From Verrucomicrobiota bacterium (lineage in GTDB: Bacteria > Verrucomicrobiota > Verrucomicrobiia > Chthoniobacterales > Chthoniobacteraceae), in NCBI GenBank assembly GCA_037143855.1, contig JBAWXX010000001.1, positions 43,675-107,674 of the forward strand: a stretch of DNA of 64,000 nucleotides, in the 5' to 3' direction. Below are positions 1-64,000 of the stretch, one piece after another. The notes beneath the pieces are model-generated. The model made no database searches. It was not told where the DNA came from and saw only the letters and a program-made list of their open reading frames with translations. Numbering within the stretch: the first letter of the stretch is position 1; each line of letters begins with the position of its first letter. The position numbers were made by a program, and so were the translations under genes.

Positions 1-138
1 CGCCACGCCTTCGTCCAGAGCCCGGAGGGCTTTGTCCAACGGGCCGCGATCGGCCGAAAGCGCCGGGGAGGCGGGCAGCGCGGCGAGGAGCCAAAGGCTG
101 GCCACGGCGCGGCGAAGGAAAGAAAGAGAAAACGTCAT
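1..138 (-). CDS. 5' end (46 codons) of an exported protein; the gene runs off the window edge
   Basis: ATG at 138 on the minus strand, open to position 1. Translation MTFSLSFLRRAVASLWLLAALPASPALSADRGPLDKALRALDEGVA looks like a Sec signal peptide. Absent from the ORF track because it is truncated. Confidence 0.4.
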   Translation of the reverse strand, partial: MTFSLSFLRRAVASLWLLAALPASPALSADRGPLDKALRALDEGVA

Positions 139-202
139 GAGGCGAGCCTTTCTTTATGCCAGTTTTCCTCGCGCGGCAAAGGCATTTCACTACAATCCCC
201 CC

Positions 203-622
203 ATGCCTGCCTTGCTCCTCAACGCCACGGCCACCGCGGAATGGGTGGTCCGCGCCTCCGATCTCGCCAGTTCGCTTCCCTCGGATCCCCGCGACGCGTT
301 TCCCCCGGTTTTCGCCACGCCCCGCCTGGCGGCCTTGATGGAGCTGGCCTGCGCCCGGCTGCTGCAACCCATTCTGGAGCCGGGCGAGCTTTCCGTGGGC
401 GTCAGCCTGGACTTGGCGCACACCGCCGCCACGCTGGAGGGGGCCAAAGTGACCGCGACCGCGCGTTACGTGGGCCGCGACGGCGCTTTCTATGTCCTCA
501 AGGTGACGGCTTCGGACCCGGCGGGCGAAATTGGACGGGCCACCCACAAGCGGGCCATCGTCTCGGTGGAGCGGTTGCTGGCTGGAGCCCAAAAGCGGGC
601 GGCGGCGCCCCGCCCCCTATAG
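203..622 (+). CDS. Hotdog-fold thioesterase family protein
   Basis: ORF track 32..622. ATG at 203 (MPALLLNATATAEWVV) is preferred over TTG at 32, whose extension is Arg/Ala-rich and overlaps the divergent gene start. The body (FATPRLAALMELACARLL...VGVSLDLAHTAATLEGAKVTATARYVGRDGAFYVLKV) matches the single-domain hotdog thioesterase pattern from memory. Confidence 0.65.
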   Translation: MPALLLNATATAEWVVRASDLASSLPSDPRDAFPPVFATPRLAALMELACARLLQPILEPGELSVGVSLDLAHTAATLEGAKVTATARYVGRDGAFYVLKVTASDPAGEIGRATHKRAIVSVERLLAGAQKRAAAPRPL

Positions 623-3154
623 CGCAGGCTCCGGCCGGACCACCGCAAGCACGCGGGGGGCTTCCCCAAAGAGATCACGGGCGACGGCGCGCACGTCTTC
701 CAGCGTCACGGCTTCGACGCGTTCCCGCAAGTGCGTGGATTCGTCAAACCCGAGGCCGTAGAGTTCGTCGAGGGCGCAGGAGTGGGCCAGGGCGTCGTTG
801 CTCTGCTTGTGGAGCGCTTCCTGGCCCAGCAGCTTGGCTTTGGCGCGCGCCAGTTCCTCGGCGGTGAGGCCGTCGGCGGCCAGGGCGCGGATTTCGTCCA
901 AAAGCTCGGCCTGGACGGGCACGACCTTGGCGGGGGAGGTGCCAAGATAAAAGACGAACGGCCCGGGGACGAGCCCCTGGACCTGGCTCGCGCCGACAAA
1001 ATAGGCGAGCCCGAGGCTCTCCCGGATCCGCAGGAAGAACCGCGAGCCCAGGTCGCTGCATGCCTCTTCGATCAGCTCCAGGGCGTAGCGCCGGGGGTCG
1101 TGCAGGTCGATCCCGCGAAATCCCACCATGAGGATGGCCTGTTCGTTCGCCTTGTGTTCCTCGACGCTGCGGGAGCCGTCCAAGGGAGCGGGCGGGATGG
1201 GTGCGGTGTGGGCGGGTTCCCCGGCGGGCAGAGCGCCGAAGGCTTGCTCGGCCAGCGCCCGGACTTCTTCCGCCTTCACGGCTCCGAAGACGGAGAGCAC
1301 GCCGTTGCGGCCGACGGCGAAGCGCCGGTGGAAGGCGTCCAGCCGGGCGCGGTCAAGCCCGGCGACGGAGGCGGGGTTGCCGTTGGAACGGAGGCCATAG
1401 GGGTGCCCGGGGAACAAAGTGCGGCGCAGGAGGGCGCGGGCGATGGAGGTGGGCTCCTCCTCCTCGGCTTTGAGGGCGGCGAGTTGCGCCTCTTTTTCGC
1501 GGGCGACCTCGGCCTCGGGAAAGCTCGGGCGGGCCAGGATCTCGCCCAAGATTTCGAGCCCGGCGGCAAGGTTGGGTTGCAGGGTGCGCAGCGAGACGGC
1601 GAAGGATTGGTTCCCGGCTTCCGCGGCGATGCCGCCGCCCAGGGCCTCGATGGATTCGGCGATTTCTTGCGCGGAGCGTGCGGCCGTCCCCTTGGGAAGA
1701 ACGTGCGCGTGGAGGCGGCCGATGCCGTTGTTTTCAGGCGTCTCGGCAAGCAGCCCGGCTTTGAAGCAGGCGACGGCGGAGACGAGCGGCAGCCGCGGGT
1801 CTTCGCGGACCAGCAGGGTCAGGCCGTTGGAAAGGGTGTATTTTTGCACGGCCCCGGCGGGGGCGGCTGCGGCAGCCCGGGCGGGAGGCGGCAGGGAGCC
1901 GGGCGGGTTGAGGGAGGTGACGGTCAGGTTGGCGTCGGTGCAATACGTGGCGGCCACGCGGGCGATGTCGGCCGGGGCGACGCGCTGGAGGGCGGCAAAA
2001 TAGTCGCGGGTATAGTTGGGGTTGCGGGTCAGTTGCCAGTTGGAGCCGATGTCCGAGGCGCGCCCCCGCGTGGTGGCGAGGCTGCTCAGTTGGCTGGAGA
2101 GGGCCTGGGCGCGCGCTTTCTCCAACTCGCCCGGGAACGCGCCCCCGGCTTTGATGCGCTCGATGACGGCAAAGATTTCCGCCAGGGCGGCTTCCCGGCG
2201 CGCGGGGTCGGCGAGGGCTTCGATGCCCAAGAGGCCGGGCTGCCCCGGGGTGTAACACCAGGCGCTGATGCCGTGGACGAGCCCGCACTCCTCGCGGACG
2301 CGCCGGTTGAGGCGGCTGGAGCGGCCGTCGCCCAGGAGGAGGGCAAGGAGGTCGAGCGCGGGCACGTCCGGGTGGGTCAGTTCGGGGATGTGCCACGCGA
2401 TTTCGAGCCGGGTCAGCTCAGCGGATGGAAATTCGACGTGCTCCTCTCTGCGGCCGCTCTGCGGCGGTTCCTGGGGGATGAAGACGGGGGCGAGCGGACC
2501 GCGCGGCGTCTCGGCGAAGGCGGCGGCGAGCTGGTCGTGCACGGCCTGCGGGTCCACGTCGCCGGTGACGACGAAGAAAAGGTTGTTGGGGACGTACCGG
2601 GCCCGGTAGTACGCCATGACATCGTCGCGCGTGAGCCGGTTGTAGATGTCAAGGTGCCCGATGACGGGGTGGCGATAGGGATGGCGGCGGAAGGCGGTGG
2701 CAAAGAGGGTCTGCGAACTCATCCGGTCGGGATCGTCCCGGCACATGGCGAACTCGCGCCGGATGACCTCCTGCTCTTTCACGTATTCCTCGGGCGGCAG
2801 GGCGGCGTGTTGCACGGCGTCGGCCAGGAGGTCGATGGCCGCTCCTACGCCTGGGCTGGGGGTGTCGATCCAATAGACGGTCCGGTCAAAGGAGGTGTAG
2901 GCGTTGAGCACGCCCCCGAGGGCGTGGACGCTCTGGGCAAAGACGTTGGGCCCCCGGGTGGCGGTCCCCTTGAAGAGCATGTGTTCCAGGATGTGCGAGA
3001 GCCCCGAGCCGAGCCAGCGGTCTTCGTGAATGGAGCCCGTCTCGCACCAGGCCTGGATGCTGGCGACGGGGGCGGCGTGGTCTTCCTCCACCAAAATGCC
3101 AAGGCCGTTGGGGAGGGTCCATTGGCGGACGGCGGAGGGGGGGAGGTCGATCAT
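617..3154 (-). CDS. M16 family zinc metallopeptidase, double-length (two M16 active/inactive domain pairs, PqqL-like)
   Basis: 845 aa. Inverted zincin HxxEH motif in GLSHILEHMLFKG. A second M16-like unit begins near YTLSNGLTLLVRED. The antisense 1021-aa ORF was rejected. Confidence 0.9.
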   Translation of the reverse strand: MIDLPPSAVRQWTLPNGLGILVEEDHAAPVASIQAWCETGSIHEDRWLGSGLSHILEHMLFKGTATRGPNVFAQSVHALGGVLNAYTSFDRTVYWIDTPSPGVGAAIDLLADAVQHAALPPEEYVKEQEVIRREFAMCRDDPDRMSSQTLFATAFRRHPYRHPVIGHLDIYNRLTRDDVMAYYRARYVPNNLFFVVTGDVDPQAVHDQLAAAFAETPRGPLAPVFIPQEPPQSGRREEHVEFPSAELTRLEIAWHIPELTHPDVPALDLLALLLGDGRSSRLNRRVREECGLVHGISAWCYTPGQPGLLGIEALADPARREAALAEIFAVIERIKAGGAFPGELEKARAQALSSQLSSLATTRGRASDIGSNWQLTRNPNYTRDYFAALQRVAPADIARVAATYCTDANLTVTSLNPPGSLPPPARAAAAAPAGAVQKYTLSNGLTLLVREDPRLPLVSAVACFKAGLLAETPENNGIGRLHAHVLPKGTAARSAQEIAESIEALGGGIAAEAGNQSFAVSLRTLQPNLAAGLEILGEILARPSFPEAEVAREKEAQLAALKAEEEEPTSIARALLRRTLFPGHPYGLRSNGNPASVAGLDRARLDAFHRRFAVGRNGVLSVFGAVKAEEVRALAEQAFGALPAGEPAHTAPIPPAPLDGSRSVEEHKANEQAILMVGFRGIDLHDPRRYALELIEEACSDLGSRFFLRIRESLGLAYFVGASQVQGLVPGPFVFYLGTSPAKVVPVQAELLDEIRALAADGLTAEELARAKAKLLGQEALHKQSNDALAHSCALDELYGLGFDESTHLRERVEAVTLEDVRAVARDLFGEAPRVLAVVRPEPAL

Positions 3155-3169
3155 GGAGCGCTGGCAAAT

Positions 3170-3664
3170 TTACGACTGGCGCAACGGCTTGCCGGGCTGC
3201 CGTGGGGAACCGCCGCTGGCTTCTCCGCTGGCGTCGTCCTGGGAATCGGCCCGGGGGCTCGGCGCGGGGGCTTGGGGCCGGGTTTCGGGCAGGAAGGGTT
3301 TCACGAAGGCTTCCTGGAAGTCGTAGCCGTTGCGGAAGTCGTCGATGGTGTCGGTGTCGGTTTTGCCGAAGATGCCGGCGCGGATGAGGTTGAAGACCAT
3401 CTCGCCGAAATCTTCGCAGCGGCCGATGCCCCAGGTTTCAAAGACCATCGGGACCATGGGGCCGTACTCGCGCAGGGCGAAGGCGCGGACGCCGTCGAGC
3501 AATTCCTGCCCCGTGACGTGCCGGGAAAGGTCGGCTTTCTGTTTTTTGCGGGACTTCATGGTGAAGTCGAGGGCGTCCTGCAAGAAGAGGTAGGCCTCCC
3601 GGTCATAACGCGGGTCTGCCGCGACCACTTGGTCAAGCGCTTCGGTAAAACCAGTTTTCTGCAT
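3170..3664 (-). CDS. Conserved hypothetical protein (small globular N-domain plus acidic/Pro-rich tail); probably co-transcribed with the M16 peptidase
   Basis: 164-aa ORF with protein-like composition (MQKTGFTEALDQVVAADPRYDREAYLFLQDALDF...). Lies 15 nt upstream of the M16 gene on the same strand. Resembles a PVC-restricted family from memory; unverified. Confidence 0.7.
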   Translation of the reverse strand: MQKTGFTEALDQVVAADPRYDREAYLFLQDALDFTMKSRKKQKADLSRHVTGQELLDGVRAFALREYGPMVPMVFETWGIGRCEDFGEMVFNLIRAGIFGKTDTDTIDDFRNGYDFQEAFVKPFLPETRPQAPAPSPRADSQDDASGEASGGSPRQPGKPLRQS

Positions 3665-3682
3665 AAAATCAAAAAGTCCTTC

Positions 3683-3838
3683 TCAACGGCGGGCAGGGTG
3701 GCCGGCGGGATGCGCCGCGACCGGACCGCTGGACGGCCCGGCCCCATGCCGCCGGTAATGCTGCACTGTGACCCCGACCAGCAGGAAAAGCAATAGCGCG
3801 CCTGCCAGGCGTTTTTCTTGGGCGGTGAAATGGATCAT
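3683..3838 (-). CDS. Possible small single-pass membrane protein
   Basis: Internal ATG at 3838 gives MIHFTAQEKRLAGALLLFLLVGVTVQHYRRH..., with one hydrophobic helix. Short and without a recognisable motif. Confidence 0.25.
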   Translation of the reverse strand: MIHFTAQEKRLAGALLLFLLVGVTVQHYRRHGAGPSSGPVAAHPAGHPARR

Positions 3839-4019
3839 GTAAAAGGACGAAAGCGGCAGGGAGTGTAGGCGCACACGCGGGGGCCGTCAACGCCTTGCGG
3901 GCGGGTGAACAGGGCTCACGCATGGGGTGGCGAGAATTGATGACACCAGGATTGCCTTCAAAAAGGGGCAAAACTCTCGATTCGGCCGCGGCTCTACCTG
4001 ATCCGTCACTCGTTTGCAC

Positions 4020-4049
4020 AAAAAACGGGATTCAGAAATTTGAATCCCG
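4020..4049 (-). terminator. Rho-independent terminator downstream of tRNA-Leu and repeat A1
   Basis: The minus strand reads CGGGATTCA-AATTTC-TGAATCCCG (9-bp stem) followed by TTTTTT. Confidence 0.7.
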
Positions 4050-4067
4050 CAGCAAGCCACTGTCTAT

Positions 4068-4236
4068 TAGAGCGGTTTCGGTTTATTTTGTCGTATGCTC
4101 TTCGGCGGCGAGAGTCGCTGTGCGTCTTTTTGCGCTTGGGCTGTATTTACAAATACAGCCGCTGCGCTCAAAAAGCCCCGCATCAACCCTCGGCGCTCTC
4201 AGATCATTGCGACAAAATAACCCAAAAACGCTCTAG
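4068..4236 (+). repeat. Family-A palindromic 169-bp element, copy A1 (MITE/REP-like, no coding capacity)
   Basis: By eye it is identical to the reverse complement of 19359/19360..19528. Imperfect terminal inverted repeats are AGAGCGGTTTCGGTTTATTTTGTCG and CGACAAAATAACCCAAAAACGCTCT. The central perfect hairpin is GGCTGTATTT-AC-AAATACAGCC. The ORF track gives the same peptide (SYALRRRESLCVFLRLGCIYKYSRCAQKAPHQPSALSDHCDKITQKRS) from both copies. Confidence 0.9.
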
Positions 4237-4247
4237 CTGTTTAAAGA

Positions 4248-4332
4248 TACCGGCGATAGGGGTCGAACCTACACGTCTTTAAAGGACAACGGATTTTGAG
4301 TCCGCCGCGTCTGCCAATTCCGCCACGCCGGC
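4248..4332 (-). tRNA. tRNA-Leu (anticodon CAA), class II with long variable arm
   Basis: The minus strand GCCGGCGTGGCGGAATTGGCAGACGCGGCGGACTCAAAATCCGTTGTCCTTTAAAGACGTGTAGGTTCGACCCCTATCGCCGGTA folds as a tRNA. It has a 7-bp acceptor stem (G1-U72 wobble plus 6 Watson-Crick pairs) and anticodon stem GCGGA/TCCGT with loop CTCAAAA. It also has a long variable arm and a T-loop TTCGACC. CCA is not encoded. Confidence 0.9.
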
Positions 4333-4335
4333 GCG

Positions 4336-5058
4336 CTAGAGAGGTGAGAAAATAGAGGGGCTGCCCAAGGATTGCAAGCCCTTTGGTTCGCCTAAAATCT
4401 CCTTCAGCAGGATGGCGCGGCGCAATGCCGCGGGGCTGCCCAGTTGTTCCCGCAGGCCCATCTGCAAATCTACCGCCGGGGCAGGCTGACCAAAGGGTTG
4501 CGCATCCTGCCGTTTCGCCGGGGTAACGCCCGCTCCCGCCGCCGCGATGGACGCTTGCGTCCGCGCGATGGCTGCGGGTGCAAAGGAGGTCACTTGAACC
4601 GCGGGAGCGCTCTCGCTCATCGGCCGGCTCTTGGGAATTTTCGGGAGAGGCCCGCCGGTTTCCAACGGCGGGGCGATGGACCGGTGGGCGGGCTCTGGTT
4701 GCGGCTCGGCGGGCGCGGACGTCACCGGCCGGAAAGCGGGGCGTTCGACCCGCCGGACGATGGGGCGGGGCACGGGCGGCGCAACGCTCTGGGACTCCGA
4801 GGGCCGGGGAACAGGTCGCTGCGCGGGGGGAGGCACGCCATTGGCGGGAAGGCCGAGGGCTTCCATGAACCGCCGCATTTTCTCTTCATCGGTTTCCGCG
4901 TGCGTGGAGGGTTCCGCCGGGGTGCCAAGGGGGCGGCGCGGCGCGGGAGGCGCGTCCTCCCCGGCGTCGCCGCCGGACTGGAATTTCCCGCCGTTTTCAA
5001 CCAGCCATTTGACGAGGGCCAACGCCCCGACAATCAGCACGACGATGAGTTGATCCAT
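4336..5058 (-). CDS. N-terminally membrane-anchored proline-rich hypothetical protein
   Basis: 240 aa. It has an N-terminal TM helix (MDQLIVVLIVGALALVKWLV), a long Pro/Ala-rich region and a conserved-looking C-terminus (ALRRAILLKEILGEPKG). It sits between floA and tRNA-Leu on the same strand. Confidence 0.6.
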   Translation of the reverse strand: MDQLIVVLIVGALALVKWLVENGGKFQSGGDAGEDAPPAPRRPLGTPAEPSTHAETDEEKMRRFMEALGLPANGVPPPAQRPVPRPSESQSVAPPVPRPIVRRVERPAFRPVTSAPAEPQPEPAHRSIAPPLETGGPLPKIPKSRPMSESAPAVQVTSFAPAAIARTQASIAAAGAGVTPAKRQDAQPFGQPAPAVDLQMGLREQLGSPAALRRAILLKEILGEPKGLQSLGSPSIFSPL

Positions 5059-5067
5059 GGGAACTCC

Positions 5068-5231
5068 CTAGTACCTTGTAACAAGGAAAATGGCGCATAG
5101 AGCGCCGGATTTTTGGTTCAGGGCAAGGCGGAAATCCACGGCGCTATCTGTAGATAACGCCTTGGGCTGACTACGTAACCCTGGGCCAAGAAGACAAGCG
5201 GCAGGCGTCATTTTATGCGTTACAGGGTAAA
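5068..5231. repeat. Family-B small element, long form (B1)
   Basis: The left arm CTAGTACCTTGTAACAAGGAAAATGGCGCATAGAGCGCCGGATTTT is identical to 10327..10372. The right arm ATGCGTTACAGGG matches ATGCGTTACAAGG at 10373..10385. The arms are separated here by 96 extra bp (5114..5209), which are flanked by ATTTT on both sides. Confidence 0.8.
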
Positions 5232-5266
5232 AACGGCTTTCTTTCGGCTTGCGCCAATCCGCCCGG

Positions 5267-6301
5267 CTACTGCTGGGCGGGGCGGGCTTCGTCGGCGCCA
5301 CTCCGGTCGCCTCCGGCAATGGCCGTGCGCATCTGGGTGTCGCTCTGGACGTTTTTCATGCGGATGTAATCCATGATGCCGAGGTTCCCGGCGCGGAAGG
5401 CTTCCGCCATGGCCTGGGGGACCTGCGCTTCGGCTTCGACCACCTTGGCCCGCATTTCCTGGGTGCGGGCGCGCATTTCCTGCTCCGAGGCGACGGCGGC
5501 GGCGCGGCGGACTTCGGCCCGGGCCTGGGCGACGCGCTTGTCGGCCTCGGCCTGTTCGGCCTGCAGTTTCGCGCCGATGTTGTCGCCTACGTCCACGTCG
5601 GCAATGTCGATGGAAAGGATTTCAAACGCCGTGTTGCTGTCGAGGCCCTTGGCCAGCACGGCCTTGGAAATGCGATCCGGGTTTTCGAGCACCTCTTTAT
5701 AGGAATCCGCCGAACCGATGGCGCTTACGATCCCCTCGCCCACGCGGGCGATGATGGTTTCCTCCGTCGCGCCGCCGACAAAGCGGTCGAGGTGGGAGCG
5801 AACCGTGACGCGCGCCTTGGCTTTCACGCCGATGCCGTCTTTGGCCACGCCGTCGATGCTGGTGCGGCCCATGGCGGCGTTGGGGCAATCGATGACTTTG
5901 GGGTTCACGCTGGTCTGCACGGCTTCGAGGACGGTTTTGCCGGTCCCCTTGGTGGCCAGGTCGATGGCGCACGTCCGGTTGTAGTCCAGGACGATGCCCG
6001 CCCGGTCGGCCATGATGAGGGCCAGGATCACCTGGGGCACGTTGCCGCCGGACTGGTAATGGAGTTGGAGCGATTTGAGGTCGATATCCATGCCCGCCTT
6101 GATCGCCATGATGCGGGCGTCCACGATCAGCGCCACCGGGATACCCTGAAGCCGCATCCCCACCATGTCCAGAAGGCCCACATCGGCCTGGTTGGACCAT
6201 GCCCGGACCCAGATGCCGAAGAAGTTGAAGAGAACCACCGCAAACACGAGCAGAAGGATTCCGCCCACACCCACCGCGAGAAACACAAGCGTCGGATTCA
6301 T
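5267..6301 (-). CDS. floA: Flotillin-like protein FloA (UPF0365/YqfA family, SPFH-type)
   Basis: 344 aa. It has an N-terminal TM helix, and [26 protein letters not shown]...[16 protein letters not shown]...[17 protein letters not shown] is colinear with the FloA family from memory. A C-terminal coiled-coil Ala/Glu-rich segment is present. Confidence 0.85.
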
Positions 6302-6715
6302 GGGGCCGAGACTATCCTCTGCGGATCATTCTGCAAGCTTTCCCGTAGCTTCTTTTTTTCCAAAAAAGGGGCCGGGTGCTGGAGCGATAGGTCATGCATT
6401 TCGCCAATCAACTATTTGCTGGATTCGTCCATGCAAACAAGTGGAAACCTTGCACCGCAGGGCAATGATAGGCATTGAGGGCCGCATTTTTGGTTCAGTG
6501 CAAGGAATCCGCTTCCCTCATTGGATTATGAGCCATGGGGTTCCTTGATGATCGGCAACTTACAAAAAAAGGTCCGATTCGCGCCTGCCGCGTACTCAAC
6601 AGCCACTTGACATGAACTCATTAAATGATTGAATCATCCTTAACCTCAGAACTTTTGCGGCCCGCTGTGTATTTTCCGCCCCGTTTGCCCCCACCTAAAA
6701 AATAGAAAGATAACC

Positions 6716-7660
6716 ATGAAGAAACTCCTTTTCTTGGCAGCCATTATGGCTTGCCTCATCCAGTCTACAGCCACTCATGCGGCGAATGCGCCTGAATACG
6801 TTTCTGGACTATCTTACGGCAAATCCGATCACCTCCCGACTATATCATCCCTGGCCGTGGGCAAGGATGACTTCCTGGTCGTGGCGGCCATGAACAAGGT
6901 ATTCATCTACGATCCGGCCAAGGAACAGAGCGTGCGCAGCTTTGACTCGGGCTTTGCGAAAATCAGCGCCGTGGCGGTGGAGGGCCAGACAATTTACGTT
7001 TTCTCGCGCAAGACCAAACCGAAGGAAATGGCACTCAACGGACGCAAATTCACATATGAGGTCCCCATCGGGGCGCAATGCAAAAAGTTCGCGTGGGATG
7101 GCACTCTGATTGGCGAATTAAAATTGGAAAACCTGATGGATGTCATCAACGCAAAGGTTGTTGCCGGCAAGGTTTACGTTTCCGATTTTGGCGGGACCCG
7201 CACGATCCGCGTCTTTGATGCAAGGACGGGCAAAGCGATGGCTTCGATTGGCAAAAACCTGCGCCTTTGCTGCGGTATTCTTGATTTTGCAGTCGACCCC
7301 AAAAACGAGGATGTGCTCGTCGCCAACCTGGGGGCTTTCCGGCTGGAACGCTACAGCCCCGCTGGCAACCTCCATTCCTTCTTTGGCAAGCGCGGGGATG
7401 ACGCCGAATCGTTCCAGGGTTGCTGTAATCCGGTCAGCGCGGCGGTGTTGCCCGATGGCAATCTGGTAGTCGTGCAAAAAGACCCCTCCCAAGTGAAGCT
7501 CTATACGCCCCAAGGCCAGTTGCTTTTCCAGTTCAAGGATTTGCAGGAACTCGTAAAAGGTTGCAACCGGGTCTCGCTCGCCGTGGATTCCCGCGGACGG
7601 GTTTATCTTGGGGTGGACATGGGCGAACGATTCATTCTACAATACGTGCCGAAATTGTAA
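6716..7660 (+). CDS. Exported NHL-repeat beta-propeller protein with two vicinal Cys-Cys motifs
   Basis: Signal peptide MKKLLFLAAIMACLIQSTATHA-AN. At least 5 NHL-like blades (KVYVSDFGGTRTIRVFD, LDFAVDPKNEDVLVANLGAFRLERYSPAGN, NPVSAAVLPDGNLVVVQKDPSQVKLYTPQG, NRVSLAVDSRGRVYLGVD). CC pairs at codons 185-186 and 236-237. Confidence 0.8.
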   Translation: MKKLLFLAAIMACLIQSTATHAANAPEYVSGLSYGKSDHLPTISSLAVGKDDFLVVAAMNKVFIYDPAKEQSVRSFDSGFAKISAVAVEGQTIYVFSRKTKPKEMALNGRKFTYEVPIGAQCKKFAWDGTLIGELKLENLMDVINAKVVAGKVYVSDFGGTRTIRVFDARTGKAMASIGKNLRLCCGILDFAVDPKNEDVLVANLGAFRLERYSPAGNLHSFFGKRGDDAESFQGCCNPVSAAVLPDGNLVVVQKDPSQVKLYTPQGQLLFQFKDLQELVKGCNRVSLAVDSRGRVYLGVDMGERFILQYVPKL

Positions 7661-7670
7661 AAGAACCCGT

Positions 7671-8579
7671 ATGACTTTTCCCAACCTCCTTTCGTGGTCT
7701 CTGGCGCTTTTATTGACCGGGGGAACCTTGGCTGCCAACCCGGCGGCAGAGAGCGAAACCGCTTTTTGCCACCAGGATGGGGAGCGACTGAAGCCGGGCA
7801 ATGCGCCGCTCAAACTGGTGGTAGGCGTCAACGACATCTACTGCAAGGACAGTTCCTGCAAGTGTATTGAGCATATTGCCACGCGACAGTACGGCGAGTT
7901 CTGCCGCAAGCTCAAGGAAGCTTACAACATCGATCTCCAATTTATATACTTCCTCGAACCGTACGATCTGGACCGGGCCTTCCGTGCGGAGCAATTCGAC
8001 GCGGTATTAAGTAAACCGTGGCTCGTCTTTCGGCATCCCGAGGCCTGCCAACGGATGGTGCGCGTGGCGGATTTACAAGATCTTCACCGCAACACCGGGC
8101 TGTGGGGCATCGTCATCGTGCCCAAAGATTCCCCCCTCAAAAACCTGGGGGAAATTGCGGGGCATCGCATTGCTTATGGGCAATCCGACGCCTATGAAAA
8201 ACATCAGGGCGCGCTCGCGCTCTTTAAACGCGAGGGAATCACAATCCCGGCGGACAAGCTTGTGGAAAAAGCAAGCTGCCTGGAATGCATCGACCTGTTG
8301 ATGAAAGGCAGCGTGGATGCCGCCGTCATCAGCAACTACGCGCTGACGGCGGACTGCGCCGTGGATATCACCACGCCGGATGCGTTTCGCGTGCTCGGGA
8401 AAACAGAGGAAATGCCCCTGACAAGCTTCATGATCGACCTCCGCCGCGTCTCGCGTGCCGACGCGTGCCGTGTGCAGCAGGCATTGTGCGAACTCTCGAA
8501 AACTGAGTTACCCCCCTCGATGAGCGGCGGCGGTTTTGTGAAACCGGCCTCGTGGAAAGTTCCTGGCATCGAGCGATGA
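7671..8579 (+). CDS. Exported PhnD-like (type-2 periplasmic binding protein fold) substrate-binding protein, Cys-rich
   Basis: ATG at 7671 lies 10 nt after the upstream stop. Signal peptide MTFPNLLSWSLALLLTGGTLAA. PBP2/PhnD-like blocks include LKLVVGVNDIY, GHRIAYGQSDAYEKHQGAL and VDAAVISNYAL. There is an N-terminal CKDSSCKC cluster and several further Cys. No ABC permease or ATPase is adjacent. Confidence 0.7.
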   Translation: MTFPNLLSWSLALLLTGGTLAANPAAESETAFCHQDGERLKPGNAPLKLVVGVNDIYCKDSSCKCIEHIATRQYGEFCRKLKEAYNIDLQFIYFLEPYDLDRAFRAEQFDAVLSKPWLVFRHPEACQRMVRVADLQDLHRNTGLWGIVIVPKDSPLKNLGEIAGHRIAYGQSDAYEKHQGALALFKREGITIPADKLVEKASCLECIDLLMKGSVDAAVISNYALTADCAVDITTPDAFRVLGKTEEMPLTSFMIDLRRVSRADACRVQQALCELSKTELPPSMSGGGFVKPASWKVPGIER

Positions 8580-9184
8580 AGCCGGACCCCACACGCCGGC
8601 AATTTCTCGTGCGGGCGGGGCGCCTACTTGGCGTGAGCGCCTTGGCAGGTGTGGCGGTGCGCGTATGGGGCGGCGGTAATAAAGGAGCGGAGTTTACACA
8701 GCCGCCGCATCGCTACGGCTGGCAAATCAACCCGGAGGCCTGCACCTACTGTGGCTTATGCGAAACAGCCTGCGTACGCGGGCCTTCGGCGGTTAAAGCG
8801 GTCAATGACCAGAAGAAATGCTCCAACTGTGTCGCCTGCTACGGTCACCTGTGTGATCTGAAAACCCCGAGCCGCTTGATTGCCACGACCGATAAACTGG
8901 TCTGCCCGCATGACGCCGTGCAGCGGACCCGCTTGTCGGGCGGCCTCGACGGCGCTTATACCTACCTCATTGATCCAGATAAATGCACCGGCTGCGCCCA
9001 ATGTGCGCGCCAGTGCAATCTCCATGGCAGCCGCTCGATGTTTCTGGTCATCCGGCCCGATCTTTGTCTCGGCTGTAACGACTGCGCCATCGCGCGGGTC
9101 TGCCCCAGCAAAGCGGTCGAGCGGGTGCCTCTTTATCCGGCAAACGATTTCCGCGGCGTTTACCTACCGGAGCAAACGTCATAA
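8576..9184 (+). CDS. Tat-exported tetra-[4Fe-4S] ferredoxin, NapG/MauM-like
   Basis: The start ATG overlaps the upstream stop (ATGA). Twin-arginine motif TRRQFLV. Cys motifs are CTYCGLCETAC, CSNCVACYGHLC, CTGCAQCARQC and CLGCNDCAIARVCP, plus a lone CP (VCPHDAV). Confidence 0.8.
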   Translation: MKPDPTRRQFLVRAGRLLGVSALAGVAVRVWGGGNKGAEFTQPPHRYGWQINPEACTYCGLCETACVRGPSAVKAVNDQKKCSNCVACYGHLCDLKTPSRLIATTDKLVCPHDAVQRTRLSGGLDGAYTYLIDPDKCTGCAQCARQCNLHGSRSMFLVIRPDLCLGCNDCAIARVCPSKAVERVPLYPANDFRGVYLPEQTS

Positions 9185-9188
9185 TTTT

Positions 9189-10271
9189 ATGGTTGGAATT
9201 TTCGATTCGCCGATCAAATGGCGGCGCGCCTTTCCAATCTTGCTGGTTTTGACAATGATGGCAGCCCTCATGGGAGAAGTCGCTGCGGAGGAGACAGAGG
9301 CATTCGATCCCGGCAAGGTCACCGGATCGGAAATCCAAGCATACCGGGACCAGTATGTGCCCCGGGAATATCCCGCGCCAGCGCGTGCGTGGTTCTATGC
9401 CGATGTGGCCGTAGTGACCGGCCTGTTGTTGAGCGGGATGTGGCTGGTACGCACAAATCGTCCCGTTCGATGGATCTCGGCCCAACTGGCGCTGGCCCTG
9501 CTCTATTTGGGAGTGATCCGGGGCGGATGCATCTGCCCGGTAGGCGCAACGGCCAATGTTGCGCTCGGCGTATCACACCCAGAATTGGTCGGGCGGGCGA
9601 CGCTGGCACTTTTTCTGGTTCCGCTCATGGCGGCCTTGGCAAGCGGACGGATTTTTTGCGCTACGGTGTGTCCGCTGGGTGCGGTGCAGCAGCTGCTTTC
9701 TGGAAACCGGCCCCGGTTAGTACCGCGTCCGTTACATCGCATCCTGCTGGCGCTGCCGGTAGTGGTGTTGCTGGCAACGGCCGGAGCAATATGGACGGGG
9801 ATCGGATTTCTGCCTTGCTTACTCGATCCTTACAAACCCCTCTTTTTTCAAGGTCATGCATTTATGCAGAAACTGACCGCTTTGCTCTCATTGGGCTATG
9901 CCGAACCGGTCCGTATTCTGGCTGGGAGTGGCTTGGCCTGGGCAATTTTAGTGGCCGCATTGGTTGTCGGATGGTTTATTCCACGCGTGTTTTGCCGCTA
10001 TGTCTGCCCGTATGGCGTTTTACTGGGACTGCTTTCTGCGGTGGGATTTTGGCGGCGAGAAATCGATGTGGAAGCCTGCATAAACTGTGGACGCTGCGTA
10101 AAGCACTGCCCGGTGCAGGCGATTCAACATTCGCCCGATGGAAAGACATTGAAACTATCTTCCTATCAATGCGTGCAGTGCGGTAGCTGTTCCACAATTT
10201 GCAAGCGTCAATCCATCCTGCGCCAAAACCCAAAGACGCCCCTGCCAACTTCCGCTCCCGGCGGTCCTTGA
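9189..10271 (+). CDS. Integral-membrane polyferredoxin, NapH/MauN/YccM-like
   Basis: ATG at 9189 lies 4 nt after the upstream stop. It has multiple TM helices and membrane-proximal motifs CICPVGA, CATVCPLGA and CRYVCPYG. Two C-terminal 4Fe-4S motifs are present: CINCGRCVKHCP and CVQCGSCSTIC. Confidence 0.8.
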   Translation: MVGIFDSPIKWRRAFPILLVLTMMAALMGEVAAEETEAFDPGKVTGSEIQAYRDQYVPREYPAPARAWFYADVAVVTGLLLSGMWLVRTNRPVRWISAQLALALLYLGVIRGGCICPVGATANVALGVSHPELVGRATLALFLVPLMAALASGRIFCATVCPLGAVQQLLSGNRPRLVPRPLHRILLALPVVVLLATAGAIWTGIGFLPCLLDPYKPLFFQGHAFMQKLTALLSLGYAEPVRILAGSGLAWAILVAALVVGWFIPRVFCRYVCPYGVLLGLLSAVGFWRREIDVEACINCGRCVKHCPVQAIQHSPDGKTLKLSSYQCVQCGSCSTICKRQSILRQNPKTPLPTSAPGGP

Positions 10272-10326
10272 GGAACTCGGCGAGGCGTGCCTCGGCCACG
10301 CTGAAGCTGGAAGTTTTCAACGGCTT

Positions 10327-10391
10327 CTAGTACCTTGTAACAAGGAAAATGGCGCATAGAGCGCCGGATTTTATGCGTTACAAGGCACTAG
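10327..10391. repeat. Family-B small element, short 65-bp form (B2)
   Basis: CTAGTACCTTGTAAC...GTTACAAGGCACTAG has 15-bp terminal inverted repeats with 1 mismatch. The first 46 nt are identical to 5068..5113. Confidence 0.8.
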
Positions 10392-10440
10392 GTTTCTTTG
10401 CCATCCGCGAAGGCTCTGGCATAGTAGCGGCCTGACTTAA

Positions 10441-10502
10441 AACGCTCTAACAAGCCGCTTTGAGCGGCGCACCTTAACAAGGCACCAGTTCTACTGGTGG
10501 TA
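10441..10502 (-). repeat. Double-hairpin repeat (family D), copy 1, abutting a solo family-A-like terminus
   Basis: The reverse complement ACCACCAGTAGAACTGGTG...GCCGCTCAAAGCGGCTTGTTAGAGCGTT parallels 25691..25750 (ACCACCAGTGAAACTGGTG...GCCGCTCAAAGCGGCCTATTGATAGACG). TAGAGCGTTTTAAGT resembles the A3 terminus TAAAGCGTTTTAAGT. Confidence 0.5.
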
Positions 10503-10648
10503 TTTGATACCCGATCACGAAATTGCAGGCTGAGTGCCCCACCAACCGAAGGCTTAATCGAGAAGGCTGGGCACATGGCGTGTATCGATCACTGGCTTGA
10601 GAATACGTTGCGTTTTCCCACGTTGCCAGTCGGGGCCTGCACTTCCAA

Positions 10649-12559
10649 CTACCTGCCCTTTGACTGCGTGTCGAGCCACGTATGAAAACCCATAGGCGCA
10701 ATCGTCACTTGGCTGTTCAGCGCAAACTCGGTAGTGCCAAAATTAACCGCAACATGCCAGCCATTGGAAAAATCAGTTTGCTGGACATTCCGGTCGGGCG
10801 TCAGCCAGCGATGATTGACCAACGCCGCCCCAAAGAGCTTTTCATAGACAGGCACAACCCGGTTATAGGACTCCAGGATCTTCTCCTTGTTTTTCCAATA
10901 GGTTCGGTTGTCGATGTGGTAGGAAGGCGCCGTTCCATAAAGGATATTGAAAAGGTCCTTCTTGAGCATGTATTCGGGCTGCACAAGGGAGTTGTCGCCC
11001 CAGGCCCAGGTCGCCACCCGGGCGTCCCCATAGACGATGCCATTGGCGGGCACTCGCTTTTCGTGAGACATATTGAAATTCTTGAAGTCCTCAGTGGGCG
11101 GCACCGGGTCCAAGCGCCCCTCCATGTGATAGACGCTCATCCCGCCTTCACTGACCGTGAGGTAAGGCGTTCCCCATGCGGCGCCACCTTCGCCCCCCAG
11201 GATCATGCCGTGGTCATAGAAGAGCTTGAAGACTCGCAGGCGCCCTTCCATCGATTGCTTCGGGTTCACCGGATGTTGGGGATTGTAATCCTGGTCCAGC
11301 CACAGCGCCGCTCCGGGGGTGACATCGAAAAACCGATAGGTAAACCGATAGTCAGCCGATTCCGCTTCGAGCCGCTCCTTGGCCGCCTCAAAACTCATGG
11401 CCGGTGAGTCGACATACCGATTCCCTTTGGGTCCGACGTTGGCGCGCAGCTCGCCCCGTTCGTTTAGCCCGACATGCTCGGGAATCCGGCCGAATCGCTT
11501 GTAGCGCTCCATCCACTCCACGGAAATCTTGTCATACCCGTTGGCCTGATACCATTCCTTCGACATGAGATCGAAGTAGTTGTCATAGATGCCGACAATA
11601 CCGTTGAACTTTTTTTCGATTTTTTGGGCCTCCTCGGGATTGATGTAAAAATTGAACCCCAGCCCCAAAATCCCCTTGTTCATGCCCGAAGCCGCCATGT
11701 CGTCCAGGATTTTTAAGACCTGATCCGCTCCGGAACGCCCCGGATAGATCCAAAACAACGGCGCGCCCTTCAATTTTGCAATCGCCGGATTGTCCTTCTG
11801 CTTATCTGAGAGACTGCGATAATTGCCGCTCTCCATGAGGTGTTTGCGGAAGTTCAAAGCAATGTTCACATAGCCGCCATTCTGCTGAAAAATATACCTG
11901 ACGCTTCGCGGTTCCTGGAACTTCTCGAGATATGCTCCGAACGAGAGTTCCGGGACCAAAGTGGGTTTGCCGGAAACCTGCTTGAGCCTCAGTGACAAAC
12001 CACCGTGATAGAAATCGTTGTTTATCAGGGTATACCCCTCGCCGGTCTGCGGGTGGAACAAGCCCGCCCATTCCAGGCAAGGGTTGGTGATGGCATTGGG
12101 GCACCTTTGCGGCATCGCCGGATCGTCCACTTTGTACAACAACCCATAGCCGTCCGGGATAACCCACTCAAAGCCCTTCCCGCAAACGGTAAAAGGCACG
12201 AGGAAATTCACAATTTGTATCTTCTGATCCGGATCCATTTGCAGGGTCACGTCGACCACCGGCGAGTCCGGCGCCAACCTGTAATTGAGCGACGGCTTAA
12301 AGGGGCCAGAGGAGAAGGAGACTTTCACCCCATCTTTTTGGGGCACGACCGCCACATCTTTGATTTTATTCAACTCGAAACCGGGCATCTGTTTGTAAAC
12401 AGTGCCCGTTTTGAGGTCGGCAACCTCCACCAAGGAGGTGGTCTCATCGACCTTCAAGGAGAGAAATTTGTTTTTAACCTCGAGCGCGTTGGCCGAGGAA
12501 AACCCCAACAGGGACGGCAGCAACCAAACATAAACCAAACAGTTACTGAGATTTCGCAT
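10649..12559 (-). CDS. Secreted putative glycoside hydrolase of an uncharacterised family (paralog of the C-terminal module of 13101..15764)
   Basis: 636 aa with signal peptide MRNLSNCLVYVWLLPSLLGFSSANA. It shares conserved blocks with the neighbouring gene: TGTVYxQMPxFxLN, GFEWVxPxGYGxLY, KKDLFNILYGTAPSY and HRWLTxDRNVQQxxFSNGW. The family assignment is not verified. Confidence 0.7.
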   Translation of the reverse strand: MRNLSNCLVYVWLLPSLLGFSSANALEVKNKFLSLKVDETTSLVEVADLKTGTVYKQMPGFELNKIKDVAVVPQKDGVKVSFSSGPFKPSLNYRLAPDSPVVDVTLQMDPDQKIQIVNFLVPFTVCGKGFEWVIPDGYGLLYKVDDPAMPQRCPNAITNPCLEWAGLFHPQTGEGYTLINNDFYHGGLSLRLKQVSGKPTLVPELSFGAYLEKFQEPRSVRYIFQQNGGYVNIALNFRKHLMESGNYRSLSDKQKDNPAIAKLKGAPLFWIYPGRSGADQVLKILDDMAASGMNKGILGLGFNFYINPEEAQKIEKKFNGIVGIYDNYFDLMSKEWYQANGYDKISVEWMERYKRFGRIPEHVGLNERGELRANVGPKGNRYVDSPAMSFEAAKERLEAESADYRFTYRFFDVTPGAALWLDQDYNPQHPVNPKQSMEGRLRVFKLFYDHGMILGGEGGAAWGTPYLTVSEGGMSVYHMEGRLDPVPPTEDFKNFNMSHEKRVPANGIVYGDARVATWAWGDNSLVQPEYMLKKDLFNILYGTAPSYHIDNRTYWKNKEKILESYNRVVPVYEKLFGAALVNHRWLTPDRNVQQTDFSNGWHVAVNFGTTEFALNSQVTIAPMGFHTWLDTQSKGR

Positions 12560-13100
12560 AATTTTCGGCGACGTTTTTCTGAGCGTTAAAAGTTAATGGC
12601 GGATGGTCGGGGTCCCTGCCACAAGGAGGGGACGAGAAATGGAAGCAACCAACCATCCAACCATGAGAAAGAATCAAAGAGCAAAAGAGCGGCTCTTGCA
12701 AGAACGTACTGGCCCGGAAGGAATCGAGGATGTGTTTCGATAGCATCTGCGCGGGGGAGATCCAGGCGACACTCTGGGAATTGATGCAGGAAGAGGCGCT
12801 GGCGCTGTGCGGTAACTAAAACTGATTATTTTTAATTGTGGCTGGACACAAGACAGCCCGCCCCCCCTCACTCACGAGAAAAAGTGAATAAAGTGTTACA
12901 CGAAAGCGTCAGAAATGGGCTAAATCATTTAGAAGGCGCTAGAATCTGAAATGAAGTTCCCTTCCATTCAAGTCACGAGGCTTTGGACAGGTTTGTTCCA
13001 AAAGCCGGACGCAATGAAAAGACCAAGGCGGATGACATCACACTGATGTGCTGGCACCGGCGGGCACACTGACGAACAAATAACAACAGGAGATGATGAG

Positions 13101-15764
13101 ATGAAAAACAGATTCAAATTCATGAAACTATTGGGTCTGGTTGCCGCATGCCTGGCAGCAAGTTCCGCTCATGCGGAATTGGGGCGCGTGACCCTGGATA
13201 TTGTGGAGCAGTATCCCGAGGCTTTGATCAAGAAGGGCGATCCGGGAACCGAGGTGGCCACGACCGGTGTCGAGAACGGACTGTTGCTGAAAGTCGCGGG
13301 GAAATATCATTTCTTTACATCCATATGGATGGATGCGGTACAAATCGGCTCCACGTTTGGCAACGGATACTGGACAAGTCCCGACGGGATCAAATGGAGG
13401 CTGGAGAAGGTGCTGCAAGCGCCCGGGCGGGACCGCACCGGAGAGGACGTGCGGACGTTGTTCTGGGAGCCGATTCCCGTTTATGATTCAAAGGCCGAAC
13501 GCTGGAACCTCATCTATATGTCCGGCCGGTGGGTGGGGCCGAAAGCCATGGCGCTTGGGGAAAAAGGTACGGGCAAATGGGATGGGCGGCCCTGGCGCGC
13601 CGTTTCCAAGACCAAAGGCCTGGAAGGGATCGGCGGGCCATGGAAGGAACTCGGGGAGATCGACCACGGCCCTTACGATCCGTGGGAGGGGCGGCAGTAT
13701 ATTGGCGAGTGGGGCAGCACGAGCACGTGGTTTCCTTATGCCTGTGGCGACCGATGGATGGCCATGTACGGCAGTCACCGCGGCTGGCAGGTCGGATTGG
13801 CCGAGGCGCAGAGCCTGCAGGGGCCTTGGAAACGGCTGAGCCGGCTCAATCCCCTGACCTTGAGCGGCGGTTATGGCAACGAATCTCCGAGGGTGTTCCG
13901 TTTAAAGAGCGGGCGGTACCTGTGCCTGTTCAACGTCATCAAGGATATGCGCTATCCCGACCCGAAGATGGAAGTCGAGTTCACCCACCCGATGTTCTCG
14001 CATCTGGGCATGGGATACAGCGATTCGGCGGACGGCGTCCATTGGTCGGAATCCCGGTTTTTAATGCTGAAGGCCGATGACAAGTTGTGGTGCAAACAGA
14101 TGCGCACGCCGGTCGGTTTTATCGAGGAACCGGACGGGACCTACACGCTCTACTACACGGCGATGACGGATGGGTTTTTTAAGGGGTTTGAAGGGTTGGG
14201 GCGGGTGCGCGTCAGCGTCACGGAGGAAAAACCGCTTTCTCGTCCAGTCCCAGTGGCGGCTGGTGACGATGCCAGTTCAATAAAGCTCGAGAACCCTTAC
14301 CTGATCCTCCAGGTGGATAAGAGCACCGGGTTGGCGAAGGTCACGGACCGGAGAACCGGGACGGTTTATACACAGATGCCAGCGTTCGACTTGAACCGCA
14401 TCAGCGATGTCCGTTTGGCGGCCAAAGAAGATGGGAGGGAGATCGAGACTGCCTTCACCTTCGATCGGATCCCGACGACCTTGTCCTACCGGTTGTTGCC
14501 CGAGTCGCCGGAACTTGAGGTGAGCGTGGATCTGCCGCCCGACCCGGCGATCAAGTCCGTTCCACTTCCCGTGCCTTTTACGGTTGCGGACCAGGGCTTC
14601 GAATGGGTGGTGCCGGAGGGGTACGGGATGTTGTACGCCGTGGACAATCCTTCCATGCCGCAAGCGGCCGTAAACGGGGAGCTTCAGCTTGGCGTCTTTG
14701 GCAGTTCGTTGTCGGCATGGATGGGATTGGTCCAGCCGAAATCCGGTGCGGGCTACGCGCTGATCTTCAAGGATCCGCATGCCGTGGAGGCCGCCCTGAA
14801 GTTGACGGATACGGGGGATCGGAAAGCGCTGGTGGCGCGCATCGACCTGTTGCCCGAGAGAGGGAAGTTTTCCGGCAAGCGGTCGTTCAAATATATCTTC
14901 CAGGCCAAGGGCGGCCCTGTGGCTTTGGCGAAGAATTACAGGGCGTTTCTCCAGGACAACGGCTGGTACAAGAGCCTGGCCGAACAGCGGCGGGATGATA
15001 CCGCGATTGAAAACCTGCGTGGCGCGCCGGTATTCCGCATCGTCAGCCGGTTCCCTGGTACCGGAACGGCCGAGGCAACCATCAAGGTGGTGGATGACCT
15101 GCATCGCAGCGGGATTCAACGGGCCATCATCGAGCTGGGCAGTCCCGAGCTGTTCGAACGCGCTCAAGTGCAGGCCATGGAGCGACATGGTTACGTGGTA
15201 CAGTTTTCCGACCATGGTTACGAATACGCCCAGGGGTTGTTGGCGGGGCGCTGTGCCGAGGTGCCGGGCCTCATGAGCCAGGCACGCTATCAACCGGCCA
15301 TGAATGCCGGGTGGGAGCCCATGACCCCGACCCGGGACTACGCCGATTTCGCGATGGCCCATCGAAAAAGAGTGCCAGTCACGGGCGTGGTGATCGGGGA
15401 TGCCCGGGTGAGCACCTGGGCGTGGCCTGACGCCAACAACCGGGTCGCGGGTTGCTGGCTGAAGAAAGATCTCTTCAATATCCTGTATGGCACCGCTCCG
15501 AGCTATGTTTTCGACCCGGTTGGTTACTGGAAGGACAAGGATGAGATTCTCAAGTCCTGCGCCCGGGTAAGCGAGGTGTACCGCAAGATATTCGGGGCCG
15601 CGCTGGTGAGCCACCGGTGGTTGACGGAGGATCGCAATGTGCAACAGGTGGAATTCTCGAATGGGTGGGCGGTGATCGTCAATTTCGGCGACATGCCCTA
15701 CAAGGCGGCCAAGGGCAATGTCGTGCCGCCGATGAGTTGTCATCTTTTCACAACGGTTCTTTAA
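13101..15764 (+). CDS. Secreted two-module putative glycoside hydrolase (N-terminal beta-propeller-like module plus C-terminal module paralogous to 10649..12559)
   Basis: 887 aa. AGGAG lies 8 nt upstream of the ATG. Signal peptide MKLLGLVAACLAASSAHA. The N-terminal ~390 aa carry repeated W/Y-rich strand motifs (YHFFTSIWMD, WTSPDGIKW, WNLIYMS, WMAMYGS, YLCLFNV, YTLYYTA) reminiscent of 5-bladed GH propellers. The C-terminal ~490 aa are colinear with the 636-aa neighbour. Confidence 0.7.
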   Translation: MKNRFKFMKLLGLVAACLAASSAHAELGRVTLDIVEQYPEALIKKGDPGTEVATTGVENGLLLKVAGKYHFFTSIWMDAVQIGSTFGNGYWTSPDGIKWRLEKVLQAPGRDRTGEDVRTLFWEPIPVYDSKAERWNLIYMSGRWVGPKAMALGEKGTGKWDGRPWRAVSKTKGLEGIGGPWKELGEIDHGPYDPWEGRQYIGEWGSTSTWFPYACGDRWMAMYGSHRGWQVGLAEAQSLQGPWKRLSRLNPLTLSGGYGNESPRVFRLKSGRYLCLFNVIKDMRYPDPKMEVEFTHPMFSHLGMGYSDSADGVHWSESRFLMLKADDKLWCKQMRTPVGFIEEPDGTYTLYYTAMTDGFFKGFEGLGRVRVSVTEEKPLSRPVPVAAGDDASSIKLENPYLILQVDKSTGLAKVTDRRTGTVYTQMPAFDLNRISDVRLAAKEDGREIETAFTFDRIPTTLSYRLLPESPELEVSVDLPPDPAIKSVPLPVPFTVADQGFEWVVPEGYGMLYAVDNPSMPQAAVNGELQLGVFGSSLSAWMGLVQPKSGAGYALIFKDPHAVEAALKLTDTGDRKALVARIDLLPERGKFSGKRSFKYIFQAKGGPVALAKNYRAFLQDNGWYKSLAEQRRDDTAIENLRGAPVFRIVSRFPGTGTAEATIKVVDDLHRSGIQRAIIELGSPELFERAQVQAMERHGYVVQFSDHGYEYAQGLLAGRCAEVPGLMSQARYQPAMNAGWEPMTPTRDYADFAMAHRKRVPVTGVVIGDARVSTWAWPDANNRVAGCWLKKDLFNILYGTAPSYVFDPVGYWKDKDEILKSCARVSEVYRKIFGAALVSHRWLTEDRNVQQVEFSNGWAVIVNFGDMPYKAAKGNVVPPMSCHLFTTVL

Positions 15765-15776
15765 TTTAATCAAGTC

Positions 15777-18700
15777 ATGTTTACTCGAAATGCGTTACGG
15801 ATGTTGGCGGTCATGCTATTGATCGGTTCGGTTGCCGGAGCGGACGGGGATATCGAGCGCGGGTTCCGCAATCCGCCCGAGAGCGCCAAACCGCAGGTCT
15901 GGTGGCACTGGATGAATGGCAACATCACCAAGGAGGGAATCACGGTCGATCTGGAAGCGATGAAACGCGTCGGGTTGGGCGGAGCCCAGATCTTCAATGC
16001 CGACCAGGGAACTCCGGAAGGATCGGCGCGATTTATGACCGAACCGTGGCGGCAACTGACCCGCCATGCCCTCGCAGAAGCCGACCGGCTGGGGCTGGAA
16101 CTCGGCCTGCACAATTGCGCGGGTTGGTCCAGCAGCGGCGGCCCATGGATTACTCCTGAACACAGCATGCAGACGGTCGTCACCAGCGAGCAGACGGTCC
16201 AAGGTCCCGCGCATTTCTCGGCGGTTCTTCCCAAGCCCAAAGTTTTTATCGATTATTACCGCGATATAGCCGTCCTGGCCTTTCGGACGCCTCGCGGTGA
16301 GTCCGGCCGGGTGAAGGACTGTGCGCCCAAAGTTACGGCGAGCACGCCGGAATTTGATGCGGCCAAGATCATGGATGGCGATCTCGCGACCCAGACACCG
16401 CTGCCAATGCCGGCGGCCCCGCTCAATCCATACGTGCAGTTCGAGTTTGCTCAGCCGTTTGCGGCCCGGACGCTGACGCTGGGGGGCAATCTTTCCTGGA
16501 CCTGCGAGCTGCAGGTTTCCGACGATGGAACTCACTTCAAAACAATCCGAAAATTTGTAACTCCGGGTGCAATGGCATTGCAGCACTTGGGGTTGACCGA
16601 TGCGGTGGATCCGATCAGGGCTCGCTTCTATCGGGTGGAATTCCCGCGGCAGCCCGGCATTCAGATTGCCGAGGTCAATTTATCGGAGCGTTTAAGCGTG
16701 GAGAAGTTCGATGTTAAAGTCGCTAACTGCCGCGAAATTGGTTTTAATGCCGCGCCTGAGTATAGCGTTCGTCCCGATAACGTCGCACTCTCCGCAGGCC
16801 AGAGCGCCCCGGAGTTCGCGGTGCCGCGCGAAGGGGTCGTCGATCTCACCAGCCGAATGGCTCCCGATGGCCGCCTGGACTGGGAGGTGCCGCCCGGGCA
16901 GTGGACGATTTTGCGCCTGGGCCACACACCGACTCGCTCCTTTAACCATCCGGCTGCTGCGGGCGGTATGGGACCGGAATGCGATAAACTCAGCAAGGCT
17001 GGCGCAGAGGCCCACTGGGCGGGTATGATGCAAACCGTCATCTCGGACGCCGGTTTACTGACGGGAAAATCGCTCAACAATGTCCTTATTGATAGCTATG
17101 AGGTCGGCTCCCAGAACTGGACGGCGGATTTTCGCGCGGAATTTCTGCGTCGGCGCGGTTATGATTTGGGTTCCTTCTTGCCAGTACTGAGTAATCGGAT
17201 TGTGGCTAGCCCGGAGATCACCGAGCGCTTTCTCTGGGATTTTCGACGCACCATTGCGGATCTATTTACTGAAAACTACTACGGCCATTTCGCGACCATG
17301 GCCCATCGCAGCGGATTGCAATTCGCCGCCGAGGCCTATGGCATGGGGAATTTTGACGAATTGGCCAGCGGGGGAGCGGCCGACATTCCGATGGGTGAGT
17401 TCTGGGCGCCTAGCGGGATCGGCGGTTCAAACTACTGTAAGCTCGCAGCGGCTTCCGCCCACACCTATGGCAGAAAGATTGCTGCAGCAGAGGCTTTTAC
17501 CGGGGGAGGGAAATGGCCGGTTCATCCCTTTGCGTGCAAGGCGGGTGGAGATTATATCTTCTCCCTAGGAATCAATCGATTCCACTTTCACCGTTACGCG
17601 ATGCAGCCTTGGACGCATCAAGCCCCCGGCATGACCCTGGGCCAGTGGGGAAGTAATTTTGAGCGGACCAACACCTGGTGGGAGCAGTCGTCCGCCTGGA
17701 TGCGCTACCTCGCCCGCTGCCAGTTTCTTCTTCAGGAGGGAACCTTCACCGCCGATCTCTGTTTCCTGGGCGGTGAGGACTATCTCGCGGGACTCCAAAT
17801 CCCACCCCAGCCATCATTGCCGACTGGCTACGATTACGACCTTTGCGACCGAAGGAAGCTCCTGGAAGGAATGAAGGTCGAGAACGGCCTCTTCACATTT
17901 CCTTCCGGCATGCGCTACCGTTTTCTTGTGCTGCCCGATTCGAAGGCGCTCACGCTCCCGGTGGTAAAAAAAGTGCGCGACTTGGTGGCTGCCGGCGGCA
18001 CGGTTATTGGTTCCAAACCGCTCTTCTCTCCATCGCTGGAGAATTATCCAGCATGCGAGGCCGAACTGCGCAAGATTGCCGACGAGGTATGGGGTCCTTG
18101 CGACGGCAAAACGGTAACCGAAAACCGCTACGGCAAAGGCCGCGTTATCTGGGGCCAATCGTACACGGAGATTTTCGCGTCCGCCAAGCTGCAACCGGAT
18201 TTCTCGTTCACCTCCGCTTCACCGGGTGCGCGATTCAATACGATCCACCGCACGTCGAAGGAGGCTGACTGGTATTTCGTATCCAATGCTGACAAGTCCT
18301 CCCTTGAGGCTATCTGTTCGTTTCGCATCACGGGGAAGCGGCCGGAGTTCTGGTATCCAGACACAGGGAAAATCGAACCCGTCGCCTGGTATCGGATCGA
18401 GAACGGACAAACCTTCGTGCCGATGCGCTTCGATCCGTTCGGTTCGGTCTTCGTCGTTTTCCGTTCGCCCTCTGCGGATAGTGTCGTCTCGGTGGCGCGT
18501 GACGGCAAGCCGATTGCCTACGACAAGAAAGAGGAGGGCGCTGGTGCTGATAGACTGGGGAATTTGTCTGGGTTCGGCCTCACGCAAAAAGGATCCGGGG
18601 TCGATCTCACGGCATTTACTCCCGGACGGTATGAATTTGCGATGACGTCGGAAAAAAAAGCAGAGGCCACCATCGATCTCCCCAGCCCGCTGGCGGTCGA

Positions 18701-19274
18701 AGGCCCGTGGGCGGTGCAGTTTGACGCCAAGTGGGGCGGTCCGGCAACCCCGGTGACCTTCGAGCACCTGGAGGATTGGAGCAAACGGCCCGAGGAGGGA
18801 ATCAAGTACTTCTCGGGCACGGCGGTTTACGAGAAGGAATTTGAAGTTCCTGAGGGCTACATGGGCACGGGCCGCAGGCTTTGGCTGGATCTCGGGCGGG
18901 TGGAGGTGATCGCCGAGGTGGAAGTGAATGGGAAAAACCTTGGTATCCTCTGGAAACCGCCGTTCGCCGCAGACATGACCGATGCGATCAAGCCGGGCAA
19001 GAACACCGTGAAAATTCGGGTGACCAATCTCTGGCCCAACCGGCTGATTGGCGATGAGCATCTGCCAGCGGATTGCGAGTATGGGCCGGAGGGAAATCTC
19101 AAAGCGTGGCCGGATTGGCTGACGAAGAACACTCCACGCATCAGCGGGCGGCGGACGTTCACAACCTGGCGCCATTGGAAGGCGGAGGACCCGCTGCTGC
19201 CCTCGGGCCTGCTCGGGCCGGTACGCCTAGTTCCGACCTTCGTTGAAACCCTCAACTTCAAGAAAGGGAAATAA
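15777..19274 (+). CDS. Large secreted glycoside hydrolase, GH106-like (alpha-L-rhamnosidase-type) with C-terminal jelly-roll sugar-binding domain
   Basis: 1165 aa with a signal peptide. The N-terminal motif FRNPPESAKPQVWWHWMNGNITKEGITVDLEAMKRVGLGG and the C-terminal VNGKNLGILWKPPFAADMTDAIKPGKNTVKIRVTNLWPNRLIGD recall this family from memory. The GH family number is unverified. Confidence 0.7.
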   Translation: MFTRNALRMLAVMLLIGSVAGADGDIERGFRNPPESAKPQVWWHWMNGNITKEGITVDLEAMKRVGLGGAQIFNADQGTPEGSARFMTEPWRQLTRHALAEADRLGLELGLHNCAGWSSSGGPWITPEHSMQTVVTSEQTVQGPAHFSAVLPKPKVFIDYYRDIAVLAFRTPRGESGRVKDCAPKVTASTPEFDAAKIMDGDLATQTPLPMPAAPLNPYVQFEFAQPFAARTLTLGGNLSWTCELQVSDDGTHFKTIRKFVTPGAMALQHLGLTDAVDPIRARFYRVEFPRQPGIQIAEVNLSERLSVEKFDVKVANCREIGFNAAPEYSVRPDNVALSAGQSAPEFAVPREGVVDLTSRMAPDGRLDWEVPPGQWTILRLGHTPTRSFNHPAAAGGMGPECDKLSKAGAEAHWAGMMQTVISDAGLLTGKSLNNVLIDSYEVGSQNWTADFRAEFLRRRGYDLGSFLPVLSNRIVASPEITERFLWDFRRTIADLFTENYYGHFATMAHRSGLQFAAEAYGMGNFDELASGGAADIPMGEFWAPSGIGGSNYCKLAAASAHTYGRKIAAAEAFTGGGKWPVHPFACKAGGDYIFSLGINRFHFHRYAMQPWTHQAPGMTLGQWGSNFERTNTWWEQSSAWMRYLARCQFLLQEGTFTADLCFLGGEDYLAGLQIPPQPSLPTGYDYDLCDRRKLLEGMKVENGLFTFPSGMRYRFLVLPDSKALTLPVVKKVRDLVAAGGTVIGSKPLFSPSLENYPACEAELRKIADEVWGPCDGKTVTENRYGKGRVIWGQSYTEIFASAKLQPDFSFTSASPGARFNTIHRTSKEADWYFVSNADKSSLEAICSFRITGKRPEFWYPDTGKIEPVAWYRIENGQTFVPMRFDPFGSVFVVFRSPSADSVVSVARDGKPIAYDKKEEGAGADRLGNLSGFGLTQKGSGVDLTAFTPGRYEFAMTSEKKAEATIDLPSPLAVEGPWAVQFDAKWGGPATPVTFEHLEDWSKRPEEGIKYFSGTAVYEKEFEVPEGYMGTGRRLWLDLGRVEVIAEVEVNGKNLGILWKPPFAADMTDAIKPGKNTVKIRVTNLWPNRLIGDEHLPADCEYGPEGNLKAWPDWLTKNTPRISGRRTFTTWRHWKAEDPLLPSGLLGPVRLVPTFVETLNFKKGK

Positions 19275-19358
19275 TGAAAAAGAACCTCCGCATCTCAATT
19301 GATGCCGAGAAGGTGAAGGAGATAGCGGTTGCCCCAGCCGGCGGCTTTTTTCCTGCCT

Positions 19359-19528
19359 CTAGAGCGTTTTTGGGTTATTTTGTCGCAATGATCTGAGAGC
19401 GCCGAGGGTTGATGCGGGGCTTTTTGAGCGCAGCGGCTGTATTTGTAAATACAGCCCAAGCGCAAAAAGACGCACAGCGACTCTCGCCGCCGAAGAGCAT
19501 ACGACAAAATAAACCGAAACCGCTCTAG
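19359..19528 (-). repeat. Family-A palindromic element, copy A2 (inverted relative to A1)
   Basis: Its reverse complement matches 4068..4236 base for base by eye. The right terminus CGCTCTAG contains the TAG stop of moeB (19525..19527, minus strand). Confidence 0.9.
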
Positions 19529-20703
19529 AGCGGCATGGCCGGATCAATCTCGCGGGCCCAGGCTGCGATGCCGCCTTCCACGTTCCAGAGCTTGGTAAAA
19601 CCGGCCTTCTGGAGCCGTTGGAGGGCTTGGGCGCTGCGCACGCCGGATTTGCAAAGCAGCACGATCTCCTGTGCGCGGTCCAGGGCAGGAAGATGCGAGG
19701 GGAGATCCCCCAGCGGGATCAGCCGTGCGCCGGGGATCTGGCAAATGGCCGACTCAAATGGCTCGCGCACGTCGATCAGCAGGAACGGTTCCCGCGCATC
19801 AAGCTTCCGCTTCAAGTCCCCGACGGAAAGCGTGGGAATGGCGGCTTGCGCAGCGGAGACCGGCGGCTCGTGCGCCCCGCCCGCACCCGCGCTGCCGGCG
19901 TGGCAAAAGTGGGCGTAATCCACCGGCGCGGTGATGGAGGGATGCTCGCCGCAGACGGGGCATTTGGGGTCCCTGCGCAGTTTGAACTCGCGGAACCGGA
20001 ACCGGAGGGCGTCGAAGTGGGCCAACCGGCCGATCAGCGGCTCGCCGATGTCCGCAATCAGCTTGAGGGCTTCGAGCGCCTGCAGGGTGCCGATCACTCC
20101 CGGAAGCACGCCCATCACCCCCCCTTCCGCACAGCCCGGAACGCTGCCGGGCGGGGGCGGCTCGGGGAGCATGCAGCGGTAACACGGGCCGCCGAGATGG
20201 GGCGCGAAGACGGAACACTGGCCCTCGAACCGGAGAATGGAGCCGTAGATGTTCGGTTTTTTCAGGAAAACGCTGACGTCGTTGGAAAGGTAGCGGGTGG
20301 GGAAATTATCGGTCCCGTCGAGCACGATGTCATAGTCCCGGGCGATTTCCATCGCGTTCCCGGCCTGGAAAAGGGTGTCGTGCAGGTCGACCTGGACGTG
20401 CGGGTTCACGTCGTGCAGCCGGTCGCGCGCGGAGGCGAGTTTCTTGCGGCCGATGTCCTTGGTGCCGTGGAGGATCTGCCGCTGGAGATTGGTGGCGTCG
20501 ACGCTGTCGGCATCGACCAACCCGAGCCGCCCGATGCCCGCGGCGGCCAGGTAGAGGGCGGCGGACGAACCCAATCCCCCCGCGCCAATGCAGAGAACAC
20601 TCGCCGCCTGGAACCGCGCCTGCCCTTCGAGCCCGATCTCCGGCAACGCAAGATGCCGCGCATAGCGGATCGCCTCGGCCGGGCTCAAAGTAGAGGATTG
20701 CAA
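19525..20703 (-). CDS. moeB: ThiF/MoeB-family adenylyltransferase fused to a C-terminal rhodanese domain (MoeZ-type)
   Basis: 392 aa. Motifs are YARHLALPEIGLEGQ, the nucleotide loop GAGGLGS, CxxC pairs (CYRC, CPVC) and the rhodanese active-site loop CKSGVRS. Confidence 0.9.
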   Translation of the reverse strand: MQSSTLSPAEAIRYARHLALPEIGLEGQARFQAASVLCIGAGGLGSSAALYLAAAGIGRLGLVDADSVDATNLQRQILHGTKDIGRKKLASARDRLHDVNPHVQVDLHDTLFQAGNAMEIARDYDIVLDGTDNFPTRYLSNDVSVFLKKPNIYGSILRFEGQCSVFAPHLGGPCYRCMLPEPPPPGSVPGCAEGGVMGVLPGVIGTLQALEALKLIADIGEPLIGRLAHFDALRFRFREFKLRRDPKCPVCGEHPSITAPVDYAHFCHAGSAGAGGAHEPPVSAAQAAIPTLSVGDLKRKLDAREPFLLIDVREPFESAICQIPGARLIPLGDLPSHLPALDRAQEIVLLCKSGVRSAQALQRLQKAGFTKLWNVEGGIAAWAREIDPAMPL

Positions 20704-20712
20704 CCGGGAGCC

Positions 20713-21102
20713 CTATTTGACGATCAGCTTGAAGGAGGCCTTCTGGCCGGTGCTGCTGATGCCGGCGGCTTTGCCTTCGGCCTTGATTTTCTTGGCCACG
20801 GTGGCCGAGGAGGAGCCGAGCTTGGCGGCCACGCTCCGGTAGTTGGTGGCGCCGCCTTTGATCGCCTCGACGACTTGGGCGATGGTCACGCTGGTTCGGG
20901 CTTTGCGGCCGATGGCTTTTGCGGGAGCCGGCTCGCTGGTCATTTTTTCAATCTGGCTTTGCAGGTCCACCACCAAAGCGCGCGCCTCGGCAAGTTTTAC
21001 CTTTAATTCCAAAATGGCCCGATGGCGCAATTGTTCAATTTGCCGCTGGAGGGTTTCAATCTGTTCTGTTGCCCCAGAGGCATTCGTTGTAGAGTTAATC
21101 AT
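20713..21102 (-). CDS. Small coiled-coil protein with a basic helix-turn-helix-like C-terminal domain (hypothetical, possibly DNA-binding)
   Basis: 129 aa. It has an N-terminal heptad-like region (IETLQRQIEQLRHRAILELKVKLAEARALVVDLQSQIEKM) and a C-terminal TIAQVVEAIKGGATNYRSVAAKLGSSSATVAKKIK. It lies 9 nt upstream of moeB on the same strand. Confidence 0.55.
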   Translation of the reverse strand: MINSTTNASGATEQIETLQRQIEQLRHRAILELKVKLAEARALVVDLQSQIEKMTSEPAPAKAIGRKARTSVTIAQVVEAIKGGATNYRSVAAKLGSSSATVAKKIKAEGKAAGISSTGQKASFKLIVK

Positions 21103-21279
21103 ATCTAACTATAAAGGCCGCCCACCGTGGAAATGTCAATAGAAGATAAATAGGAAACCACTCAACCGACGCGGAGACAGGTGCAAGCAAGTTTTGCTGG
21201 ATGCCGAAGTCGGGAGCGGCGATGGCAGACGGCGAAAAATCGCTTGCAGATGGCCCGTGGCGATTGAATCAGCGATTTC

Positions 21280-21741
21280 CTAACGATGCCAGCGCCCTCC
21301 CACTACCACAACGGATGGCCCGTAATAATACGGATAATAGGGATCATAAGCGCCGTAAGGATACCAGGGGCGCGGGCCATAATAGGGACCGGGATAGGGC
21401 CTCGGGCCAAAAAGAGAGGGCGTTTCAAGCAGATAATTGATCACTTCCTGGCCTACCTTGCCTTGATTCAAACGAGCGAGCGCCGGTTTATCCAAAGAAT
21501 AAATGGCCTGTGTGGAATAGAGATAGCGGATGATAAGAGGCGGCGGAACTTGCCGCTGGGATAGTTCAATAATATCATTCAAAACCAATACTTCCCCATG
21601 CATCATTTTATCGTAAATAACCGGAGATACATTGTGGGCTGCCAAAGTGTTACGCTCGGTGCGGTCAATGGAAGCGCATCCGGCAAAAACAAAAAGCGCC
21701 AAAAGGGATGTTAGAAAAGAAAGGAATATCCGCTGTTTCAT
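21280..21741 (-). CDS. Lipoprotein with a Tyr/Pro/Gly-rich C-terminal tail
   Basis: ATG at 21741 gives MKQRIFLSFLTSLLALFVFAGC-AS (lipobox). The tail is GPRPYPGPYYGPRPWYPYGAYDPYYPYYYGPS. The longer track ORF start at 21852 was rejected because it runs into repeat A3. Confidence 0.65.
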   Translation of the reverse strand: MKQRIFLSFLTSLLALFVFAGCASIDRTERNTLAAHNVSPVIYDKMMHGEVLVLNDIIELSQRQVPPPLIIRYLYSTQAIYSLDKPALARLNQGKVGQEVINYLLETPSLFGPRPYPGPYYGPRPWYPYGAYDPYYPYYYGPSVVVVGGRWHR

Positions 21742-21853
21742 ATGGCCAAGCGGAATAACGCCAAAGGGAGCCGTTTTCAATCCAAAAAATGCCGGGCAAA
21801 GCCGGATTGGGGGGACAGTGAAAAGGGCGGTCGAAAAGTGCGGAACCTTCAAT

Positions 21854-22020
21854 CTAAAGCGTTTTAAGTTGAGATGTAGCCGATGATTTGCGAGCGCCGC
21901 AGGCCGGTGCGCGGCTTTTCAAGCGAAGCGGCTGTATTTTCGATGCTGCCCGAGCTTGAAGGGACGCGCAACGGTCTGCGCCGCCGCAAAGCGCGGCTAC
22001 AGAAAAACTTTCCAAAGAGA
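21854..22020 (-). repeat. Family-A element, diverged copy A3
   Basis: CTAAAGCGTTTTAAGTT...GATGATTTGCGAGCGCCGCAGG...CAAGCGAAGCGGCTGTATTTTCGATGCTGCC...GCGCCGCCGCAAAGCG aligns block by block with A2, with many substitutions. The right boundary is approximate. Confidence 0.7.
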
Positions 22021-22064
22021 GGCGTGCATGGGGAGACGCTTCTCTGAAATTCGCAAACACGGCC

Positions 22065-23282
22065 TCAGCGGCCCACGGCGTGGAAAAAGCGGGCCATGTC
22101 GTCGGAATCCCCCTCGATAATGACGACGCAGACGGTTTCGCGGTTGCTCCAGACCGCCAAGGCCCATTCCTCCTGCTGGAAGGTGCGCCAGCCTCCCGGT
22201 TCGATCCCCACTTGGAGGTCGGCGGTCCGAAAAACCAGCAGGCGCGCCCTGTCGATGCCGGCCGTCTTGCGCAGGGCGACTTCCGCCACGGGGAGGTTCC
22301 CCTGCTTCCAGACGCGGCACCCGATGGCTTGCGCTTTGTCCACGGGCGGCGGGAGGGCGTATCCTTCAAAGCCCTTCAGGACAAACCAATCGTCGAGCTT
22401 GCCCGCTTCCGTGGGACTGACGGCTTCGAACTCCGGCTCGGTCAGTTCGGTTTCCGCAGCCACAAGGGTTTCAATGGCCTCTCTGCCGGAGAAATTCCCC
22501 ATCCGGGTTTTGGCCATATAGACCAGGACGCCCACGACGACGACCAGCGCCAGGGCGATGGCCAACACCGCCGGTTGGAAGAGCACCATGCGCAGGCCGG
22601 GGCGCGGCGGCACCGCCTGGTAGAGAAGCGCCAATTCCGGGGGAATGGCGACGGCTTCGATGGCCGCGTGCCATTGGCGGTCGGCGGCCGCCTGGGCCTC
22701 GAGCGGCGCCGTCGCCGCCGGTTCGGGGGAAGCCTCGGCGGCGCGGACGGCTTTGGCAACTTTGGCGCGGTCCCCTCCCCACGGCCGATGGACGCGCAAG
22801 AGGGCGTTTTCGGGGAAAACGGAGCCCTCGGGGGCGAGGGCCTGCCGTGCCGCCGCCAGCGCCTTGGCGAAGCCGGCCCGTGAAAGCACCAGCAGTTCCG
22901 CCAGATCGTCCAGGCTGCTATCGGCGCAATGGAAAAGGGCGAAGGCGCTCCGGGCCGGTTCCGGCAAGGCGGAAACGCGCCTGGGAAAGGAAGAAATGTT
23001 CGCCGGATCGTTGCTCTGCCGCCACTGGAGAGCCTGGGTGCGGATTTGGCGCAGGAGCCACATTTTCCGGCGTTCCCGGCTGCGGAGCTGGGCCAATTCG
23101 TCCGGCGCAATGGCCAAAATTTTCTCCAAAATCGTGGCGGCTGCCGCGGCCTCCCCCGTCAGCAACAACGCGAGGCGGTACCACCCGCCATCGGGTTCCG
23201 GCGCGGGCGTGGAAGGCTGCTGCGGGGAGTGCTGATGGGGCTCAGGGGGCTGGGCTGGCTGGTTGGGAAGGGAACTCTCCAC
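22065..23282 (-). CDS. Membrane-tethered ECF-sigma-like protein (sigma region 2/4-like N-domain, one TM helix, extracytoplasmic C-domain)
   Basis: 405 aa. The sigma region-4-like segment is LPEPARSAFALFHCADSSLDDLAELLVLSRAGFAKALAAARQAL. The TM helix is VLFQPAVLAIALALVVVVGVLVY. A ~135-aa C-terminal domain follows. Confidence 0.6.
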   Translation of the reverse strand: MESSLPNQPAQPPEPHQHSPQQPSTPAPEPDGGWYRLALLLTGEAAAAATILEKILAIAPDELAQLRSRERRKMWLLRQIRTQALQWRQSNDPANISSFPRRVSALPEPARSAFALFHCADSSLDDLAELLVLSRAGFAKALAAARQALAPEGSVFPENALLRVHRPWGGDRAKVAKAVRAAEASPEPAATAPLEAQAAADRQWHAAIEAVAIPPELALLYQAVPPRPGLRMVLFQPAVLAIALALVVVVGVLVYMAKTRMGNFSGREAIETLVAAETELTEPEFEAVSPTEAGKLDDWFVLKGFEGYALPPPVDKAQAIGCRVWKQGNLPVAEVALRKTAGIDRARLLVFRTADLQVGIEPGGWRTFQQEEWALAVWSNRETVCVVIIEGDSDDMARFFHAVGR

Positions 23283-23458
23283 AAGACTTCAAGCTAGGGA
23301 AGGGCGGTTGAAACCGCAAGGCATTTGCTCTCGGCGTTTCCCCGGTCCATTTTCTTTCCCCGGTGCGCAAACAAGAGATGGTTGACCCTCGACACGCTCA
23401 AAAATCCATGGAATCCTATGCGTCTCGCTCACAAACTTAGGCGAGCCTACGCCCAACC

Positions 23459-25654
23459 GTGAAACCCGTTCTGCATATCCTCTTTGTTTGTACTGGGAAT
23501 ATCTGCCGCAGCCCCATGGCAGAGGGGCTCCTTCGCAAAATGATCCGCAGCGGCGACGCCATCGAAGCGGCCTCCGCCGGGATCAGCGCCGCCAACGGCT
23601 TCCCGGCCAGCGCGCATGCGGTTGCGGCCCTGCGCCCCTTGGGGGCGGATCTCTCCCATTTCCGCAGCCAGCCGCTGACGGAAGCGCTCGTCGCGGAGGC
23701 CGATTACATCTTCGCCATGACGCACGGGCACCTGGATGTCATCCTGACGTTCTTTCCCGAAGCCTCGGAGAAAACCTTTCTTTTGACGGAATTCCTGCCC
23801 GGCCCGGACAAACGCTCGGACATTCCCGACCCCATCGGCCAGGGGCTGGATGTTTACGTCAAATGCCGCGACCGGATTCGAACGGCTCTTTCCAGCATTT
23901 TAAAGTTCCTCAACCATAACAAGCCCAAGCACCAGCCCATGACCACTCCCACCGCAAGCAGTAAGTCTCTCCACATTGCCATCGCCGCCGACCATGGCGG
24001 CTTTGAATTGAAAAAAACCGTCCACGCCTACCTTTCCGGCAAAGGGCTGCTGGTGGCGGATTTCGGCGTTTTCACCCCCGAATCGGTCGATTACCCAGAC
24101 TTTGCCGCGCTGGTCTGCAACGAAGTGATCGCGGGTAAGGCCGATTTCGGCATCCTCATCTGCACCAGCGGCATCGGCATGAGCATCGCCGCCAACCGCT
24201 ACCCGCAGATCCGCGCCGCGCTCGTCACCACCCCCGAGGACGCCGTCCTCACCCGCCAGCACAATAACGCCAACATTCTCTGCATGGGGGCCAGGGGAGC
24301 CGCGCTCGAGAACGTCAAGAAGACCCTCGACGCCTTCCTCGCCACCCCGTTCGACGGGGGCAACCGGCACGAACGGCGCGTCTGCAAGCTCGGCCACGTG
24401 GGCGAGGAATTCCAGCCCGGCGGCTGCATCGCCAAGGTGGACCCCGAACTGGCCCAGGCCATCACCGCCGAAGGCGAACGCCAGTTTGAGAACATCGAGC
24501 TGATCGCCTCGGAGAACTTCACCAGCCGCGCCGTCATGGAGGCGCAAGGCTCCTGCCTCACCAACAAATACGCCGAAGGCTACCCGGGCAAACGGTGGTA
24601 TGGCGGCTGCGAACACGTCGATGTCGTGGAGCAACTGGCCATCGACCGGGCCAAAGCCCTCTTCGGCGCGGAGCACGCCAACGTCCAGCCCCACTCCGGC
24701 AGCCAGGCCAACATGGCCGTCTACTTCTCCGTCCTCACCCCCGGCGACCGCATCCTGGCCATGAACCTGGCCCACGGCGGCCACCTCACCCACGGGCACA
24801 AGGCGAATTTCTCCGGCCGCTTCTTTGAAGTCGGCGCCTACGGCGTCAGCCCGGAAACCGAAGCCATCGACTACGACGCCCTGGCCACCCAGGCCACCGA
24901 GTTCAAGCCCAGGATGCTCGTCGCGGGCGCTTCCGCCTACCCGCGCATCATCGACTTCCAGCGGCTGCGCGAAATCGCCGACTCCGTGGGCGCGTATCTT
25001 TTCGTCGACATGGCCCACGTCGCGGGCCTCGTCGCGGGCGGCATGCACCCGAGCCCCGTCCCGCTGGCCGACTTCGTCACCACCACCACCCACAAGAGCC
25101 TGCGCGGCCCCCGGGGCGGCATCATCCTGTGCAAGGCGCAATACGCCAAGGCCGTCGATTCCCAAGTCTTCCCCGGCATCCAGGGCGGGCCGCTCATGCA
25201 CGTCGTCGCGGGCAAAGCCGTCTGCCTCTACGAAGCCTTGCAGCCGGGCTTCAAAGTCTATGCCCAGCAGATCGTCAGCAACGCCAAGGCCCTGGCCGCC
25301 CAACTCCAACGGCACGGATACCGGCTCGTTTCCGGCGGCACCGACAACCATCTCATGCTCGTCGACCTGCGGCCCAAGGGCCTCAACGGCAAGCTCGCCA
25401 GCGAGACGCTCGACAAAGCCGGGATCACCGTCAACAAAAACGGCATCCCCTTCGACACCGAGAAAATCACCCTCACCGGCGGCATCCGCATCGGCACCCC
25501 GGCCGTCACCACGCGCGGCATGAAGGAAGAGCAGATGATGCAGATCGCTGATTTCATCCACGAAGCCCTCACCCACAAGGACGACGACGACGCGCTGGCC
25601 AAAGTGCGCGCCCACGTCCGGGAACTGACCCGGCAATACCCGCTGCCGAGGTAG
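23459..25654 (+). CDS. glyA: Triple-domain fusion: low-molecular-weight protein (Tyr/Arg) phosphatase + ribose-5-phosphate isomerase B + serine hydroxymethyltransferase
   Basis: A single uninterrupted 731-aa ORF with a GTG start. The CX5R(S) P-loop is [14 protein letters not shown]. The RpiB block is [15 protein letters not shown]...[14 protein letters not shown]. The SHMT block is [39 protein letters not shown]...[14 protein letters not shown]. No stop codon lies between the modules. Confidence 0.85.
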
Positions 25655-25690
25655 GAAAGGACGGCTCCGCGAACATTCCCAGCGTCAGGC

Positions 25691-25750
25691 ACCACCAGTG
25701 AAACTGGTGGCGTGGACGAGGAGCCGCTCAAAGCGGCCTATTGATAGACG
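25691..25750 (+). repeat. Double-hairpin repeat (family D), copy 2
   Basis: ACCACCAGT-GAA-ACTGGTGG and GCCGCT-CAA-AGCGGC hairpins occur in the same order and spacing as the reverse complement of 10441..10502. Confidence 0.5.
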
Positions 25751-25805
25751 CAGGCCCTGTTTGCCTTCAACGCGTTCTCCTCTTCCTCTTTGTCTCTCTT
25801 CGTGC

Positions 25806-25976
25806 CTTGGTGTTAAAAACTATGAAGTGTTTACAATGATGCGAGAGCGCCGTGGGTTGTTGCGCGGGCTCTTCAAGCGAAGCGGCTGTATTTTTCAATA
25901 CTGCCGGAGCTTGAAAGACCGCGCATCGGCCCGCCCCGCCGAGCAGCGTGTAAACAACCAAATTTAAACCGCTCTA
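25806..25976 (-). repeat. Family-A element, diverged copy A4
   Basis: CAATGATGCGAGAGCGCCGTGGGTTG...CAAGCGAAGCGGCTGTATTTTTCAATACTGCC...AAACCGCTCTA aligns with A2/A3. The left boundary is degenerate and approximate. The right terminus contains the TAG stop of mnmE (25974..25976). Confidence 0.65.
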
Positions 25977-27305
25977 TTTCCCGACGCAGAAGGTGGTAAA
26001 TATTTTGCCGAGGAGATCCTCGGTATCGACCCGCCCCACGACGTCGCCAACGGCATCGAGGGCGCTGTGGAGTTCCAGGGCGATGAATTCGGCGGAGAGC
26101 CCGTCTTTCAACGCTTGACGCGCCGCCTGCACGAACCGCGCGGCGCTCTGGAGGCAGGCCTGGTGCCGGGCGTTGATGGCGATGGAAACGTCGCCGCCCG
26201 TGATGCCGCCGCCGAGGGCGCGCTCCCCGATGGCCGCGGCCAGGGGGTCGATGCCGCGCGGCCCGGCGCTCTCCAGGCACGAAACGCGGACGCCCGGGAC
26301 GCCCGCCCACGAGGGGTGCTCTCCCAGGTCGATCTTGTTCAGGACGAGGAGCCGGGAGGGATCGGGCGGCTCCGCGCACGGCTGGCTGGCGTCCACGATG
26401 TGCAGGACGAGGTCGGCCCGCTCCAGGTGCCGCAGGGTCCGGGCGATTCCCTCGCGCTCCACGGCGTCGTGGGCGGTGCGCACTCCGGCGGTGTCGATGA
26501 GCCGCAGGGGGATGCCGCGCAGGTTGATGACTTCCTCGATGGTATCTCGCGTGGTCCCGGGGAGTTCGCTGACGATGGCGCGCTCGAAGCCCAGCAGCCT
26601 GTTGAGCAGGCTCGATTTGCCGACGTTGGGCGCGCCATACAGGACGGTCCGCACGCCCTCGCGCAGGAGCCTCCCCTGGTCCGCCGTCCGCAAGAGCCCG
26701 GCAAGGGCGTCGGCGACGCCTTCCAGCCGCGCCTGAAGGACCGCGCCGGTATCCGGGGTGATCTCTTCTTCGGGGAAGTCGATATACGCCTCCACGTGGG
26801 CGAGAATCTCCGTCAACGTCTCGCGCAAATCCCGGATGCGCCCGCCCAGGCGCCCCTCAAGCTGTTCGGTGGCGGCCCGCAGGCCCAGGTCGGTCTGCGC
26901 CCGGATGAGGTCCATGACGGCTTCGGCCTGCGTGAGGTCCATTTTGCCGTTGAGGAAGGCACGCTGGGTAAATTCGCCGGGGCCGGCGGCCCGCGCCCCA
27001 TGCTCCAGAAGGAGCGCCAATAAACGGCGCGTGACGAGGATGCCGCCATGGCAGGCGATCTCGACCATTTCCTCGCCGGTGTAGCTGGCCGGGGCGCGGA
27101 AGACCGTTAAGAGGACTTCGTCGAGAACCCGCCCCTCCTGGACAATCGCCCCGAATTGCTGGAGGCGCGGGGGCAGCTCGGCCACGCGCCGCTTGGACCG
27201 GAAGAGACCCTCGGCAATCGCGACGGCCCGGGGACCGCTCATCCGCAGGAGCGCGATGGCCCCTTCGCCAAAGGCGGTGGAGAGAGCGGCGATGGTGTCT
27301 TGCAT
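25974..27305 (-). CDS. mnmE: tRNA modification GTPase MnmE (TrmE)
   Basis: ATG at 27305 (MQDTIAALSTAFGEGAIALLRMSGP). G1 motif GAPNVGKSSLLN. C-terminal FCVGK tetrapeptide. The upstream 142 codons of the track ORF overlap lpxA and were rejected. Confidence 0.9.
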   Translation of the reverse strand: MQDTIAALSTAFGEGAIALLRMSGPRAVAIAEGLFRSKRRVAELPPRLQQFGAIVQEGRVLDEVLLTVFRAPASYTGEEMVEIACHGGILVTRRLLALLLEHGARAAGPGEFTQRAFLNGKMDLTQAEAVMDLIRAQTDLGLRAATEQLEGRLGGRIRDLRETLTEILAHVEAYIDFPEEEITPDTGAVLQARLEGVADALAGLLRTADQGRLLREGVRTVLYGAPNVGKSSLLNRLLGFERAIVSELPGTTRDTIEEVINLRGIPLRLIDTAGVRTAHDAVEREGIARTLRHLERADLVLHIVDASQPCAEPPDPSRLLVLNKIDLGEHPSWAGVPGVRVSCLESAGPRGIDPLAAAIGERALGGGITGGDVSIAINARHQACLQSAARFVQAARQALKDGLSAEFIALELHSALDAVGDVVGRVDTEDLLGKIFTTFCVGK

Positions 27306-27312
27306 GGCGCTG

Positions 27313-28155
27313 TTATTCGGCCTCTTCGGCGCGGCCCATCCCGGCGCGCAGGTTGAGGAAATCGCAGATGCCCCGTTTCTTGGACCCGGCCACGAAGTCG
27401 AAGAAATCCCGGCCCGCCTCGCTCCAGGCGCGCTCCCGGGACGCTGCGAGGGCCTGGGCGGTGTTGAGGCCGCTTTTGTAAAGGAGCTTGAAGGCGTCCT
27501 TGACTTCCTGGCGCTGCGCGGCGTCCATGCCGCTGCGGCGAAGGCCGACGACGTTGATCCCCACGATGCCGTTGAGTTTTGCCGCGATAACAAAGGGAGG
27601 GACGTTTTTGCTGATGGCGGCGTTGCCCTGGATGATGGCCTGCCGCCCGACATGAACGAACTGGTGGAAAACGGAGCCGCCGCCGAGGAAAACGCCGGTG
27701 CCGATATGGACGTGCCCGGCAAGGAGCACATTGTTGGCGATCACCACGCGGTCGGCGACTTGGGCGTTGTGCCCGACGTGGGCGCCGGTCATGAGAAAGC
27801 AATGGTCACCAACGCGCGTCTGGGTCCCCTCGCCGGTGCCCCGGTGGAGGGTGGAATATTCGCGGATGCGGTTGTGGGCGCCCAGGACGACCCAACTTTC
27901 CGTCGCGGGGTTGAAGGCGTAATCCTGGGGATCGGCCCCGACGATGGCGCCGTAGCCGATGGTGTTGTGCGCGCCCATGCGGACCCAGCCGGTGACGACG
28001 GCGTGGGCCTGGATGACGCACCCCTCGCCAATCTCCGCCGGGCCTTCAATGACGGCATAGGGGCCCACGCGGACGCCCGCGCCCAGCCGGGCGCCGGGAT
28101 GGATGAGGGCGGTGGGGTGGATCAACGGGGCGGCGGCGGGGTCGGCGGGATTCAT
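27313..28155 (-). CDS. lpxA: Acyl-ACP--UDP-N-acetylglucosamine O-acyltransferase LpxA
   Basis: Left-handed beta-helix hexapeptide repeats (IHPTALIHPGARLGAGVRVGPYAVIEGPAEIGEGCVI...) and the LpxA C-terminal helical domain (VGLRRSGMDAAQRQEVKDAFKLLYKSG). The start is ATG at 28155, or 28197 for the longer form. Confidence 0.9.
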   Translation of the reverse strand: MNPADPAAAPLIHPTALIHPGARLGAGVRVGPYAVIEGPAEIGEGCVIQAHAVVTGWVRMGAHNTIGYGAIVGADPQDYAFNPATESWVVLGAHNRIREYSTLHRGTGEGTQTRVGDHCFLMTGAHVGHNAQVADRVVIANNVLLAGHVHIGTGVFLGGGSVFHQFVHVGRQAIIQGNAAISKNVPPFVIAAKLNGIVGINVVGLRRSGMDAAQRQEVKDAFKLLYKSGLNTAQALAASRERAWSEAGRDFFDFVAGSKKRGICDFLNLRAGMGRAEEAE

Positions 28156-28204
28156 GGTTGCGCTGGAGGATAGTGCAACCGAACGCGGAAGTGGCAAGTT
28201 TGTT

Positions 28205-28849
28205 CTACCTAAACTCCGCGAGGATGCGGATGACCTCGGCGTCGCTCACCGGGTCGAACTGCTCGTAAAACTGCCCGACGGCGTAAAATTCGGGGGCGCG
28301 GTTCAAGACGACGACCTGGTCGGCCGCCTGCTCCAGCGTGGGGAGAATTTCGGCGGGGGCCACTGGCACGGCCAGGATCCGCTGGGCCGCCCCGCCCCGC
28401 CGCAGCGCCGCGAGGGCGGAGAGAGCGGTGGAGCCGGTGGCGACGCCGTCGTCCACCAGCACGACGTGGCGGCCCTGCACCCGGATGGGAGCGCCGCTGC
28501 CCCGGAAGAGGATCATGCGGCGCTCCAGTTCCTCCCGTTCGCGCCGCGCGGCGGCTTCCAGGTAGGCCTGGCTGACGCCCAGGGCCTCGATGACGCGGGT
28601 ATCCAGGAAACATTCGCCATGGGAGGAGACGGAGCCGACGGCCAGTTCGGGGTTGCCGGGCGCGCCGATTTTCCGCGCCAGCCAGACATCCAGGGGGGCT
28701 CGGAGGGCGCGGGCCACCTCGGCCCCCGTGACCACGCCGCCGCGCGGGATGGCCAGGACGAGGAGGCCGTCGTGGCCCGGCGTTATAATGGCTTTGACGG
28801 CTTCGCCCAGGAGGCGGCCCGCCTCGGTTCTATCCCGGTAGATTTTCAT
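28205..28849 (-). CDS. Phosphoribosyltransferase-family protein
   Basis: ATG at 28849 (MKIYRDRTEAGRLL). PRPP-binding loop VVLVDDGVATGST. Confidence 0.8.
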   Translation of the reverse strand: MKIYRDRTEAGRLLGEAVKAIITPGHDGLLVLAIPRGGVVTGAEVARALRAPLDVWLARKIGAPGNPELAVGSVSSHGECFLDTRVIEALGVSQAYLEAAARREREELERRMILFRGSGAPIRVQGRHVVLVDDGVATGSTALSALAALRRGGAAQRILAVPVAPAEILPTLEQAADQVVVLNRAPEFYAVGQFYEQFDPVSDAEVIRILAEFR

Positions 28850-28923
28850 GCTCCCCCATTTCGCGGCGGCGGAGCGGGCCGGACGGAAGGACGGTTTTTT
28901 CCGCTGCTTCCGGCGCACTGCTG

Positions 28924-29946
28924 TCAGTTGGCCCCGGGGGCGGCGCTGCCCGGCGTGGGAGAGGCGCTAGGAACGGGAGCTTGAGGCGCGGCGGCTCCGG
29001 GAAGCATCCCTTCGAGCTGGGTAATCCAATTGGCCAGGTCGGGGTGGTCCGGGTAGGTCTTGACGAGGGTGAGCATGTCGGTCATGGCGCGGTTGCGCAG
29101 GCCGATGGCTATCATGTCCAGAGCCCGTTGCCAAACGAGCTGCGGACGGCGCACGGTGTTGAATTGATCGATTTTGAAGGCGACTCCGGATTTGTTGGCA
29201 TCCTGGGTTTCCTGCTGGATTTTATGATCCCAATAGGCAAGGAGCCGCGGGTTTTTGGTTTGCCGGTAGTAAGGGAGGAGGGTGCTCTGGTACATGCCAT
29301 CGGCATTGCCCGGGGAAAACTCCCATTCTTTGGCGCCTTCGAGCAGGGAGGCGGCCCCATACCACTGCACAAAGATGCTGCTTTTCACGCTCTGCTTGAT
29401 GAGCTCCTGCTCCCAAAAGAGGGGGATGCGGGCGGGCGGGACCTTCCCTTTAGGGAGGCGATAGCCAGCGTCCTTTAACTCCTGCTCCCGATCGCGCCGG
29501 TATTGAATGGTGTCATCCTTTGCACCGGCGTCGGTCAGCGCGGCGATGTGGGCCAGCAATGCCGGCTCCAGTTGCTGGGTGGTGGCTCCGGCCGACCGCT
29601 GGAGGGTGAGCAAAAGGTAGCTGAGATGGAGCCGGGTGGCGTTCTGCGCGGCTTCGCTTTTCTCCCACTCCTGGAGGTCGGCACGGGGTTTGTCAGGCTG
29701 GATGGCTTGGACAGCGCGGTCGTAAAAGGCGATGGCGGCGGCATTGCTGGATGCGGCGGTGCGGAAATCCTGCTGGACTCTGGCTTCGAAGTTCTTTTCC
29801 GCGACGGCCCGCTTGGCTTTGATCTCCTTGAGGGTTTGCGCCAACGCTTTCAGATCGACTGGCGCGGCGTCCTCCGCCCAGGCGGCGCCGGCAAAAGCCA
29901 AAAGAGACACCGCACACAGCATGCAAGGGAGGGAATGCTTTTTCAT
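28924..29946 (-). CDS. Secreted hypothetical protein with a Pro/Ala-rich C-terminus
   Basis: ATG at 29946 gives the signal peptide MKKHSLPCMLCAVSLLAFAGAAWA. It is 340 aa with protein-like composition and no motif that I recognise. Confidence 0.65.
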   Translation of the reverse strand: MKKHSLPCMLCAVSLLAFAGAAWAEDAAPVDLKALAQTLKEIKAKRAVAEKNFEARVQQDFRTAASSNAAAIAFYDRAVQAIQPDKPRADLQEWEKSEAAQNATRLHLSYLLLTLQRSAGATTQQLEPALLAHIAALTDAGAKDDTIQYRRDREQELKDAGYRLPKGKVPPARIPLFWEQELIKQSVKSSIFVQWYGAASLLEGAKEWEFSPGNADGMYQSTLLPYYRQTKNPRLLAYWDHKIQQETQDANKSGVAFKIDQFNTVRRPQLVWQRALDMIAIGLRNRAMTDMLTLVKTYPDHPDLANWITQLEGMLPGAAAPQAPVPSASPTPGSAAPGAN

Positions 29947-30117
29947 AACAGAAGGGAGGAGGAAAGCAGGCCCATCCAATGGAGCAAATTTCGCGGCAAT
30001 GTAAAGCCCGGAAGGGAGACTCCTTCCCAAAACGGAAACCGGGTGCGGACCGATGTTGAGCTTGCACCGGCAGCGCTTCTTGAGGAAACTTGCTGGTTTC
30101 CAAAGGCTTTTTATCCC

Positions 30118-33100
30118 GTGGGCGTTCCATCCAAATCTTCCTTTTTCCGGCGCGTGCGTCTCGCGCTCCTCCTTGTCACAGGCTTTCTTCTTCTGGTTTT
30201 GCTGGAACCGCACCTGTTCTGCCTGGCGGTCAAAGAAACGGTCCTCTTGGAGGCGGCGCGCCACGGCGTCTCGCTACACATCGACGCGGTGGGGGGGCGC
30301 TTATTCCAGCCGCTGGTCTTCCGGGACGTCCGCTTCACCACCTCGCGGGCGGCGGTCGTCTCCAAAGTCAGCATCCACTCGGCCACGGCCGGTTTTTCCT
30401 GGCGGGCGCTGATGCTCCAGCGGGGGCACGGATTTTTTGACCGCCTCACGCTCGACGGCGTCCGCGCGGACGTCACCTTCCAGCCCTACGCCCACGAAGC
30501 GGAGCCCGCGACGACGCCCTCCCAGCGGGAACTGGAATTCCAGCCCTGGCTGCCGACGCCCTCCCATGCAGAGGTGTTCAACTCCGGCTTCGTCTTTCAC
30601 CTGGGCAAGCGGACCGTCACGTTTGAGGATGTCCGCTTCACCGTCAGCTCCCTCCAACCCGGCGTCATCGCCGTCGAGAAGCTGACCCTGGACGGGGTCC
30701 GCTTCAGCCGGACCTTCACCGTCCTGCGCGGCACCACCGCCCTCCAGGGAGCGCGCTGGCGCGTGGCCGACCTGAATTTGAGCGACGGCGTGGTCCTCAA
30801 CAGCCTCTCCTGCGATCTCGACGACCTGGCCCGCGGGGTCTTGCAGGTCGAGTTCGACTTCGCGGCCTTCGGCGGCTCCCTGCGGGGCGAAATCCTGAAC
30901 ACTTCCGACGCGGGCCGTCCCCTGTATGAAGCCGCGGGGCAGTTCTCCACCCTTTCCGTGGAGGCGCTCGGCAAGTTCCTCCGCGCGCCGGAGCAAACCG
31001 GCGGCATCATCAAAGAAGGCCGGTTTTCCTTCCGGGGCTCGCTCCACGACCTGGAAAACGCCACCCTCTCCACCCGCTTTGAAGCCACCGACTTCCGCTG
31101 GGGCAAACGCCAGTGGAACTCGCTCATCCTCGGCGCCACCGTCGTCAACCGCCGGGTGCAGATCCCCGAACTCCAGCTCCAGCAAGCCCACAACACCCTG
31201 CAACTGAAGGGGGACCTGGCGCTTCCAGCGGAGGGAACGCCCTGGTGGCTCTCCGATTTCAGCTTTGACATCGCCGCCCGCATCCAGAACTTAAGCGAAC
31301 TCTCCGCCCTCTTCGGCCCGCAATTCGCCGACGCCGCCGGGAAAGCCACCATCGACGGCTCCATCCGTGGCGAAGGCAAATCCTACACGGGCCAACTGCT
31401 CGTCGCCGGGAACAAACTCTCCTGGCGCGGCGTCCCCTTTGACATGCTCAACGCCGGGATCAAACTGGACGGCAACGAACTCCAAATCGTCAACCTGGAA
31501 GCGACCCGGGGCACGGACTTCGTGCGCGGAAGCGGTTCCTTGAACATTCTTGGCCAGCAGCGCTACCAGGGAGAAGTAAACGCCTCCATTGAAGAACTGG
31601 CCGTTTACGCGCCGATGCTGCAAAAGCCGATCGTGCCCGCGCCCCTGGTGGGCGGGGTGGTCGTCAACTGGTCCGGCGACGGCTCCCCCGGAGCCCACTC
31701 CGGCGCGTTCAGGGCCCATTGCCGCAAACTGCGCACGCCGGGGACCCAGGAGATCCCCGCCACGCTCCCCATCGACGCGGACCTGGAGGGAACCTACGCC
31801 CCCGGCGGCCTCGCGCTCAACAAGTGCATCCTGGCCAACGACGACACCCGGCTGGAAGGGCGGCTGGTGGCGGATAACGCATCGGTCAAACTCGAAGGCG
31901 TCAGGCTCACGCAAGCCAAGGTTCCGTGGCTGGAAGGCGAAGCGATCCTCCCCTTCAACCTCTTCCAGTGGTGGGTGCAGCCGGGGGCCTCGGCGCTCAA
32001 CCCGGACGCCCCCCTCAAAGCGCAACTCACCGCCAAAGGCGTGCAACTGGAGGAAGTCGCCCACCTCACCGGCCGTCCCCTCCCCGTCCGAGGGCTCCTC
32101 ACCGGCACGCTCAAAACCGAAAGCACCTTAAGGTCCCTCTTCATGACCGGCTCCCTCAAGCTCGCCAACGGGCAGATCCCGGCCACCGAATGGTTCCCCG
32201 CGCTGGAAAGGCTGGAAGCCGAGGCGGAAATCGACGGCAACGTCCTGCGCTTCAGCAAACTGGCCGCCCATCCCGTGTGGGGCGATCTCTCGGCCACCGG
32301 CTCGCTCGACTTTTCCCAATTCGACGCCCCCGTCTTCGACCTCCTCCTTCACGGGGAGAAGCTCCGCTTCCAGGCCGGGCCGCAGTGGGCTGGCAGCGCC
32401 GCCATGGACGTGGCCGTAACCGGCACGCGGGCTCTCGCATCCGTCACCGGGGCGGCCCAGATCACCGCGCTGGAAACCACGCCGAAGCCCGCCTTCGGTG
32501 CGCTCATCGTCACCGGCAATCCCGAAACAATCCGTGTGCCCGCGCCTGCCATCACCCTCAGCCCGCCTTTCGACCGCTGGACCTACCGCGTCACCGCCGC
32601 CACCGCCGAGCCGATCAAGCTCAAAGAGGGCGCCCTTAGCGCCAACCTGCGCTTCACCGGCTCGGGAACCCCGCTCACGGCCACCGGGAGCGTCACCTTC
32701 ACCGGGCTCTCCGCCACCACCACCTTCGCCCTTGGCAAATTGGAAACCGGGACGTGGTACCTCCCCCAGGGCGCGGACGATCCCGGCTATGTCGTGGCCC
32801 GGGTCAACGGGCGGCTCCTGGGCCAATCCTCGACCCCCATATACGAGGGGATTTACTTCGGGACGCCCCAGCAGATCTCCTCCGCTTTCTGGGGCAACGA
32901 TCCGGCCGACGACGCCTTGATCCAAACGGCGCTTACTCCCGGCGCGCAGCCGCTCCCGCCTGACACCGCCAAGCTGCCGGTGGACACAACCCTCCTGGAT
33001 TTCTACACCCCGCCGCAACCTCCCGCCGCAAACGAGGCCCAACCGGCATCCCAACCGGCATCCCAACCGGCATCCCAACCGGCATCCCAACCGGCACCCC

Positions 33101-33177
33101 AACCGGCACCCCAACCGGCACCCCAACCGGCACCCCAACCGGCACCCTCTCCCTCGCCGTCCAACGCCATGCCATGA
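30118..33177 (+). CDS. Large AsmA/TamB-like envelope protein (N-terminal anchor, long beta-rich body, repetitive C-terminal tail)
   Basis: The start is proposed at the in-frame GTG at 30118, just before the TM helix RLALLLVTGFLLLVLL; the exact start is uncertain. It is about 1019 aa with repetitive beta-strand-like segments (LTLDGVRADVTF, LNLSDGVVLNSLSCDL, ...). It ends in (QPAS)4(QPAP)5. The family call is from memory. Confidence 0.65.
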   Translation: MGVPSKSSFFRRVRLALLLVTGFLLLVLLEPHLFCLAVKETVLLEAARHGVSLHIDAVGGRLFQPLVFRDVRFTTSRAAVVSKVSIHSATAGFSWRALMLQRGHGFFDRLTLDGVRADVTFQPYAHEAEPATTPSQRELEFQPWLPTPSHAEVFNSGFVFHLGKRTVTFEDVRFTVSSLQPGVIAVEKLTLDGVRFSRTFTVLRGTTALQGARWRVADLNLSDGVVLNSLSCDLDDLARGVLQVEFDFAAFGGSLRGEILNTSDAGRPLYEAAGQFSTLSVEALGKFLRAPEQTGGIIKEGRFSFRGSLHDLENATLSTRFEATDFRWGKRQWNSLILGATVVNRRVQIPELQLQQAHNTLQLKGDLALPAEGTPWWLSDFSFDIAARIQNLSELSALFGPQFADAAGKATIDGSIRGEGKSYTGQLLVAGNKLSWRGVPFDMLNAGIKLDGNELQIVNLEATRGTDFVRGSGSLNILGQQRYQGEVNASIEELAVYAPMLQKPIVPAPLVGGVVVNWSGDGSPGAHSGAFRAHCRKLRTPGTQEIPATLPIDADLEGTYAPGGLALNKCILANDDTRLEGRLVADNASVKLEGVRLTQAKVPWLEGEAILPFNLFQWWVQPGASALNPDAPLKAQLTAKGVQLEEVAHLTGRPLPVRGLLTGTLKTESTLRSLFMTGSLKLANGQIPATEWFPALERLEAEAEIDGNVLRFSKLAAHPVWGDLSATGSLDFSQFDAPVFDLLLHGEKLRFQAGPQWAGSAAMDVAVTGTRALASVTGAAQITALETTPKPAFGALIVTGNPETIRVPAPAITLSPPFDRWTYRVTAATAEPIKLKEGALSANLRFTGSGTPLTATGSVTFTGLSATTTFALGKLETGTWYLPQGADDPGYVVARVNGRLLGQSSTPIYEGIYFGTPQQISSAFWGNDPADDALIQTALTPGAQPLPPDTAKLPVDTTLLDFYTPPQPPAANEAQPASQPASQPASQPASQPAPQPAPQPAPQPAPQPAPSPSPSNAMP
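33038..33145 (+). repeat. Coding 12-bp tandem repeat, 9 units (4 x CCCAACCGGCAT + 5 x CCCAACCGGCAC)
   Basis: Read directly from the sequence. It encodes QPASQPASQPASQPASQPAPQPAPQPAPQPAPQPAP at the C-terminus of the TamB-like protein. Confidence 0.95.
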
Positions 33178-34364
33178 ACCCGGACGACAGACCTCCCATT
33201 CCCGGCGACCCGCCCTCGGGCCGGGAGGAGGAACGCTCCCGCCCCGGCGTCTTTCTCGGGACGTTTTGCAGCATCCGGTTTTACCTCGACTACTCCTGGT
33301 TTTTCATCGCCGCGCTGGTCATCTATTCCCTGGCCACCTACTTCTTCCCCCACCAACTGTCGGGCCGCGACCCGGCGGTTTACATCGCCATGGGGACGAT
33401 TGCGACGCTCCTCTTCTTTCTCTCCATCCTCCTGCACGAGCTGGGCCACAGCATCGTGAGCCAGCGGTGCGGCATCCCCGTCCCGAGCATCACCCTCCTT
33501 TTCATCGGCGGCATCGCGGAAATCTCCCGCGAGCCGGACGACCCCCGCACAGAACTCAAAATCGCCGTCGCGGGCCCCATCGTCTCGATCCTGCTCGCGG
33601 CGCTGTACGCCTTCATCGCCTGGGGCTGCGCCCTGGCCGGTTTCGTGGAGGGAGGGCTCGTCTTCCAATGGCTGGCCAGCGTCAACCTCTTCCTGGTGAT
33701 CTTCAACGCCATCCCCGGTTATCCGCTCGACGGCGGCCGCATCCTGCGCGCGCTTCTCTGGATGCGCAGTGGCGGGTTCCGGCAAGCCACGTTCATCACC
33801 TCGCGCATCGGCGTCTTCTTTAGTTGGATGCTCATCGCCCTCGGCATCTTCGTCATCATGGGCGGAGAATGGGGCCAGGGCCTCCTCTTCCTGATCATCG
33901 GCATCTTCTTAAAAAGCGCGGCCGAAAGCGGGTACACACAAGCCCTTTCCAAGGAAATCCTGGGCGGCCTGCGCGCCAGCGACCTCATGACGCACCCCGC
34001 CATCTGCATCCCCGCCAGCCTCCCGCTCAACCTCGCCGTGGACGATTATTTCCTGACCAACCACCACGTCGCCTTCCCGGTCGTGGAAGACGGCGGACGC
34101 TTCCGGGGGCTCCTGCGGCTGGAACATCTCAAAACCGTCCCGCGCGAGAAATGGCCCTACACCCTCGTCGGCGCGGTGGCCGAAGCCCAGGACAGCCGCC
34201 TCGCCATCCCGGCCACCTCCACCGCCGAGAACGCCTTGCGCATCCTGCTGGTGGCAGGCCAAGGCCGCCTGGGCGTGGTAGATGAAGCCGGGCAGCTGGT
34301 GGGTATCCTCACCCGCCACGATTTGCTGCACTACCTCCGGATTCACACGGAGCTGGAGGGCTGA
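33174..34364 (+). CDS. Site-2 protease family (M50) intramembrane metalloprotease with a C-terminal CBS pair
   Basis: HELGH zinc motif (LLHELGHSIV) and a second motif NAIPGYPLDGGRIL. The C-terminal CBS-like segments are HHVAFPVVEDGGRFRGLL and LGVVDEAGQLVGILTRHDLL. The start overlaps the upstream stop (ATGA). Confidence 0.9.
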   Translation: MNPDDRPPIPGDPPSGREEERSRPGVFLGTFCSIRFYLDYSWFFIAALVIYSLATYFFPHQLSGRDPAVYIAMGTIATLLFFLSILLHELGHSIVSQRCGIPVPSITLLFIGGIAEISREPDDPRTELKIAVAGPIVSILLAALYAFIAWGCALAGFVEGGLVFQWLASVNLFLVIFNAIPGYPLDGGRILRALLWMRSGGFRQATFITSRIGVFFSWMLIALGIFVIMGGEWGQGLLFLIIGIFLKSAAESGYTQALSKEILGGLRASDLMTHPAICIPASLPLNLAVDDYFLTNHHVAFPVVEDGGRFRGLLRLEHLKTVPREKWPYTLVGAVAEAQDSRLAIPATSTAENALRILLVAGQGRLGVVDEAGQLVGILTRHDLLHYLRIHTELEG

Positions 34365-34379
34365 AGAAGAGACTATAGT

Positions 34380-37300
34380 CTATTCTCTATAGTCTTCTTT
34401 CCCTCCGGCAATCCGTTCCACCACGCAGAACGTCACGGGGATCAGGAAAATGGCGAGCGCGCTGGCCGCGAGCATCCCGCCGATCACGCACGTCCCAATG
34501 ATCTGGCGGGAAACCGCACCCGAGCCGCTGGCCGTCCAGAGCGGCACGCAGCCGAGGATGAACGCAAAGGAGGTCATCAAAATCGGCCGCAACCGCAGCC
34601 GCGCCGCCTCCAGCGCGGCATCGAGGAGCGGCTGGCCCTGCTCGTGGCCGTGCTTGGCGTATTCGACGATGAGAATGGCGTTCTTCGCCGAAAGCCCGAT
34701 CAGCATCACCAGGCCGATCTGCGCGTAGACGTCGTTTTCGAGATGCCGCGCCGCGAGCGCCGCCAGCGCGCCCGCCACCGCGACGGGCACCCCCAGCAGC
34801 ACGCTGAAGGGCAGCGACCAGCTCTCGTACAGCGCCGCCAGAATCAGAAAAACAAAGACCAGCGAGACCCCGAAAATGGCCGCCGCGGGGATGCCGGCGG
34901 CAGCCTTCTTTTCCTGGAACGACATGCCGATGTAGTCGAACCCCATCTCCCGGGGCATCGTCTGCGCGAACGTCTCCTCCAGCGCCCGCATCGCCTGCGA
35001 GGAGCTGTAGCCCGGTGCGGCGGCTCCATTGATCTGGGCGAACCGATAGAGGTTGTAGCGCGTCGTAAATTCCGGCCCCTCGGAGGGCTCGACCCGCGTC
35101 ACCGCCCCGAGCGGCACCATCTGGTTGGTGGCGTTGCGGACGTAAAAGAGGTCGAGCGACTGGGCGTCCTTGCGGTATTCCCCCTCGGCCTGGACATAGA
35201 CCTGCCATTGGCGGCCAAACCGGTTGAAGTAGTTCACAAAAAAACCGCCCATGTATGTCTGCAGCGCCTGGTAAACCTGCGCGAGATCAGCCCCCTGCTT
35301 GAGCGCCTTGTCCTGGTCCACCCGGGCGAAAACCTGGGGCACGGCGGGAAGGATCGTCGTGCTGAGCCCCGTGATTTCCGGCCGTTTCCGGGCGGCAGCC
35401 ATGAATTTCTCCACGTTGTCGGCCAGAAAACGGGCCTCTTTTCCCGCCCGGTCCTCCAGCGCAAACGTGAACCCGCCGACGGTGCCGACACCGGGGATGG
35501 CGGGCGGCGGGAAGGTGTAGGCAACCCCTTCGGGAATCCTGCCCAGTTCGCGCCCCAGATGCGCACGGATAGCCCCGATCTGCTCCTCCGGCTTCGTGCG
35601 TTGGCTCCAAGGCTCCAGGCTCACAAAGAAAAAGCCGTTGTAGGTGGCCTGCACGCCGCTTAAGAGATTGAACCCGACCACCGTGCTGAAGTAGCGGACG
35701 CCCGGCGTGGCGCGCAACGCCGCCTCCACCTTGCGGCAGGCCTCCTCCGTGCGCTGCAATGAGGCGGCGTTGGGGAGTTGGATCGCCGCGTACAGATAGC
35801 CCTGGTCCTCCTCCGGCAGGAAGCTCGCCGGGATTTTCCCCGCCAAAATCCACGCCCCCACGGCAAACAGCGCCAGGAACAGGAGACTCAAGGCGCTCTT
35901 GTGAATCGCCACGCGGCTCAGACGGATATACGTGTTCGTCCCTGCCTCGAACGCCCGGTTGAACCGCTCGTAAAACCAACCCAGCGGCCCGCGCCCCGCT
36001 TTGCGCGGACGCAACAAGAGCGCGGAAAGCGCGGGGCTCAGCGACAGCGCGTTGAAAGCGGAGATCGTCACAGAGATCGCAATCGTCAGCGCGAATTGTT
36101 GGTAGAGGCGCCCGGTAATGCCGGGCACAAAAGCCGTCGGCACAAAAACCGCCGCGAGCACCAGCGTGGTGCCGATGATCGGGCCGGAAACCAGTTCCAT
36201 CGCCTTGAGCGTCGCCTCGCGGGGAGGCAGCCCATGCTCCATCTGCCGCTCCACCGCCTCCACCACCACGATGGCGTCGTCCACCACCACCCCGATGGCC
36301 AGCACCATCCCAAACATGGCCAGCGTGTTGATCGAGAACCCGCAGAGGGGAAAAAAAACGAACGTGCCGACGAGCGAAACCGGCACCGCGCAAAGCGGGA
36401 TCAGCGTCGCCCGCCACCCTTGCAGAAAAACGAACACCACGACGACCACCAGCGCCAGCGCCTCGAAGAGCGTCTGAACAATCTCGCGCATCCCCTCCTG
36501 CACCGCGAGCGTGGTGTCGAGTGAGACTTTGTATTGCATATCGGGCGGGAACCGCCGCGCCAGCTCGGCCATTTTCGCCTTCACCCCGGCGGCGGCCTCC
36601 AGCGCATTCGTGCCGGGGAGCTGGTAAAAGGCGAGAATCGCCGAGGGCTCCCCGTTGAAGCGGCCCACGAGGTTGTAGGTCTGCGCGCCGAGTTCAATGC
36701 GGCCCACGTCCTTCACGCGGACCACGCCGCCGTCCGGGCTGGCGCGCAGCACGATATTACCGAACTCCTCCGCCGTGAGCAGCCGTCCCTGCGTGCGCAC
36801 GGTGAACGTAAACTCCTGGCCCGGCGGCACCGGCTCCGAGCCGATCTGCCCGCCGGGATTCGGCGCGTTCTGAGCCCGGATCGCCGCGATGATCTCGGGA
36901 ATCGTGAGCCCGAGCCTGGAAAGCTGGTCGGGCTTCACCCAGAGGCGCATCGCGTACTGCCCGGCGCCGAAAATGTTGATGTTCGAGATGCCGGGGCTGC
37001 GCACCAGCGGATCGATCAGGTTGATGTTGGCGTAGTTGGCCAGAAAGATGTTGTCATACGTGCCCTTGGGCGAGTAGAGCGCCACCAGCATCAGCGGCGC
37101 GGAGGGGGATTTCTGGATCGTCACGCCGTAGGCATTCACCTCCGCGGGCAACTGAGAGACGGCTTGCGAAACGCGCAGTTGCGAGAGCACCTGGTCGGTG
37201 TTCGGGTCGGTCGCCACGTCAAACGTCACGCGCAGCGTCATCTGGCCGTTGCTCGCGTTGGTGGAGATCATGTAATCCATGTTGTCCACGCCGCTCACCT

Positions 37301-37502
37301 GCTGCTCGATGGGGGCGGCCACCGCCTGCTCGACGGTCTCGGCGTCCGCTCCAACGTAGGTCGCCTTGACCTGGATCTCCGGCGGCGCAAGCTTCGGGAA
37401 CTGCGCAATCGGCAAAAAGAACGCGGCAATGCCCCCGATAAGCACCATCAAAATGGCGATCACCATGGCGACAATGGGCCGATCGATGAAAAAGCGGTAC
37501 AT
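34380..37502 (-). CDS. RND efflux transporter permease (HAE1/AcrB-like)
   Basis: 1040 aa. The N-terminus MYRFFIDRPIVAMVIAILMVLIGGIAAFFLPIAQFP and the 12-TM, two-large-loop architecture are typical of AcrB-type pumps. Confidence 0.9.
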   Translation of the reverse strand: MYRFFIDRPIVAMVIAILMVLIGGIAAFFLPIAQFPKLAPPEIQVKATYVGADAETVEQAVAAPIEQQVSGVDNMDYMISTNASNGQMTLRVTFDVATDPNTDQVLSQLRVSQAVSQLPAEVNAYGVTIQKSPSAPLMLVALYSPKGTYDNIFLANYANINLIDPLVRSPGISNINIFGAGQYAMRLWVKPDQLSRLGLTIPEIIAAIRAQNAPNPGGQIGSEPVPPGQEFTFTVRTQGRLLTAEEFGNIVLRASPDGGVVRVKDVGRIELGAQTYNLVGRFNGEPSAILAFYQLPGTNALEAAAGVKAKMAELARRFPPDMQYKVSLDTTLAVQEGMREIVQTLFEALALVVVVVFVFLQGWRATLIPLCAVPVSLVGTFVFFPLCGFSINTLAMFGMVLAIGVVVDDAIVVVEAVERQMEHGLPPREATLKAMELVSGPIIGTTLVLAAVFVPTAFVPGITGRLYQQFALTIAISVTISAFNALSLSPALSALLLRPRKAGRGPLGWFYERFNRAFEAGTNTYIRLSRVAIHKSALSLLFLALFAVGAWILAGKIPASFLPEEDQGYLYAAIQLPNAASLQRTEEACRKVEAALRATPGVRYFSTVVGFNLLSGVQATYNGFFFVSLEPWSQRTKPEEQIGAIRAHLGRELGRIPEGVAYTFPPPAIPGVGTVGGFTFALEDRAGKEARFLADNVEKFMAAARKRPEITGLSTTILPAVPQVFARVDQDKALKQGADLAQVYQALQTYMGGFFVNYFNRFGRQWQVYVQAEGEYRKDAQSLDLFYVRNATNQMVPLGAVTRVEPSEGPEFTTRYNLYRFAQINGAAAPGYSSSQAMRALEETFAQTMPREMGFDYIGMSFQEKKAAAGIPAAAIFGVSLVFVFLILAALYESWSLPFSVLLGVPVAVAGALAALAARHLENDVYAQIGLVMLIGLSAKNAILIVEYAKHGHEQGQPLLDAALEAARLRLRPILMTSFAFILGCVPLWTASGSGAVSRQIIGTCVIGGMLAASALAIFLIPVTFCVVERIAGGKEDYRE

Positions 37503-37503
37503 A

Positions 37504-37670
37504 TTAGGGCCTGCTCACACAAACGCTTTTTGCGAGAAAAAGAGGGATTTTTGAGTCGAAAATGACCTGATGAGGTGAGCTGAATCGAGATTCAGCGACC
37601 CGAAGAGGGGCATTTTGGGCCAAAAAGGCCCTTTTTATTGCTGGAAATGGTTTGTGTGAACAGGCCCTAA
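37504..37670. mobile_element. 167-bp TIR-bounded non-coding insert (MITE-like) between the RND adaptor and pump genes
   Basis: TTAGGGCCTGCTCACACAAAC (37504..37524) pairs with GTTTGTGTGAACAGGCCCTAA (37650..37670) as a 21-bp inverted repeat with 1 mismatch. Internal hairpins are GCTGAATC/GATTCAGC and GGGCC-AAAAA-GGCCC followed by TTTTT. The right TIR contains the adaptor gene's TAG stop. Confidence 0.65.
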
Positions 37671-38824
37671 GACGATGGGGAGACGGGCGGCTCCTGCCAC
37701 GGCTTCGGCTCCACCGGCTCCCCGTCGCGCACTTTTTGCAAGCCCTCCACCACCACGGTCTCCCCGGCCCGGACGCCTCTGTTGAGCACGCGCCACCCCT
37801 TCACACGTTCCCCCGGTTCCACGGGGCGGATCGACGCCTTGTGGCCGGAATCGACCACCACCACCTGGAAACTCCCCTGCACTTCCGCAATCGCCCGGTC
37901 TGGCACCAGCAGCGCCCCCGCCAGCACGCCCGTCCGCACGCGCACCCGGCAAAAAAGACCCGGCCGCAAGAGATAGCCGGGGTTGGGGAACAAGGCGGTC
38001 ACGCGCATCGACCCCGTGGCCGGGTCCACCTGCCGGTTGGCGAAATCGAGCTTCCCCTTGCGGGGGTAAACGGAACCGTCGGCCAGCACGATCTGCAACT
38101 CCCACCCCTCGCGGCCCTCCGCCGACTGCGCCAGCCGCGAGGCAAAGGCGATGTAATCCTGCTCCGTGATGGTAAACCCGGCCTTGATCGGGTCCACCGT
38201 GGAAATGGTGGTCAACGGATCGGACTGGGGAGAACCGGGCCCCACCAAATCCCCAACCTGGCCGTTGGCAATCCCGGCGATCCCCTCCACCGGCGCGCTG
38301 ATTTGGGCAAACTCCAGGTTCAGCGCCGCCGTTTCCACCGCCGCCTGCTGGGCCTTCACATCCGCCCGGGCCGTGCCTTGGTTGGCAACGGCCGTATCGC
38401 GCTCCTGGGCGCTGATGACCTTGCCCTCGAACAGCGCCGCCGCCCGCTGGAGGTTGAGCGCCGCGAGCTTCTCCGAAGCCTCCGCGCGGGCGAGATCCCC
38501 GCGCGCCTGGTCCAGGGCCGCCCGGAGCGGGCGGGGGTCGATCTGAAAGAGGAGATCCCCCGCTTTCACCCGCGCCCCCTCCTTGTAATGCTGCGCGACC
38601 AGATATCCGGCGACGCGCGCCCGCACCTGGGCATTCACCCAGCCGTCCAGGTTCCCAAGCCATTCCCGGTACACCGGCACGTCACGCCGCGCCACCTCTA
38701 CCACCAGCACCTCCGGCGGCGCGCGCCGCTCCGGCCCCTGCGGCTTGCGGCAGGCGGGCGCCGCCGCGAGAAGCAGAACCGGGAGGAGCCTCACGCAAAG
38801 CCGCAAAGGCGCAAAGGAACGCAT
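37667..38824 (-). CDS. RND efflux periplasmic adaptor (membrane fusion protein, AcrA-like lipoprotein)
   Basis: 385 aa. Lipobox LLLAAAPAC. The coiled-coil hairpin, lipoyl-like and beta-barrel segments (GDLLFQIDPRP..., ISAPVEGIAG..., VVDSGHKASIRPVEPGERV) are typical of the HlyD/AcrA family. Confidence 0.9.
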   Translation of the reverse strand: MRSFAPLRLCVRLLPVLLLAAAPACRKPQGPERRAPPEVLVVEVARRDVPVYREWLGNLDGWVNAQVRARVAGYLVAQHYKEGARVKAGDLLFQIDPRPLRAALDQARGDLARAEASEKLAALNLQRAAALFEGKVISAQERDTAVANQGTARADVKAQQAAVETAALNLEFAQISAPVEGIAGIANGQVGDLVGPGSPQSDPLTTISTVDPIKAGFTITEQDYIAFASRLAQSAEGREGWELQIVLADGSVYPRKGKLDFANRQVDPATGSMRVTALFPNPGYLLRPGLFCRVRVRTGVLAGALLVPDRAIAEVQGSFQVVVVDSGHKASIRPVEPGERVKGWRVLNRGVRAGETVVVEGLQKVRDGEPVEPKPWQEPPVSPSS

Positions 38825-38896
38825 ACCTCAGAATCGGCGCACGCCCCCAAAAACCGCCTGATACGAAATGAATGACAGAAAGCGGCCATCGAGCCT

Positions 38897-38999
38897 GTCA
38901 TCCCGAACGCATGTGAGGGAACCCCCAAACGGCTCCACGCTTTGCCTTTTTACCACGCACTGGGATTTCGGAGAGATCCCTCGCTCCGCCCGGGATGAC
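38897..38999. repeat. Imperfect long inverted repeat (REP-like hairpin) between the membrane-protein gene and the RND operon
   Basis: GTCATCCCGAACGCATGTGAGGGAACCCC (38897..) faces GGGATTTCGGAGAGATCCCTCGCTCCGCCCGGGATGAC (..38999). The arms share the GTCATCCCG...GAGGGA core in opposite orientation. Confidence 0.5.
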
Positions 39000-39041
39000 G
39001 CCAGGAGAAGCTCAGTCCCCCCTTTGCGTTAACCGCGCAGT

Positions 39042-39857
39042 CTACGACAGCCGCACAAAATCGCGCAAAAACTGCACCCAGACGAAAAACATGCCGCGCC
39101 AGGAATACCGGACCATCCCCTCGCCCATCGGCTGGAGCAGCCCGGCGGAAACATTGTGGGCGATCTGGCGCTCCAGGTCGCGCTGCATGGCAAGCTGCAT
39201 TTCCTCCGGAGTGGCGGGGAGCAACATCGCGGCCGTCACCCCCGACTTCTCTAAAAATATCCGGTGGCTCTCGATCATCTCGCGCACCGAGCGGTCGCCC
39301 CGCAGCCGGTTGGTGCGGAACTGGGGGGCGAACTTCATCGCGTAGGCGAAAGGGTAATTCCAGGTCGTCCAGGAGGTCCCATCCGCGCTCCGGGAGGAGA
39401 AGCAGAGGTAATAAAACGCCATGTCCTCCTGGTCCACCAAACAGATCGTCCCCTGCAAATGCTCGTCCCCTTTGTAAAAGAGGCGGAAGAACTGGCGGTG
39501 GTCCCCCCAATCCCATCCGGCGTCATCCACCTGCTCGAACCCCTCCTCCTCCATCTCCTCCGTCAACGCGCCAAGGTCGGGGAAGATCGAGCGCGCGGGG
39601 GGGAATTGGGGGCGCAGGGGCTTGACCATCGGCAACCGGGCCTTGCGCACGCGGGTCAGAATCTCCAGCCACGGCAGCATCAGCCAGCTTGCGGCAAAAA
39701 GACCCCCCGTCTCCCAACGGCCCGTGGCAAAGTAGCCCACCAGGAAGGAGGTCCCCAAAATACAGAAAGAGCCGAGCTTGAAGAGGATCGGGTTGGAAAA
39801 CGTCCGCAATCCCATGCTCAGGAGCGCTGCGGCAAGAATGAAAAGGATGTCCGACAT
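39042..39857 (-). CDS. Integral membrane hypothetical protein (N-terminal TM bundle plus cytoplasmic domain)
   Basis: 271 aa. It has 3-4 N-terminal TM helices ([17 protein letters not shown]..., [13 protein letters not shown]..., [12 protein letters not shown]) followed by a soluble domain. No family was recognised. Confidence 0.7.
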
Positions 39858-40002
39858 CGGCGTCCCTTTAGAAAAGGGGCAAACCCAGGGAAAATCCAGA
39901 AGAACTTACCGGAAAAAACCATGGGAATGGACAATTTGTGAGGGGAACCCGGCAAAACTGGGTCTTGCTGCCCCCTCTGATTCCAGCCAAACTACTTGGC
40001 TC

Positions 40003-40620
40003 ATGACTGACGATGCGCTCAGAGTTGAACTTCAAAAACGAGGTGTTTTCGTGGCTTCGTTTGAGGATTTGTATAACTGGGGCCGGAAAAACTCCCTCTG
40101 GCCGCTCCAGTTCGGCCTCGCCTGCTGCGCCATCGAGATGATCGCCGCCGCCGCCGCCCGCTTCGACATCGCCCGGTTCGGCGCGGAAGTCTTCCGCCCC
40201 TCCCCCCGGCAAGCCGACTTTATGATCATTGCGGGCACGGTCACCAAAAAAATGGCCCCGCTCGTCGTCCGCCTCTACAACCAGATGCCGGAGCCCAAAT
40301 ACGTCCTGGCCATGGGCGCGTGCGCCATCTCCGGCGGCCCCTTCAAAGAGGGCTACAACGTGCTCAAGGGGATCGACCGCTACATCCCGGTGGACGTCTA
40401 CGTTCCCGGCTGCCCGCCCCGGCCCGAAGCGCTCCTGGAAGGCTTGATCGCCCTCCAGAAAAAAATCGCCGGCCAGCGCCTCTTTGGGAAAGACCTTCCC
40501 CGGCATGCCAACCCGGAAGCTCCCGCCGAGTATCCCGTGCCCGCCTACGGCCCCCACGACCTGGTTCCGCCGTCCAACCCGGCCATTTTCCATCCGAAAG
40601 CCCCTTCCCTCGCCGAATGA
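40003..40620 (+). CDS. nuoB: NADH-quinone oxidoreductase subunit B (N2 cluster subunit) with a Pro-rich C-terminal extension
   Basis: ATG at 40003. Motifs [19 protein letters not shown] and [11 protein letters not shown]. About 45 extra C-terminal residues. Confidence 0.9.
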
Positions 40621-41156
40621 ACGTCCTCCCGCCCCAATCCGTTTTGGACCGCATCCACGCGGGGCTGCCGCAAGCCCGGGTGGAACTGGTGAACAACCCG
40701 GGCCCGTCGGGCCAGCACGCCCTGCTGGTGCACCGCGAAGACGCGCGCCAAGTCGCCGAATTTCTCAAAAACGACCCCGAACTCCTCCTGGATTACGCCT
40801 CCAATGTCAGCGGCGCCGATTATCCGGAATACCTGGAAGCCGTCTACCACCTCTTCTCCATCGCCCAAAAGCACGGGCCCATCGTGCTCAAAACGCGCAC
40901 GGGCGACCGCGGCGCCGACGCCACCGTCCCCTCGCTCACGCCGGTGTGGAAAAGCGCCGACTTCCAGGAGCGCGAAGCCTACGACCTTTTCGGCATCCGC
41001 TTTGAGGGCCACCCCGACCTGCGCCGCCTGCTGATGTGGGAAGAATTTGCCGATTTTCCCCTGCGCAAAGATTACGCCGCTCCCGCAGACTACGAATACG
41101 AGCCGACGCCGCACGGCGACATCGTCCAAAAAGCCGCCGCCACCACCCAAGCATGA
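40617..41156 (+). CDS. nuoC: NADH-quinone oxidoreductase subunit C
   Basis: The ATGA overlap with the nuoB stop marks the start. [29 protein letters not shown] is the NuoC signature. Confidence 0.9.
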
Positions 41157-42289
41157 GCCCCTCTTCCACCTTCTTCTCCGGGACGGCCGACGCGGGCGCC
41201 CTGGAAGTCTCGCTCGGGCCGCAACACCCTTCCACCCACGGCGTCTTCCGCATGAACGTCCGCATGGAAGGCGAAACGGTGGTCAAACTGCAACCGGTCT
41301 TTGGCTATCTGCACCGCAACCACGAGAAGATCGCCGAAAAGAATAGCTGGCTGGCCGCCATGCCGTACACCGACCGGCTCGACTACATCTGCTCCGGCAC
41401 CAACAACTGGGCCTACGCCGTGGCGGTCGAGAAGCTCGCGGGCATCGAAGTCCCGGAGCGCGCCGAATACCTGCGCGTGATCGTCGGCGAAATGACCCGG
41501 CTCCAGAACCACACCGCCTTCCTCGGATTCATCCTCGGAGACATGGGCGCGTGGGGCTCGGCCCTCATGTATGCCTTCCGCGAGCGGGAAAAAATCCTCG
41601 ACCTCTTTGAGGAACTCACCGGCGCGCGCATGATGCTCAACTACGCGCGCTTTGGCGGCGTCCGCTGCGACCTCCCCACAGGCTGGCTTGCAAAAGCCCG
41701 CGCCTACCTCGCCACCTATCCCGCCTTCCTGGACGAAATGGAGCGCTTCCTCACCGGCAACGAGATCCTCCTCGCCCGGCTCCAGGGCGTCGGCGTCCTG
41801 AGCGCTGAACGCGCTATCAACGGAGGCCTCTCCGGCCCCGTCCTGCGGGCCTCCGGCGTCGATTACGACATCCGTAAAGTGGACGGCTACGGCATCTATC
41901 CGCGCCTGAAATTCCGCATCCCGCGCGGCGAAGTGGGCGACTGTTTCGACCGCTTCATGCTCCGCCTGCTGGAAGCGCGCGAATCCCTCAAAATCCTGCA
42001 ACAAGCCTTCGACCAGATCCCCGAAGGCCCCATCGTCAACCCCGCCGTCAAACAGCGCGGCTTCAAGCCCCCGGCGGGCGAAGCCTACGGGCGCATCGAA
42101 GGACCCAAGGGCGAACTCGGGTTCCACCTCGTTAGCGACGGGAGCGACAAGCCCTACCGCTATCACGTCCGCCCGCCCAGCCTCATCAACCTCACCCTGC
42201 TCGAAGAAATGTGCCTGGGAACCAAGATCGCCGACGTCATGGTGATCCTCGGCTCCATCGACATCGTTCTGGGCGAAGTGGACCGTTAA
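41153..42289 (+). CDS. nuoD: NADH-quinone oxidoreductase subunit D
   Basis: ATGA overlap with the nuoC stop. [26 protein letters not shown] and a C-terminal [12 protein letters not shown]. Confidence 0.9.
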
Positions 42290-42324
42290 GAGTTATCCGC
42301 AGATTTTCGCAGATTAAGAATACG

Positions 42325-42957
42325 ATGAATTTTCCCGGCTCAGGCATTCTCAAAGGCATGGCGGTCACCGCCCTCAACACGATTGGGAGCTACTTCGACC
42401 GCGCCCACGCCAAACGCCTTATTACCGAGCAATATCCCGAAGAGCGCCCCACCCTCGCGGAAGCGTCTCGCAGTTTCCCCTTCCTCGTCTTTGACGGAGC
42501 GGACCCGGAAGCCGGGATGCGCTGCGTGGCGTGCAAAATTTGCGAAAAGGAATGCCCGCCCCAGTGCATCTACATCGAGCAGGACCGCGACGCCAACGGC
42601 AAGCCGCTGCGGCGGCCCAAAGTCTTCAACATCGACATCTCCGTCTGCATGGGCTGCCAGATCTGCGTTGAGGTGTGCCCGTTCGAATCGATCCGCATGG
42701 ACAGCATCTACGAGATGAGCAGCTACGACCGCTTCGCCCCGCTGGTCCTCCACAAGCCGCAACTCCTCAAGTCCAACGCCTACTACCACGGCGTTCACCC
42801 CTCCGAAGCCGACGCCACCGATGCCCGCATCGAGGCCGCCCGCATCCGCAAAGAAGCCGCCGCAAAGGCCGCGGCCGCCAAAGTAGCCGCAGCCAAAGCA
42901 GCGGCCGCCGCCAAGGCGGAAAAAGCCGTCCCCTGCCAGCCGGAGCAAAACGCGTGA
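42325..42957 (+). CDS. nuoI: NADH-quinone oxidoreductase subunit I (2x[4Fe-4S]) with an Ala/Lys-rich C-terminal tail
   Basis: CVACKICEKECP and CMGCQICVEVCP. The tail is RIEAARIRKEAAAKAAAAKVAAAKAAAAAKAEK. Confidence 0.9.
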   Translation: MNFPGSGILKGMAVTALNTIGSYFDRAHAKRLITEQYPEERPTLAEASRSFPFLVFDGADPEAGMRCVACKICEKECPPQCIYIEQDRDANGKPLRRPKVFNIDISVCMGCQICVEVCPFESIRMDSIYEMSSYDRFAPLVLHKPQLLKSNAYYHGVHPSEADATDARIEAARIRKEAAAKAAAAKVAAAKAAAAAKAEKAVPCQPEQNA

Positions 42958-44165
42958 TGAACCTGGAAAATCTACCCATCGCCTCCAAACAGGCCCTCCT
43001 GGACGCCCTCCAATGGTGCTCCGCCAAGGTGGGGCTGACGCTGCCCGAATGGCTGCTCGGCCTCGTTTCGGCCCTGGTCATCATCGTCACCATCCTGGCC
43101 ACCTTCCTCATCCTCTTCGCGCTGATGTCCGTCTTTGAGCGCAAACTGCTCGCCCGGGCGCAGAACCGCTACGGCCCCAACCGCGTCGGCCCTTGCGGCC
43201 TCTTCCAGCCCGTCGCCGACGGCATCAAAATGCTGACCAAGGAGGATCTCGTACCGCGCAGCGCCGACAAGGTCGTCCACTACCTGGCCCCCATCGCCAT
43301 GGTCGCCCCGGCCCTGATGCTGCCGGTGATCCTCCCTTACGGGCGCGATATGGTCGCCGTGGATCTGCCCGTCGGCATCCTCTTCTTCTTCGCCCTCGGC
43401 GCGGGAAGCGAGTTGGCCGTCTTCATGGCCGGGTGGGCCAGCAACAACAAATACTCCATCCTGGGAGCCATGCGCGCCATCGCCCAGATGATCAGCTACG
43501 AACTGCCGCTGGTCACTTCCGCCGTGGTCGTGGCGCTCGTGGCGGGCACGCTTTCGCCCGCCGTGATCGTCGAAGCCCAAAGGGGCTACAGCTACGGCTT
43601 CGTGCCCCACTGGTTCGTCTGCACCCCGTGGGGCTTCGCCGCCTGCCTCCTCTTTTACCTCGGCGCGCTGGCCGAGTCCAACCGCTGCCCGTTCGACCTG
43701 CCTGAAGGCGAATCCGAAATCATCGCGGGCCATCTTACCGAGTATTCCGGGTTCAAATACGCCATCTTCTTCATGGCGGAATACGTCGGCATGTTCGCCA
43801 TCAACGGCCTGCTGGTAACGCTCTTCCTGGGCGGCTATCAAGCGCCGTTCCCCTTCCTGGAATGGATCCCCTCCTGGTGCTGGTTCTTTGCGAAGCTCTG
43901 GGCCGTCGCGCTCTCCATGGTCTGGGTGCGCACCACGCTCCCCCGCTTCCGCATCGACCAGATGATGCAATTCGCCTGGAAATTCATGCTCCCGATGAGC
44001 TTCGTCGCGCTGCTCGCGGCGGCGGCCTGGCACTACGCCGGGCGGGGGCCCGCGGCCTGGGGGATTTCCGCGCTGGTCATCCTCATCCCCTATCTCCTCT
44101 TGGGCCATTTTTGCTTCACCCGGCAGCATTCCGCCACCAACCGCCGGTATTATTACTCCGAGTAA
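42957..44165 (+). CDS. nuoH: NADH-quinone oxidoreductase subunit H
   Basis: The start overlaps the nuoI stop (TGATG). ERKLLARAQNRYGPNRVGPCGLFQPVADGIKM and ESNRCPFDLPEGESE. There is an N-terminal extension of about 25 aa. Confidence 0.9.
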   Translation: MNLENLPIASKQALLDALQWCSAKVGLTLPEWLLGLVSALVIIVTILATFLILFALMSVFERKLLARAQNRYGPNRVGPCGLFQPVADGIKMLTKEDLVPRSADKVVHYLAPIAMVAPALMLPVILPYGRDMVAVDLPVGILFFFALGAGSELAVFMAGWASNNKYSILGAMRAIAQMISYELPLVTSAVVVALVAGTLSPAVIVEAQRGYSYGFVPHWFVCTPWGFAACLLFYLGALAESNRCPFDLPEGESEIIAGHLTEYSGFKYAIFFMAEYVGMFAINGLLVTLFLGGYQAPFPFLEWIPSWCWFFAKLWAVALSMVWVRTTLPRFRIDQMMQFAWKFMLPMSFVALLAAAAWHYAGRGPAAWGISALVILIPYLLLGHFCFTRQHSATNRRYYYSE

Positions 44166-44166
44166 C

Positions 44167-44739
44167 ATGCACGCGCTTTTCCAAAAAATCGCCTCGCTGC
44201 CGTGGGAGCAACTCCCTCAGTGGCTCTTTCTGATCCCCGGCCTGCTCATGCTGCTGGCTGCTGCCGCCGCCGTCTGCCTGCGCAACCTGGTCCACAGCGC
44301 GCTCTGCCTCGTCGCCAGCTTCATCGCGTTGGGCGTCCTCTTCATGGCGCTGGGCGCGGAGTTCGTCGGCTTCGTCCAGCTCCTTGTCTACGTCGGCGCG
44401 GTCGCCATGCTGATCCTCTTCGCCATCCTGCTCACCCCGGCGGGCGAAGTCCTGGCCAGCAACAACCCGCTGCGCAACTTCCGCCTTTCCAGCGCGCTCC
44501 ACGCCGCCGCCGGAGCCGCCGTCGCCTTCCTCGTCCTGGTGGGGCTGCTCGCCGCCATTGCGTTCAGCCCGCGCGCTGCGAGCGCCGTGCTTCCCGCCCA
44601 GGCCGCCGCCGCGCCGGTCGCGCTGATCGGCGAGAACCTCTTAACCCACACGCTGCTCCCGCTGCTCGGCATCGCCGTTCTGCTCACCGCCGCCCTCGTC
44701 GGAGCCGCCCTCATCGCCAAGGAGGACTCGCAATCATGA
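44167..44739 (+). CDS. nuoJ: NADH-quinone oxidoreductase subunit J
   Basis: 190 aa and hydrophobic. GAEFVGFVQLLVYVGAVAMLILFAI is typical of NuoJ. Confidence 0.85.
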   Translation: MHALFQKIASLPWEQLPQWLFLIPGLLMLLAAAAAVCLRNLVHSALCLVASFIALGVLFMALGAEFVGFVQLLVYVGAVAMLILFAILLTPAGEVLASNNPLRNFRLSSALHAAAGAAVAFLVLVGLLAAIAFSPRAASAVLPAQAAAAPVALIGENLLTHTLLPLLGIAVLLTAALVGAALIAKEDSQS

Positions 44740-45044
44740 TGCTCCAAATCCTGCTCGCCCTTTCCGCCGCGCTCTTCGCGCTCGGCCTGCTGGCCGCGCT
44801 CACCCGCCGCAACGCCATCATGATCCTGATCGGCATCGAACTGATGCTCGGCGCGGGCAACCTGAACTTCATCTCCTTCTGGAAATTCAGCGCCCACCCG
44901 GAAAACCTCACCGGCATCATGTTCGCCATCTTCTCCATTGCGATTGCCGCCGCCGAAGCCGCCGTGGGGCTCGCCATCATCATCCAGGTCCACCGCCGCC
45001 TGCACAGCGTGGATGTGGACCAAGCCAACCAGTTGAAAGGGTAA
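44736..45044 (+). CDS. nuoK: NADH-quinone oxidoreductase subunit K
   Basis: ATGA overlap with the nuoJ stop. 102 aa. LIGIELMLGAGNLNF and AAAEAAVGLAII. Confidence 0.9.
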   Translation: MMLQILLALSAALFALGLLAALTRRNAIMILIGIELMLGAGNLNFISFWKFSAHPENLTGIMFAIFSIAIAAAEAAVGLAIIIQVHRRLHSVDVDQANQLKG

Positions 45045-45053
45045 ACGACCAAG

Positions 45054-47078
45054 ATGGAAAATATCGTCATTATTGCGGCCGTGCTTGTTCCGTTACTACC
45101 CTTGCTTGCTGCGGGGCTAACCGCGTTTCTGAAACGGGAGCAACGTGGACTTTCCGCTTCACTAGTGATCGGAGCCCAAGCCATTGCGTGTGCAATCAGC
45201 TTTTATTTGCTTCTCTTTGCGATGGTTGAAGATAAGGGCGAGCCGGGCATTGTGCGCTCGTTCTTTAATTTTAGTTGGCTCACCTTCGGCCACGAAACAC
45301 TCCAACTCGGTCTGCTGCTTGATCCTCTGAGCGCCGGGATGGCCGCAATGGTCAGCTTTGTTTCGCTGCTCATCTTCATCTACAGCCTCGGCTACATGCA
45401 TGAAGACCGGAATTTCACCCGCTTTTTCACCTTCCTTGGCCTCTTCTCCGGCGCGATGCTCGGGGTCGTTCTCTCCAACAGCCTGCTCCTGACGTTCGTC
45501 GCGTGGGAACTGGTGGGCCTTGCGTCCTACTTGCTCATCGGCTTCTGGTTCCACAAGCCGGAAGCGGCGGCTGCCGCCAAGAAAGCCTTCATCACCACGC
45601 GCGTGGGCGACATGGGTCTGCTCATCGGCATGTTCTGGCTCTACAAAGCCAGCGGCACACTCCTCTTTTACGATCACGGCGCGGGCTGCCTGGAACAAAC
45701 GGCGCTCGCCTCGATGGCGAAAATCGGCTTCTGCGGCATGGCGCTTTCCAACGTCATCGCGCTCCTGATCTTCTGCGGCGCGGCGGGCAAATCGGGCCAG
45801 TTCCCGCTGCATGTCTGGCTGCCGGACGCCATGGAAGGCCCCACACCTGTCAGCGCCTTGATCCATGCCGCCACGATGGTCGCCGCGGGCGTCTACCTCG
45901 TCGCGCGCGTCTTCCCGATCTTCACCGCCACCGGGCCGCACTCGGCGTCCCTGCTTGCCGTCGCGGGCATCGGCGCGTTCACCGCCCTCTTCGCCGCGCT
46001 GATCGCCGTCGCCCAGGTGGACATCAAGCGCATCCTCGCCTACTCCACTGTCTCGCAGCTTGGCTTCATGATGCTGGCGCTCGGCGTCGGCAGCGTCGGG
46101 GCCGCAATGCTCCACCTCCTTGCCCACGCCTTTTTCAAAGCCCTCCTCTTCCTCGGCGCGGGCTCCGTCATCCACGGCATCCACGAAGAACAGGACATCC
46201 GCAACATGGGCGGCCTCTGGCGCAAGATGCCGGTGACGTTCATGACCTACACCGTCGGCATGCTGGCGCTGGCCGGGTTCCCGGTCCTCTTCTCGGGGTT
46301 CTGGAGCAAAGACGCCATCCTGCACGCCGCGCACCTGTGGCCCGTCTCGCAGGCCCCCTTCTACATGGCCGTCGCCGCCGCGTTCCTGACAGCCTTCTAC
46401 ATGACGCGCCAAATGGCCTACGTTTTCTTTGGCGACTACCGGGGCAACGCCGCCCATCCGCACGAAAGCCCGGACGTCATGACGATCCCGCTCGTGCTCC
46501 TGGCCGCCGCGGCCCTCCTGATGTCGCTCCCCGCCACGCCCGCCTGGCCGTGGTATGAGGAATTCCTGGCCGGGAAAACGCCCGCGCTCGAACTCGCCGC
46601 CCTGTGGGAGCCCGGCTTCCTCCACATCGCCACAACCTCCCTGGCGATTGTCTTCTTCGGCATCGGCCTGGGCTGGCTCGTCTACGGACGCCGCGCGCTG
46701 GGAGACGTCGATCCGCTGCAAGCCGCCGCCGCGCCGCTCTACCGCGCCCTGGCCAACCGTCTCTACGTGGACGAACTTTACCACGCCACGCTGGTGCGCC
46801 CTCTGCGCGGCGTCGGCTACGTGATGGCCTGGGTGGACCGTCAAATCCTCGCGGGCATCGTTCGCGCCGTCGCGTGGGTTTCCTTCCTGGTCTCGGCCAT
46901 CAGCAACGGCATGGACCGCTTCCTCATCAACTTCGGCTTCGATTCTTCCTGCGATGCCCTGCGCGAATACGGCGGCGGCATCGCCTCGTGCGAGGGCGGG
47001 CGCGTGCAAGGCTATCTGCGCGTGCTATGCATCGGGATCGTCGCCCTCCTCGCCCTCGTTGGCTGGCTTTTAGCGTAA
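45054..47078 (+). CDS. nuoL: NADH-quinone oxidoreductase subunit L, long form (674 aa)
   Basis: GKSGQFPLHVWLPDAMEGPTPVSALIHAATMVAAGVYL. The C-terminal lateral-helix region appears expanded (see findings). Confidence 0.9.
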   Translation: MENIVIIAAVLVPLLPLLAAGLTAFLKREQRGLSASLVIGAQAIACAISFYLLLFAMVEDKGEPGIVRSFFNFSWLTFGHETLQLGLLLDPLSAGMAAMVSFVSLLIFIYSLGYMHEDRNFTRFFTFLGLFSGAMLGVVLSNSLLLTFVAWELVGLASYLLIGFWFHKPEAAAAAKKAFITTRVGDMGLLIGMFWLYKASGTLLFYDHGAGCLEQTALASMAKIGFCGMALSNVIALLIFCGAAGKSGQFPLHVWLPDAMEGPTPVSALIHAATMVAAGVYLVARVFPIFTATGPHSASLLAVAGIGAFTALFAALIAVAQVDIKRILAYSTVSQLGFMMLALGVGSVGAAMLHLLAHAFFKALLFLGAGSVIHGIHEEQDIRNMGGLWRKMPVTFMTYTVGMLALAGFPVLFSGFWSKDAILHAAHLWPVSQAPFYMAVAAAFLTAFYMTRQMAYVFFGDYRGNAAHPHESPDVMTIPLVLLAAAALLMSLPATPAWPWYEEFLAGKTPALELAALWEPGFLHIATTSLAIVFFGIGLGWLVYGRRALGDVDPLQAAAAPLYRALANRLYVDELYHATLVRPLRGVGYVMAWVDRQILAGIVRAVAWVSFLVSAISNGMDRFLINFGFDSSCDALREYGGGIASCEGGRVQGYLRVLCIGIVALLALVGWLLA

Positions 47079-47083
47079 CCTGC

Positions 47084-48595
47084 ATGAGCAATTCTCTCAC
47101 CATCCTGACCTTTCTGCCGCTCCTCGGGGCGCTTCTCGTGGTGCTTATCCCCGCGCGAAAGACCGTCCTCCTCCGCGCCGTGGGGATAGTGATCACCCTC
47201 GCCGCCCTGGCCTTCGCCCTCGGCCTCGCCTTCCAATACGACCGGGCAGCGGGCGGGCTGCAATACCTGGAGCAGCGCGCCTGGATTCCCTCGCTGCACA
47301 TCGAGTATTACCTGGCCGCCGACGGCCTGAGCCTCCTCCTGCTCGTCCTCGCCGCGTTAGTGACCCCCTTCGCCCTCTTCGCGCTGGGCGACCGCTCCAC
47401 CAAGCTCGGCGTCGGCCTCATCCTGGCGCTGGAAACCACCCTCTTCGGCACATTCACGGCGCTCAACTTCATCCACTGGTTCCTCTACTACGAACTGAGC
47501 CTCGTCCCGGCCTTCCTCTTGATCCGCATGGGCGGAAGCGCGAAGGCCACCGCCGCCGCCACGCAGTTCTTCATCTACACCCTCTTCGCCGGGTTCGCCA
47601 TGCTGCTCGGCTTCCTGGCCATCCACCAGGCCACGGGGACCTTCAATTTGAGCGAGCTTGCCGGGCTCGCCCACAAAGCCAAACTCGGGCATGCCCTCAG
47701 CGCCGCCTTCCCCGGCCTGCCATGGATCAACCTCCTTGTATTTGGCGGGATCTTCGCCGGGCTCGCCGTCAAAGTCCCCGTCGTCCCCTTCCACACCTGG
47801 CTGCCCGACGCGTATGCCGAAGCTCCCGCGCCCGTTTCGATGCTGCTCACCGGCCTCCTTTCCAAAATGGGCGTCTACGGGTTCCTGCGGCTGCTCATAC
47901 CCCTTTTCCCGGGGCTGATGCAGCACCTGCAACTCCCCCTCTTCGGCTTCGCGCTCGTCACCATCATCTACTCCGCGCTCGCCGCGCTCGGGCAGAAGGA
48001 TCTTAAGCGAATCGTCGCCTACTCCTCCATCAACCACCTCGGCTACTGCCTGCTCGGCCTCTTCGCCGTCACCGCCACGCTGCACGGCCCCGTCAACGAC
48101 CGGGCCGCCGCGATGAACGGCGTGCTCCTCCAAATCTTCAACCACGGCCTCACCGCCGCCGCCCTCTTCTGCTTCATCGGCTTCATCGAGCGGCGCAGCG
48201 GCGGCCTGCGCGGCTTGAACGACTTCGGCGGGCTGCGCGACGCGGCCCCCGTGCTCGCCGGACTGATGGGCATCGCCCTTTTCTCCTCGCTCGGCCTGCC
48301 CGGCCTGAACGGTTTCGCGGGCGAATTCCTGATCTTCAAGGGAGCCTTCGCCCTCGCGCCGCTGCCCTCTGCGCTCGCCGCCATCGGGCTTTTCGTTACC
48401 GCCGTCTTCCTGCTCACGCTCATTGAGCGGGTCTTCACCGGCCCGCTGGACGCCGGTTGGCTCACCTTCCCCGACCTCACGGTGGGCGAACGCTTCACCG
48501 TAGCCCCCGCCATCGCGCTAATGTTCGTGCTGGGCATCTGCCCGCAGATCCTCATCGCTCTCTTCAACCAAACGGTCCTCCACCTTCTGCCATAA
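47084..48595 (+). CDS. nuoM: NADH-quinone oxidoreductase subunit M, copy 1
   Basis: ATG at 47084. VPFHTWLPDAYAEAPAPVSMLLTGLLSKMGVYGFLR and DLKRIVAYSSINHLGY. Confidence 0.85.
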   Translation: MSNSLTILTFLPLLGALLVVLIPARKTVLLRAVGIVITLAALAFALGLAFQYDRAAGGLQYLEQRAWIPSLHIEYYLAADGLSLLLLVLAALVTPFALFALGDRSTKLGVGLILALETTLFGTFTALNFIHWFLYYELSLVPAFLLIRMGGSAKATAAATQFFIYTLFAGFAMLLGFLAIHQATGTFNLSELAGLAHKAKLGHALSAAFPGLPWINLLVFGGIFAGLAVKVPVVPFHTWLPDAYAEAPAPVSMLLTGLLSKMGVYGFLRLLIPLFPGLMQHLQLPLFGFALVTIIYSALAALGQKDLKRIVAYSSINHLGYCLLGLFAVTATLHGPVNDRAAAMNGVLLQIFNHGLTAAALFCFIGFIERRSGGLRGLNDFGGLRDAAPVLAGLMGIALFSSLGLPGLNGFAGEFLIFKGAFALAPLPSALAAIGLFVTAVFLLTLIERVFTGPLDAGWLTFPDLTVGERFTVAPAIALMFVLGICPQILIALFNQTVLHLLP

Positions 48596-50124
48596 TGCCG
48601 ACCGATTTTTTCCCCACCGCCACGCTCCTCTCCGCCCTGCTGGGCATCGTCCTGATTCTGCTGCTGCCGCCCCGCTTCGGCGGCGCGGCCAAATGGATCG
48701 CGCTCCTGTCCGGCCTCACCGGCTTCGGCTTCGCCGTGGCCGCCTTCCGCGCCTACAACATGGCGCCCGGCGCGTATCCAATGCAGTTCCGGATCAACGT
48801 CGCATGGGTGGAAAGCCTCGGCATCAGCTTCGCCACCGGCGTGGACGGCGTGAGCCTGGTCCTTTTACTGCTCACCGGCATCATCGCCATCACCGGCGTC
48901 CTCTTCTCCTGGAACGTCACCCAGCAGCCGCGCGCCTTCTTCGCTCTTTTCCTGACGATCATCGGCGGCGTCTACGGCGTCTTCCAGAGCCTGGACCTCT
49001 TCCTCCTCTTCGTCTTCTACGAGATCGTCATCATCCCGAAATATTTTCTGATTTCCAACTGGGGCTCCACCAACCGGGAATACGGGGCGATGAAACTGAC
49101 CATCTACTCCGTGGCCGGAAGCGCGCTCATCCTGCTGGGCATCCTGGGCATCTACGTCCTCGCCCCTGACGTGACCTTAAACCTCCAGTCGCTGGCGAAA
49201 TTCCATTTCCCGCACGCCTTCCAATTATGGGCCTTCCCGGTCCTGTTCATCGGCTTCGGCGTCCTGGCGGGCCTCTGGCCCTTCCACACGTGGGCACCCA
49301 CCGGCCACGTCGCCGCCCCCACCGCCGTCTCCATGCTGCTGGCGGGCGTCGTCATGAAGCTCGGCTCCTACGGCGCGCTGCGCGTGGCCATGACGCTCTT
49401 CCCCGAGGGCCTCGCCGCATGGCGAATGCCCCTCGCCATCCTCGCCACCATCGGCCTCGTCTACGGCGCGCTCGTCGCCCTCGCGCAGAAGGATCTTAAA
49501 TTCGTCGTCGGCTACTCCAGCATCAACCACATGGGCTTCGTCCTGCTGGGCCTCCTGACCCTCAACAGCCTGGGGCTGACCGGCGCGGTGCTACAGATGT
49601 TCTCGCACGGACTCATCGGCGGCCTCCTGTTCGCCGTCGTCGGGCGGATGCTCTACGACCGGACCCACACCCGTGACATCAGCACCCTCGGCGGCATGGG
49701 GCTTGCCAAGGCGCTGCCGTTCGCCGCCTTCACCTTCACCCTCGCCTCGGCGGCCTCCATGGGGCTGCCAGGGTTCAGCGGATTCATCGCGGAAATCTCC
49801 ATCCTGCTCGGCGCTTGGAAAGCCTTCCCCGTCCTGCTCGTCTTCGCCATGCTGGGCGTCGGCATCACCGTCGCCTTCACCTTGCGGGCCCTGCAACGGA
49901 GCTTCTTCCCGTCGCTCGCCGCCGCTGCCGCCGCTGCGCCCGAAGCGCACCATGACACGCCGCTGCCGCCCATCACCCTGCCCGAACGCCTGGGAGCCGT
50001 GATCCTCATGGCCGCCACGGTCGGCATCGGTCTCTTTCCGAAGATCTTGATTGACCCCATCCTGCGCAGCTTCGAAAGCCCGCAATCGCTTATGCACCAT
50101 TTGATCCAGGGGGTGGCGCAATGA
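48595..50124 (+). CDS. nuoM: NADH-quinone oxidoreductase subunit M-like, copy 2
   Basis: The start overlaps the previous stop (TAATG). WPFHTWAPTGHVAAPTAVSMLLAGVVMKLGSYGALR and DLKFVVGYSSINHMGF. These are M-type rather than N- or L-type motifs. Confidence 0.85.
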   Translation: MPTDFFPTATLLSALLGIVLILLLPPRFGGAAKWIALLSGLTGFGFAVAAFRAYNMAPGAYPMQFRINVAWVESLGISFATGVDGVSLVLLLLTGIIAITGVLFSWNVTQQPRAFFALFLTIIGGVYGVFQSLDLFLLFVFYEIVIIPKYFLISNWGSTNREYGAMKLTIYSVAGSALILLGILGIYVLAPDVTLNLQSLAKFHFPHAFQLWAFPVLFIGFGVLAGLWPFHTWAPTGHVAAPTAVSMLLAGVVMKLGSYGALRVAMTLFPEGLAAWRMPLAILATIGLVYGALVALAQKDLKFVVGYSSINHMGFVLLGLLTLNSLGLTGAVLQMFSHGLIGGLLFAVVGRMLYDRTHTRDISTLGGMGLAKALPFAAFTFTLASAASMGLPGFSGFIAEISILLGAWKAFPVLLVFAMLGVGITVAFTLRALQRSFFPSLAAAAAAAPEAHHDTPLPPITLPERLGAVILMAATVGIGLFPKILIDPILRSFESPQSLMHHLIQGVAQ

Positions 50125-51641
50125 ACCCCGCCTTCCAACTTTTCAAATACCTGACGCCGGAATCCTTCCTGGCCGAAACCGCCTTCTTTGTCCTCATCGC
50201 GGGGCTCGTCCGGGCCACGGCGTCCCGGCGCACAATGCTGCTGAGCCTGACCCTCCTGGGCGGTCTCGCTTCCATCGCGTGGATCTGGATCCACCCGGAG
50301 AGCATCAACATCTGCCACGGCATGGCCGTCATCGACCCGCTCACCCGGTTCGTCAAAATCGTCATCGTGGCCTTGAGCCTCGTCGCCTGCGTCTATGCCG
50401 CCTCATCCAACGTCCGCGAGCACCTTGCCGAATACCTCGCGCTGATCCTCTTCTCCACCATCGGCATGATGCTGCTCGTAAGCGCCGAAGACCTGCTCAT
50501 GATCTTCATCGGCCTGGAGATGACCAGCATCCCCCTCTACCTCCTCACCGGCTACCTCAAACGCAGTGCCGCCTCCGCGGAAGCCGCCTTGAAGTATTTC
50601 CTCTTTGGCAGCGTCGCCGCAGCCTTCCTTCTCTTTGGCCTGAGCTTGATCTACGGCGTCACCGGGTCCACCTCCCTCCAAGCCCTCGCCCAGATGCCGC
50701 GCAGCACGGCAAGCGATCCCCTCTTCCTCACCGGCGTCGCCCTCGCGCTGGCCGGGTTCGGCTTCAAAGTCGCCGCCGCCCCGTTCCACCTGTGGGCTCC
50801 GGACGTGTACGAAGGCGCGCCCACGCCGTCCGCCGCGCTCATCGCCTCCGGCTCCAAAGTCGCCGGGTTCCTCATCCTGGCGAAGTTCCTCACCCTCGGC
50901 TTCGCCAAAGCAGGCGGCAGCGCCATCTGGAGCTTGCTGCAACCCGGATGGCTGCCGTTGCTGGCGGTCATCGCCGCGGCCTCCGTCATCGTCGGCAACC
51001 TCGCCGCCTTGAGCCAGAGCAACGTCAAGCGCATCCTCGCCTACTCCGCCATCGCCCAATCCGGCTACATGCTCCTCGGGCTCCTGGCCACGGGCAACAA
51101 AGGCCTCTCCGCCGTCCTCTTCTACGTCATCGTTTACGCGCTCACCACGCTCGGCGCATTCGGCGTCGTGGGGATCGTCGAAGCGCGGCGGGGCGGCGCG
51201 CAACTCCACCACTTCGATGGGCTGCACCGGAGCGCGCCCGGCCTGGCCCTTTGCATGGGCGTCTTCATGATCTCGCTGGCGGGCATCCCGCCGCTGGCCG
51301 GGTTCTTCGGCAAATTCTACCTCTTCGCCGGAGCCCTTGGCTCTGTCAGTTCGCTGGATGGCAGCCTTGGCCTGCTCTGGGTCCTCCTCATCGCCGTCGC
51401 CTTCAACGCCGTCTCCCTCTACTACTACCTCATCGTCCTCAAGCACGTCTTCGTCGTTCCGGCCCCGGACGCCGCAACCGCCGTGCCGCAGCCGCGCAGC
51501 GCCGCCGGGTTCTGCGTCGGCCTCCTCGCCGTGGCAATCCTCGGCCTCGGCCTCTACCCGCCGCTCCTGCTCAACCCGATCTATTCCGCCATTCACGGCG
51601 CGGCGAGGGCCGCAGCAAAAGCCGCCAGCGTTCAACCCTAG
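50121..51641 (+). CDS. nuoN: NADH-quinone oxidoreductase subunit N
   Basis: ATGA overlap at the start. LLMIFIGLEMTSIPLYLL and APFHLWAPDVYEGAPTPSAALIASGSKVAGF. Confidence 0.9.
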   Translation: MNPAFQLFKYLTPESFLAETAFFVLIAGLVRATASRRTMLLSLTLLGGLASIAWIWIHPESINICHGMAVIDPLTRFVKIVIVALSLVACVYAASSNVREHLAEYLALILFSTIGMMLLVSAEDLLMIFIGLEMTSIPLYLLTGYLKRSAASAEAALKYFLFGSVAAAFLLFGLSLIYGVTGSTSLQALAQMPRSTASDPLFLTGVALALAGFGFKVAAAPFHLWAPDVYEGAPTPSAALIASGSKVAGFLILAKFLTLGFAKAGGSAIWSLLQPGWLPLLAVIAAASVIVGNLAALSQSNVKRILAYSAIAQSGYMLLGLLATGNKGLSAVLFYVIVYALTTLGAFGVVGIVEARRGGAQLHHFDGLHRSAPGLALCMGVFMISLAGIPPLAGFFGKFYLFAGALGSVSSLDGSLGLLWVLLIAVAFNAVSLYYYLIVLKHVFVVPAPDAATAVPQPRSAAGFCVGLLAVAILGLGLYPPLLLNPIYSAIHGAARAAAKAASVQP

Positions 51642-51651
51642 GAGCTTTGCC

Positions 51652-52023
51652 ATGTCCCACGATTACCTCATTCTGACCCTCTTCCTGGCCATCGCCCTCG
51701 TCTTCCCGGTCGTCCCGCTCGTGATGGCGTGGCTCTGGGCCCGCTTCTTCTCGCCAGCAAAACCCGGCCACGACAAGCAGGCCATCTACGAGTGCGGCCT
51801 TGAAAGCAAGGGCCCCGCGCGCATCCAGTTCCGCGCCCAGTATTACCTCTACGCCCTCGTCTTCCTGGTCTTTGACGTGGAAACCGTCTTCCTGCTCCCC
51901 TTCGCGGCCATGGGGTTTGTCCAAATCTCGCCCGCCAGCTTCCTGGCCATCCTCGTCTTCCTGTTCCTCCTGCTTGAAGGGCTCGTCTGGGCGTGGGCCA
52001 AGGGCATTTTGGAGTGGAAATAG
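51652..52023 (+). CDS. nuoA: NADH-quinone oxidoreductase subunit A (located last in the operon)
   Basis: ATG at 51652. 123 aa with three TM helices. YECGLES...YYLYALVFLVFDVETVFLLP is the NuoA/ND3 signature. Confidence 0.9.
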   Translation: MSHDYLILTLFLAIALVFPVVPLVMAWLWARFFSPAKPGHDKQAIYECGLESKGPARIQFRAQYYLYALVFLVFDVETVFLLPFAAMGFVQISPASFLAILVFLFLLLEGLVWAWAKGILEWK

Positions 52024-52044
52024 GCGCACGATTTTGGATTACTG

Positions 52045-52653
52045 CTACTCCTCCTTGACCTCGTAATGAACCTGTTTCTGGCTTAAAATCTTCGATTTAT
52101 CGTCCTCAAACCGGACGACAAACAATAAATCAAGCCCAAGAATCCGCCCGTTTCTCAGGGAAGCCTCGCCCCCGAGACCGATCTCCAAATCCGTGTCATT
52201 CAGCCAGCGGTGAGCCCAAGGTTGATGCGCCCCCCACCAGAACTTCACCATCGGCGCATCCTCCTTCCGAACAAAACGGCCAATGACCTCCTCGGTATGT
52301 CCCTCTTTCGCCTTGGGATCGTCGATGACGAAGCGGTCCTGTAACAATTCCGGCAATTGCACCCGTTTCCAATGATTTGTAACCAATCGCCAGACACTGA
52401 GGTGCCCAGTGGCATGGCTGATATCCTCATTGACCGCCACCAATCGACTATCGGGGCTCCAGTAAACTTCAATGGCGCGCGCCATCGCATCGTACGAAGC
52501 GAGAACGCGATTGGTATCCGCACGCACAAGAAATCCCCAGAAGATATCTGTTATGGCCCGGATTTCCTCCCCGTCTTTGATGAAAATGCGTTTTTCCCTG
52601 AGCGGAAAGCCCGCTTGATTGCCATTCCGCCGGGAAGTATGGTTATGTTTCAT
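52045..52653 (-). CDS. Hypothetical protein (lower-GC, no recognised domain)
   Basis: ATG at 52653 (MKHNHTSRRNGNQ...), 202 aa with protein-like composition. It is convergent with nuoA. Confidence 0.55.
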   Translation of the reverse strand: MKHNHTSRRNGNQAGFPLREKRIFIKDGEEIRAITDIFWGFLVRADTNRVLASYDAMARAIEVYWSPDSRLVAVNEDISHATGHLSVWRLVTNHWKRVQLPELLQDRFVIDDPKAKEGHTEEVIGRFVRKEDAPMVKFWWGAHQPWAHRWLNDTDLEIGLGGEASLRNGRILGLDLLFVVRFEDDKSKILSQKQVHYEVKEE

Positions 52654-52751
52654 AACAGCCAGGCGCCTTGATTCCATTTGCGAGCAAGAACCTTCACCGG
52701 AATGCTCCTCAAATAGTTAGGGGTTTCAGGCGCGCCAACGAGCCAGGGAAA

Positions 52752-53291
52752 ATGAACGAAAACCCGCAAAGTCCATCCAACCACCTTCTCGAACTCCTCA
52801 CGCAACTCGTCCACTCCGGCGTGCGCTTTATCGTAGCGGGAGGGGTTGCCGCCGTTTTGCACGGCGTGGAACGGATGACGATGGATGTGGATCTTGCCAT
52901 CGAGGAAACCCCGGAAAATGTGCGGCGTTTTCTGGCTGCGATGACCGCTATCGGGCTGACCCCCCGCGCCCCTGTGCCTCCGCAGATTTTGCTGGATCGT
53001 CCGGCGTTGGACTGCCTTGTGGAGGAAAAGGGGGCATTGGTTCTGGCCTTTTATCACCCGCTCATGCCGTGGTTGCAGGTAGATGTCTTTTTGTCTCGGG
53101 ATGCGTCCTTCAGTGCTCTTAAAGATTTCACCCAAGATATTTCCCTGGGGGACATCACCATCCGGGTCGTTTCCGCACAACAGCTCATCGCAATGAAACG
53201 CCGCGTCCAACCGATGAGGGCAAAAGATCACGAGGATATCGACGCCTTGGAAAAAATAGCAGCCGATGGAAACCGGGACATCCACTCCTAA
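52752..53291 (+). CDS. Minimal nucleotidyltransferase-fold protein (DUF2204/DUF6036-like)
   Basis: ATG at 52752. The segment FIVAGGVAAVLHGVERMTMDVDLAI fits the G[GS]-x(9-13)-D-x-D pol-beta NTase signature. 179 aa. Confidence 0.6.
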   Translation: MNENPQSPSNHLLELLTQLVHSGVRFIVAGGVAAVLHGVERMTMDVDLAIEETPENVRRFLAAMTAIGLTPRAPVPPQILLDRPALDCLVEEKGALVLAFYHPLMPWLQVDVFLSRDASFSALKDFTQDISLGDITIRVVSAQQLIAMKRRVQPMRAKDHEDIDALEKIAADGNRDIHS

Positions 53292-53295
53292 TCGC

Positions 53296-53475
53296 ATGAA
53301 CAAGTCGGACTGGTGGGATCAAGTGACCTCCGAAGACTTCAGCGGACGCACCCATTTTCAACAATGGACGCCAGTCCAAAAGTTGATGTGGCTTTCGCAA
53401 ATCCAGCGGTTCGTTGCAACCGCGAAAGGAAAGGCCCGCACCGCGCAAAAAAACCCTGCCAGTTCCCTACTCTAA
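53296..53475 (+). CDS. Small (59-aa) helical partner ORF downstream of the NTase
   Basis: ATG at 53296 lies 4 nt after the NTase stop. The product is MNKSDWWDQVTSEDFSGRTHFQQWTPVQKLMWLSQIQRFVATAKGKARTAQKNP. Its 3' end overlaps the bioF 3' end by 9 nt. Confidence 0.4.
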   Translation: MNKSDWWDQVTSEDFSGRTHFQQWTPVQKLMWLSQIQRFVATAKGKARTAQKNPASSLL

Positions 53476-54630
53476 CTCCCAGAGCGCCTCCGTCACGGCC
53501 TGGATCTCCTCCGGGTAGTGGGCGGCCGAAAGCGTCAGGCGCAGCCGCGCGGTGCCGCGTGCCACAGTGGGGTAGCGGATGGCGGGGATGAAAAACCCGC
53601 TATCGTAGAACATCTTGGAGGCCTTGAGCGCCGCCGCTTCGTCCCCCAGCATCACCGGCACGATGGCGCTTTGGAGCTTGTCCGGCGTCAGGCCCGGCGG
53701 CAACCCGGCGGCCAGGACTTTCAAATTATTCCACAGCCGCCGCCGCCGCGCTTCGCCCGCCGGGCTTTCCAGAAACTCCACCGCCGCGCAGGCCGCCGCC
53801 GCCAGGGCCGGAGGGGGCGCGGTGGAATAGACAAAGGAGCGGGCCCGGTTGATGAGCCAGTCGATCAGCGCCCGGCGGCCGCAAACGTAGCCGCCGCTGA
53901 CGCCCAGCGCCTTGCTGAGCGTCCCCATTTGGACATCCACGCGATCCGAGAGCCCCAGGCGCTCCGCCAGACCCCGCCCGTTCGGGCCGACGACCCCCAC
54001 GGCGTGCGCCTCGTCCAGCAGCAGCAACGCACCGTAACGGTCCTTCACTTCCACCAACTCCGCCAGCGGAGCGCGGTCGCCGTCCATGCTAAAAACCGAT
54101 TCGGTGACGACGATCACACGCGCGTCGGCGTGCTCCTTGCGCGCCCATTGCAAGTGGTCTTCCAGCTTGTCCACCTGGTTGTGGGGGAAGACCCGCAACA
54201 CCGCGCCGGAGAGCCGCGCTCCGTCGATGAGCGAGGCGTGGGCCAGCTTGTCCAGGATGATGACGTCCCCCTTCCCCGCCAGCGCGCCGAGCGTCCCCAG
54301 CGCCGTCGCATAGCCGCTGGAAAAACAGAGCGCCGCTTCCGCCCGCTTGAAGGCGGCCAGTTTCTCCTCCAGCGCCACGTGGGGCGAGAGCGTCCCGCAG
54401 ACCAGCCGCGAAGCGGTCGCGCCGATGCCGTAGACATCAATCGCCTCCTTGGCGGCGTCGCGCAGGAACGGCTCGCCCGCGAGGCCCAGGTAATCGTTGG
54501 AAGAAAAATTGATGAGTCGGCGGCCCGCGTACGTCATCGCGGTGCCGGGCTGCGATTCGATCTCGCGCAACCGCCGCAGCAGCGACTGTTGCTTGAGCGC
54601 GTCGAGTTCTTCTTCAAAAGGGCGGGACAT
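53467..54630 (-). CDS. bioF: 8-amino-7-oxononanoate synthase (BioF; alpha-oxoamine synthase family)
   Basis: 387 aa. INFSSNDYLGL, DEAHAVGVVGPNGRG and the PLP-lysine motif GTLSKALG. BioF versus Kbl cannot be fully resolved by eye. Confidence 0.8.
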   Translation of the reverse strand: MSRPFEEELDALKQQSLLRRLREIESQPGTAMTYAGRRLINFSSNDYLGLAGEPFLRDAAKEAIDVYGIGATASRLVCGTLSPHVALEEKLAAFKRAEAALCFSSGYATALGTLGALAGKGDVIILDKLAHASLIDGARLSGAVLRVFPHNQVDKLEDHLQWARKEHADARVIVVTESVFSMDGDRAPLAELVEVKDRYGALLLLDEAHAVGVVGPNGRGLAERLGLSDRVDVQMGTLSKALGVSGGYVCGRRALIDWLINRARSFVYSTAPPPALAAAACAAVEFLESPAGEARRRRLWNNLKVLAAGLPPGLTPDKLQSAIVPVMLGDEAAALKASKMFYDSGFFIPAIRYPTVARGTARLRLTLSAAHYPEEIQAVTEALWELE

Positions 54631-54733
54631 TTGGGGAAAGATTATAGAGGGGTGAGAGGAGAGACAATGATGGAGACAAGGCTTCGGCGCAGCTTCTCTC
54701 TATCTCTATAGCCTATCATCTTTCATCTATCCT

Positions 54734-55633
54734 CTAAAGAGAGAGCCCCCAGGCGAGGAGCGAGCAGGAGTCCTGCCAGAGCCAGGAACGGTTCTTGTCC
54801 CCGAGCGCCACGACGATCACTTCCCGTCCGTTCCGTGAGCCGCTGGAGATCAGGCAATGCCCGGCGGCCTGGGTATACCCGGTTTTCATGCCCGTGCAAT
54901 ACGGGTAGCCGCGCAGGACGAGGTTGGTGTTATTAAACTCCCGCACCCGCCCGCTGGCGAAATGAAAGGCAAGGCTCTTGGTGGAGACGATGGCCCGGAT
55001 TGTCGGGCTGCGATAGGCGGCCAGCGCCAGCCGCGCCATGTCGCGCGCGGTGGAATACTGGTCGGGCGCGGGAAGCCCGTTCGGGTTGACGAAATGGGAA
55101 TGGCGCATCCCGAGTTCCTGCGCCTTGGCGTTCATCTTCGCCGCGAACGCCTCGAGGCTCCCGGCGTTGTCGCGCGCGAGCGTCCTGGCAACGTCGTTGA
55201 CACTGTGCACGAGCAGGACTTGCAACAAATCGCGGCGCGTATAGACCTCGCCGGGGCGAATCCCCAGCTTGACCTCCTCCACCTGGGTGTCGCTGAGTTG
55301 CACGCGCACATTGCGATCCAAATCGCCGCTTTCCACGATGAGAAGCGCGGTTAAGAGCTTCTGCGTGCTGGCAGGCGGCCGCATCTGGTTCGCGTTTTTC
55401 TCATACAGCACCTGGCCGGTCATGGCGTCGGCGACCACGACGGACTCGGCGCGCGTCCGGGGCGTGCCCCCCGAGGGATCCAGCACCGGCTCGACGGATG
55501 GGGTGGAATCCGGGGCCGCCGGGGCGGCGGAACTCCCGGATTTTTTTTTCGTGACAGCCGCGCCCGCGGGCAGCGCCAGCACCGCCAGCAGGGCGGCGGC
55601 AACCAATGGAATGCATTTACGGATCATGAGCAA
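54734..55633 (-). CDS. D-alanyl-D-alanine carboxypeptidase (S11 penicillin-binding protein)
   Basis: Signal peptide present. SxxK (ASTQK), SxN (HSVND) and KTG (MKTGYT) motifs occur in the correct order. Confidence 0.85.
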   Translation of the reverse strand: MLMIRKCIPLVAAALLAVLALPAGAAVTKKKSGSSAAPAAPDSTPSVEPVLDPSGGTPRTRAESVVVADAMTGQVLYEKNANQMRPPASTQKLLTALLIVESGDLDRNVRVQLSDTQVEEVKLGIRPGEVYTRRDLLQVLLVHSVNDVARTLARDNAGSLEAFAAKMNAKAQELGMRHSHFVNPNGLPAPDQYSTARDMARLALAAYRSPTIRAIVSTKSLAFHFASGRVREFNNTNLVLRGYPYCTGMKTGYTQAAGHCLISSGSRNGREVIVVALGDKNRSWLWQDSCSLLAWGLSL

Positions 55634-55684
55634 AAAAGAAGCCTTCGGGCGGGCGGCAAAAATCGCCTTCCCGGCGTATGGCTC

Positions 55685-56275
55685 CTATTCTTTACTCCGC
55701 TTGAGCTGTTTTTCAACCAACGAATCGGGAGCGGCCCCGAGGTCGCGCGCCCGGTAGTAATGGCGGCGGGAGAGCTCCACCATCGGCGGATTTTCCTGAA
55801 GATAGACCACGGCAAGGTTAAAATGCGCCTCCGCAAGGCTGTCGTCCAGTTCCAGCGCCCGCTGCAACTCCGCCTCGGCCCCGTCCAGCCACCCCTTGCG
55901 CCCCACCGTCACCCCCAGATAACTGTGCGCCCTCGCGTTGCGGGGTTCCAGCAGGACGGCTTGGGAAAGCGCGGCGAGCGCCACATCGAGCTTGCCGCTT
56001 TCACACGCGCTCACCCCCAGCGCCAGCCACGCCGCCACGGAGTCCGGGTCGGCGCGGCAAGCCCGTTGGAGCAGCGTGATCGCCTCCTCCGGGCGCTTGG
56101 ACCGGGCTTCCAGCATCCCCAATTCGATCAACGCCGCCGTGTTCCGGGGCTCGGCATCCAAAATCCGCGTCAACCGGGCGCGCGCCACCGCATCGGCATC
56201 GTCCGCCGCGAGAGCCCCGGCGCCACAGGCCAGAAACAGCATGACCGGCACGAGAAAACGGATTTTAGCTTGCAT
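55685..56275 (-). CDS. TPR-repeat lipoprotein
   Basis: Lipobox MLFLACG. There are several 34-aa TPR-like units (AWLALGVSACESGKLDVALAALSQAVLLEP, AHSYLGVTVGRKGWLDGAEAELQRALELD). Confidence 0.75.
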   Translation of the reverse strand: MQAKIRFLVPVMLFLACGAGALAADDADAVARARLTRILDAEPRNTAALIELGMLEARSKRPEEAITLLQRACRADPDSVAAWLALGVSACESGKLDVALAALSQAVLLEPRNARAHSYLGVTVGRKGWLDGAEAELQRALELDDSLAEAHFNLAVVYLQENPPMVELSRRHYYRARDLGAAPDSLVEKQLKRSKE

Positions 56276-56283
56276 GCGTTTTT

Positions 56284-57081
56284 TTACGCCCCCAGCTCCC
56301 GGGAGCGTTGCGTGGCCGCGCGCACCGCGCTGATGAACGCCGCGCGCACCGCCGCGTTTTCGAGTTCCTCCACCCCCGCGATGGTCGTTCCGCCGGGGCT
56401 CGTCACCTGGTCCTTGAGGGCCGCCGGATGCTGCCCGGTCTGGAGCACCATGGCCGCCGCACCCGCGACCGTTTGCGCCGCCAGTTGCAGCGCGAGATCG
56501 CGCGGGAGGCCCATCAGCACGCCGCCGTCGGCAAGCGCTTCGATCACAAGATAAACATACGCCGGTCCGCTGCCGCTCAAGCCCGTCACCGCATCAAGGA
56601 GCGCTTCCTTCACCTGCACCGCGCGGCCCACGGCGGAAAGCAACTTCGCCACCAACGCCGCATCCTCCGGCGTGGCTGCGGCTCCCATGGCGAACGCAGC
56701 GGCCCCCTGCCCGATCAGCGCCGGAGTGTTGGGCATCACCCGCACCACGCGCACGCCAGCCCCCGCAGCGGCTTCCAGTTTCGCAAGCGAAAGCCCGGCC
56801 ACAATCGAAATGAGGAGCTTCCCGGCCAGCGCGTCGCCCATGCCGCGCACCGCCGCCAGCGCGTCCGACGGTTTCACGCAAAGCACCACGGCATCCACGG
56901 CCCGGGCCAGTTCCGCACCGTCCGCAGCCGCGTGCGCCCCCGTCTTGCGTGTCAGCGCCTCCACCGCCGCGGGCACGCAATCGCAGGCCCAGATTGATTC
57001 GGCGGAAAACACGCCCGCGTTCACCACGCCACCGGAAAGCGCCGTCGCCATTTTGCCACAACCGAGAAAACCAAGTTTCAT
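56284..57081 (-). CDS. proC: Pyrroline-5-carboxylate reductase
   Basis: ATG at 57081 (MKLGFLGCGKMATAL). GSGPAYVYLVIEALADGGVLMGLPRDLA and VTSPGGTTIAG. Confidence 0.9.
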   Translation of the reverse strand: MKLGFLGCGKMATALSGGVVNAGVFSAESIWACDCVPAAVEALTRKTGAHAAADGAELARAVDAVVLCVKPSDALAAVRGMGDALAGKLLISIVAGLSLAKLEAAAGAGVRVVRVMPNTPALIGQGAAAFAMGAAATPEDAALVAKLLSAVGRAVQVKEALLDAVTGLSGSGPAYVYLVIEALADGGVLMGLPRDLALQLAAQTVAGAAAMVLQTGQHPAALKDQVTSPGGTTIAGVEELENAAVRAAFISAVRAATQRSRELGA

Positions 57082-57218
57082 GACGCCAGGAATATACCGC
57101 AAAGTGTTTCAGGAAAAGAAAATCCGATGCAGGAAACACGCGGATTCGGCGGGCCAGCCAATGCAGATTTTCCCAGGATGATCCTCCTGCGTACTGGATT
57201 TCCACCTCAAACTTCCCT

Positions 57219-58955
57219 ATGTTCCGCCTCTTTCCCATGCCAAACCAGCCCGATTGCTCCGCCGAACAGGCCGCCGCCGTCCCCCTTCTTTCGCCACCGA
57301 TTCCCCGCTCCGAACGCTGGACCGCCGCCCTCCTTTTTCTGGCCGCCTTCGTCCTGCGCTGCTTCTACATCTTTCGCTTCCGCTACGACAGCGACGAGCC
57401 GCAGCACCTCCACACCACCTGGGGCTGGACGCAAGGGCTGCTGCAATACCGGGACTTCTTCGACAACCACACCCCGCTCTTTCACCTCCTCTTTTCCCCA
57501 CTCGTGGCGGCCATCGGGGAAACGCCCGATATTCTGACGTTCATGCGCTTTGCGATGGTGCCGCTCTGGGCCGTGTCGCTGTGGGCGGTGTGGAAACTGG
57601 GGTGCCGCCTTTTCTCCCGGCGCGCCGGGCTCTGGGGGGCCGTCTTCATCGCACTCCTGCCGTGGTGGTTCTTCCCGGCGCTGGAATACCGGACCGACAA
57701 CCTCTGGACGCCCCTCTGGCTCTGCGCCCTGGTGGTGGTGCTCACGGGCCGCCTGACGGGGCGGCGCGCCTTTGCGGGGGGGGTGATCCTCGGATTTGCC
57801 GCCTGCGTCTCGATGAAAACGAGCCTGCTGCTCGGCGTCTCCGCCCTGGCCGCCGTGATGGCCCTCCTCTGCGCCCGGCGCTTCGACCGCGCCACGCTGG
57901 GCCACGGGGCAAAAGCCACGCTCGCCCTCGCCGCCGGAACGCTCCTCGCCCCCGCCGCCCTCTGCGCCTTCTTCGCCGCCAAAGGGTGCTGGGCCGACTT
58001 CTATTACTGCGTCATCCAGCACAACACCCTCCTTGACGTGGATGCCAAGCTCCACCCTTGGTATCAGCGGCTTGCCTTCCCCGTCGCGTTCCCCTTCCTG
58101 ACCTTCCTGGCCGTGCAAATCGCCCGGCGCGCCGCCAGCCCGGCGCAGGCCTTGCGGTGGAGCTTCCTCTTTCTCTTCGCGGGTTTTTATTACGTCTCGC
58201 TGGACAGTTTTTGGGCCCTGCTCACGCGCCAGGATTACCTCCCTTTCTACCCCCTGGCGGCCGTGCTCGCCGCCCCCGCCGTCCTGTGGCTGGCCAACAA
58301 CGCCCGCGCGGGCACGTCTCGCGGCGCGGCCCTGCTGGCCGTGCTCGGGTGCGCCGAAATCCTCCTCATCCTGGGCGGGCGTCCCCCGGAGATCGACGGC
58401 ACCCGCGACCAACGGGAACTGCTGGGTCAAGTCCTGCAACTCACGCGGCCGGGGGAGTGGGTCATGGACTTCAAAGGCCAGTCGGTCTTCCGGCGGCGCG
58501 CCTTCTATTACGTCATCGAACCGCTCACCAGTTGCCGGATCAAACGCGGCCTGATCGAAGACACCATACCGCGGGATCTCGCTGAAAAGGGCGTCTGCGT
58601 CGTCGTCAACCGGCAACGCTGGTACGACAGGAAAACCTTCCAATTCCTCAGCGAAAACTACCTGGCCGCCGGTCAGGTGCGCGTGGCGGGCCGCCTCCTC
58701 CCCGCCGCCTCCCCGGGGGAAACGATCTCCTTCCCCGTCGCCATCCCCGCCCCCTACGTCCTTTGGGCCGGAGGAGAACCGGCACGAGGGCTTCTGGACG
58801 GCCAGCCCTGCGACGGCGCGCGGTTCCTCTCCCCCGGCCCGCACACCTTCCGCCCCGAGGGAGCCTGCCCCCGCCTCGCCCTCCTCTGGGAACGGGCCGC
58901 CGCCAAGGGATGCACTCCCGAAGCCAACCAGCCCGGCTGGCTGTATGAGCGGTAG
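57219..58955 (+). CDS. GT-C-fold glycosyltransferase (ArnT/PMT-like, polytopic membrane protein)
   Basis: 578 aa. There are about 10 N-terminal TM helices, an acidic first-loop motif (RYDSDEPQH) and a soluble C-terminal domain. The family assignment is from architecture only. Confidence 0.6.
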   Translation: MFRLFPMPNQPDCSAEQAAAVPLLSPPIPRSERWTAALLFLAAFVLRCFYIFRFRYDSDEPQHLHTTWGWTQGLLQYRDFFDNHTPLFHLLFSPLVAAIGETPDILTFMRFAMVPLWAVSLWAVWKLGCRLFSRRAGLWGAVFIALLPWWFFPALEYRTDNLWTPLWLCALVVVLTGRLTGRRAFAGGVILGFAACVSMKTSLLLGVSALAAVMALLCARRFDRATLGHGAKATLALAAGTLLAPAALCAFFAAKGCWADFYYCVIQHNTLLDVDAKLHPWYQRLAFPVAFPFLTFLAVQIARRAASPAQALRWSFLFLFAGFYYVSLDSFWALLTRQDYLPFYPLAAVLAAPAVLWLANNARAGTSRGAALLAVLGCAEILLILGGRPPEIDGTRDQRELLGQVLQLTRPGEWVMDFKGQSVFRRRAFYYVIEPLTSCRIKRGLIEDTIPRDLAEKGVCVVVNRQRWYDRKTFQFLSENYLAAGQVRVAGRLLPAASPGETISFPVAIPAPYVLWAGGEPARGLLDGQPCDGARFLSPGPHTFRPEGACPRLALLWERAAAKGCTPEANQPGWLYER

Positions 58956-59094
58956 GAAAGAGATTATCCTTAAAAACGGTGATGGGAGGGGAAGAACGGA
59001 GACGTGGAAGAAGCCCCGCCCTAGCACCTATTCGCTTACCCCTCCATCATCTCATTGAATTTCCCCGCTAAGCGGTGCAAGATCGCCGGTTCCT

Positions 59095-60423
59095 ATGAGT
59101 TCCAACGTCCGTGTCCGTTTTGCCCCCTCGCCCACCGGCTACCTGCATGTCGGCGGCGCCCGCACCGCGCTTTTCAACTGGCTCTATGCCCGCAACACCG
59201 GGGGCACCTTCATCCTGCGCATTGAAGATACGGACAAAGCCCGCAACACCGCCGAAGCCACCCAGGCCATCTACGACGGCCTCAACTGGCTGGGGCTGGA
59301 CTGGGACGAAGGCCCTTTCAAAGGCGGCAATTACGGCCCCTATTTCCAAAGCGAGCGCGAGGAGATCTACCTGCGCTACTTCAACCAGCTCAAAGACGGC
59401 GGGCATCTCTACCAGGAAGCCAACGGCGCGTGGCGGTTCCGCTCCCAGCGCCGGGTGGTCGTCCTGGACGACCTCGTTTGCGGGCACATTGAGTTTGACC
59501 TCACCAACCCGGAAACGCATCCCGACATCACCATCCGGCGGCCCGACGGCGGCTGGATCTTCCACTTCGTCAACGTCGTGGACGACATCGAGATGAAAAT
59601 GACCCACGTCTTCCGGGGCGAAGACCACCTCTCCAACACCCCCAAACACCTCGAGCTCTACGCCGCCCTCGGCGCGGAGCCCCCCCGCTTCGCCCACATC
59701 CCGCTGATTCTCAACCGCGACGGCTCCAAAATGAGCAAGCGCGACCAGGGAGCCTCCATCGCCGGATACATCGAGCAAGGCTACGCCCCCGAAGCCGTCC
59801 GTAACTACCTCTGCCTGCTCGGCTGGTCCCCCAAGGAAAACCGGGAGATCATCCCCATCGAGGAAATCGCCGCCAAGTTCGACATTCCCCATCTCAACCG
59901 CCACAACGCCTCCTTCGACCTGGAAAAATGCCACTGGATGAACGTCCAGTATCTCCTGCAAATGAGCCTGGAGCGCTTCATGCAGTTGAGCCTCCCCTTC
60001 ATCCAAAAAGCCGGCATTCCCTACGGCAGCGAAGACGCGCTGAGGCCCGTGCTCGCCATCGTCAAGGAAAAGACCAAGCAACTCGACGAAGTCCCCGGCC
60101 GCATCAGCTTCTTCTTCACGGAAGACTACCCGTATGAGGAAGAGGCCGTGGAAAAAACGCTCCGCGTCCCCGGCGCGGTGGAGAAACTCCTCCTCCTGGC
60201 CGAACGCTACGAAGCGAGCGCGGCATGGACCCCGGAAACCCTCGAAGCCACCCTCAAAGCCACCGCTGCCGAGCAGGGCTGGAAGAACAAGGATCTCATT
60301 CACCCCGCGCGCATCGCCGTGAGCGGCCGCTCGGTCGGCCCCAGCCTCTACCACATGATGGAGGTCTTGGGCAAAGAGCGAACCGTCGCCCGGATGCGCG
60401 CCACGGCCGCGCGGTTCCAGTAA
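59095..60423 (+). CDS. gltX: Glutamate--tRNA ligase
   Basis: RVRFAPSPTGYLHVGGARTALFN (HIGH-type), RIEDTD and KMSKR. Confidence 0.9.
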   Translation: MSSNVRVRFAPSPTGYLHVGGARTALFNWLYARNTGGTFILRIEDTDKARNTAEATQAIYDGLNWLGLDWDEGPFKGGNYGPYFQSEREEIYLRYFNQLKDGGHLYQEANGAWRFRSQRRVVVLDDLVCGHIEFDLTNPETHPDITIRRPDGGWIFHFVNVVDDIEMKMTHVFRGEDHLSNTPKHLELYAALGAEPPRFAHIPLILNRDGSKMSKRDQGASIAGYIEQGYAPEAVRNYLCLLGWSPKENREIIPIEEIAAKFDIPHLNRHNASFDLEKCHWMNVQYLLQMSLERFMQLSLPFIQKAGIPYGSEDALRPVLAIVKEKTKQLDEVPGRISFFFTEDYPYEEEAVEKTLRVPGAVEKLLLLAERYEASAAWTPETLEATLKATAAEQGWKNKDLIHPARIAVSGRSVGPSLYHMMEVLGKERTVARMRATAARFQ

Positions 60424-60584
60424 ATCGCCACCCCGGGAACCCTCGATATGCTTTGGGGCTTCTTCCCGGCCACGGGCAAGGAAGCGCCCGTCCGATTACA
60501 CCGTGCAGATCCTCGTCCGCAACCGCGTCAAACAAGTCGAGCTTCCGCTGGAAACCGGCTTCGACGTCCAGTAGCTGCCCTCGC

Positions 60585-62150
60585 TCAGTGCTGGCGCAGG
60601 AATTCCACAATCTGCTCCGCCAGCTTGGGGCCGATGCCGGGAAATGCCGCGATCTCCTCAACCGGGGTCCGCCGCAAGCGCGCCACGGAGCCAAATCGCT
60701 TCAAGAGCGCCTCCTTGCGCGCCCGGCTCACCCCCGGGCAGTCATCAAGGAGACTCTCGGCAATACGCCGCTTCATGAGCAACTGGTGGTAGCCGTTCGC
60801 AAACCGGTGCGCCTCGTCCCGGATCCGCTGCAAGAGCCGCAGCGCCCCGGAATCCTCCGGCAGTCGGAGCGGCTCCGGGCGGCCCGGGCGGTAGATTTCC
60901 TCAAACTCCTTGGCCAGGCCGATGATCGGCAGATCATACAACCCCAGCCGCTGCAACTCCTTGCACGCGCTGGAGAGCTGGCCTTTGCCGCCATCCACCA
61001 CCACCAGGTCGGGGAGCCGCACCCGAAGCGCTCCCTGCCGGCGAAGCCGGGCCAGCGCTTCGGCGGGCGGTTCCTGGGAGAACTCCGCCGCGCCCGCGGC
61101 ATCCTCTTCCCTCGCCTCCAGCAACACCCGGGAATAACGCCGCCGGATCACCTCCGCCATGCTGGCAAAGTCGTTCTGCCCCTCCACCGTCTTGATCCGG
61201 TAGCGGCGGTAACTCGAAGGATCGGCGGCGCCGTCGCGGAAGCAGACCATCGAGGCGACAATGTGCGTGGAAGAAATATTCGCTATATCGAAGCACTCCA
61301 TCACGCGCGGCGGGGCCGCAAGCTGCAGCGCGTCCCGCAGCGCCGCCAGGTCCGCCTCGGGAACCACGGTGCTGGGCAGCGAGTGGCGGGTCAGGCGCGT
61401 GAAACGGCGCGTGGGAGCCGTCGTCCGGCGCAAGTCCTCGATCATATTGCGCAGCTCCGCCGCCTTTTCAAAATCGAGCTTCGCGGCCGCCTTGCGCATC
61501 TCCTCCTCCAGTTGCCCCAGCAACTCCTTGGACTGGCCGTTGATAAACTCGCACGCCTCCTCCACCCGCTGGCGGTAGCTCTCCGCGTTCAGCCCGCTCA
61601 GCTTGACGAGCACCTGAAACGCCGACGACTTCAATTCCCTCTCGGTGGGCGCTCCCCGCCCGAACGTCAGGATGCCAAAGCGTTTCCGCAGGAAATGGAG
61701 CGTCTGCCGCAGCGCTCCCGCGTCGGCAAACGGGCCGAAATAGCGGGCGTTGTCGTCGCGCTTGAACCGGGCCAGCCGGAAGCGCGGCCACTCCTCGGCC
61801 ATGTCCACCTTCACCATCAGAAAGCGTTTGTCGTCGCGGAAAGAGATATTGTATTTGGGCCGGAACTCTTTAATGAGCTTCCCCTCCATCAAGAGCGCCT
61901 CCGGCTCACTGTGGACCGTGTGCCACTCCAGCTCCCAGACGCTTTCCAGCAGCGCCCGCGTCTTCAAATCCGCCGTCCGCTTCTTCGACTCCATGAAATA
62001 TTGGCTCACCCGCTTGCGCAAATCCCGCGCCTTGCCCACGTAAATGACCCGTTTCAGGCGGTCCCTCATCAGGTAAACCCCGGGCTGATGCGGCAAATCA
62101 TGCAATTTCTTGCGCAGGTCAGGCTTGTCTTTGGGAAGAGGCGGCGTCAT
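60585..62150 (-). CDS. uvrC: Excinuclease ABC subunit C (compact, 521 aa)
   Basis: ATG at 62150. GIY-YIG domain (PGVYLMRDRLKRVIYVGKARDLRKRVSQYF), UVR motif (LEEEMRKAAAKLDFEKAAELRNMIEDL) and a C-terminal (HhH)2 (FPGIGPKLAEQIVEFL). The 471-codon upstream extension in the track is antisense to exbBD and was rejected. Confidence 0.9.
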   Translation of the reverse strand: MTPPLPKDKPDLRKKLHDLPHQPGVYLMRDRLKRVIYVGKARDLRKRVSQYFMESKKRTADLKTRALLESVWELEWHTVHSEPEALLMEGKLIKEFRPKYNISFRDDKRFLMVKVDMAEEWPRFRLARFKRDDNARYFGPFADAGALRQTLHFLRKRFGILTFGRGAPTERELKSSAFQVLVKLSGLNAESYRQRVEEACEFINGQSKELLGQLEEEMRKAAAKLDFEKAAELRNMIEDLRRTTAPTRRFTRLTRHSLPSTVVPEADLAALRDALQLAAPPRVMECFDIANISSTHIVASMVCFRDGAADPSSYRRYRIKTVEGQNDFASMAEVIRRRYSRVLLEAREEDAAGAAEFSQEPPAEALARLRRQGALRVRLPDLVVVDGGKGQLSSACKELQRLGLYDLPIIGLAKEFEEIYRPGRPEPLRLPEDSGALRLLQRIRDEAHRFANGYHQLLMKRRIAESLLDDCPGVSRARKEALLKRFGSVARLRRTPVEEIAAFPGIGPKLAEQIVEFLRQH

Positions 62151-62216
62151 AGATGTTGGATTCGCGAAGGCAGTTGAAAGCGTCCCGACGCGGCCTAATA
62201 TACACAACCTATTCCA

Positions 62217-63131
62217 ATGAAACGCTCTCTTTTGATCGCTATTACGCTCCCCCCGGTCCTGGCAACGTCCCTTTTCGCCCAGGAGGGAAGCGCCGCCACG
62301 GCCGCCGCCACCGCCGCCGTCTCCCAAAGCAGTTCCTCCGTGACCCTCTGGAACCTCTTTGCCTCGGGCGGCTGGGCCATGATCCCGCTGGGGGTGATGT
62401 CCGTCCTCACGGTCATGCTCCTCTTTGTCTATGTCATCACCCTGCGGCGCGGAGCCATCCTCTCCCACCAGTTCATGAACACCGCGGAAGTCCTGCTCAA
62501 AAAACAGGACTACGCCGGGCTCCTCGCCATCGCCCACCGGCACACCGAGGCCGTCGCCCGGATCGTCCACCGGATGCTCGACTTCGCCTCCAAAAACCCC
62601 GGCGCCCCCTTTGAAGTCGTGCGCGAGATCGCCCAGACCGAAGGGGCCACCCAGGCCGCCTCCCTGCAAAACCGGATCGCCTACCTGGCCGACATCGCCG
62701 TCCTCTCCCCCATGGTCGGCCTGCTCGGCACCGTCTTCGGCATCATCCAGTCCTTCGGCGTCCTCGCCAACGCCACCACCACCCAGGCAAGCCGCCCCAT
62801 CCTCCTCGCCCAAGGCGTCTCCGAAGCGCTCGTCGCCACCGGCACCGGCCTCGTCATCGGCATCACCGCCATGGCCTTCTACGGCTTCTTCCGCAACAAA
62901 GTGCAGAACCTCCTTTCCGAACTGGAGCGCGCCTCCGCCCACCTGTTGGGGCTCCTCTCGCTGCAATTCGAAGCGAGGGGACCTCGCCGCGAAGAACCGG
63001 CGGCGCGGCCCGAACCGGAGTCCCGCCAGGAGTCCCGCCAGGAGTCCCGCCCCCGGGACTTCCACATTGAACCCCGGCGGCGCAACCCCGACCCGCAACG
63101 CCCCCCCATCTCCGTCGAGGACGAGTTTTAA
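62217..63131 (+). CDS. exbB: MotA/TolQ/ExbB family proton-channel protein with a charged repetitive C-terminal tail
   Basis: ADIAVLSPMVGLLGTVFGIIQSF and AQGVSEALVATGTGLVIGITAMAFY. The tail contains ESRQESRQESRP, from a GAGTCCCGCCAG repeat at 63018..63051. Confidence 0.85.
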   Translation: MKRSLLIAITLPPVLATSLFAQEGSAATAAATAAVSQSSSSVTLWNLFASGGWAMIPLGVMSVLTVMLLFVYVITLRRGAILSHQFMNTAEVLLKKQDYAGLLAIAHRHTEAVARIVHRMLDFASKNPGAPFEVVREIAQTEGATQAASLQNRIAYLADIAVLSPMVGLLGTVFGIIQSFGVLANATTTQASRPILLAQGVSEALVATGTGLVIGITAMAFYGFFRNKVQNLLSELERASAHLLGLLSLQFEARGPRREEPAARPEPESRQESRQESRPRDFHIEPRRRNPDPQRPPISVEDEF

Positions 63132-63149
63132 ATCTGCGGATAAAAACCC

Positions 63150-63566
63150 ATGAACTTCCGAAAACGCGCCCAGCCCCAACTGCTTGGCTTCCAGATTGCC
63201 CCAATGGTGGACATCCTGCTTGTCCTCCTCGTCTTCTTCATCGTCACGTGGAACTTCGCGCTGACGGAGAACGAACTCGACGTCAAAGTCCCCACCGCCT
63301 CCGCCGCCAAAGAGCAGCAACCCGTCGCCAACCAGACCGTCCTCAACGTCCGCAAAAACGGCACCGTCGTCATGAACCGCAAGGAACTGACCCTCGACGA
63401 ACTGCGCAAAAAACTCGAGGCCCTCTCCGGGCTCTATCCCGACTACGCCATCATCGTCCGGGGCGACAAACAGCTTCCTTTTGAAAACCTGATGGCCGTC
63501 ATGGACGTCTGCCGCCAGGCCAATATCTGGAACGTGGCCTTCGCCACCGCGATTTCTCCGCAATAA
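63150..63566 (+). CDS. exbD: ExbD/TolR family protein
   Basis: 138 aa. N-terminal FQIAPMVDILLVLLVFFIV, and a periplasmic domain carrying IVRGDKQLPFENLMAVMDVCRQANI. Confidence 0.85.
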   Translation: MNFRKRAQPQLLGFQIAPMVDILLVLLVFFIVTWNFALTENELDVKVPTASAAKEQQPVANQTVLNVRKNGTVVMNRKELTLDELRKKLEALSGLYPDYAIIVRGDKQLPFENLMAVMDVCRQANIWNVAFATAISPQ

Positions 63567-63604
63567 CCGGCGGCCATTTCGCCTCCCGCAACGATTTGCA
63601 CCTT

Positions 63605-64000
63605 ATGCTTTTCCGGCGTCTCCTCCTTTTTGCGATAGCCCTTTCCCTCGCCGCCGAACCAGCTTATTCCCAAATCTGGCTCCAGCGCTACCTGCGGGAA
63701 CGCCACGCCAAGGAAGAAGCGAAAAAAGCCGCCGAAGCCGAAAAAGCCCTGAGCACCGCTGAAACTCCCGGGGAAGAAATTCGCCGAGCCGAGCCGGTCA
63801 ACCCTGCCGATCCGACACTCCCGCCCTCCGGCGACTCCTTCGCCCTCGCTCCCGACGGATCAGCGCTCCCCATTCGCAAAGCCGAGCCCGTCACCCCCGA
63901 AGCCCCCTCTCCCGAGACCGTGGAGCCCGTTCGTGTCGCCGAACCGGTCGCCCCCAGCCTCGCCGCCACCCCGCCCCCGAGCGTCCTCGAACCGCTCGCC
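63605..64000 (+). CDS. 5' part of an exported Pro/Glu-rich protein, possibly TonB-like; it runs off the window edge
   Basis: ATG at 63605, open to the window end. Signal or anchor sequence MLFRRLLLFAIALSLAAEPAYS is followed by a charged Pro-rich linker. Its position downstream of exbB-exbD suggests a TonB/TolA-type partner. Confidence 0.4.
   Translation, partial: MLFRRLLLFAIALSLAAEPAYSQIWLQRYLRERHAKEEAKKAAEAEKALSTAETPGEEIRRAEPVNPADPTLPPSGDSFALAPDGSALPIRKAEPVTPEAPSPETVEPVRVAEPVAPSLAATPPPSVLEPLA

Follow-up and report, generated by a model that had tools for sequence, protein, structure and literature searches.

A cassette of four genes (g1 to g4; Table 1), located in the stretch of 64,000 nucleotides of Verrucomicrobiota DNA analyzed here (the window), is present in at least four bacterial phyla, and its most likely task is extracytoplasmic redox chemistry on thiols or sulfur. 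We tentatively regard it as a system in which iron-sulfur clusters drive thiol, disulfide or persulfide redox reactions in the periplasm. Modular NapH-like systems are already known; what is newly described is the four-gene set with two cysteine-rich exported proteins, of which no earlier description was found in the literature that could be searched.

Table 1. Positions of the cassette genes and of the downstream inverted repeat in the window.
Feature	Coordinates	Strand	Description
g1	6716-7660	+	314 aa; open reading frame with a Sec-type N-terminus
g2	7671-8579	+	302 aa; PhnD-fold exported protein
g3	8576-9184	+	202 aa; Tat-exported ferredoxin
g4	9189-10271	+	360 aa; NapH/MauN-like membrane protein
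I1	10327-10391	+	inverted repeat (GC hairpin and T-run) beginning 56 nt past the g4 stop

A genome scan yielded 80 loci, from Verrucomicrobiota, Kiritimatiellota and Bacteroidota together with one Victivallis MAG and one Planctomycetota MAG, with synteny of the whole set at about 70 of the 80 and an unchanged gene order at nearly all. The locus counts of g1, g2, g3 and g4 are 75, 82, 78 and 74, respectively, the next real cluster reaches 12 at most, and no fifth conserved gene was found across the scanned loci. The view taken in the earlier note that the system is self-contained, and the synteny in other genomes on which that view was made to depend, are thus upheld across several phyla. Relatives with only about 30% identity again combine the NHL and periplasmic binding protein (PBP) genes, plus Fer4 genes where the contig reaches far enough. 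The constant partner of g3-g4 is g2 and not the propeller; g1 is absent or displaced in about 12 loci.

The product of g3 contains a TRRQFLV motif (RR is found in 58 of 71 N-termini) and 16 cysteines in four 4Fe-4S motifs, all 16 being invariant in 77 orthologs, in agreement with the twin-arginine signal and four cysteine clusters noted earlier. In g4, the CxxxCP and two 4Fe-4S motifs noted at the same time are also real: two CxxxCP, one additional GGCxCPxG and two CxxCxxCxxxC motifs are present, and 15 of 15 cysteines are invariant in 72 orthologs. Six transmembrane helices are predicted for g4, and the topology deduced from family-averaged hydropathy and the positive-inside rule would place GGCxCPxG (C114, C116) and C210 in periplasmic loops, and the CxxxCP motifs (C157/C161, C269/C273) and both C-terminal [4Fe-4S] motifs on the cytoplasmic side. 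Both proteins match Fer4 families of Pfam, and g4 also matches Fer4_5 (48.7 bits). However, g3 scores only 19.2 bits against TIGR00397 (cut-off 178.85) and g4 only 65.8 bits against TIGR02163 (cut-off 213); because these values are far under the curated cut-offs, the pair should be called NapGH-like and not NapGH. The likeness to NapG/MauM and NapH/MauN proposed earlier therefore stands for architecture, motifs and Fer4/Fer4_5 matches, but not at the level of the curated families.

As in NapGH, MauMN and NosGH, a Tat-exported four-[4Fe-4S] ferredoxin is encoded beside a polytopic membrane protein with CxxxCP (Fer4_5) motifs and a C-terminal 2x[4Fe-4S] domain, and the two genes are translationally coupled. 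Unlike those systems, g4 has two additional N-terminal transmembrane helices, the invariant GGCxCPxG and C210, and the module is paired with a PBP-fold protein and an NHL propeller, both rich in cysteine, instead of with NapAB, NosZ or methylamine dehydrogenase (MADH). NapH-like proteins have been described as modules that carry electrons across the membrane, for the most part to unidentified partners (PMC8238504). In the NosR and PceC/RdhC systems and their relatives, most of which have no assigned function, as in the cassette, such an Fe-S protein is a portable conduit to varied periplasmic partners, but an ApbE-flavinylated FMN-binding domain lies outside, whereas the cassette has a NapG-like polyferredoxin and cysteine proteins and no FMN-binding domain (PMC8238504).

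Although g1 scores just under the 20-bit threshold of Pfam NHL (19.1 bits), its AF2 model (pLDDT 91.5) is closest in fold to six-bladed NHL propellers, the best Foldseek matches being the NHL domains of Thin, TRIM71, TRIM2/3 and Brat (E ~1e-13), which confirms the exported NHL propeller recognized earlier. Alignments of 24-31 sequences from several phyla contain six invariant cysteines, C122, C185-C186 (RxCCGI), C236-C237 (GCCNPV) and C283 (KGC), and these motifs are still present in relatives at about 30% identity. In the model, both vicinal pairs and C283 sit directly ahead of the innermost strands of blades 4, 5 and 6, around the mouth of the central channel. Pairing of Trx-like and NHL domains is an established extracytoplasmic redox architecture: in NHLRC2 and SOQ1 a six-bladed NHL propeller accompanies thiol-disulfide oxidoreductase domains, much as is proposed for the cassette. 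The NHL domain of SOQ1, however, has no conserved Cys and is regarded as a scaffold, whereas the g1 propeller has six invariant ones, including two vicinal pairs.

The product of g2 is, according to its AF2 model (pLDDT 89.9), an exported protein of the type II PBP fold resembling PtxB, PhnD, HtxB and AioX; Foldseek matches also include XAC2383 and ArrX, and the PF12974 search suggested in the earlier note was positive (69 bits). No sequence-level match to any characterized or solved anion-binding PBP was found. In contrast to PhnD, PtxB, HtxB, AioX and ArrX, g2 has no ABC transporter or sensor-kinase partner; the lack of an adjoining transporter, already remarked upon, holds for the scanned ORFs of the window (28 of the larger ones). 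Among 27 sequences, C63, C65, C203 and C229 are invariant and C58 is near-invariant. These cysteines are retained in divergent cassette copies, whereas three are lost in the orphan paralog P0074, which is not beside g3/g4; the set of four to five is thus conserved only beside Fe-S genes. In AioX, a cysteine takes part in ligand binding. Twin arginines occur in none of 50 g2 orthologs and a lipobox in 24 of 50, so that about half are lipoproteins. Because the Sec or lipoprotein signals of g1 and g2 imply export in an unfolded state, pre-assembled Fe-S clusters are unlikely in either protein.

In Bacteroidota, g1 paralogs (L086, L087, L088) lie among genes for SusC/SusD, TlpA-like redoxins, thioredoxins and DsbD, and in Marinifilum, Ancylomarina, Carboxylicivirga and other Bacteroidales the cassette itself is inside such redoxin/DsbD islands, as in the order Trx-Trx-DUF4369-redoxin-DsbD_N-[g2-g3-g4]-DsbD (L049) or in a locus with three g1 copies, thioredoxin, DsbD and a TrxB-like gene (L053). 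Bacteroidota g1 has a DUF4369 N-domain, which is also found on TlpA-like redoxins of the same islands. The thioredoxin/DsbD association is seen at 14 of 34 Bacteroidota loci and is absent at Verrucomicrobiota loci, including the present window. These islands and the invariant cysteines of g1 and g2, both overlooked in the earlier note, point to thiol or sulfur chemistry, and disfavor its suggestion that the PBP merely presents a small anionic substrate. At eight Pontiellaceae loci the cassette is followed by ArsR-type regulator, DsrE-like and FlpD/MvhD-like genes, with an HdrA-like gene at seven and TusA only at the Pontiella desulfatans locus and one other; this association, limited to one family, could reflect shared ancestry. 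Cassette-bearing Pontiella strains make menaquinones, possess fumarate reductase and reduce S0, ferric citrate and AQDS, for which the authors found no explanatory gene, but they do not reduce thiosulfate or nitrate, and no molybdoenzymes are reported (PMC7356697). According to database record titles, many cassette hosts come from sulfidic anoxic habitats.

In the mechanism that we propose, g4 would connect the periplasmic face with the menaquinol pool, with a low-potential donor in the cytoplasm that is reached via the cytoplasmic 2x[4Fe-4S] domain of g4, or with both. In the periplasm, g3 with its four clusters would act as an electron wire. The four to five conserved cysteines of g2, at the ligand-binding place of the fold, would convert one-electron Fe-S transfer into two-electron thiol chemistry. 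In one version g2 would be a dithiol/disulfide relay; in the other it would bind a small substrate, anionic or containing sulfur, and reduce it. Because many polar cleft residues are invariant (N54, Y57, R72, D173, Y175, E176, K177, E205, Y223, D232), specific binding of a small ligand is suggested over a pure disulfide relay. The six-Cys propeller g1 would be the terminal cysteine-based catalyst or a client that is kept reduced by the module, and its paralogs in some Bacteroidota are apparently served by a classical DsbD/TlpA-type pathway instead. With a potential of about -75 mV, menaquinol reduces typical disulfides poorly, and therefore quinol-driven reduction would need an extra driving force or the cytoplasmic low-potential donor. 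We infer the sequence of the electron-transfer steps, their reductive direction and the choice of thiol over metal chemistry; the cysteine pattern would fit equally well if g1 or g2 held a metal or metal-sulfide site.

Such a system would resemble the DsbD/CcdA/ScsB pathways in feeding reducing equivalents across the membrane to periplasmic cysteine proteins, and genes for DsbD, DsbD_N-like, TlpA-like and thioredoxin proteins adjoin the cassette and g1 paralogs in Bacteroidota. DsbD, however, uses thiol-disulfide exchange from cytoplasmic thioredoxin without Fe-S clusters, whereas the cassette proteins have neither a thioredoxin fold nor the DsbD transmembrane domain. Fe-S disulfide reduction, as would occur from g3 to g2/g1, has analogs in ferredoxin:thioredoxin reductase (FTR) and heterodisulfide reductase, and the CCG tripeptide of g1 resembles the CCG motif of HdrB. 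FTR and HdrB nevertheless share no sequence or fold kinship with the cassette proteins, and their cluster-ligating cysteines belong to cytoplasmic proteins; g1 and g2, in contrast, leave the cytoplasm through Sec.

That g3/g4 are an ordinary NapGH, NosGH or MauMN for an enzyme encoded elsewhere, with g1/g2 as unrelated neighbors, is close to refuted. Architecture and weak matches to the NapG/NapH models would fit, but the scores are well under the cut-offs, g2-g3-g4 are adjacent in 78 and 74 of 82 loci in several phyla and translationally coupled, and nap, nos and mau genes are not conserved around any scanned locus. None occurs among the scanned ORFs of the window (28 of the larger ones), in agreement with the earlier statement that NapAB, mau and NosZ-type partners are missing from the window, and g3/g4 cannot serve NapA in the cassette-bearing Pontiella strains, which do not reduce nitrate and are reported to lack molybdoenzymes (PMC7356697). 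A Mo-free reductase, dissimilatory or detoxifying, that acts on a sulfur species or small inorganic anion (polysulfide/S0, tetrathionate, arsenate, selenite) is unlikely, if less so; the PhnD-type cleft of g2 would bind the anion, a cysteine cascade in g1 or g2 would reduce it in an ArsC-like manner, and menaquinol would re-reduce the cysteines via g3/g4. The similarity of g2 to the oxyanion binders PtxB, HtxB and PhnD and the arsenite/arsenate sensors AioX and ArrX, its numerous invariant polar residues, the usual service of NapGH-type modules to respiratory reductases, the menaquinones and unexplained reductions of Pontiella (PMC7356697) and the sulfidic anoxic origin of many hosts are consistent with this possibility. 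However, Kiritimatiella glycovorans reduces S0, Fe(III) and AQDS without quinones and without a cassette match, so that the cassette is dispensable for these reductions; the inability of Pontiella to reduce thiosulfate or nitrate, the missing match of g2 to characterized anion-binding PBPs, and the thioredoxin/DsbD/SusCD context in Bacteroidota, which better suits protein or organic thiol chemistry, also argue against it.

The remaining two explanations both seem improbable. NosZ and the MADH heavy chain are propeller enzymes served by NapH-like proteins, and by analogy g1 and/or g2 might hold a periplasm-assembled metal or metal-sulfide center (compare CuZ of NosZ) for metal-based catalysis, which g3/g4 would keep reduced or mature, as proposed for NosR/NosGH with NosZ and MauMN with MADH. 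The modeled positions of five g1 cysteines, equivalent in three adjacent blades with the sixth elsewhere, would suit a channel-ligated cluster, and four invariant cysteines lie in the g2 cleft; but no metallochaperone, NosDFY/NosL-like ABC-type sulfur/metal exporter, ApbE or other maturation gene is conserved nearby, conserved His clusters are absent, and both Sec or lipoprotein export and the DsbD/TlpA context, which favors thiol-disulfide exchange, speak against a center of this kind. Alternatively, the g1/g2 cysteines might oxidize periplasmic thiols or sulfide and pass electrons through g3 and g4 to menaquinone, as a functional analog of DsbB/VKOR or sulfide:quinone oxidoreductase. Thermodynamically, electrons run downhill from thiols or sulfide (about -270 mV) to menaquinone, oxidases too accompany some NapH-like modules, complex I is encoded in the window, the fumarate reductase of Pontiella could re-oxidize menaquinol, and the sulfidic habitats would fit. 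Yet the pathways to which the neighboring DsbD, TlpA-like and thioredoxin genes belong are reductive, a conserved DsbA-like partner is missing, and no role would be obvious for the 2x[4Fe-4S] domain that g4 has in the cytoplasm.

The layout of the locus agrees with the single operon of four same-strand genes (6716-10271) described before: g1 and g2 are separated by 10 nt, g2 and g3 overlap by 4 nt (ATGA), and g3 and g4 are separated by 4 nt. The starts of g1, g2 and g4 are those of the database proteins P0075, P0001 and P0195 (same length, 100% identity). Two further observations of the earlier note were not sustained. The A+T-rich block (cassette GC 57%, window mean 63%) is not specific to the cassette but belongs to a low-GC zone from about 6.5 to about 19 kb, which also takes in GH129-like and GH106 genes (54-59% GC), and the small repeats said to border it are two-copy matches of 12-25 nt, as expected by chance. 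The hairpin and T-run of I1 are probably the operon terminator; a terminator-like site at 10350-10366 is followed by GATTTTAT, a consensus match only.

The four plus-strand genes of the cassette encode an exported NHL propeller (g1), an exported PhnD-fold protein (g2), a Tat-exported ferredoxin (g3) and a NapH-like membrane protein (g4), and they are packed as the earlier note had described, with a gap of 10 nt, a 4-nt ATGA overlap and a gap of 4 nt. The starts chosen for g1, g2 and g4 give proteins that agree in length and sequence with the database proteins P0075, P0001 and P0195. The hairpin and T-run that lie 3′ of g4 are, from the sequence, a plausible operon terminator. Two features of the setting that had been read from the sequence were not upheld: an A+T-rich island specific to the cassette was rejected on a composition check, the GC content of the whole window being 63%, and small repeats bordering the cassette were rejected on a repeat check. 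A Pfam scan of the 28 larger ORFs of the window detected an M16 peptidase, a flotillin (FloA), two GH129-like proteins, a GH106 rhamnosidase, a ThiF-rhodanese protein and at least five subunits of a NADH:quinone oxidoreductase (nuo-type). The nuo-type genes indicate a respiratory chain linked to quinones in the host, a point relevant to a quinol-dependent role of g4. As had been claimed, nap, nos and mau partners are absent from these 28 ORFs. The flotillin, GH129-like, GH106 and ThiF-rhodanese flanks are not syntenic in any of the related Verrucomicrobiota loci and are therefore considered to lie outside the system.

Positions of the cassette genes and other features, in the window unless another locus is named
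Feature	Position	Strand	Description
g1	6716-7660	+	ORF of 314 aa
g2	7671-8579	+	ORF of 302 aa
g3	8576-9184	+	ORF of 202 aa
g4	9189-10271	+	ORF of 360 aa
Hairpin	10327-10391		GC hairpin with T-run, within a 24-nt inverted repeat, 3′ of g4
M16 peptidase gene	617-3154	-	Two-domain, insulinase-type
GH129-like/DUF5696 paralog	10649-12559	-	Divergent from the next
GH129-like/DUF5696 paralog	13101-15764	+	Divergent from the preceding
GH106 gene	15777-19274	+	alpha-L-rhamnosidase
405-aa ORF	22065-23282	-
731-aa ORF	23459-25654	+	Three Pfam domains
Domain of 731-aa ORF	residues 7-146		Low-molecular-weight phosphotyrosine phosphatase (Pfam)
Domain of 731-aa ORF	residues 173-311		RpiB/LacAB sugar-phosphate isomerase (Pfam)
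Domain of 731-aa ORF	residues 325-700		Serine hydroxymethyltransferase (Pfam)
1224-aa ORF	29503-33177	+
nuo-type gene run	about 39000-52000	+	49-kDa subunit (NuoD-like), NADHdh (NuoH-like), four Proton_antipo_M (NuoL/M/N-like) (Pfam)
Block downstream of the cassette	L001 10641-16843		Pontiella desulfatans locus
g1 and g2 lacking g3/g4	L026 8494-12273		Verrucomicrobiota MAG
Orphan g2 paralog P0074	L005 8001-8858

The four-gene set recurs in other genomes, so that the synteny on which the earlier proposal depended is borne out. A genome scan with the g2 alignment as query, restricted to one genome per species, yielded 80 loci, and the g2 family is sharply bounded (74 matches, all with E ≤ 1e-44). 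By a tally of record titles, 34 loci belong to Bacteroidota (Marinifilum, Ancylomarina, Carboxylicivirga, Saccharicrinis, Sunxiuqinia, Puteibacter and MAGs labelled Muribaculaceae or Rikenellaceae), 27 to Verrucomicrobiota, 13 to Kiritimatiellota (Pontiella and relatives) and six to other or unclassified organisms, including one Victivallis and one Planctomycetota MAG. When all locus ORFs were compared with the window proteins, the order g1-g2-g3-g4 and the strand were found to be kept in nearly all loci of sufficient length; the order is g2-g3-g4-g1 in six loci, g1 is non-adjacent in about six, and g2 occurs without g3/g4 in two. In an all-against-all clustering of flanking ORFs, only g1, g2, g3 and g4 were conserved (in 75, 82, 78 and 74 loci, respectively), the next genuine cluster being found in at most 12 loci, and no structural genes of the napAB, mau or nos type were conserved in the 80 related loci. 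This recurrent synteny points to an old, portable and self-contained module. In L026, a locus of a Verrucomicrobiota MAG, g1 and g2 occur without g3/g4, and the next gene encodes a twin-arginine protein that by eye resembles a Gfo/Idh/MocA-type oxidoreductase; a second g2 copy of this MAG lies on contig L064. A complete cassette is also present in L056, a record labelled 'uncultured Bifidobacteriaceae', which is probably a binning error because a Gram-positive host is implausible for a Tat-exported periplasmic ferredoxin with lipoprotein partners.

The architecture of g3 and g4 agrees with the assignment to a NapG/NapH-like pair made in the earlier note, and the curated family models do not extend that assignment to NapG and NapH themselves. 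g3 carries the twin-arginine motif TRRQFLV (an RR motif is present in 58 of 71 g3 N-termini) and 16 invariant cysteines arranged as four 4Fe-4S motifs. g4, which matches Fer4_5 with 48.7 bits, contains two CxxxCP motifs (C157xxxC161P and C269xxxC273P; residue numbers here are those of the window proteins) and two C-terminal CxxCxxCxxxC motifs, all of them invariant; the cysteines of g3 and g4, among them C114, C116 and C210 of g4, do not vary in 72-77 orthologs. g4 scored 65.8 bits against TIGR02163 (NapH/MauN; cut-off 213.05) and 54.6 bits against the NapH equivalog NF007013 (cut-off 234), and g3 scored 19.2 bits against TIGR00397 (MauM/NapG; cut-off 178.85) and 22.5 bits against the NapG equivalog NF007012 (cut-off 269). 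Family-averaged hydropathy and the positive-inside rule give g4 six transmembrane helices with the N-terminus inside, a topology that would place the CxxxCP pair and the ferredoxin domain in the cytoplasm, and C114/C116 of an additional GGCxCPxG motif and a lone C210 on periplasmic loops. Among the best 120 matches in a g4 homolog search only cassette orthologs were found, with at least 40% identity. Searches of g3 and g4 against PDB sequences retrieved only generic 2x[4Fe-4S] domains and no solved NapH-like membrane domain.

g2 is a member of the PhnD fold superfamily but not a component of a PhnD-type transporter. It matches PF12974 with 69.2 bits (cut-off 27), and its AF2 model (pLDDT 89.9) superimposes on PtxB, PhnD, HtxB, AioX and ArrX, with Foldseek E-values of 1e-12 to 1e-14 for PtxB, PhnD and HtxB, as expected of the type II PBP fold. 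Against the PhnD-type equivalog TIGR03431, g2 scored only 14.4 bits compared with a cut-off of 261.1. ABC transporter genes, which had been reported missing, neither adjoin g2 in the window nor are conserved in the 80 loci, and a search of PDB sequences with the g2 family profile found no solved relative. g2 has four invariant cysteines (C63, C65, C203 and C229) and a fifth, C58, that is almost invariant, together with many invariant polar residues. The loop that follows the first strand holds C58, C63 and C65, a lobe-2 helix has C203 at its N-terminus, and the crossover segment contains C229; in this fold these positions would line the ligand cleft. All five cysteines are kept in the divergent g2 copies of two further cassettes (L089 and L090; about 30% identity). 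C63, C203 and C229 are lost in the orphan paralog P0074, which is not located beside iron-sulfur genes and retains the remaining fold signature. A short motif 'ETA[FL]' (residues about 28-31) is conserved across phyla in the otherwise variable N-terminal tail of g2 that links the signal peptide to the first strand, and it might serve in docking or tethering. Many Bacteroidota sequences have 'PCCGEP' after it, which holds another vicinal cysteine pair.

The identification of g1 as an NHL propeller is confirmed by its AF2 model (pLDDT 91.5), which among PDB structures matches six-bladed NHL propellers best, and its score against Pfam NHL (PF01436) lies just below threshold (19.1 vs 20 bits). No NCBIfam model matched g1 above a few tens of bits. 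In 24-31 sequences from several phyla, C122, C185, C186, C236, C237 and C283 are invariant and form the motifs RxCCGI, GCCNPV and KGC, a signature of which no description was found. In blades 4, 5 and 6 of the model, the innermost strand is directly preceded, according to the secondary structure, by the vicinal cysteine pairs and C283; by the usual propeller geometry these residues would ring the 'top' opening of the central channel. A deep profile search retrieved members with about 30% identity that retain the cysteine motifs; in both of the two that were looked up, a Phosphonate-bd gene comes next before the contig ends, and in one a Fer4 gene follows as well. None of the relatives from this search is a g1-thioredoxin fusion of the 'Rosetta stone' type, and the extra N-terminal regions inspected by eye were DUF4369-like or unassigned. 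Some g1-family propellers (P0379, P0385, P0368 and P0369) retain few or none of the signature cysteines, P0379 reading NNPGRFDF, PLNGNPLN and EDGKNF at these positions, and may be inactive or repurposed paralogs. The signal peptide of g1 is of the Sec type, and among 50 g2 orthologs none has a twin-arginine signal and about half are predicted lipoproteins. Both proteins therefore cross the membrane unfolded, so that any cofactor has to be acquired in the periplasm, unless their chemistry is that of thiols.

Thiol and sulfur redox genes accompany the cassette in two unrelated lineages. In several Marinilabiliales (Marinifilum, Ancylomarina and Carboxylicivirga) and other Bacteroidales MAGs the cassette lies inside redoxin/DsbD islands, for example SusC-SusD-Trx-Trx-DUF4369-redoxin-SRPBCC-DsbD_N-[g2-g3-g4]-DsbD-M16 peptidase in M. 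fragile (L049) and Trx-NHL-NHL-(FG-GAP+DsbD_N)-Trx-g1-[g2-g3-g4]-DsbD-M16-...-TrxB-like in M. caeruleilacunae (L053). Of the 34 Bacteroidota loci, 14 have redoxin, thioredoxin or DsbD genes no more than 10 kb away, arranged in several different ways. Bacteroidota g1 carries an N-terminal DUF4369 domain that is also present on TlpA-like redoxins of the same islands, and g1 paralogs with six cysteines (L086, L087 and L088) are located amid SusC/SusD, several AhpC-TSA/Redoxin/Thioredoxin proteins and DsbD. Eight Pontiellaceae loci have a same-strand block 3′ of the cassette that encodes an ArsR-type HTH regulator and proteins resembling DsrE and FlpD/MvhD; a 909-aa flavo-iron-sulfur protein resembling HdrA is also encoded in seven of these loci, and TusA in two (that of P. 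desulfatans and one other). The block is suggestive of a partner in the cytoplasm, either a sulfur relay or one of the heterodisulfide type. The Verrucomicrobiota loci, that of the window among them, show no link of this sort, and g1-g4 themselves have no DsbD_TM or thioredoxin family matches.

According to the model that best explains these observations, which is tentative and has somewhat less than an even chance of being correct, the cassette is a reductive iron-sulfur conduit that drives cysteine chemistry through g2 to g1. g4 and g3 would carry electrons to the periplasm, taken from menaquinol and/or from a low-potential donor in the cytoplasm. The cysteine-lined cleft of g2 would couple these electrons to thiol chemistry of the two-electron type, and g1 would stand at the end of the chain, as a catalyst or client that works through its cysteines. 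For g1 paralogs of some Bacteroidota, DsbD/TlpA would apparently take the place of this supply. It is from this DsbD/TlpA context that the reductive direction is taken, and it is distinctly improbable that the same hardware operates oxidatively and delivers electrons into the quinone pool. A weakness of the reductive model is that menaquinol is thermodynamically ill-matched to disulfide reduction. It is possible, if doubtful, that the cassette forms a DsbD-independent, hitherto unrecognised route of reducing power into the periplasm, in which the NapGH-like conduit feeds a g2 cysteine 'adaptor' that drives the g1 propeller, a new type of periplasmic disulfide, persulfide or polysulfide reductase.

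A further weakness of the reductive conduit model lies in the g2 cleft, whose many invariant polar residues may point to a particular small ligand. g2 would be a true substrate binder if the cassette were a molybdenum-free reductase of a small anion or sulfur species, a reading that we consider unlikely. By analogy with NosR-NosZ, a metal or metal-sulfide centre in g1 or g2 might be assembled in the periplasm and maintained by g3/g4, which is quite improbable. That g3/g4 are an ordinary NapGH serving a distal enzyme is scarcely credible. Cassette-bearing Pontiella strains make menaquinones, do not reduce nitrate or thiosulfate and are reported to have no molybdoenzymes (PMC7356697); lacking such enzymes, these relatives can have no distal NapA for g3/g4 to serve.

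No description of the cassette was found in the literature searched. In a survey of extracytosolic electron transfer, NapH-like proteins are described as modular conduits that serve varied reductases and oxidases with mostly unknown reactions (PMC8238504). NapGH, NosGH and other NapH-like modules share the hardware logic of g3/g4, whereas the curated models and the partner genes set the cassette apart from these families; moreover, NapH is described with four transmembrane helices, in contrast to the six predicted for g4 and its extra CxCP motif. DsbD-dependent reductive pathways keep similar genomic company, but the cassette contains none of their folds. Pairs of Trx-like and NHL domains, as in SOQ1 and NHLRC2, are an established extracytoplasmic redox architecture, and the NHL domain in these proteins lacks conserved cysteines. 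PhnD-type binding proteins and NHL propellers are not normally seen as redox enzymes. The cassette is therefore regarded as a periplasmic redox system of the modular, NapH-like kind in which two cysteine-based proteins are new as partners; it is mechanistically suggestive, widespread and unannotated, and found in culturable organisms.

If the reductive conduit model is correct, the cassette would be a third way of wiring membrane or cytoplasmic electrons to extracytoplasmic cysteine chemistry, beside DsbD-type relays and flavinylated NapH-like systems, and two very common folds would acquire a redox role. If g2 is an adaptor and g1 a reductase, both would represent a new enzyme class, and the cassette could explain in part how external acceptors are reduced by fermentative Pontiella strains and by related degraders of polysaccharides. 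Cassette-bearing Pontiella strains reduce S0, ferric citrate and AQDS in an unexplained way (PMC7356697); this phenotype cannot be assigned to the cassette, and a link between the two was not taken as the main explanation, because K. glycovorans has the same phenotype without quinones and without a cassette match. The cassette is widespread in polysaccharide degraders of anoxic waters, sediments and guts (Verrucomicrobiota, Kiritimatiellota, Marinilabiliales and other Bacteroidales), and its automatic names ('phosphonate ABC transporter substrate-binding protein', 'YccM' and 'DNA-binding beta-propeller YncE') are misleading. Since Pontiella desulfatans, P. sulfatireligans, Marinifilum, Ancylomarina, Carboxylicivirga and Puteibacter are cultured carriers, the hypothesis is directly testable.

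An M16 peptidase gene lies near the cassette in L034, L049, L050, L053, L054, L057, L060 and L062, just 3′ of DsbD in the Marinifilum loci and directly 3′ of g4 in the Bacteroidales MAG L057, and may hint at peptide substrates. The M16 peptidase of the window, encoded on the opposite strand 3.5 kb upstream of the cassette, is homologous to these proteins (E 1e-13 to 1e-19), and its position was judged to be probably coincidental. The GH129-like and GH106 genes, which come directly 3′ of the cassette, resemble it in their low GC content (54-59%) and show no synteny with it in other genomes. A tRNA-Leu was found in the window apart from the Pfam scan. The 1224-aa and 405-aa ORFs have no Pfam match at E ≤ 1e-5 and show a strong coding-type GC3 bias. 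The three domains of the 731-aa ORF are usually located on separate proteins, and this ORF may be a true tri-domain fusion or neighbouring genes that share one frame.

Follow-up and report, generated by a model that had tools for sequence, protein, structure and literature searches.

A two-NuoM complex I gene cluster with an elongated NuoL lateral helix in a Verrucomicrobiota genome

The window analysed here, a stretch of 64,000 nucleotides from a Chthoniobacteraceae-like Verrucomicrobiota genome, very probably encodes, at positions 40003–52023 of its plus strand, a complex I-type enzyme that is complete and belongs to the ‘2M’ kind already described in the literature. Passages of two reports (PMC9040806, PMC6606698) describe 2M complex I as having a second NuoM and a lengthened NuoL. 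The reference cited in an earlier note on this DNA (Chadwick, Hemp, Fischer & Orphan 2018, ISME J 12:2668) does appear in the reference lists of those two reports, and its content is taken here as relayed in parts of PMC9040806, PMC6606698, PMC7117926 and PMC12342949. The window cluster is clearly a further example of this known architecture and not a new kind of enzyme.

Results

The cluster comprises twelve intact genes, closely packed and mostly overlapping, in the order nuoB-C-D-I-H-J-K-L-M-M-N-A, and encodes the full set of eleven core Q- and P-module subunits. The product of nuoB (40003..40620, 205 aa) scores 331.5 bits against NF011394 (NuoB; cut-off 312), and its translation reads with Cys at the usual cluster-N2 ligand positions. 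An ATGA overlap joins nuoB to nuoC (41156 being the end of the latter, which starts at 40617; 179 aa), whose product matches 16 NuoC models in a profile search and, at 118.8 bits, falls just under the 122.45 cut-off of TIGR01961 (NuoC_fam). There follow nuoD (41153..42289, 378 aa; NF004739, 436.8 bits, above the cut-off of 360), nuoI (42325..42957, 210 aa; TIGR01971, E 7.7e-23, below cut-off), which precedes nuoH and encodes two CxxCxxCxxxCP motifs, nuoH itself (42957..44165, 402 aa; NF004741, 313.2 bits, above 305), nuoJ (44167..44739, 190 aa; NuoJ models at E 3e-23, below their cut-offs) and nuoK (44736..45044, 102 aa; NF004320, 97 bits, above 57). The four antiporter-like genes are a long form of nuoL (45054..47078, 674 aa; NF005141, 622.8 bits, above 556), the L-proximal nuoM-a (47084..48595, 503 aa; TIGR01972 (NDH_I_M), 432.8 bits, cut-off 263.8), the N-proximal nuoM-b (48595..50124, 509 aa; 432.1 bits with the same model) and nuoN (50121..51641, 506 aa; TIGR01770, 383.1 bits, cut-off 332.6), which overlaps nuoM-b by ATGA; their products total 2192 residues. 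The cluster closes on its 3′ side with nuoA (51652..52023, 123 aa; NF005839, E 2.9e-27, below cut-off), whereas in related clusters in which nuoA was detected it is found 5′ of nuoB. The junction between the two M genes is CCATAATGCC, in which TAA and ATG have one base in common (TAATG). The earlier note’s description of two full-length M genes of 503 and 509 aa between nuoL and nuoN thus agrees with what we find in both coordinates and junction, and the two sequence motifs that it quoted (beginning HTW and DLK) are present in both copies.

The cluster has no nuoE, nuoF or nuoG, either between nuoD and nuoI or in its flanks, and no input-module gene adjoins it. For the three flanking open reading frames that match no Pfam family (39042–39857, 52045–52677 and 52650–53303), no counterpart exists in 80 related loci. 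This is the second complex I gene cluster of the genome: a separate, canonical cluster on the same contig (C1, ~8–27 kb) contains nuoD, E, F, G and H as well as a gene for a 605-aa NuoL. NuoF-like genes of the genome are found in that canonical cluster and on contig C7, and pyruvate:ferredoxin oxidoreductase (PFOR) is also encoded in the genome (1761 bits). Among 151 genomes sampled from the phylum, 6 have a tandem pair of M genes, and each of these 6 also has a lone third M.

At 674 aa, the window NuoL is longer than that of E. coli (613 aa) or Thermus Nqo12 (606 aa), in keeping with the figure of about 610 aa given earlier for the reference proteins. The excess of 61–69 residues had been assigned to the lateral helix, which holds for 25–26 of them, located as gap columns in alignments with E. 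coli NuoL and with the canonical NuoL of this genome, but this is less than half of the extra length: ~15 residues lie in the WPWYEEFLAGKTPAL loop (residues ~498–513), 8–10 in a loop at residues ~208–232, and a few at the N terminus. In an AlphaFold2 model the predicted lateral helix, HL, spans residues 569–647 (46758..46994, plus strand), which makes 79 residues versus 54 in the genome’s own canonical NuoL folded by the same method, and the model’s secondary structure places the TM16 anchor helix at residues 651–673 (47004..47072, plus strand). The pLDDT of the modelled HL drops to 47–60 in its second half; the fold of the model matches NuoL/NdhF/ND5 chains with TM-scores of 0.70–0.86. As α-helix, 25–26 added residues correspond to ~37–39 Å. 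The stretch from WVDRQILAGIV to GGRVQGYL, estimated beforehand at ~60 aa, is 63 aa long (W593 to L655, nucleotides 46830–47018).

The span of the helix is bimodal over 80 NuoL loci, at either 53–58 or 82–92 residues; from D573 to Y654 the window NuoL measures 82 residues, versus 53–58 in 45 canonical rows. The long helix is present in 17 of 17 L-M-M-N loci, and no two-M locus has a short one. Long-helix NuoLs also adjoin a single nuoM, in at least 13 loci, so helix length alone is no proof of a fourth subunit; a search for an orphan M in five genomes with a long helix and a single nuoM found none. The ‘2M’ reading put forward in the earlier note is supported, and neither of the two outcomes that the note named as refuting it was obtained: both Ms group with NuoM, and an insertion of 25–26 residues maps inside the lateral helix. 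Two-M operons are, however, not alone in having the long helix. The window NuoL falls in a clade of 13 rows (support 99), all of them long-helix; 12 have two Ms and the contig of the 13th is cut. Fontisphaera persica also has a long-form NuoL close to that of the window. Under the model used, an AU test rejects a tree with all long-helix NuoLs in one clade, and with it a single origin of this helix (p 2e-5); repeated gain, loss and segment exchange are indistinguishable by this test.

Two 26-residue modules can be delimited in HL, at residues 590–615 (VDRQILAG...) and 616–641 (MDRFLINF...; together 46821..46976, plus strand), with D595/R596 and D621/R622 exactly 26 residues apart. Judged from sequence, the HL insert is a 26-residue tandem repeat, that is, one more copy of a helix module, and the signal is clear at the level of the family: self-similarity peaks at offset 26, with an estimated z of about 5 over 38 long-helix NuoLs and 2.4 in the window’s own clade. 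In the window NuoL alone, self-similarity at this offset is not above that of shuffles (fraction 0.31). The proposal that a second (V/M)DR.(I/L) motif marks a duplicated segment is borne out across the family, though not by the window sequence taken singly.

The two M proteins are 33% identical to each other. MrpD models score at most 157 bits against either copy (cut-offs 542–662), versus 432–433 bits for NDH_I_M. With seven MrpD sequences as the outgroup, the trees gather all 88 NuoM rows into a single clade (FastTree 100; IQ-TREE SH-aLRT 99), both M copies lie inside it, apart from MrpD, NuoN and NuoL, and MrpD forms a clade of its own (support 100). The phylogeny that had been proposed as a check thus places both Ms with NuoM and not with Mrp/Mnh subunits. 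Within the NuoM clade, NuoM-a belongs to a lysine-bearing group and NuoM-b to a lysine-less one (support 99–100), and proteins of the M-b type serve as the sole NuoM in the canonical complex I of this genome, of other Verrucomicrobiota and of Bacteroidales. By these sequence comparisons both copies are true NuoM proteins that come from two old lineages, and NuoM-b is not a recent duplicate.

The lineages differ in their charged residues. NuoM-a has the classical set E137, K230, K261, H318, H354 and E414, of which E137, K230, K261 and E414 make up the canonical charge network (E144, K234, K265 and E407 in E. coli). NuoM-b lacks the complete network: it keeps E143, K255 and E400 and has Leu224 (codon 49264–49266) at the site of the TM7 Lys. 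It also has a lysine on TM5, Lys149 (codon 49039–49041), six residues after the TM5 Glu. This pattern recurs: the first M has E/K/K/H/H/E in 15 of 17 loci, the exceptions being two Nitrospiraceae first Ms with Leu at the H348 column, and in 17 of 17 the TM7 Lys site of the second M is occupied by Leu or Ile. In second Ms the Glu residues of TM5 and TM12 and the Lys of TM8 are retained, as are, with one exception, both His residues.

Mutagenesis studies (Torres-Bacete 2007; Euro 2008) reportedly call the TM7 Lys essential, and its loss from NuoM-b weighs against the reading of four pumps. It has been described as conserved and of key importance, forming a pair with the TM5 Glu (PMC10212512). 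In the lysine-less lineage (23 members), 14 members have a Lys at TM5, six positions after the Glu, and 9 have a His at a TM8 site, never both and never neither, which looks like compensation and not decay. No single compensating charged residue is common to all lysine-less NuoMs at ≥85% conservation, and a literature search for reports of NuoM without K234 found no paper. In NuoM-b, the TM5 Lys probably takes over the role of the TM7 Lys, the normal partner of the TM5 Glu. Both routes by which the lineage replaces the TM7 Lys are found in this one genome.

Discussion

The gene content suggests an enzyme in which NuoB, C, D and I would form the quinone module, NuoH, A, J and K the membrane heel, and NuoL, NuoM-a, NuoM-b and NuoN four antiporter-like subunits. 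Along the membrane arm the subunits may follow the genes, in the order N, M-b, M-a, L, with the longer helix spanning the added subunit such that anchoring by TM16 would be preserved. With no NADH-binding module encoded in the operon, NADH bound in that way would not be the electron partner; given the PFOR gene of the genome, reduced ferredoxin is a plausible candidate. How many protons are pumped has been linked to how many antiporter-like subunits there are (PMC10212512), and from the published hypothesis, together with the rule of one proton per antiporter-like subunit, such an enzyme might translocate, for every two electrons, one proton more than the four of canonical complex I. We hypothesize that four pumps assemble and that the stoichiometry is 5 H+. 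Another 17 L-M-M-N loci, which come from four phyla, have the gene order and residue pattern of the window cluster, and 2M loci whose upstream flank is covered read nuoA-B-C-D-I-H-(J)-K-L-Ma-Mb-N, with nuoE or nuoF in none.

There are three alternatives to this reading. NuoM-b could be a non-pumping spacer or structural subunit in a complex that contains four antiporter-like subunits and still moves four protons. The Leu or Ile that replaces the TM7 Lys in every second M, at a position regarded as key, speaks for this idea, which we nevertheless consider improbable: the other charged residues of the network are kept, as are both His residues in all second Ms but one, a TM5 Lys or TM8 His is present throughout the lineage, and lysine-less proteins are the only NuoM of canonical nuoEFG operons, this genome’s included. 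Somewhat less probable still is that M-a and M-b are alternative isoforms of one position in an enzyme with three antiporter-like subunits, the long helix being a feature of the clade that has nothing to do with how many subunits there are. Such an arrangement would fit the frequency of long-helix NuoLs beside a single nuoM and the ability of the M-b type to act as sole NuoM in canonical complexes. It is at odds with the stop/start overlap of nuoM-a and nuoM-b in a single operon, which argues for their co-expression, with the fixed order of M-a before M-b, each with its own conserved residues, in 17 of 17 loci from four phyla, and with the lack of a short helix in any two-M locus.

That one M is instead an Mrp/Mnh subunit, or that the pair arose as an assembly artefact or as a recent tandem duplicate devoid of functional meaning, has next to no probability in our estimation. 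Pfam family PF00361 is common to Mrp and complex I antiporter-like subunits, but the MrpD scores fall far below those for NDH_I_M, MrpD forms its separate clade, the copies are 33% identical and stem from different old NuoM lineages, and the synteny is kept in 17 other genomes. An Mrp origin of either M and an assembly artefact are ruled out by the profile scores, the identity and the trees.

Returning to a four-pump 2M enzyme, we put at even odds the proposal that its fourth pump did not arise by duplication of the resident NuoM but was recruited from another NuoM lineage, old and separate, whose central charge axis has been rewired, the TM7 Lys having been replaced by a TM5 Lys (Lys149 in the window) or a TM8 His. 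If this is true, every 2M enzyme would contain one classical and one rewired M, always in the same order, and 2M operons would be a natural experiment on the Glu-Lys switch that couples neighbouring pumps. The prediction for four-pump complexes is that they yield more proton-motive force per electron pair or, running in reverse, push electrons to a lower-potential acceptor such as ferredoxin. The present example adds a soil and freshwater lineage of Verrucomicrobiota that has canonical and 2M enzymes on the same contig; as the architecture has already been published, no textbook statement is changed by this example alone.

In comparison with 2M complex I as portrayed in the published passages, the window likewise has a pair of nuoM genes lying between nuoL and nuoN, and a similar lateral-helix insertion (25–26 residues, against ~26), and its genome also encodes canonical complex I; the lack of nuoE and nuoF is shared with the Nitrospira-clade 2M clusters. 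Unlike the enzymes those passages describe, it has no nuoG-like gene, nuoI precedes nuoH, nuoA is at the 3′ end, and its host is a member of the Verrucomicrobiota instead of Nitrospira or Chloroflexota. The window cluster has nuoH, whereas the Nitrospira clade-3 cluster is reported to be without it (PMC6606698); nuoH was not detected in two of our own loci (L045 and L052). Its NuoL groups with Verrucomicrobiota and Acidobacteriaceae sequences and not with those of Nitrospira. Long-helix NuoL with a single nuoM has been noted for Manganitrophaceae Complex_I_1 and Complex_I_2 (PMC9040806), and we find such operons, without nuoEFG, in Ignavibacteriota, Planctomycetota, Acidobacteriota and others. 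These resemble the window cluster in helix span (82–83), in the 26-residue repeat and in the lack of nuoEFG, but have one lysine-bearing M, to which the window cluster adds the lysine-less M-b. With canonical 14-subunit complex I (E. coli NuoA–N, Thermus Nqo1–14 and the genome’s own) the window enzyme shares the NuoL fold and the classical charged residues of NuoM-a; it differs in having no NuoEFG, a fourth antiporter-like subunit, a 79- versus 54-residue helix and a NuoM-b without the TM7 Lys. The best PDB sequence match is NdhF1 (6hum_F, E 3e-123). Cyanobacterial and plastid NDH-1, which is ferredoxin-dependent, is likewise a complex I core without NuoEFG. No Ndh-specific subunit genes adjoin the window cluster and, unlike it, NDH-1 has a lateral helix of 56 residues (loci L068 and L079) and one NdhD per complex.

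A complex I cluster with two nuoM genes

Twelve closely packed genes on the + strand (window 40003-52023) make up the cluster, and NCBIfam models name every one of them: NuoB, C, D, I, H, J, K, L, two NuoM, N and A. Most junctions are stop/start overlaps (nuoB/C, C/D, I/H, J/K, M-a/M-b and M-b/N). The lengths and positions reported in the earlier note for NuoL (674 aa, 45054-47078), the L-proximal NuoM (M-a; 503 aa, 47084-48595) and the N-proximal NuoM (M-b; 509 aa, 48595-50124) proved correct, as did the TAATG junction between the two M genes and the two sequence motifs quoted for both proteins. The nuoA gene (51652-52023, + strand) lies at the 3' end, after nuoN, unlike in the related two-M clusters in which nuoA was detected (e.g. 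loci L013-L016, L018 and L022), where it is 5' of nuoB. Neither the nuoD-nuoI interval nor the flanks of the cluster contain nuoE, nuoF or nuoG; the flanks carry an RND efflux pair, an aminotransferase, a D-Ala-D-Ala carboxypeptidase and ORFs without a Pfam family. Judged by its genes, the cluster holds an intact set for a predicted complex I-type enzyme with four antiporter-like subunits.

A 271-aa predicted membrane protein without a Pfam family is encoded divergently at 39042-39857 (- strand), and no counterpart of it adjoins any of 80 related nuoL loci. Elsewhere in the window, a tRNA gene (4248-4332, - strand) borders about 20 kb of lower G+C content (0.57-0.61 in 4001-24000 versus 0.64-0.68 elsewhere), a stretch that could represent an integrated island.

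Besides this cluster, the genome (2.94 Mb, 95.8% complete) has a second, canonical one on the same contig, about 20 kb upstream, with nuoD, E, F, G and H, a NuoL of 605 aa, one NuoM and NuoN. The NuoM of this cluster (contig position G000:C1:23918-25378, equivalent to L010:15891-17393) lacks the TM7 lysine and has a histidine at the TM8 site. We also observed, on another contig (G000:C34; L011:6997-13638), genes for a 657-aa NuoL-like protein and a 486-aa antiporter-like protein overlapping an ORF of about 1000 aa; this may be a DabAB-type CO2 uptake pair.

The two NuoM proteins belong to separate clades

The earlier note's reading would have been refuted had phylogeny placed one M copy with Mrp/Mnh antiporter subunits, but neither copy is Mrp-like. 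With seven MrpD sequences as the root, a tree of 121 antiporter-like proteins resolves NuoL, NuoN and MrpD as one clade each (support 100) and all 88 NuoM rows, M-a and M-b included, as another (support 100, and 99 in an IQ-TREE run of 47 rows under a site-heterogeneous model). Every L-proximal M falls inside a large clade that contains E. coli NuoM. Every N-proximal M groups in a second clade, made up of 23 rows (support 100 and 99), which also takes in six single NuoMs from canonical operons, four from Verrucomicrobiota (that of the same genome among them) and two from Bacteroidales. Recent duplication as the source of M-a and M-b, which are 33% identical, is rejected because the copies fall in these separate clades.

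Tandem M pairs occur in 6 of the 151 Verrucomicrobiota genomes sampled, each of which also has a lone third NuoM. Rows from Verrucomicrobiota and Acidobacteriaceae are intermingled in all three trees, of NuoL, M-a and M-b (L013-L023 versus the window), which suggests that the operon has been transferred as a unit from one phylum to the other.

The lateral helix of NuoL is longer by one module

NuoL exceeds its references in length (E. coli NuoL, 613 aa; Thermus Nqo12, 606 aa), as had been noted, and the excess had been assigned to the C-terminal lateral helix. This holds for 25-26 residues, seen as gap columns lying after the VDRxIL motif (D595) and before GxVQxY (Q652) when the protein is aligned with the canonical NuoL of its own genome and with E. 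coli NuoL; in the same alignment the remainder lies in the loop at 498-513 (about 15 residues), at about 208-232 (8-10 residues) and at the N-terminus (a few). The closest relatives of this NuoL come from metagenome genomes of Chthoniobacteraceae and other Verrucomicrobiota (87-60% identity), followed by Acidobacteriaceae (about 58%), and close relatives are about 660-710 aa long, a few shorter or truncated entries excepted. The public database entry is a 618-aa product (100% identity, 92% coverage), a gene call shorter than the 674-aa frame backed by full-length homologues.

We folded the long and canonical NuoL by the same method. The long model (mean pLDDT 81.8) has one unbroken helix at 569-647 (79 residues) followed by the anchor helix TM16 at 651-673, whereas the canonical model (mean pLDDT 88.1) has a helix at 526-579 (54 residues) and TM16 at 583-604. 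In these models the difference is 25 residues, or about 37 Å at 1.5 Å per residue, which is probably close to how wide one antiporter-like subunit is in solved structures. Model confidence is low (pLDDT 47-60) in the distal half of the long helix, a normal outcome when an amphipathic helix is folded apart from its partners. In Foldseek searches the long model groups with NuoL, NdhF and ND5 chains (TM-scores 0.70-0.86).

The lateral helix is longer by one 26-residue module. When the long helices are compared with themselves at different offsets, one distinct maximum emerges, at 26 residues (mean BLOSUM62 -0.19 versus about -1.0 elsewhere), so the suggestion that a helix segment had been duplicated is right for the family. 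Some rows, for example L030, a single-M locus, show the two copies plainly (FDNNVIDGIVNG... then FDTYVIDGLVNF...). The signal is strong for the single-M clades and for Nitrospira/NC10 (z 4 to 6.5) and weak for the clade to which the window NuoL belongs (z 2.4). For the window NuoL taken alone the duplication is not significant (shuffle fraction 0.31), and its copy of the module has diverged.

All two-M clusters compared have a long helix, but so do single-M operons

Among 80 NuoL loci with flanks, from a scan of one genome per species, the span matching D573-Y654 is sharply bimodal, with 53-58 residues in 45 rows and 82-92 in 38. The long form is present in all 17 L-M-M-N loci (Verrucomicrobiota, Acidobacteriaceae, Chloroflexota and Nitrospiraceae) and also in at least 13 L-M-N operons (Ignavibacteriota, Planctomycetota, Zixibacteria, Acidobacteriota, Udaeobacter and others), namely L030, L035, L037, L039, L041, L042, L049, L056, L058, L061, L073, L084 and L087. 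A search of five single-M long-helix genomes found no orphan nuoM; their further NuoMs all belong to a second L-M-N cluster. Across the loci compared, a long helix is therefore necessary for a two-M cluster but not diagnostic of one, a remark also made by Yu et al. (PMC9040806) for Manganitrophaceae. The nuoEFG genes are absent from the own cluster of every long-helix locus.

An AU test on core columns excluding the lateral helix rejected a single clade of all long-helix NuoLs (delta lnL 169, p 2e-5). The result is in line with published work that proposed several origins, but it does not separate gains from losses or segment exchange.

M-b lacks the TM7 lysine

At the E. coli K234 column all first Ms have lysine, whereas 17 of 17 second Ms, and M-b of the window, have Leu or Ile (Leu224 of M-b; codon CTG, 49264-49266, + strand). 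Sazanov's review (PMC10212512) treats this TM7 lysine as a key conserved residue that partners the TM5 glutamate, and links the count of antiporter-like subunits to the protons pumped. The TM5 Glu, TM8 Lys and TM12 Glu are conserved in all first and second Ms compared, and two histidines in all but three (Leu at the H348 column in two Nitrospiraceae first Ms, Pro at H322 in one second M). Within the lysine-less clade, 14 of the 23 proteins carry a lysine six residues past the TM5 Glu (motif PKY; Lys149 of M-b, codon 49039-49041, + strand), and the other nine, among them the canonical NuoMs of the same genome, of other Verrucomicrobiota and of two Bacteroidales, a histidine at the TM8 site (E. 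coli L259 column). The two are mutually exclusive, and every protein of the clade carries one of them.

Such complementarity points to compensation of the lost lysine rather than loss of function. That M-b is a silent spacer, filling a place in the membrane arm, is accordingly improbable in our estimation, and that M-a and M-b are used as alternatives, one or the other per complex, is more improbable still.

We favour an enzyme containing both proteins, in which the spatial order would follow the gene order (N, M-b, M-a, L), the longer lateral helix would span the added subunit and, as in the published hypothesis, one more proton would be moved per cycle, five in total. The electron partner would be something other than NADH bound by a module that the operon encodes. 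Ferredoxin is a plausible candidate, since the genome encodes a pyruvate:ferredoxin oxidoreductase (1761 bits). The wider redox gap between ferredoxin and quinone would cover the cost of the fifth proton.

Comparison with known two-M complexes

A complex I architecture with two M subunits was published in 2018 by Chadwick et al., and the locus in the window is a further member of it. The cluster has nuoH, lacks a nuoG-like gene and carries nuoA displaced to the 3' end, three points in which it departs from the Nitrospira type.
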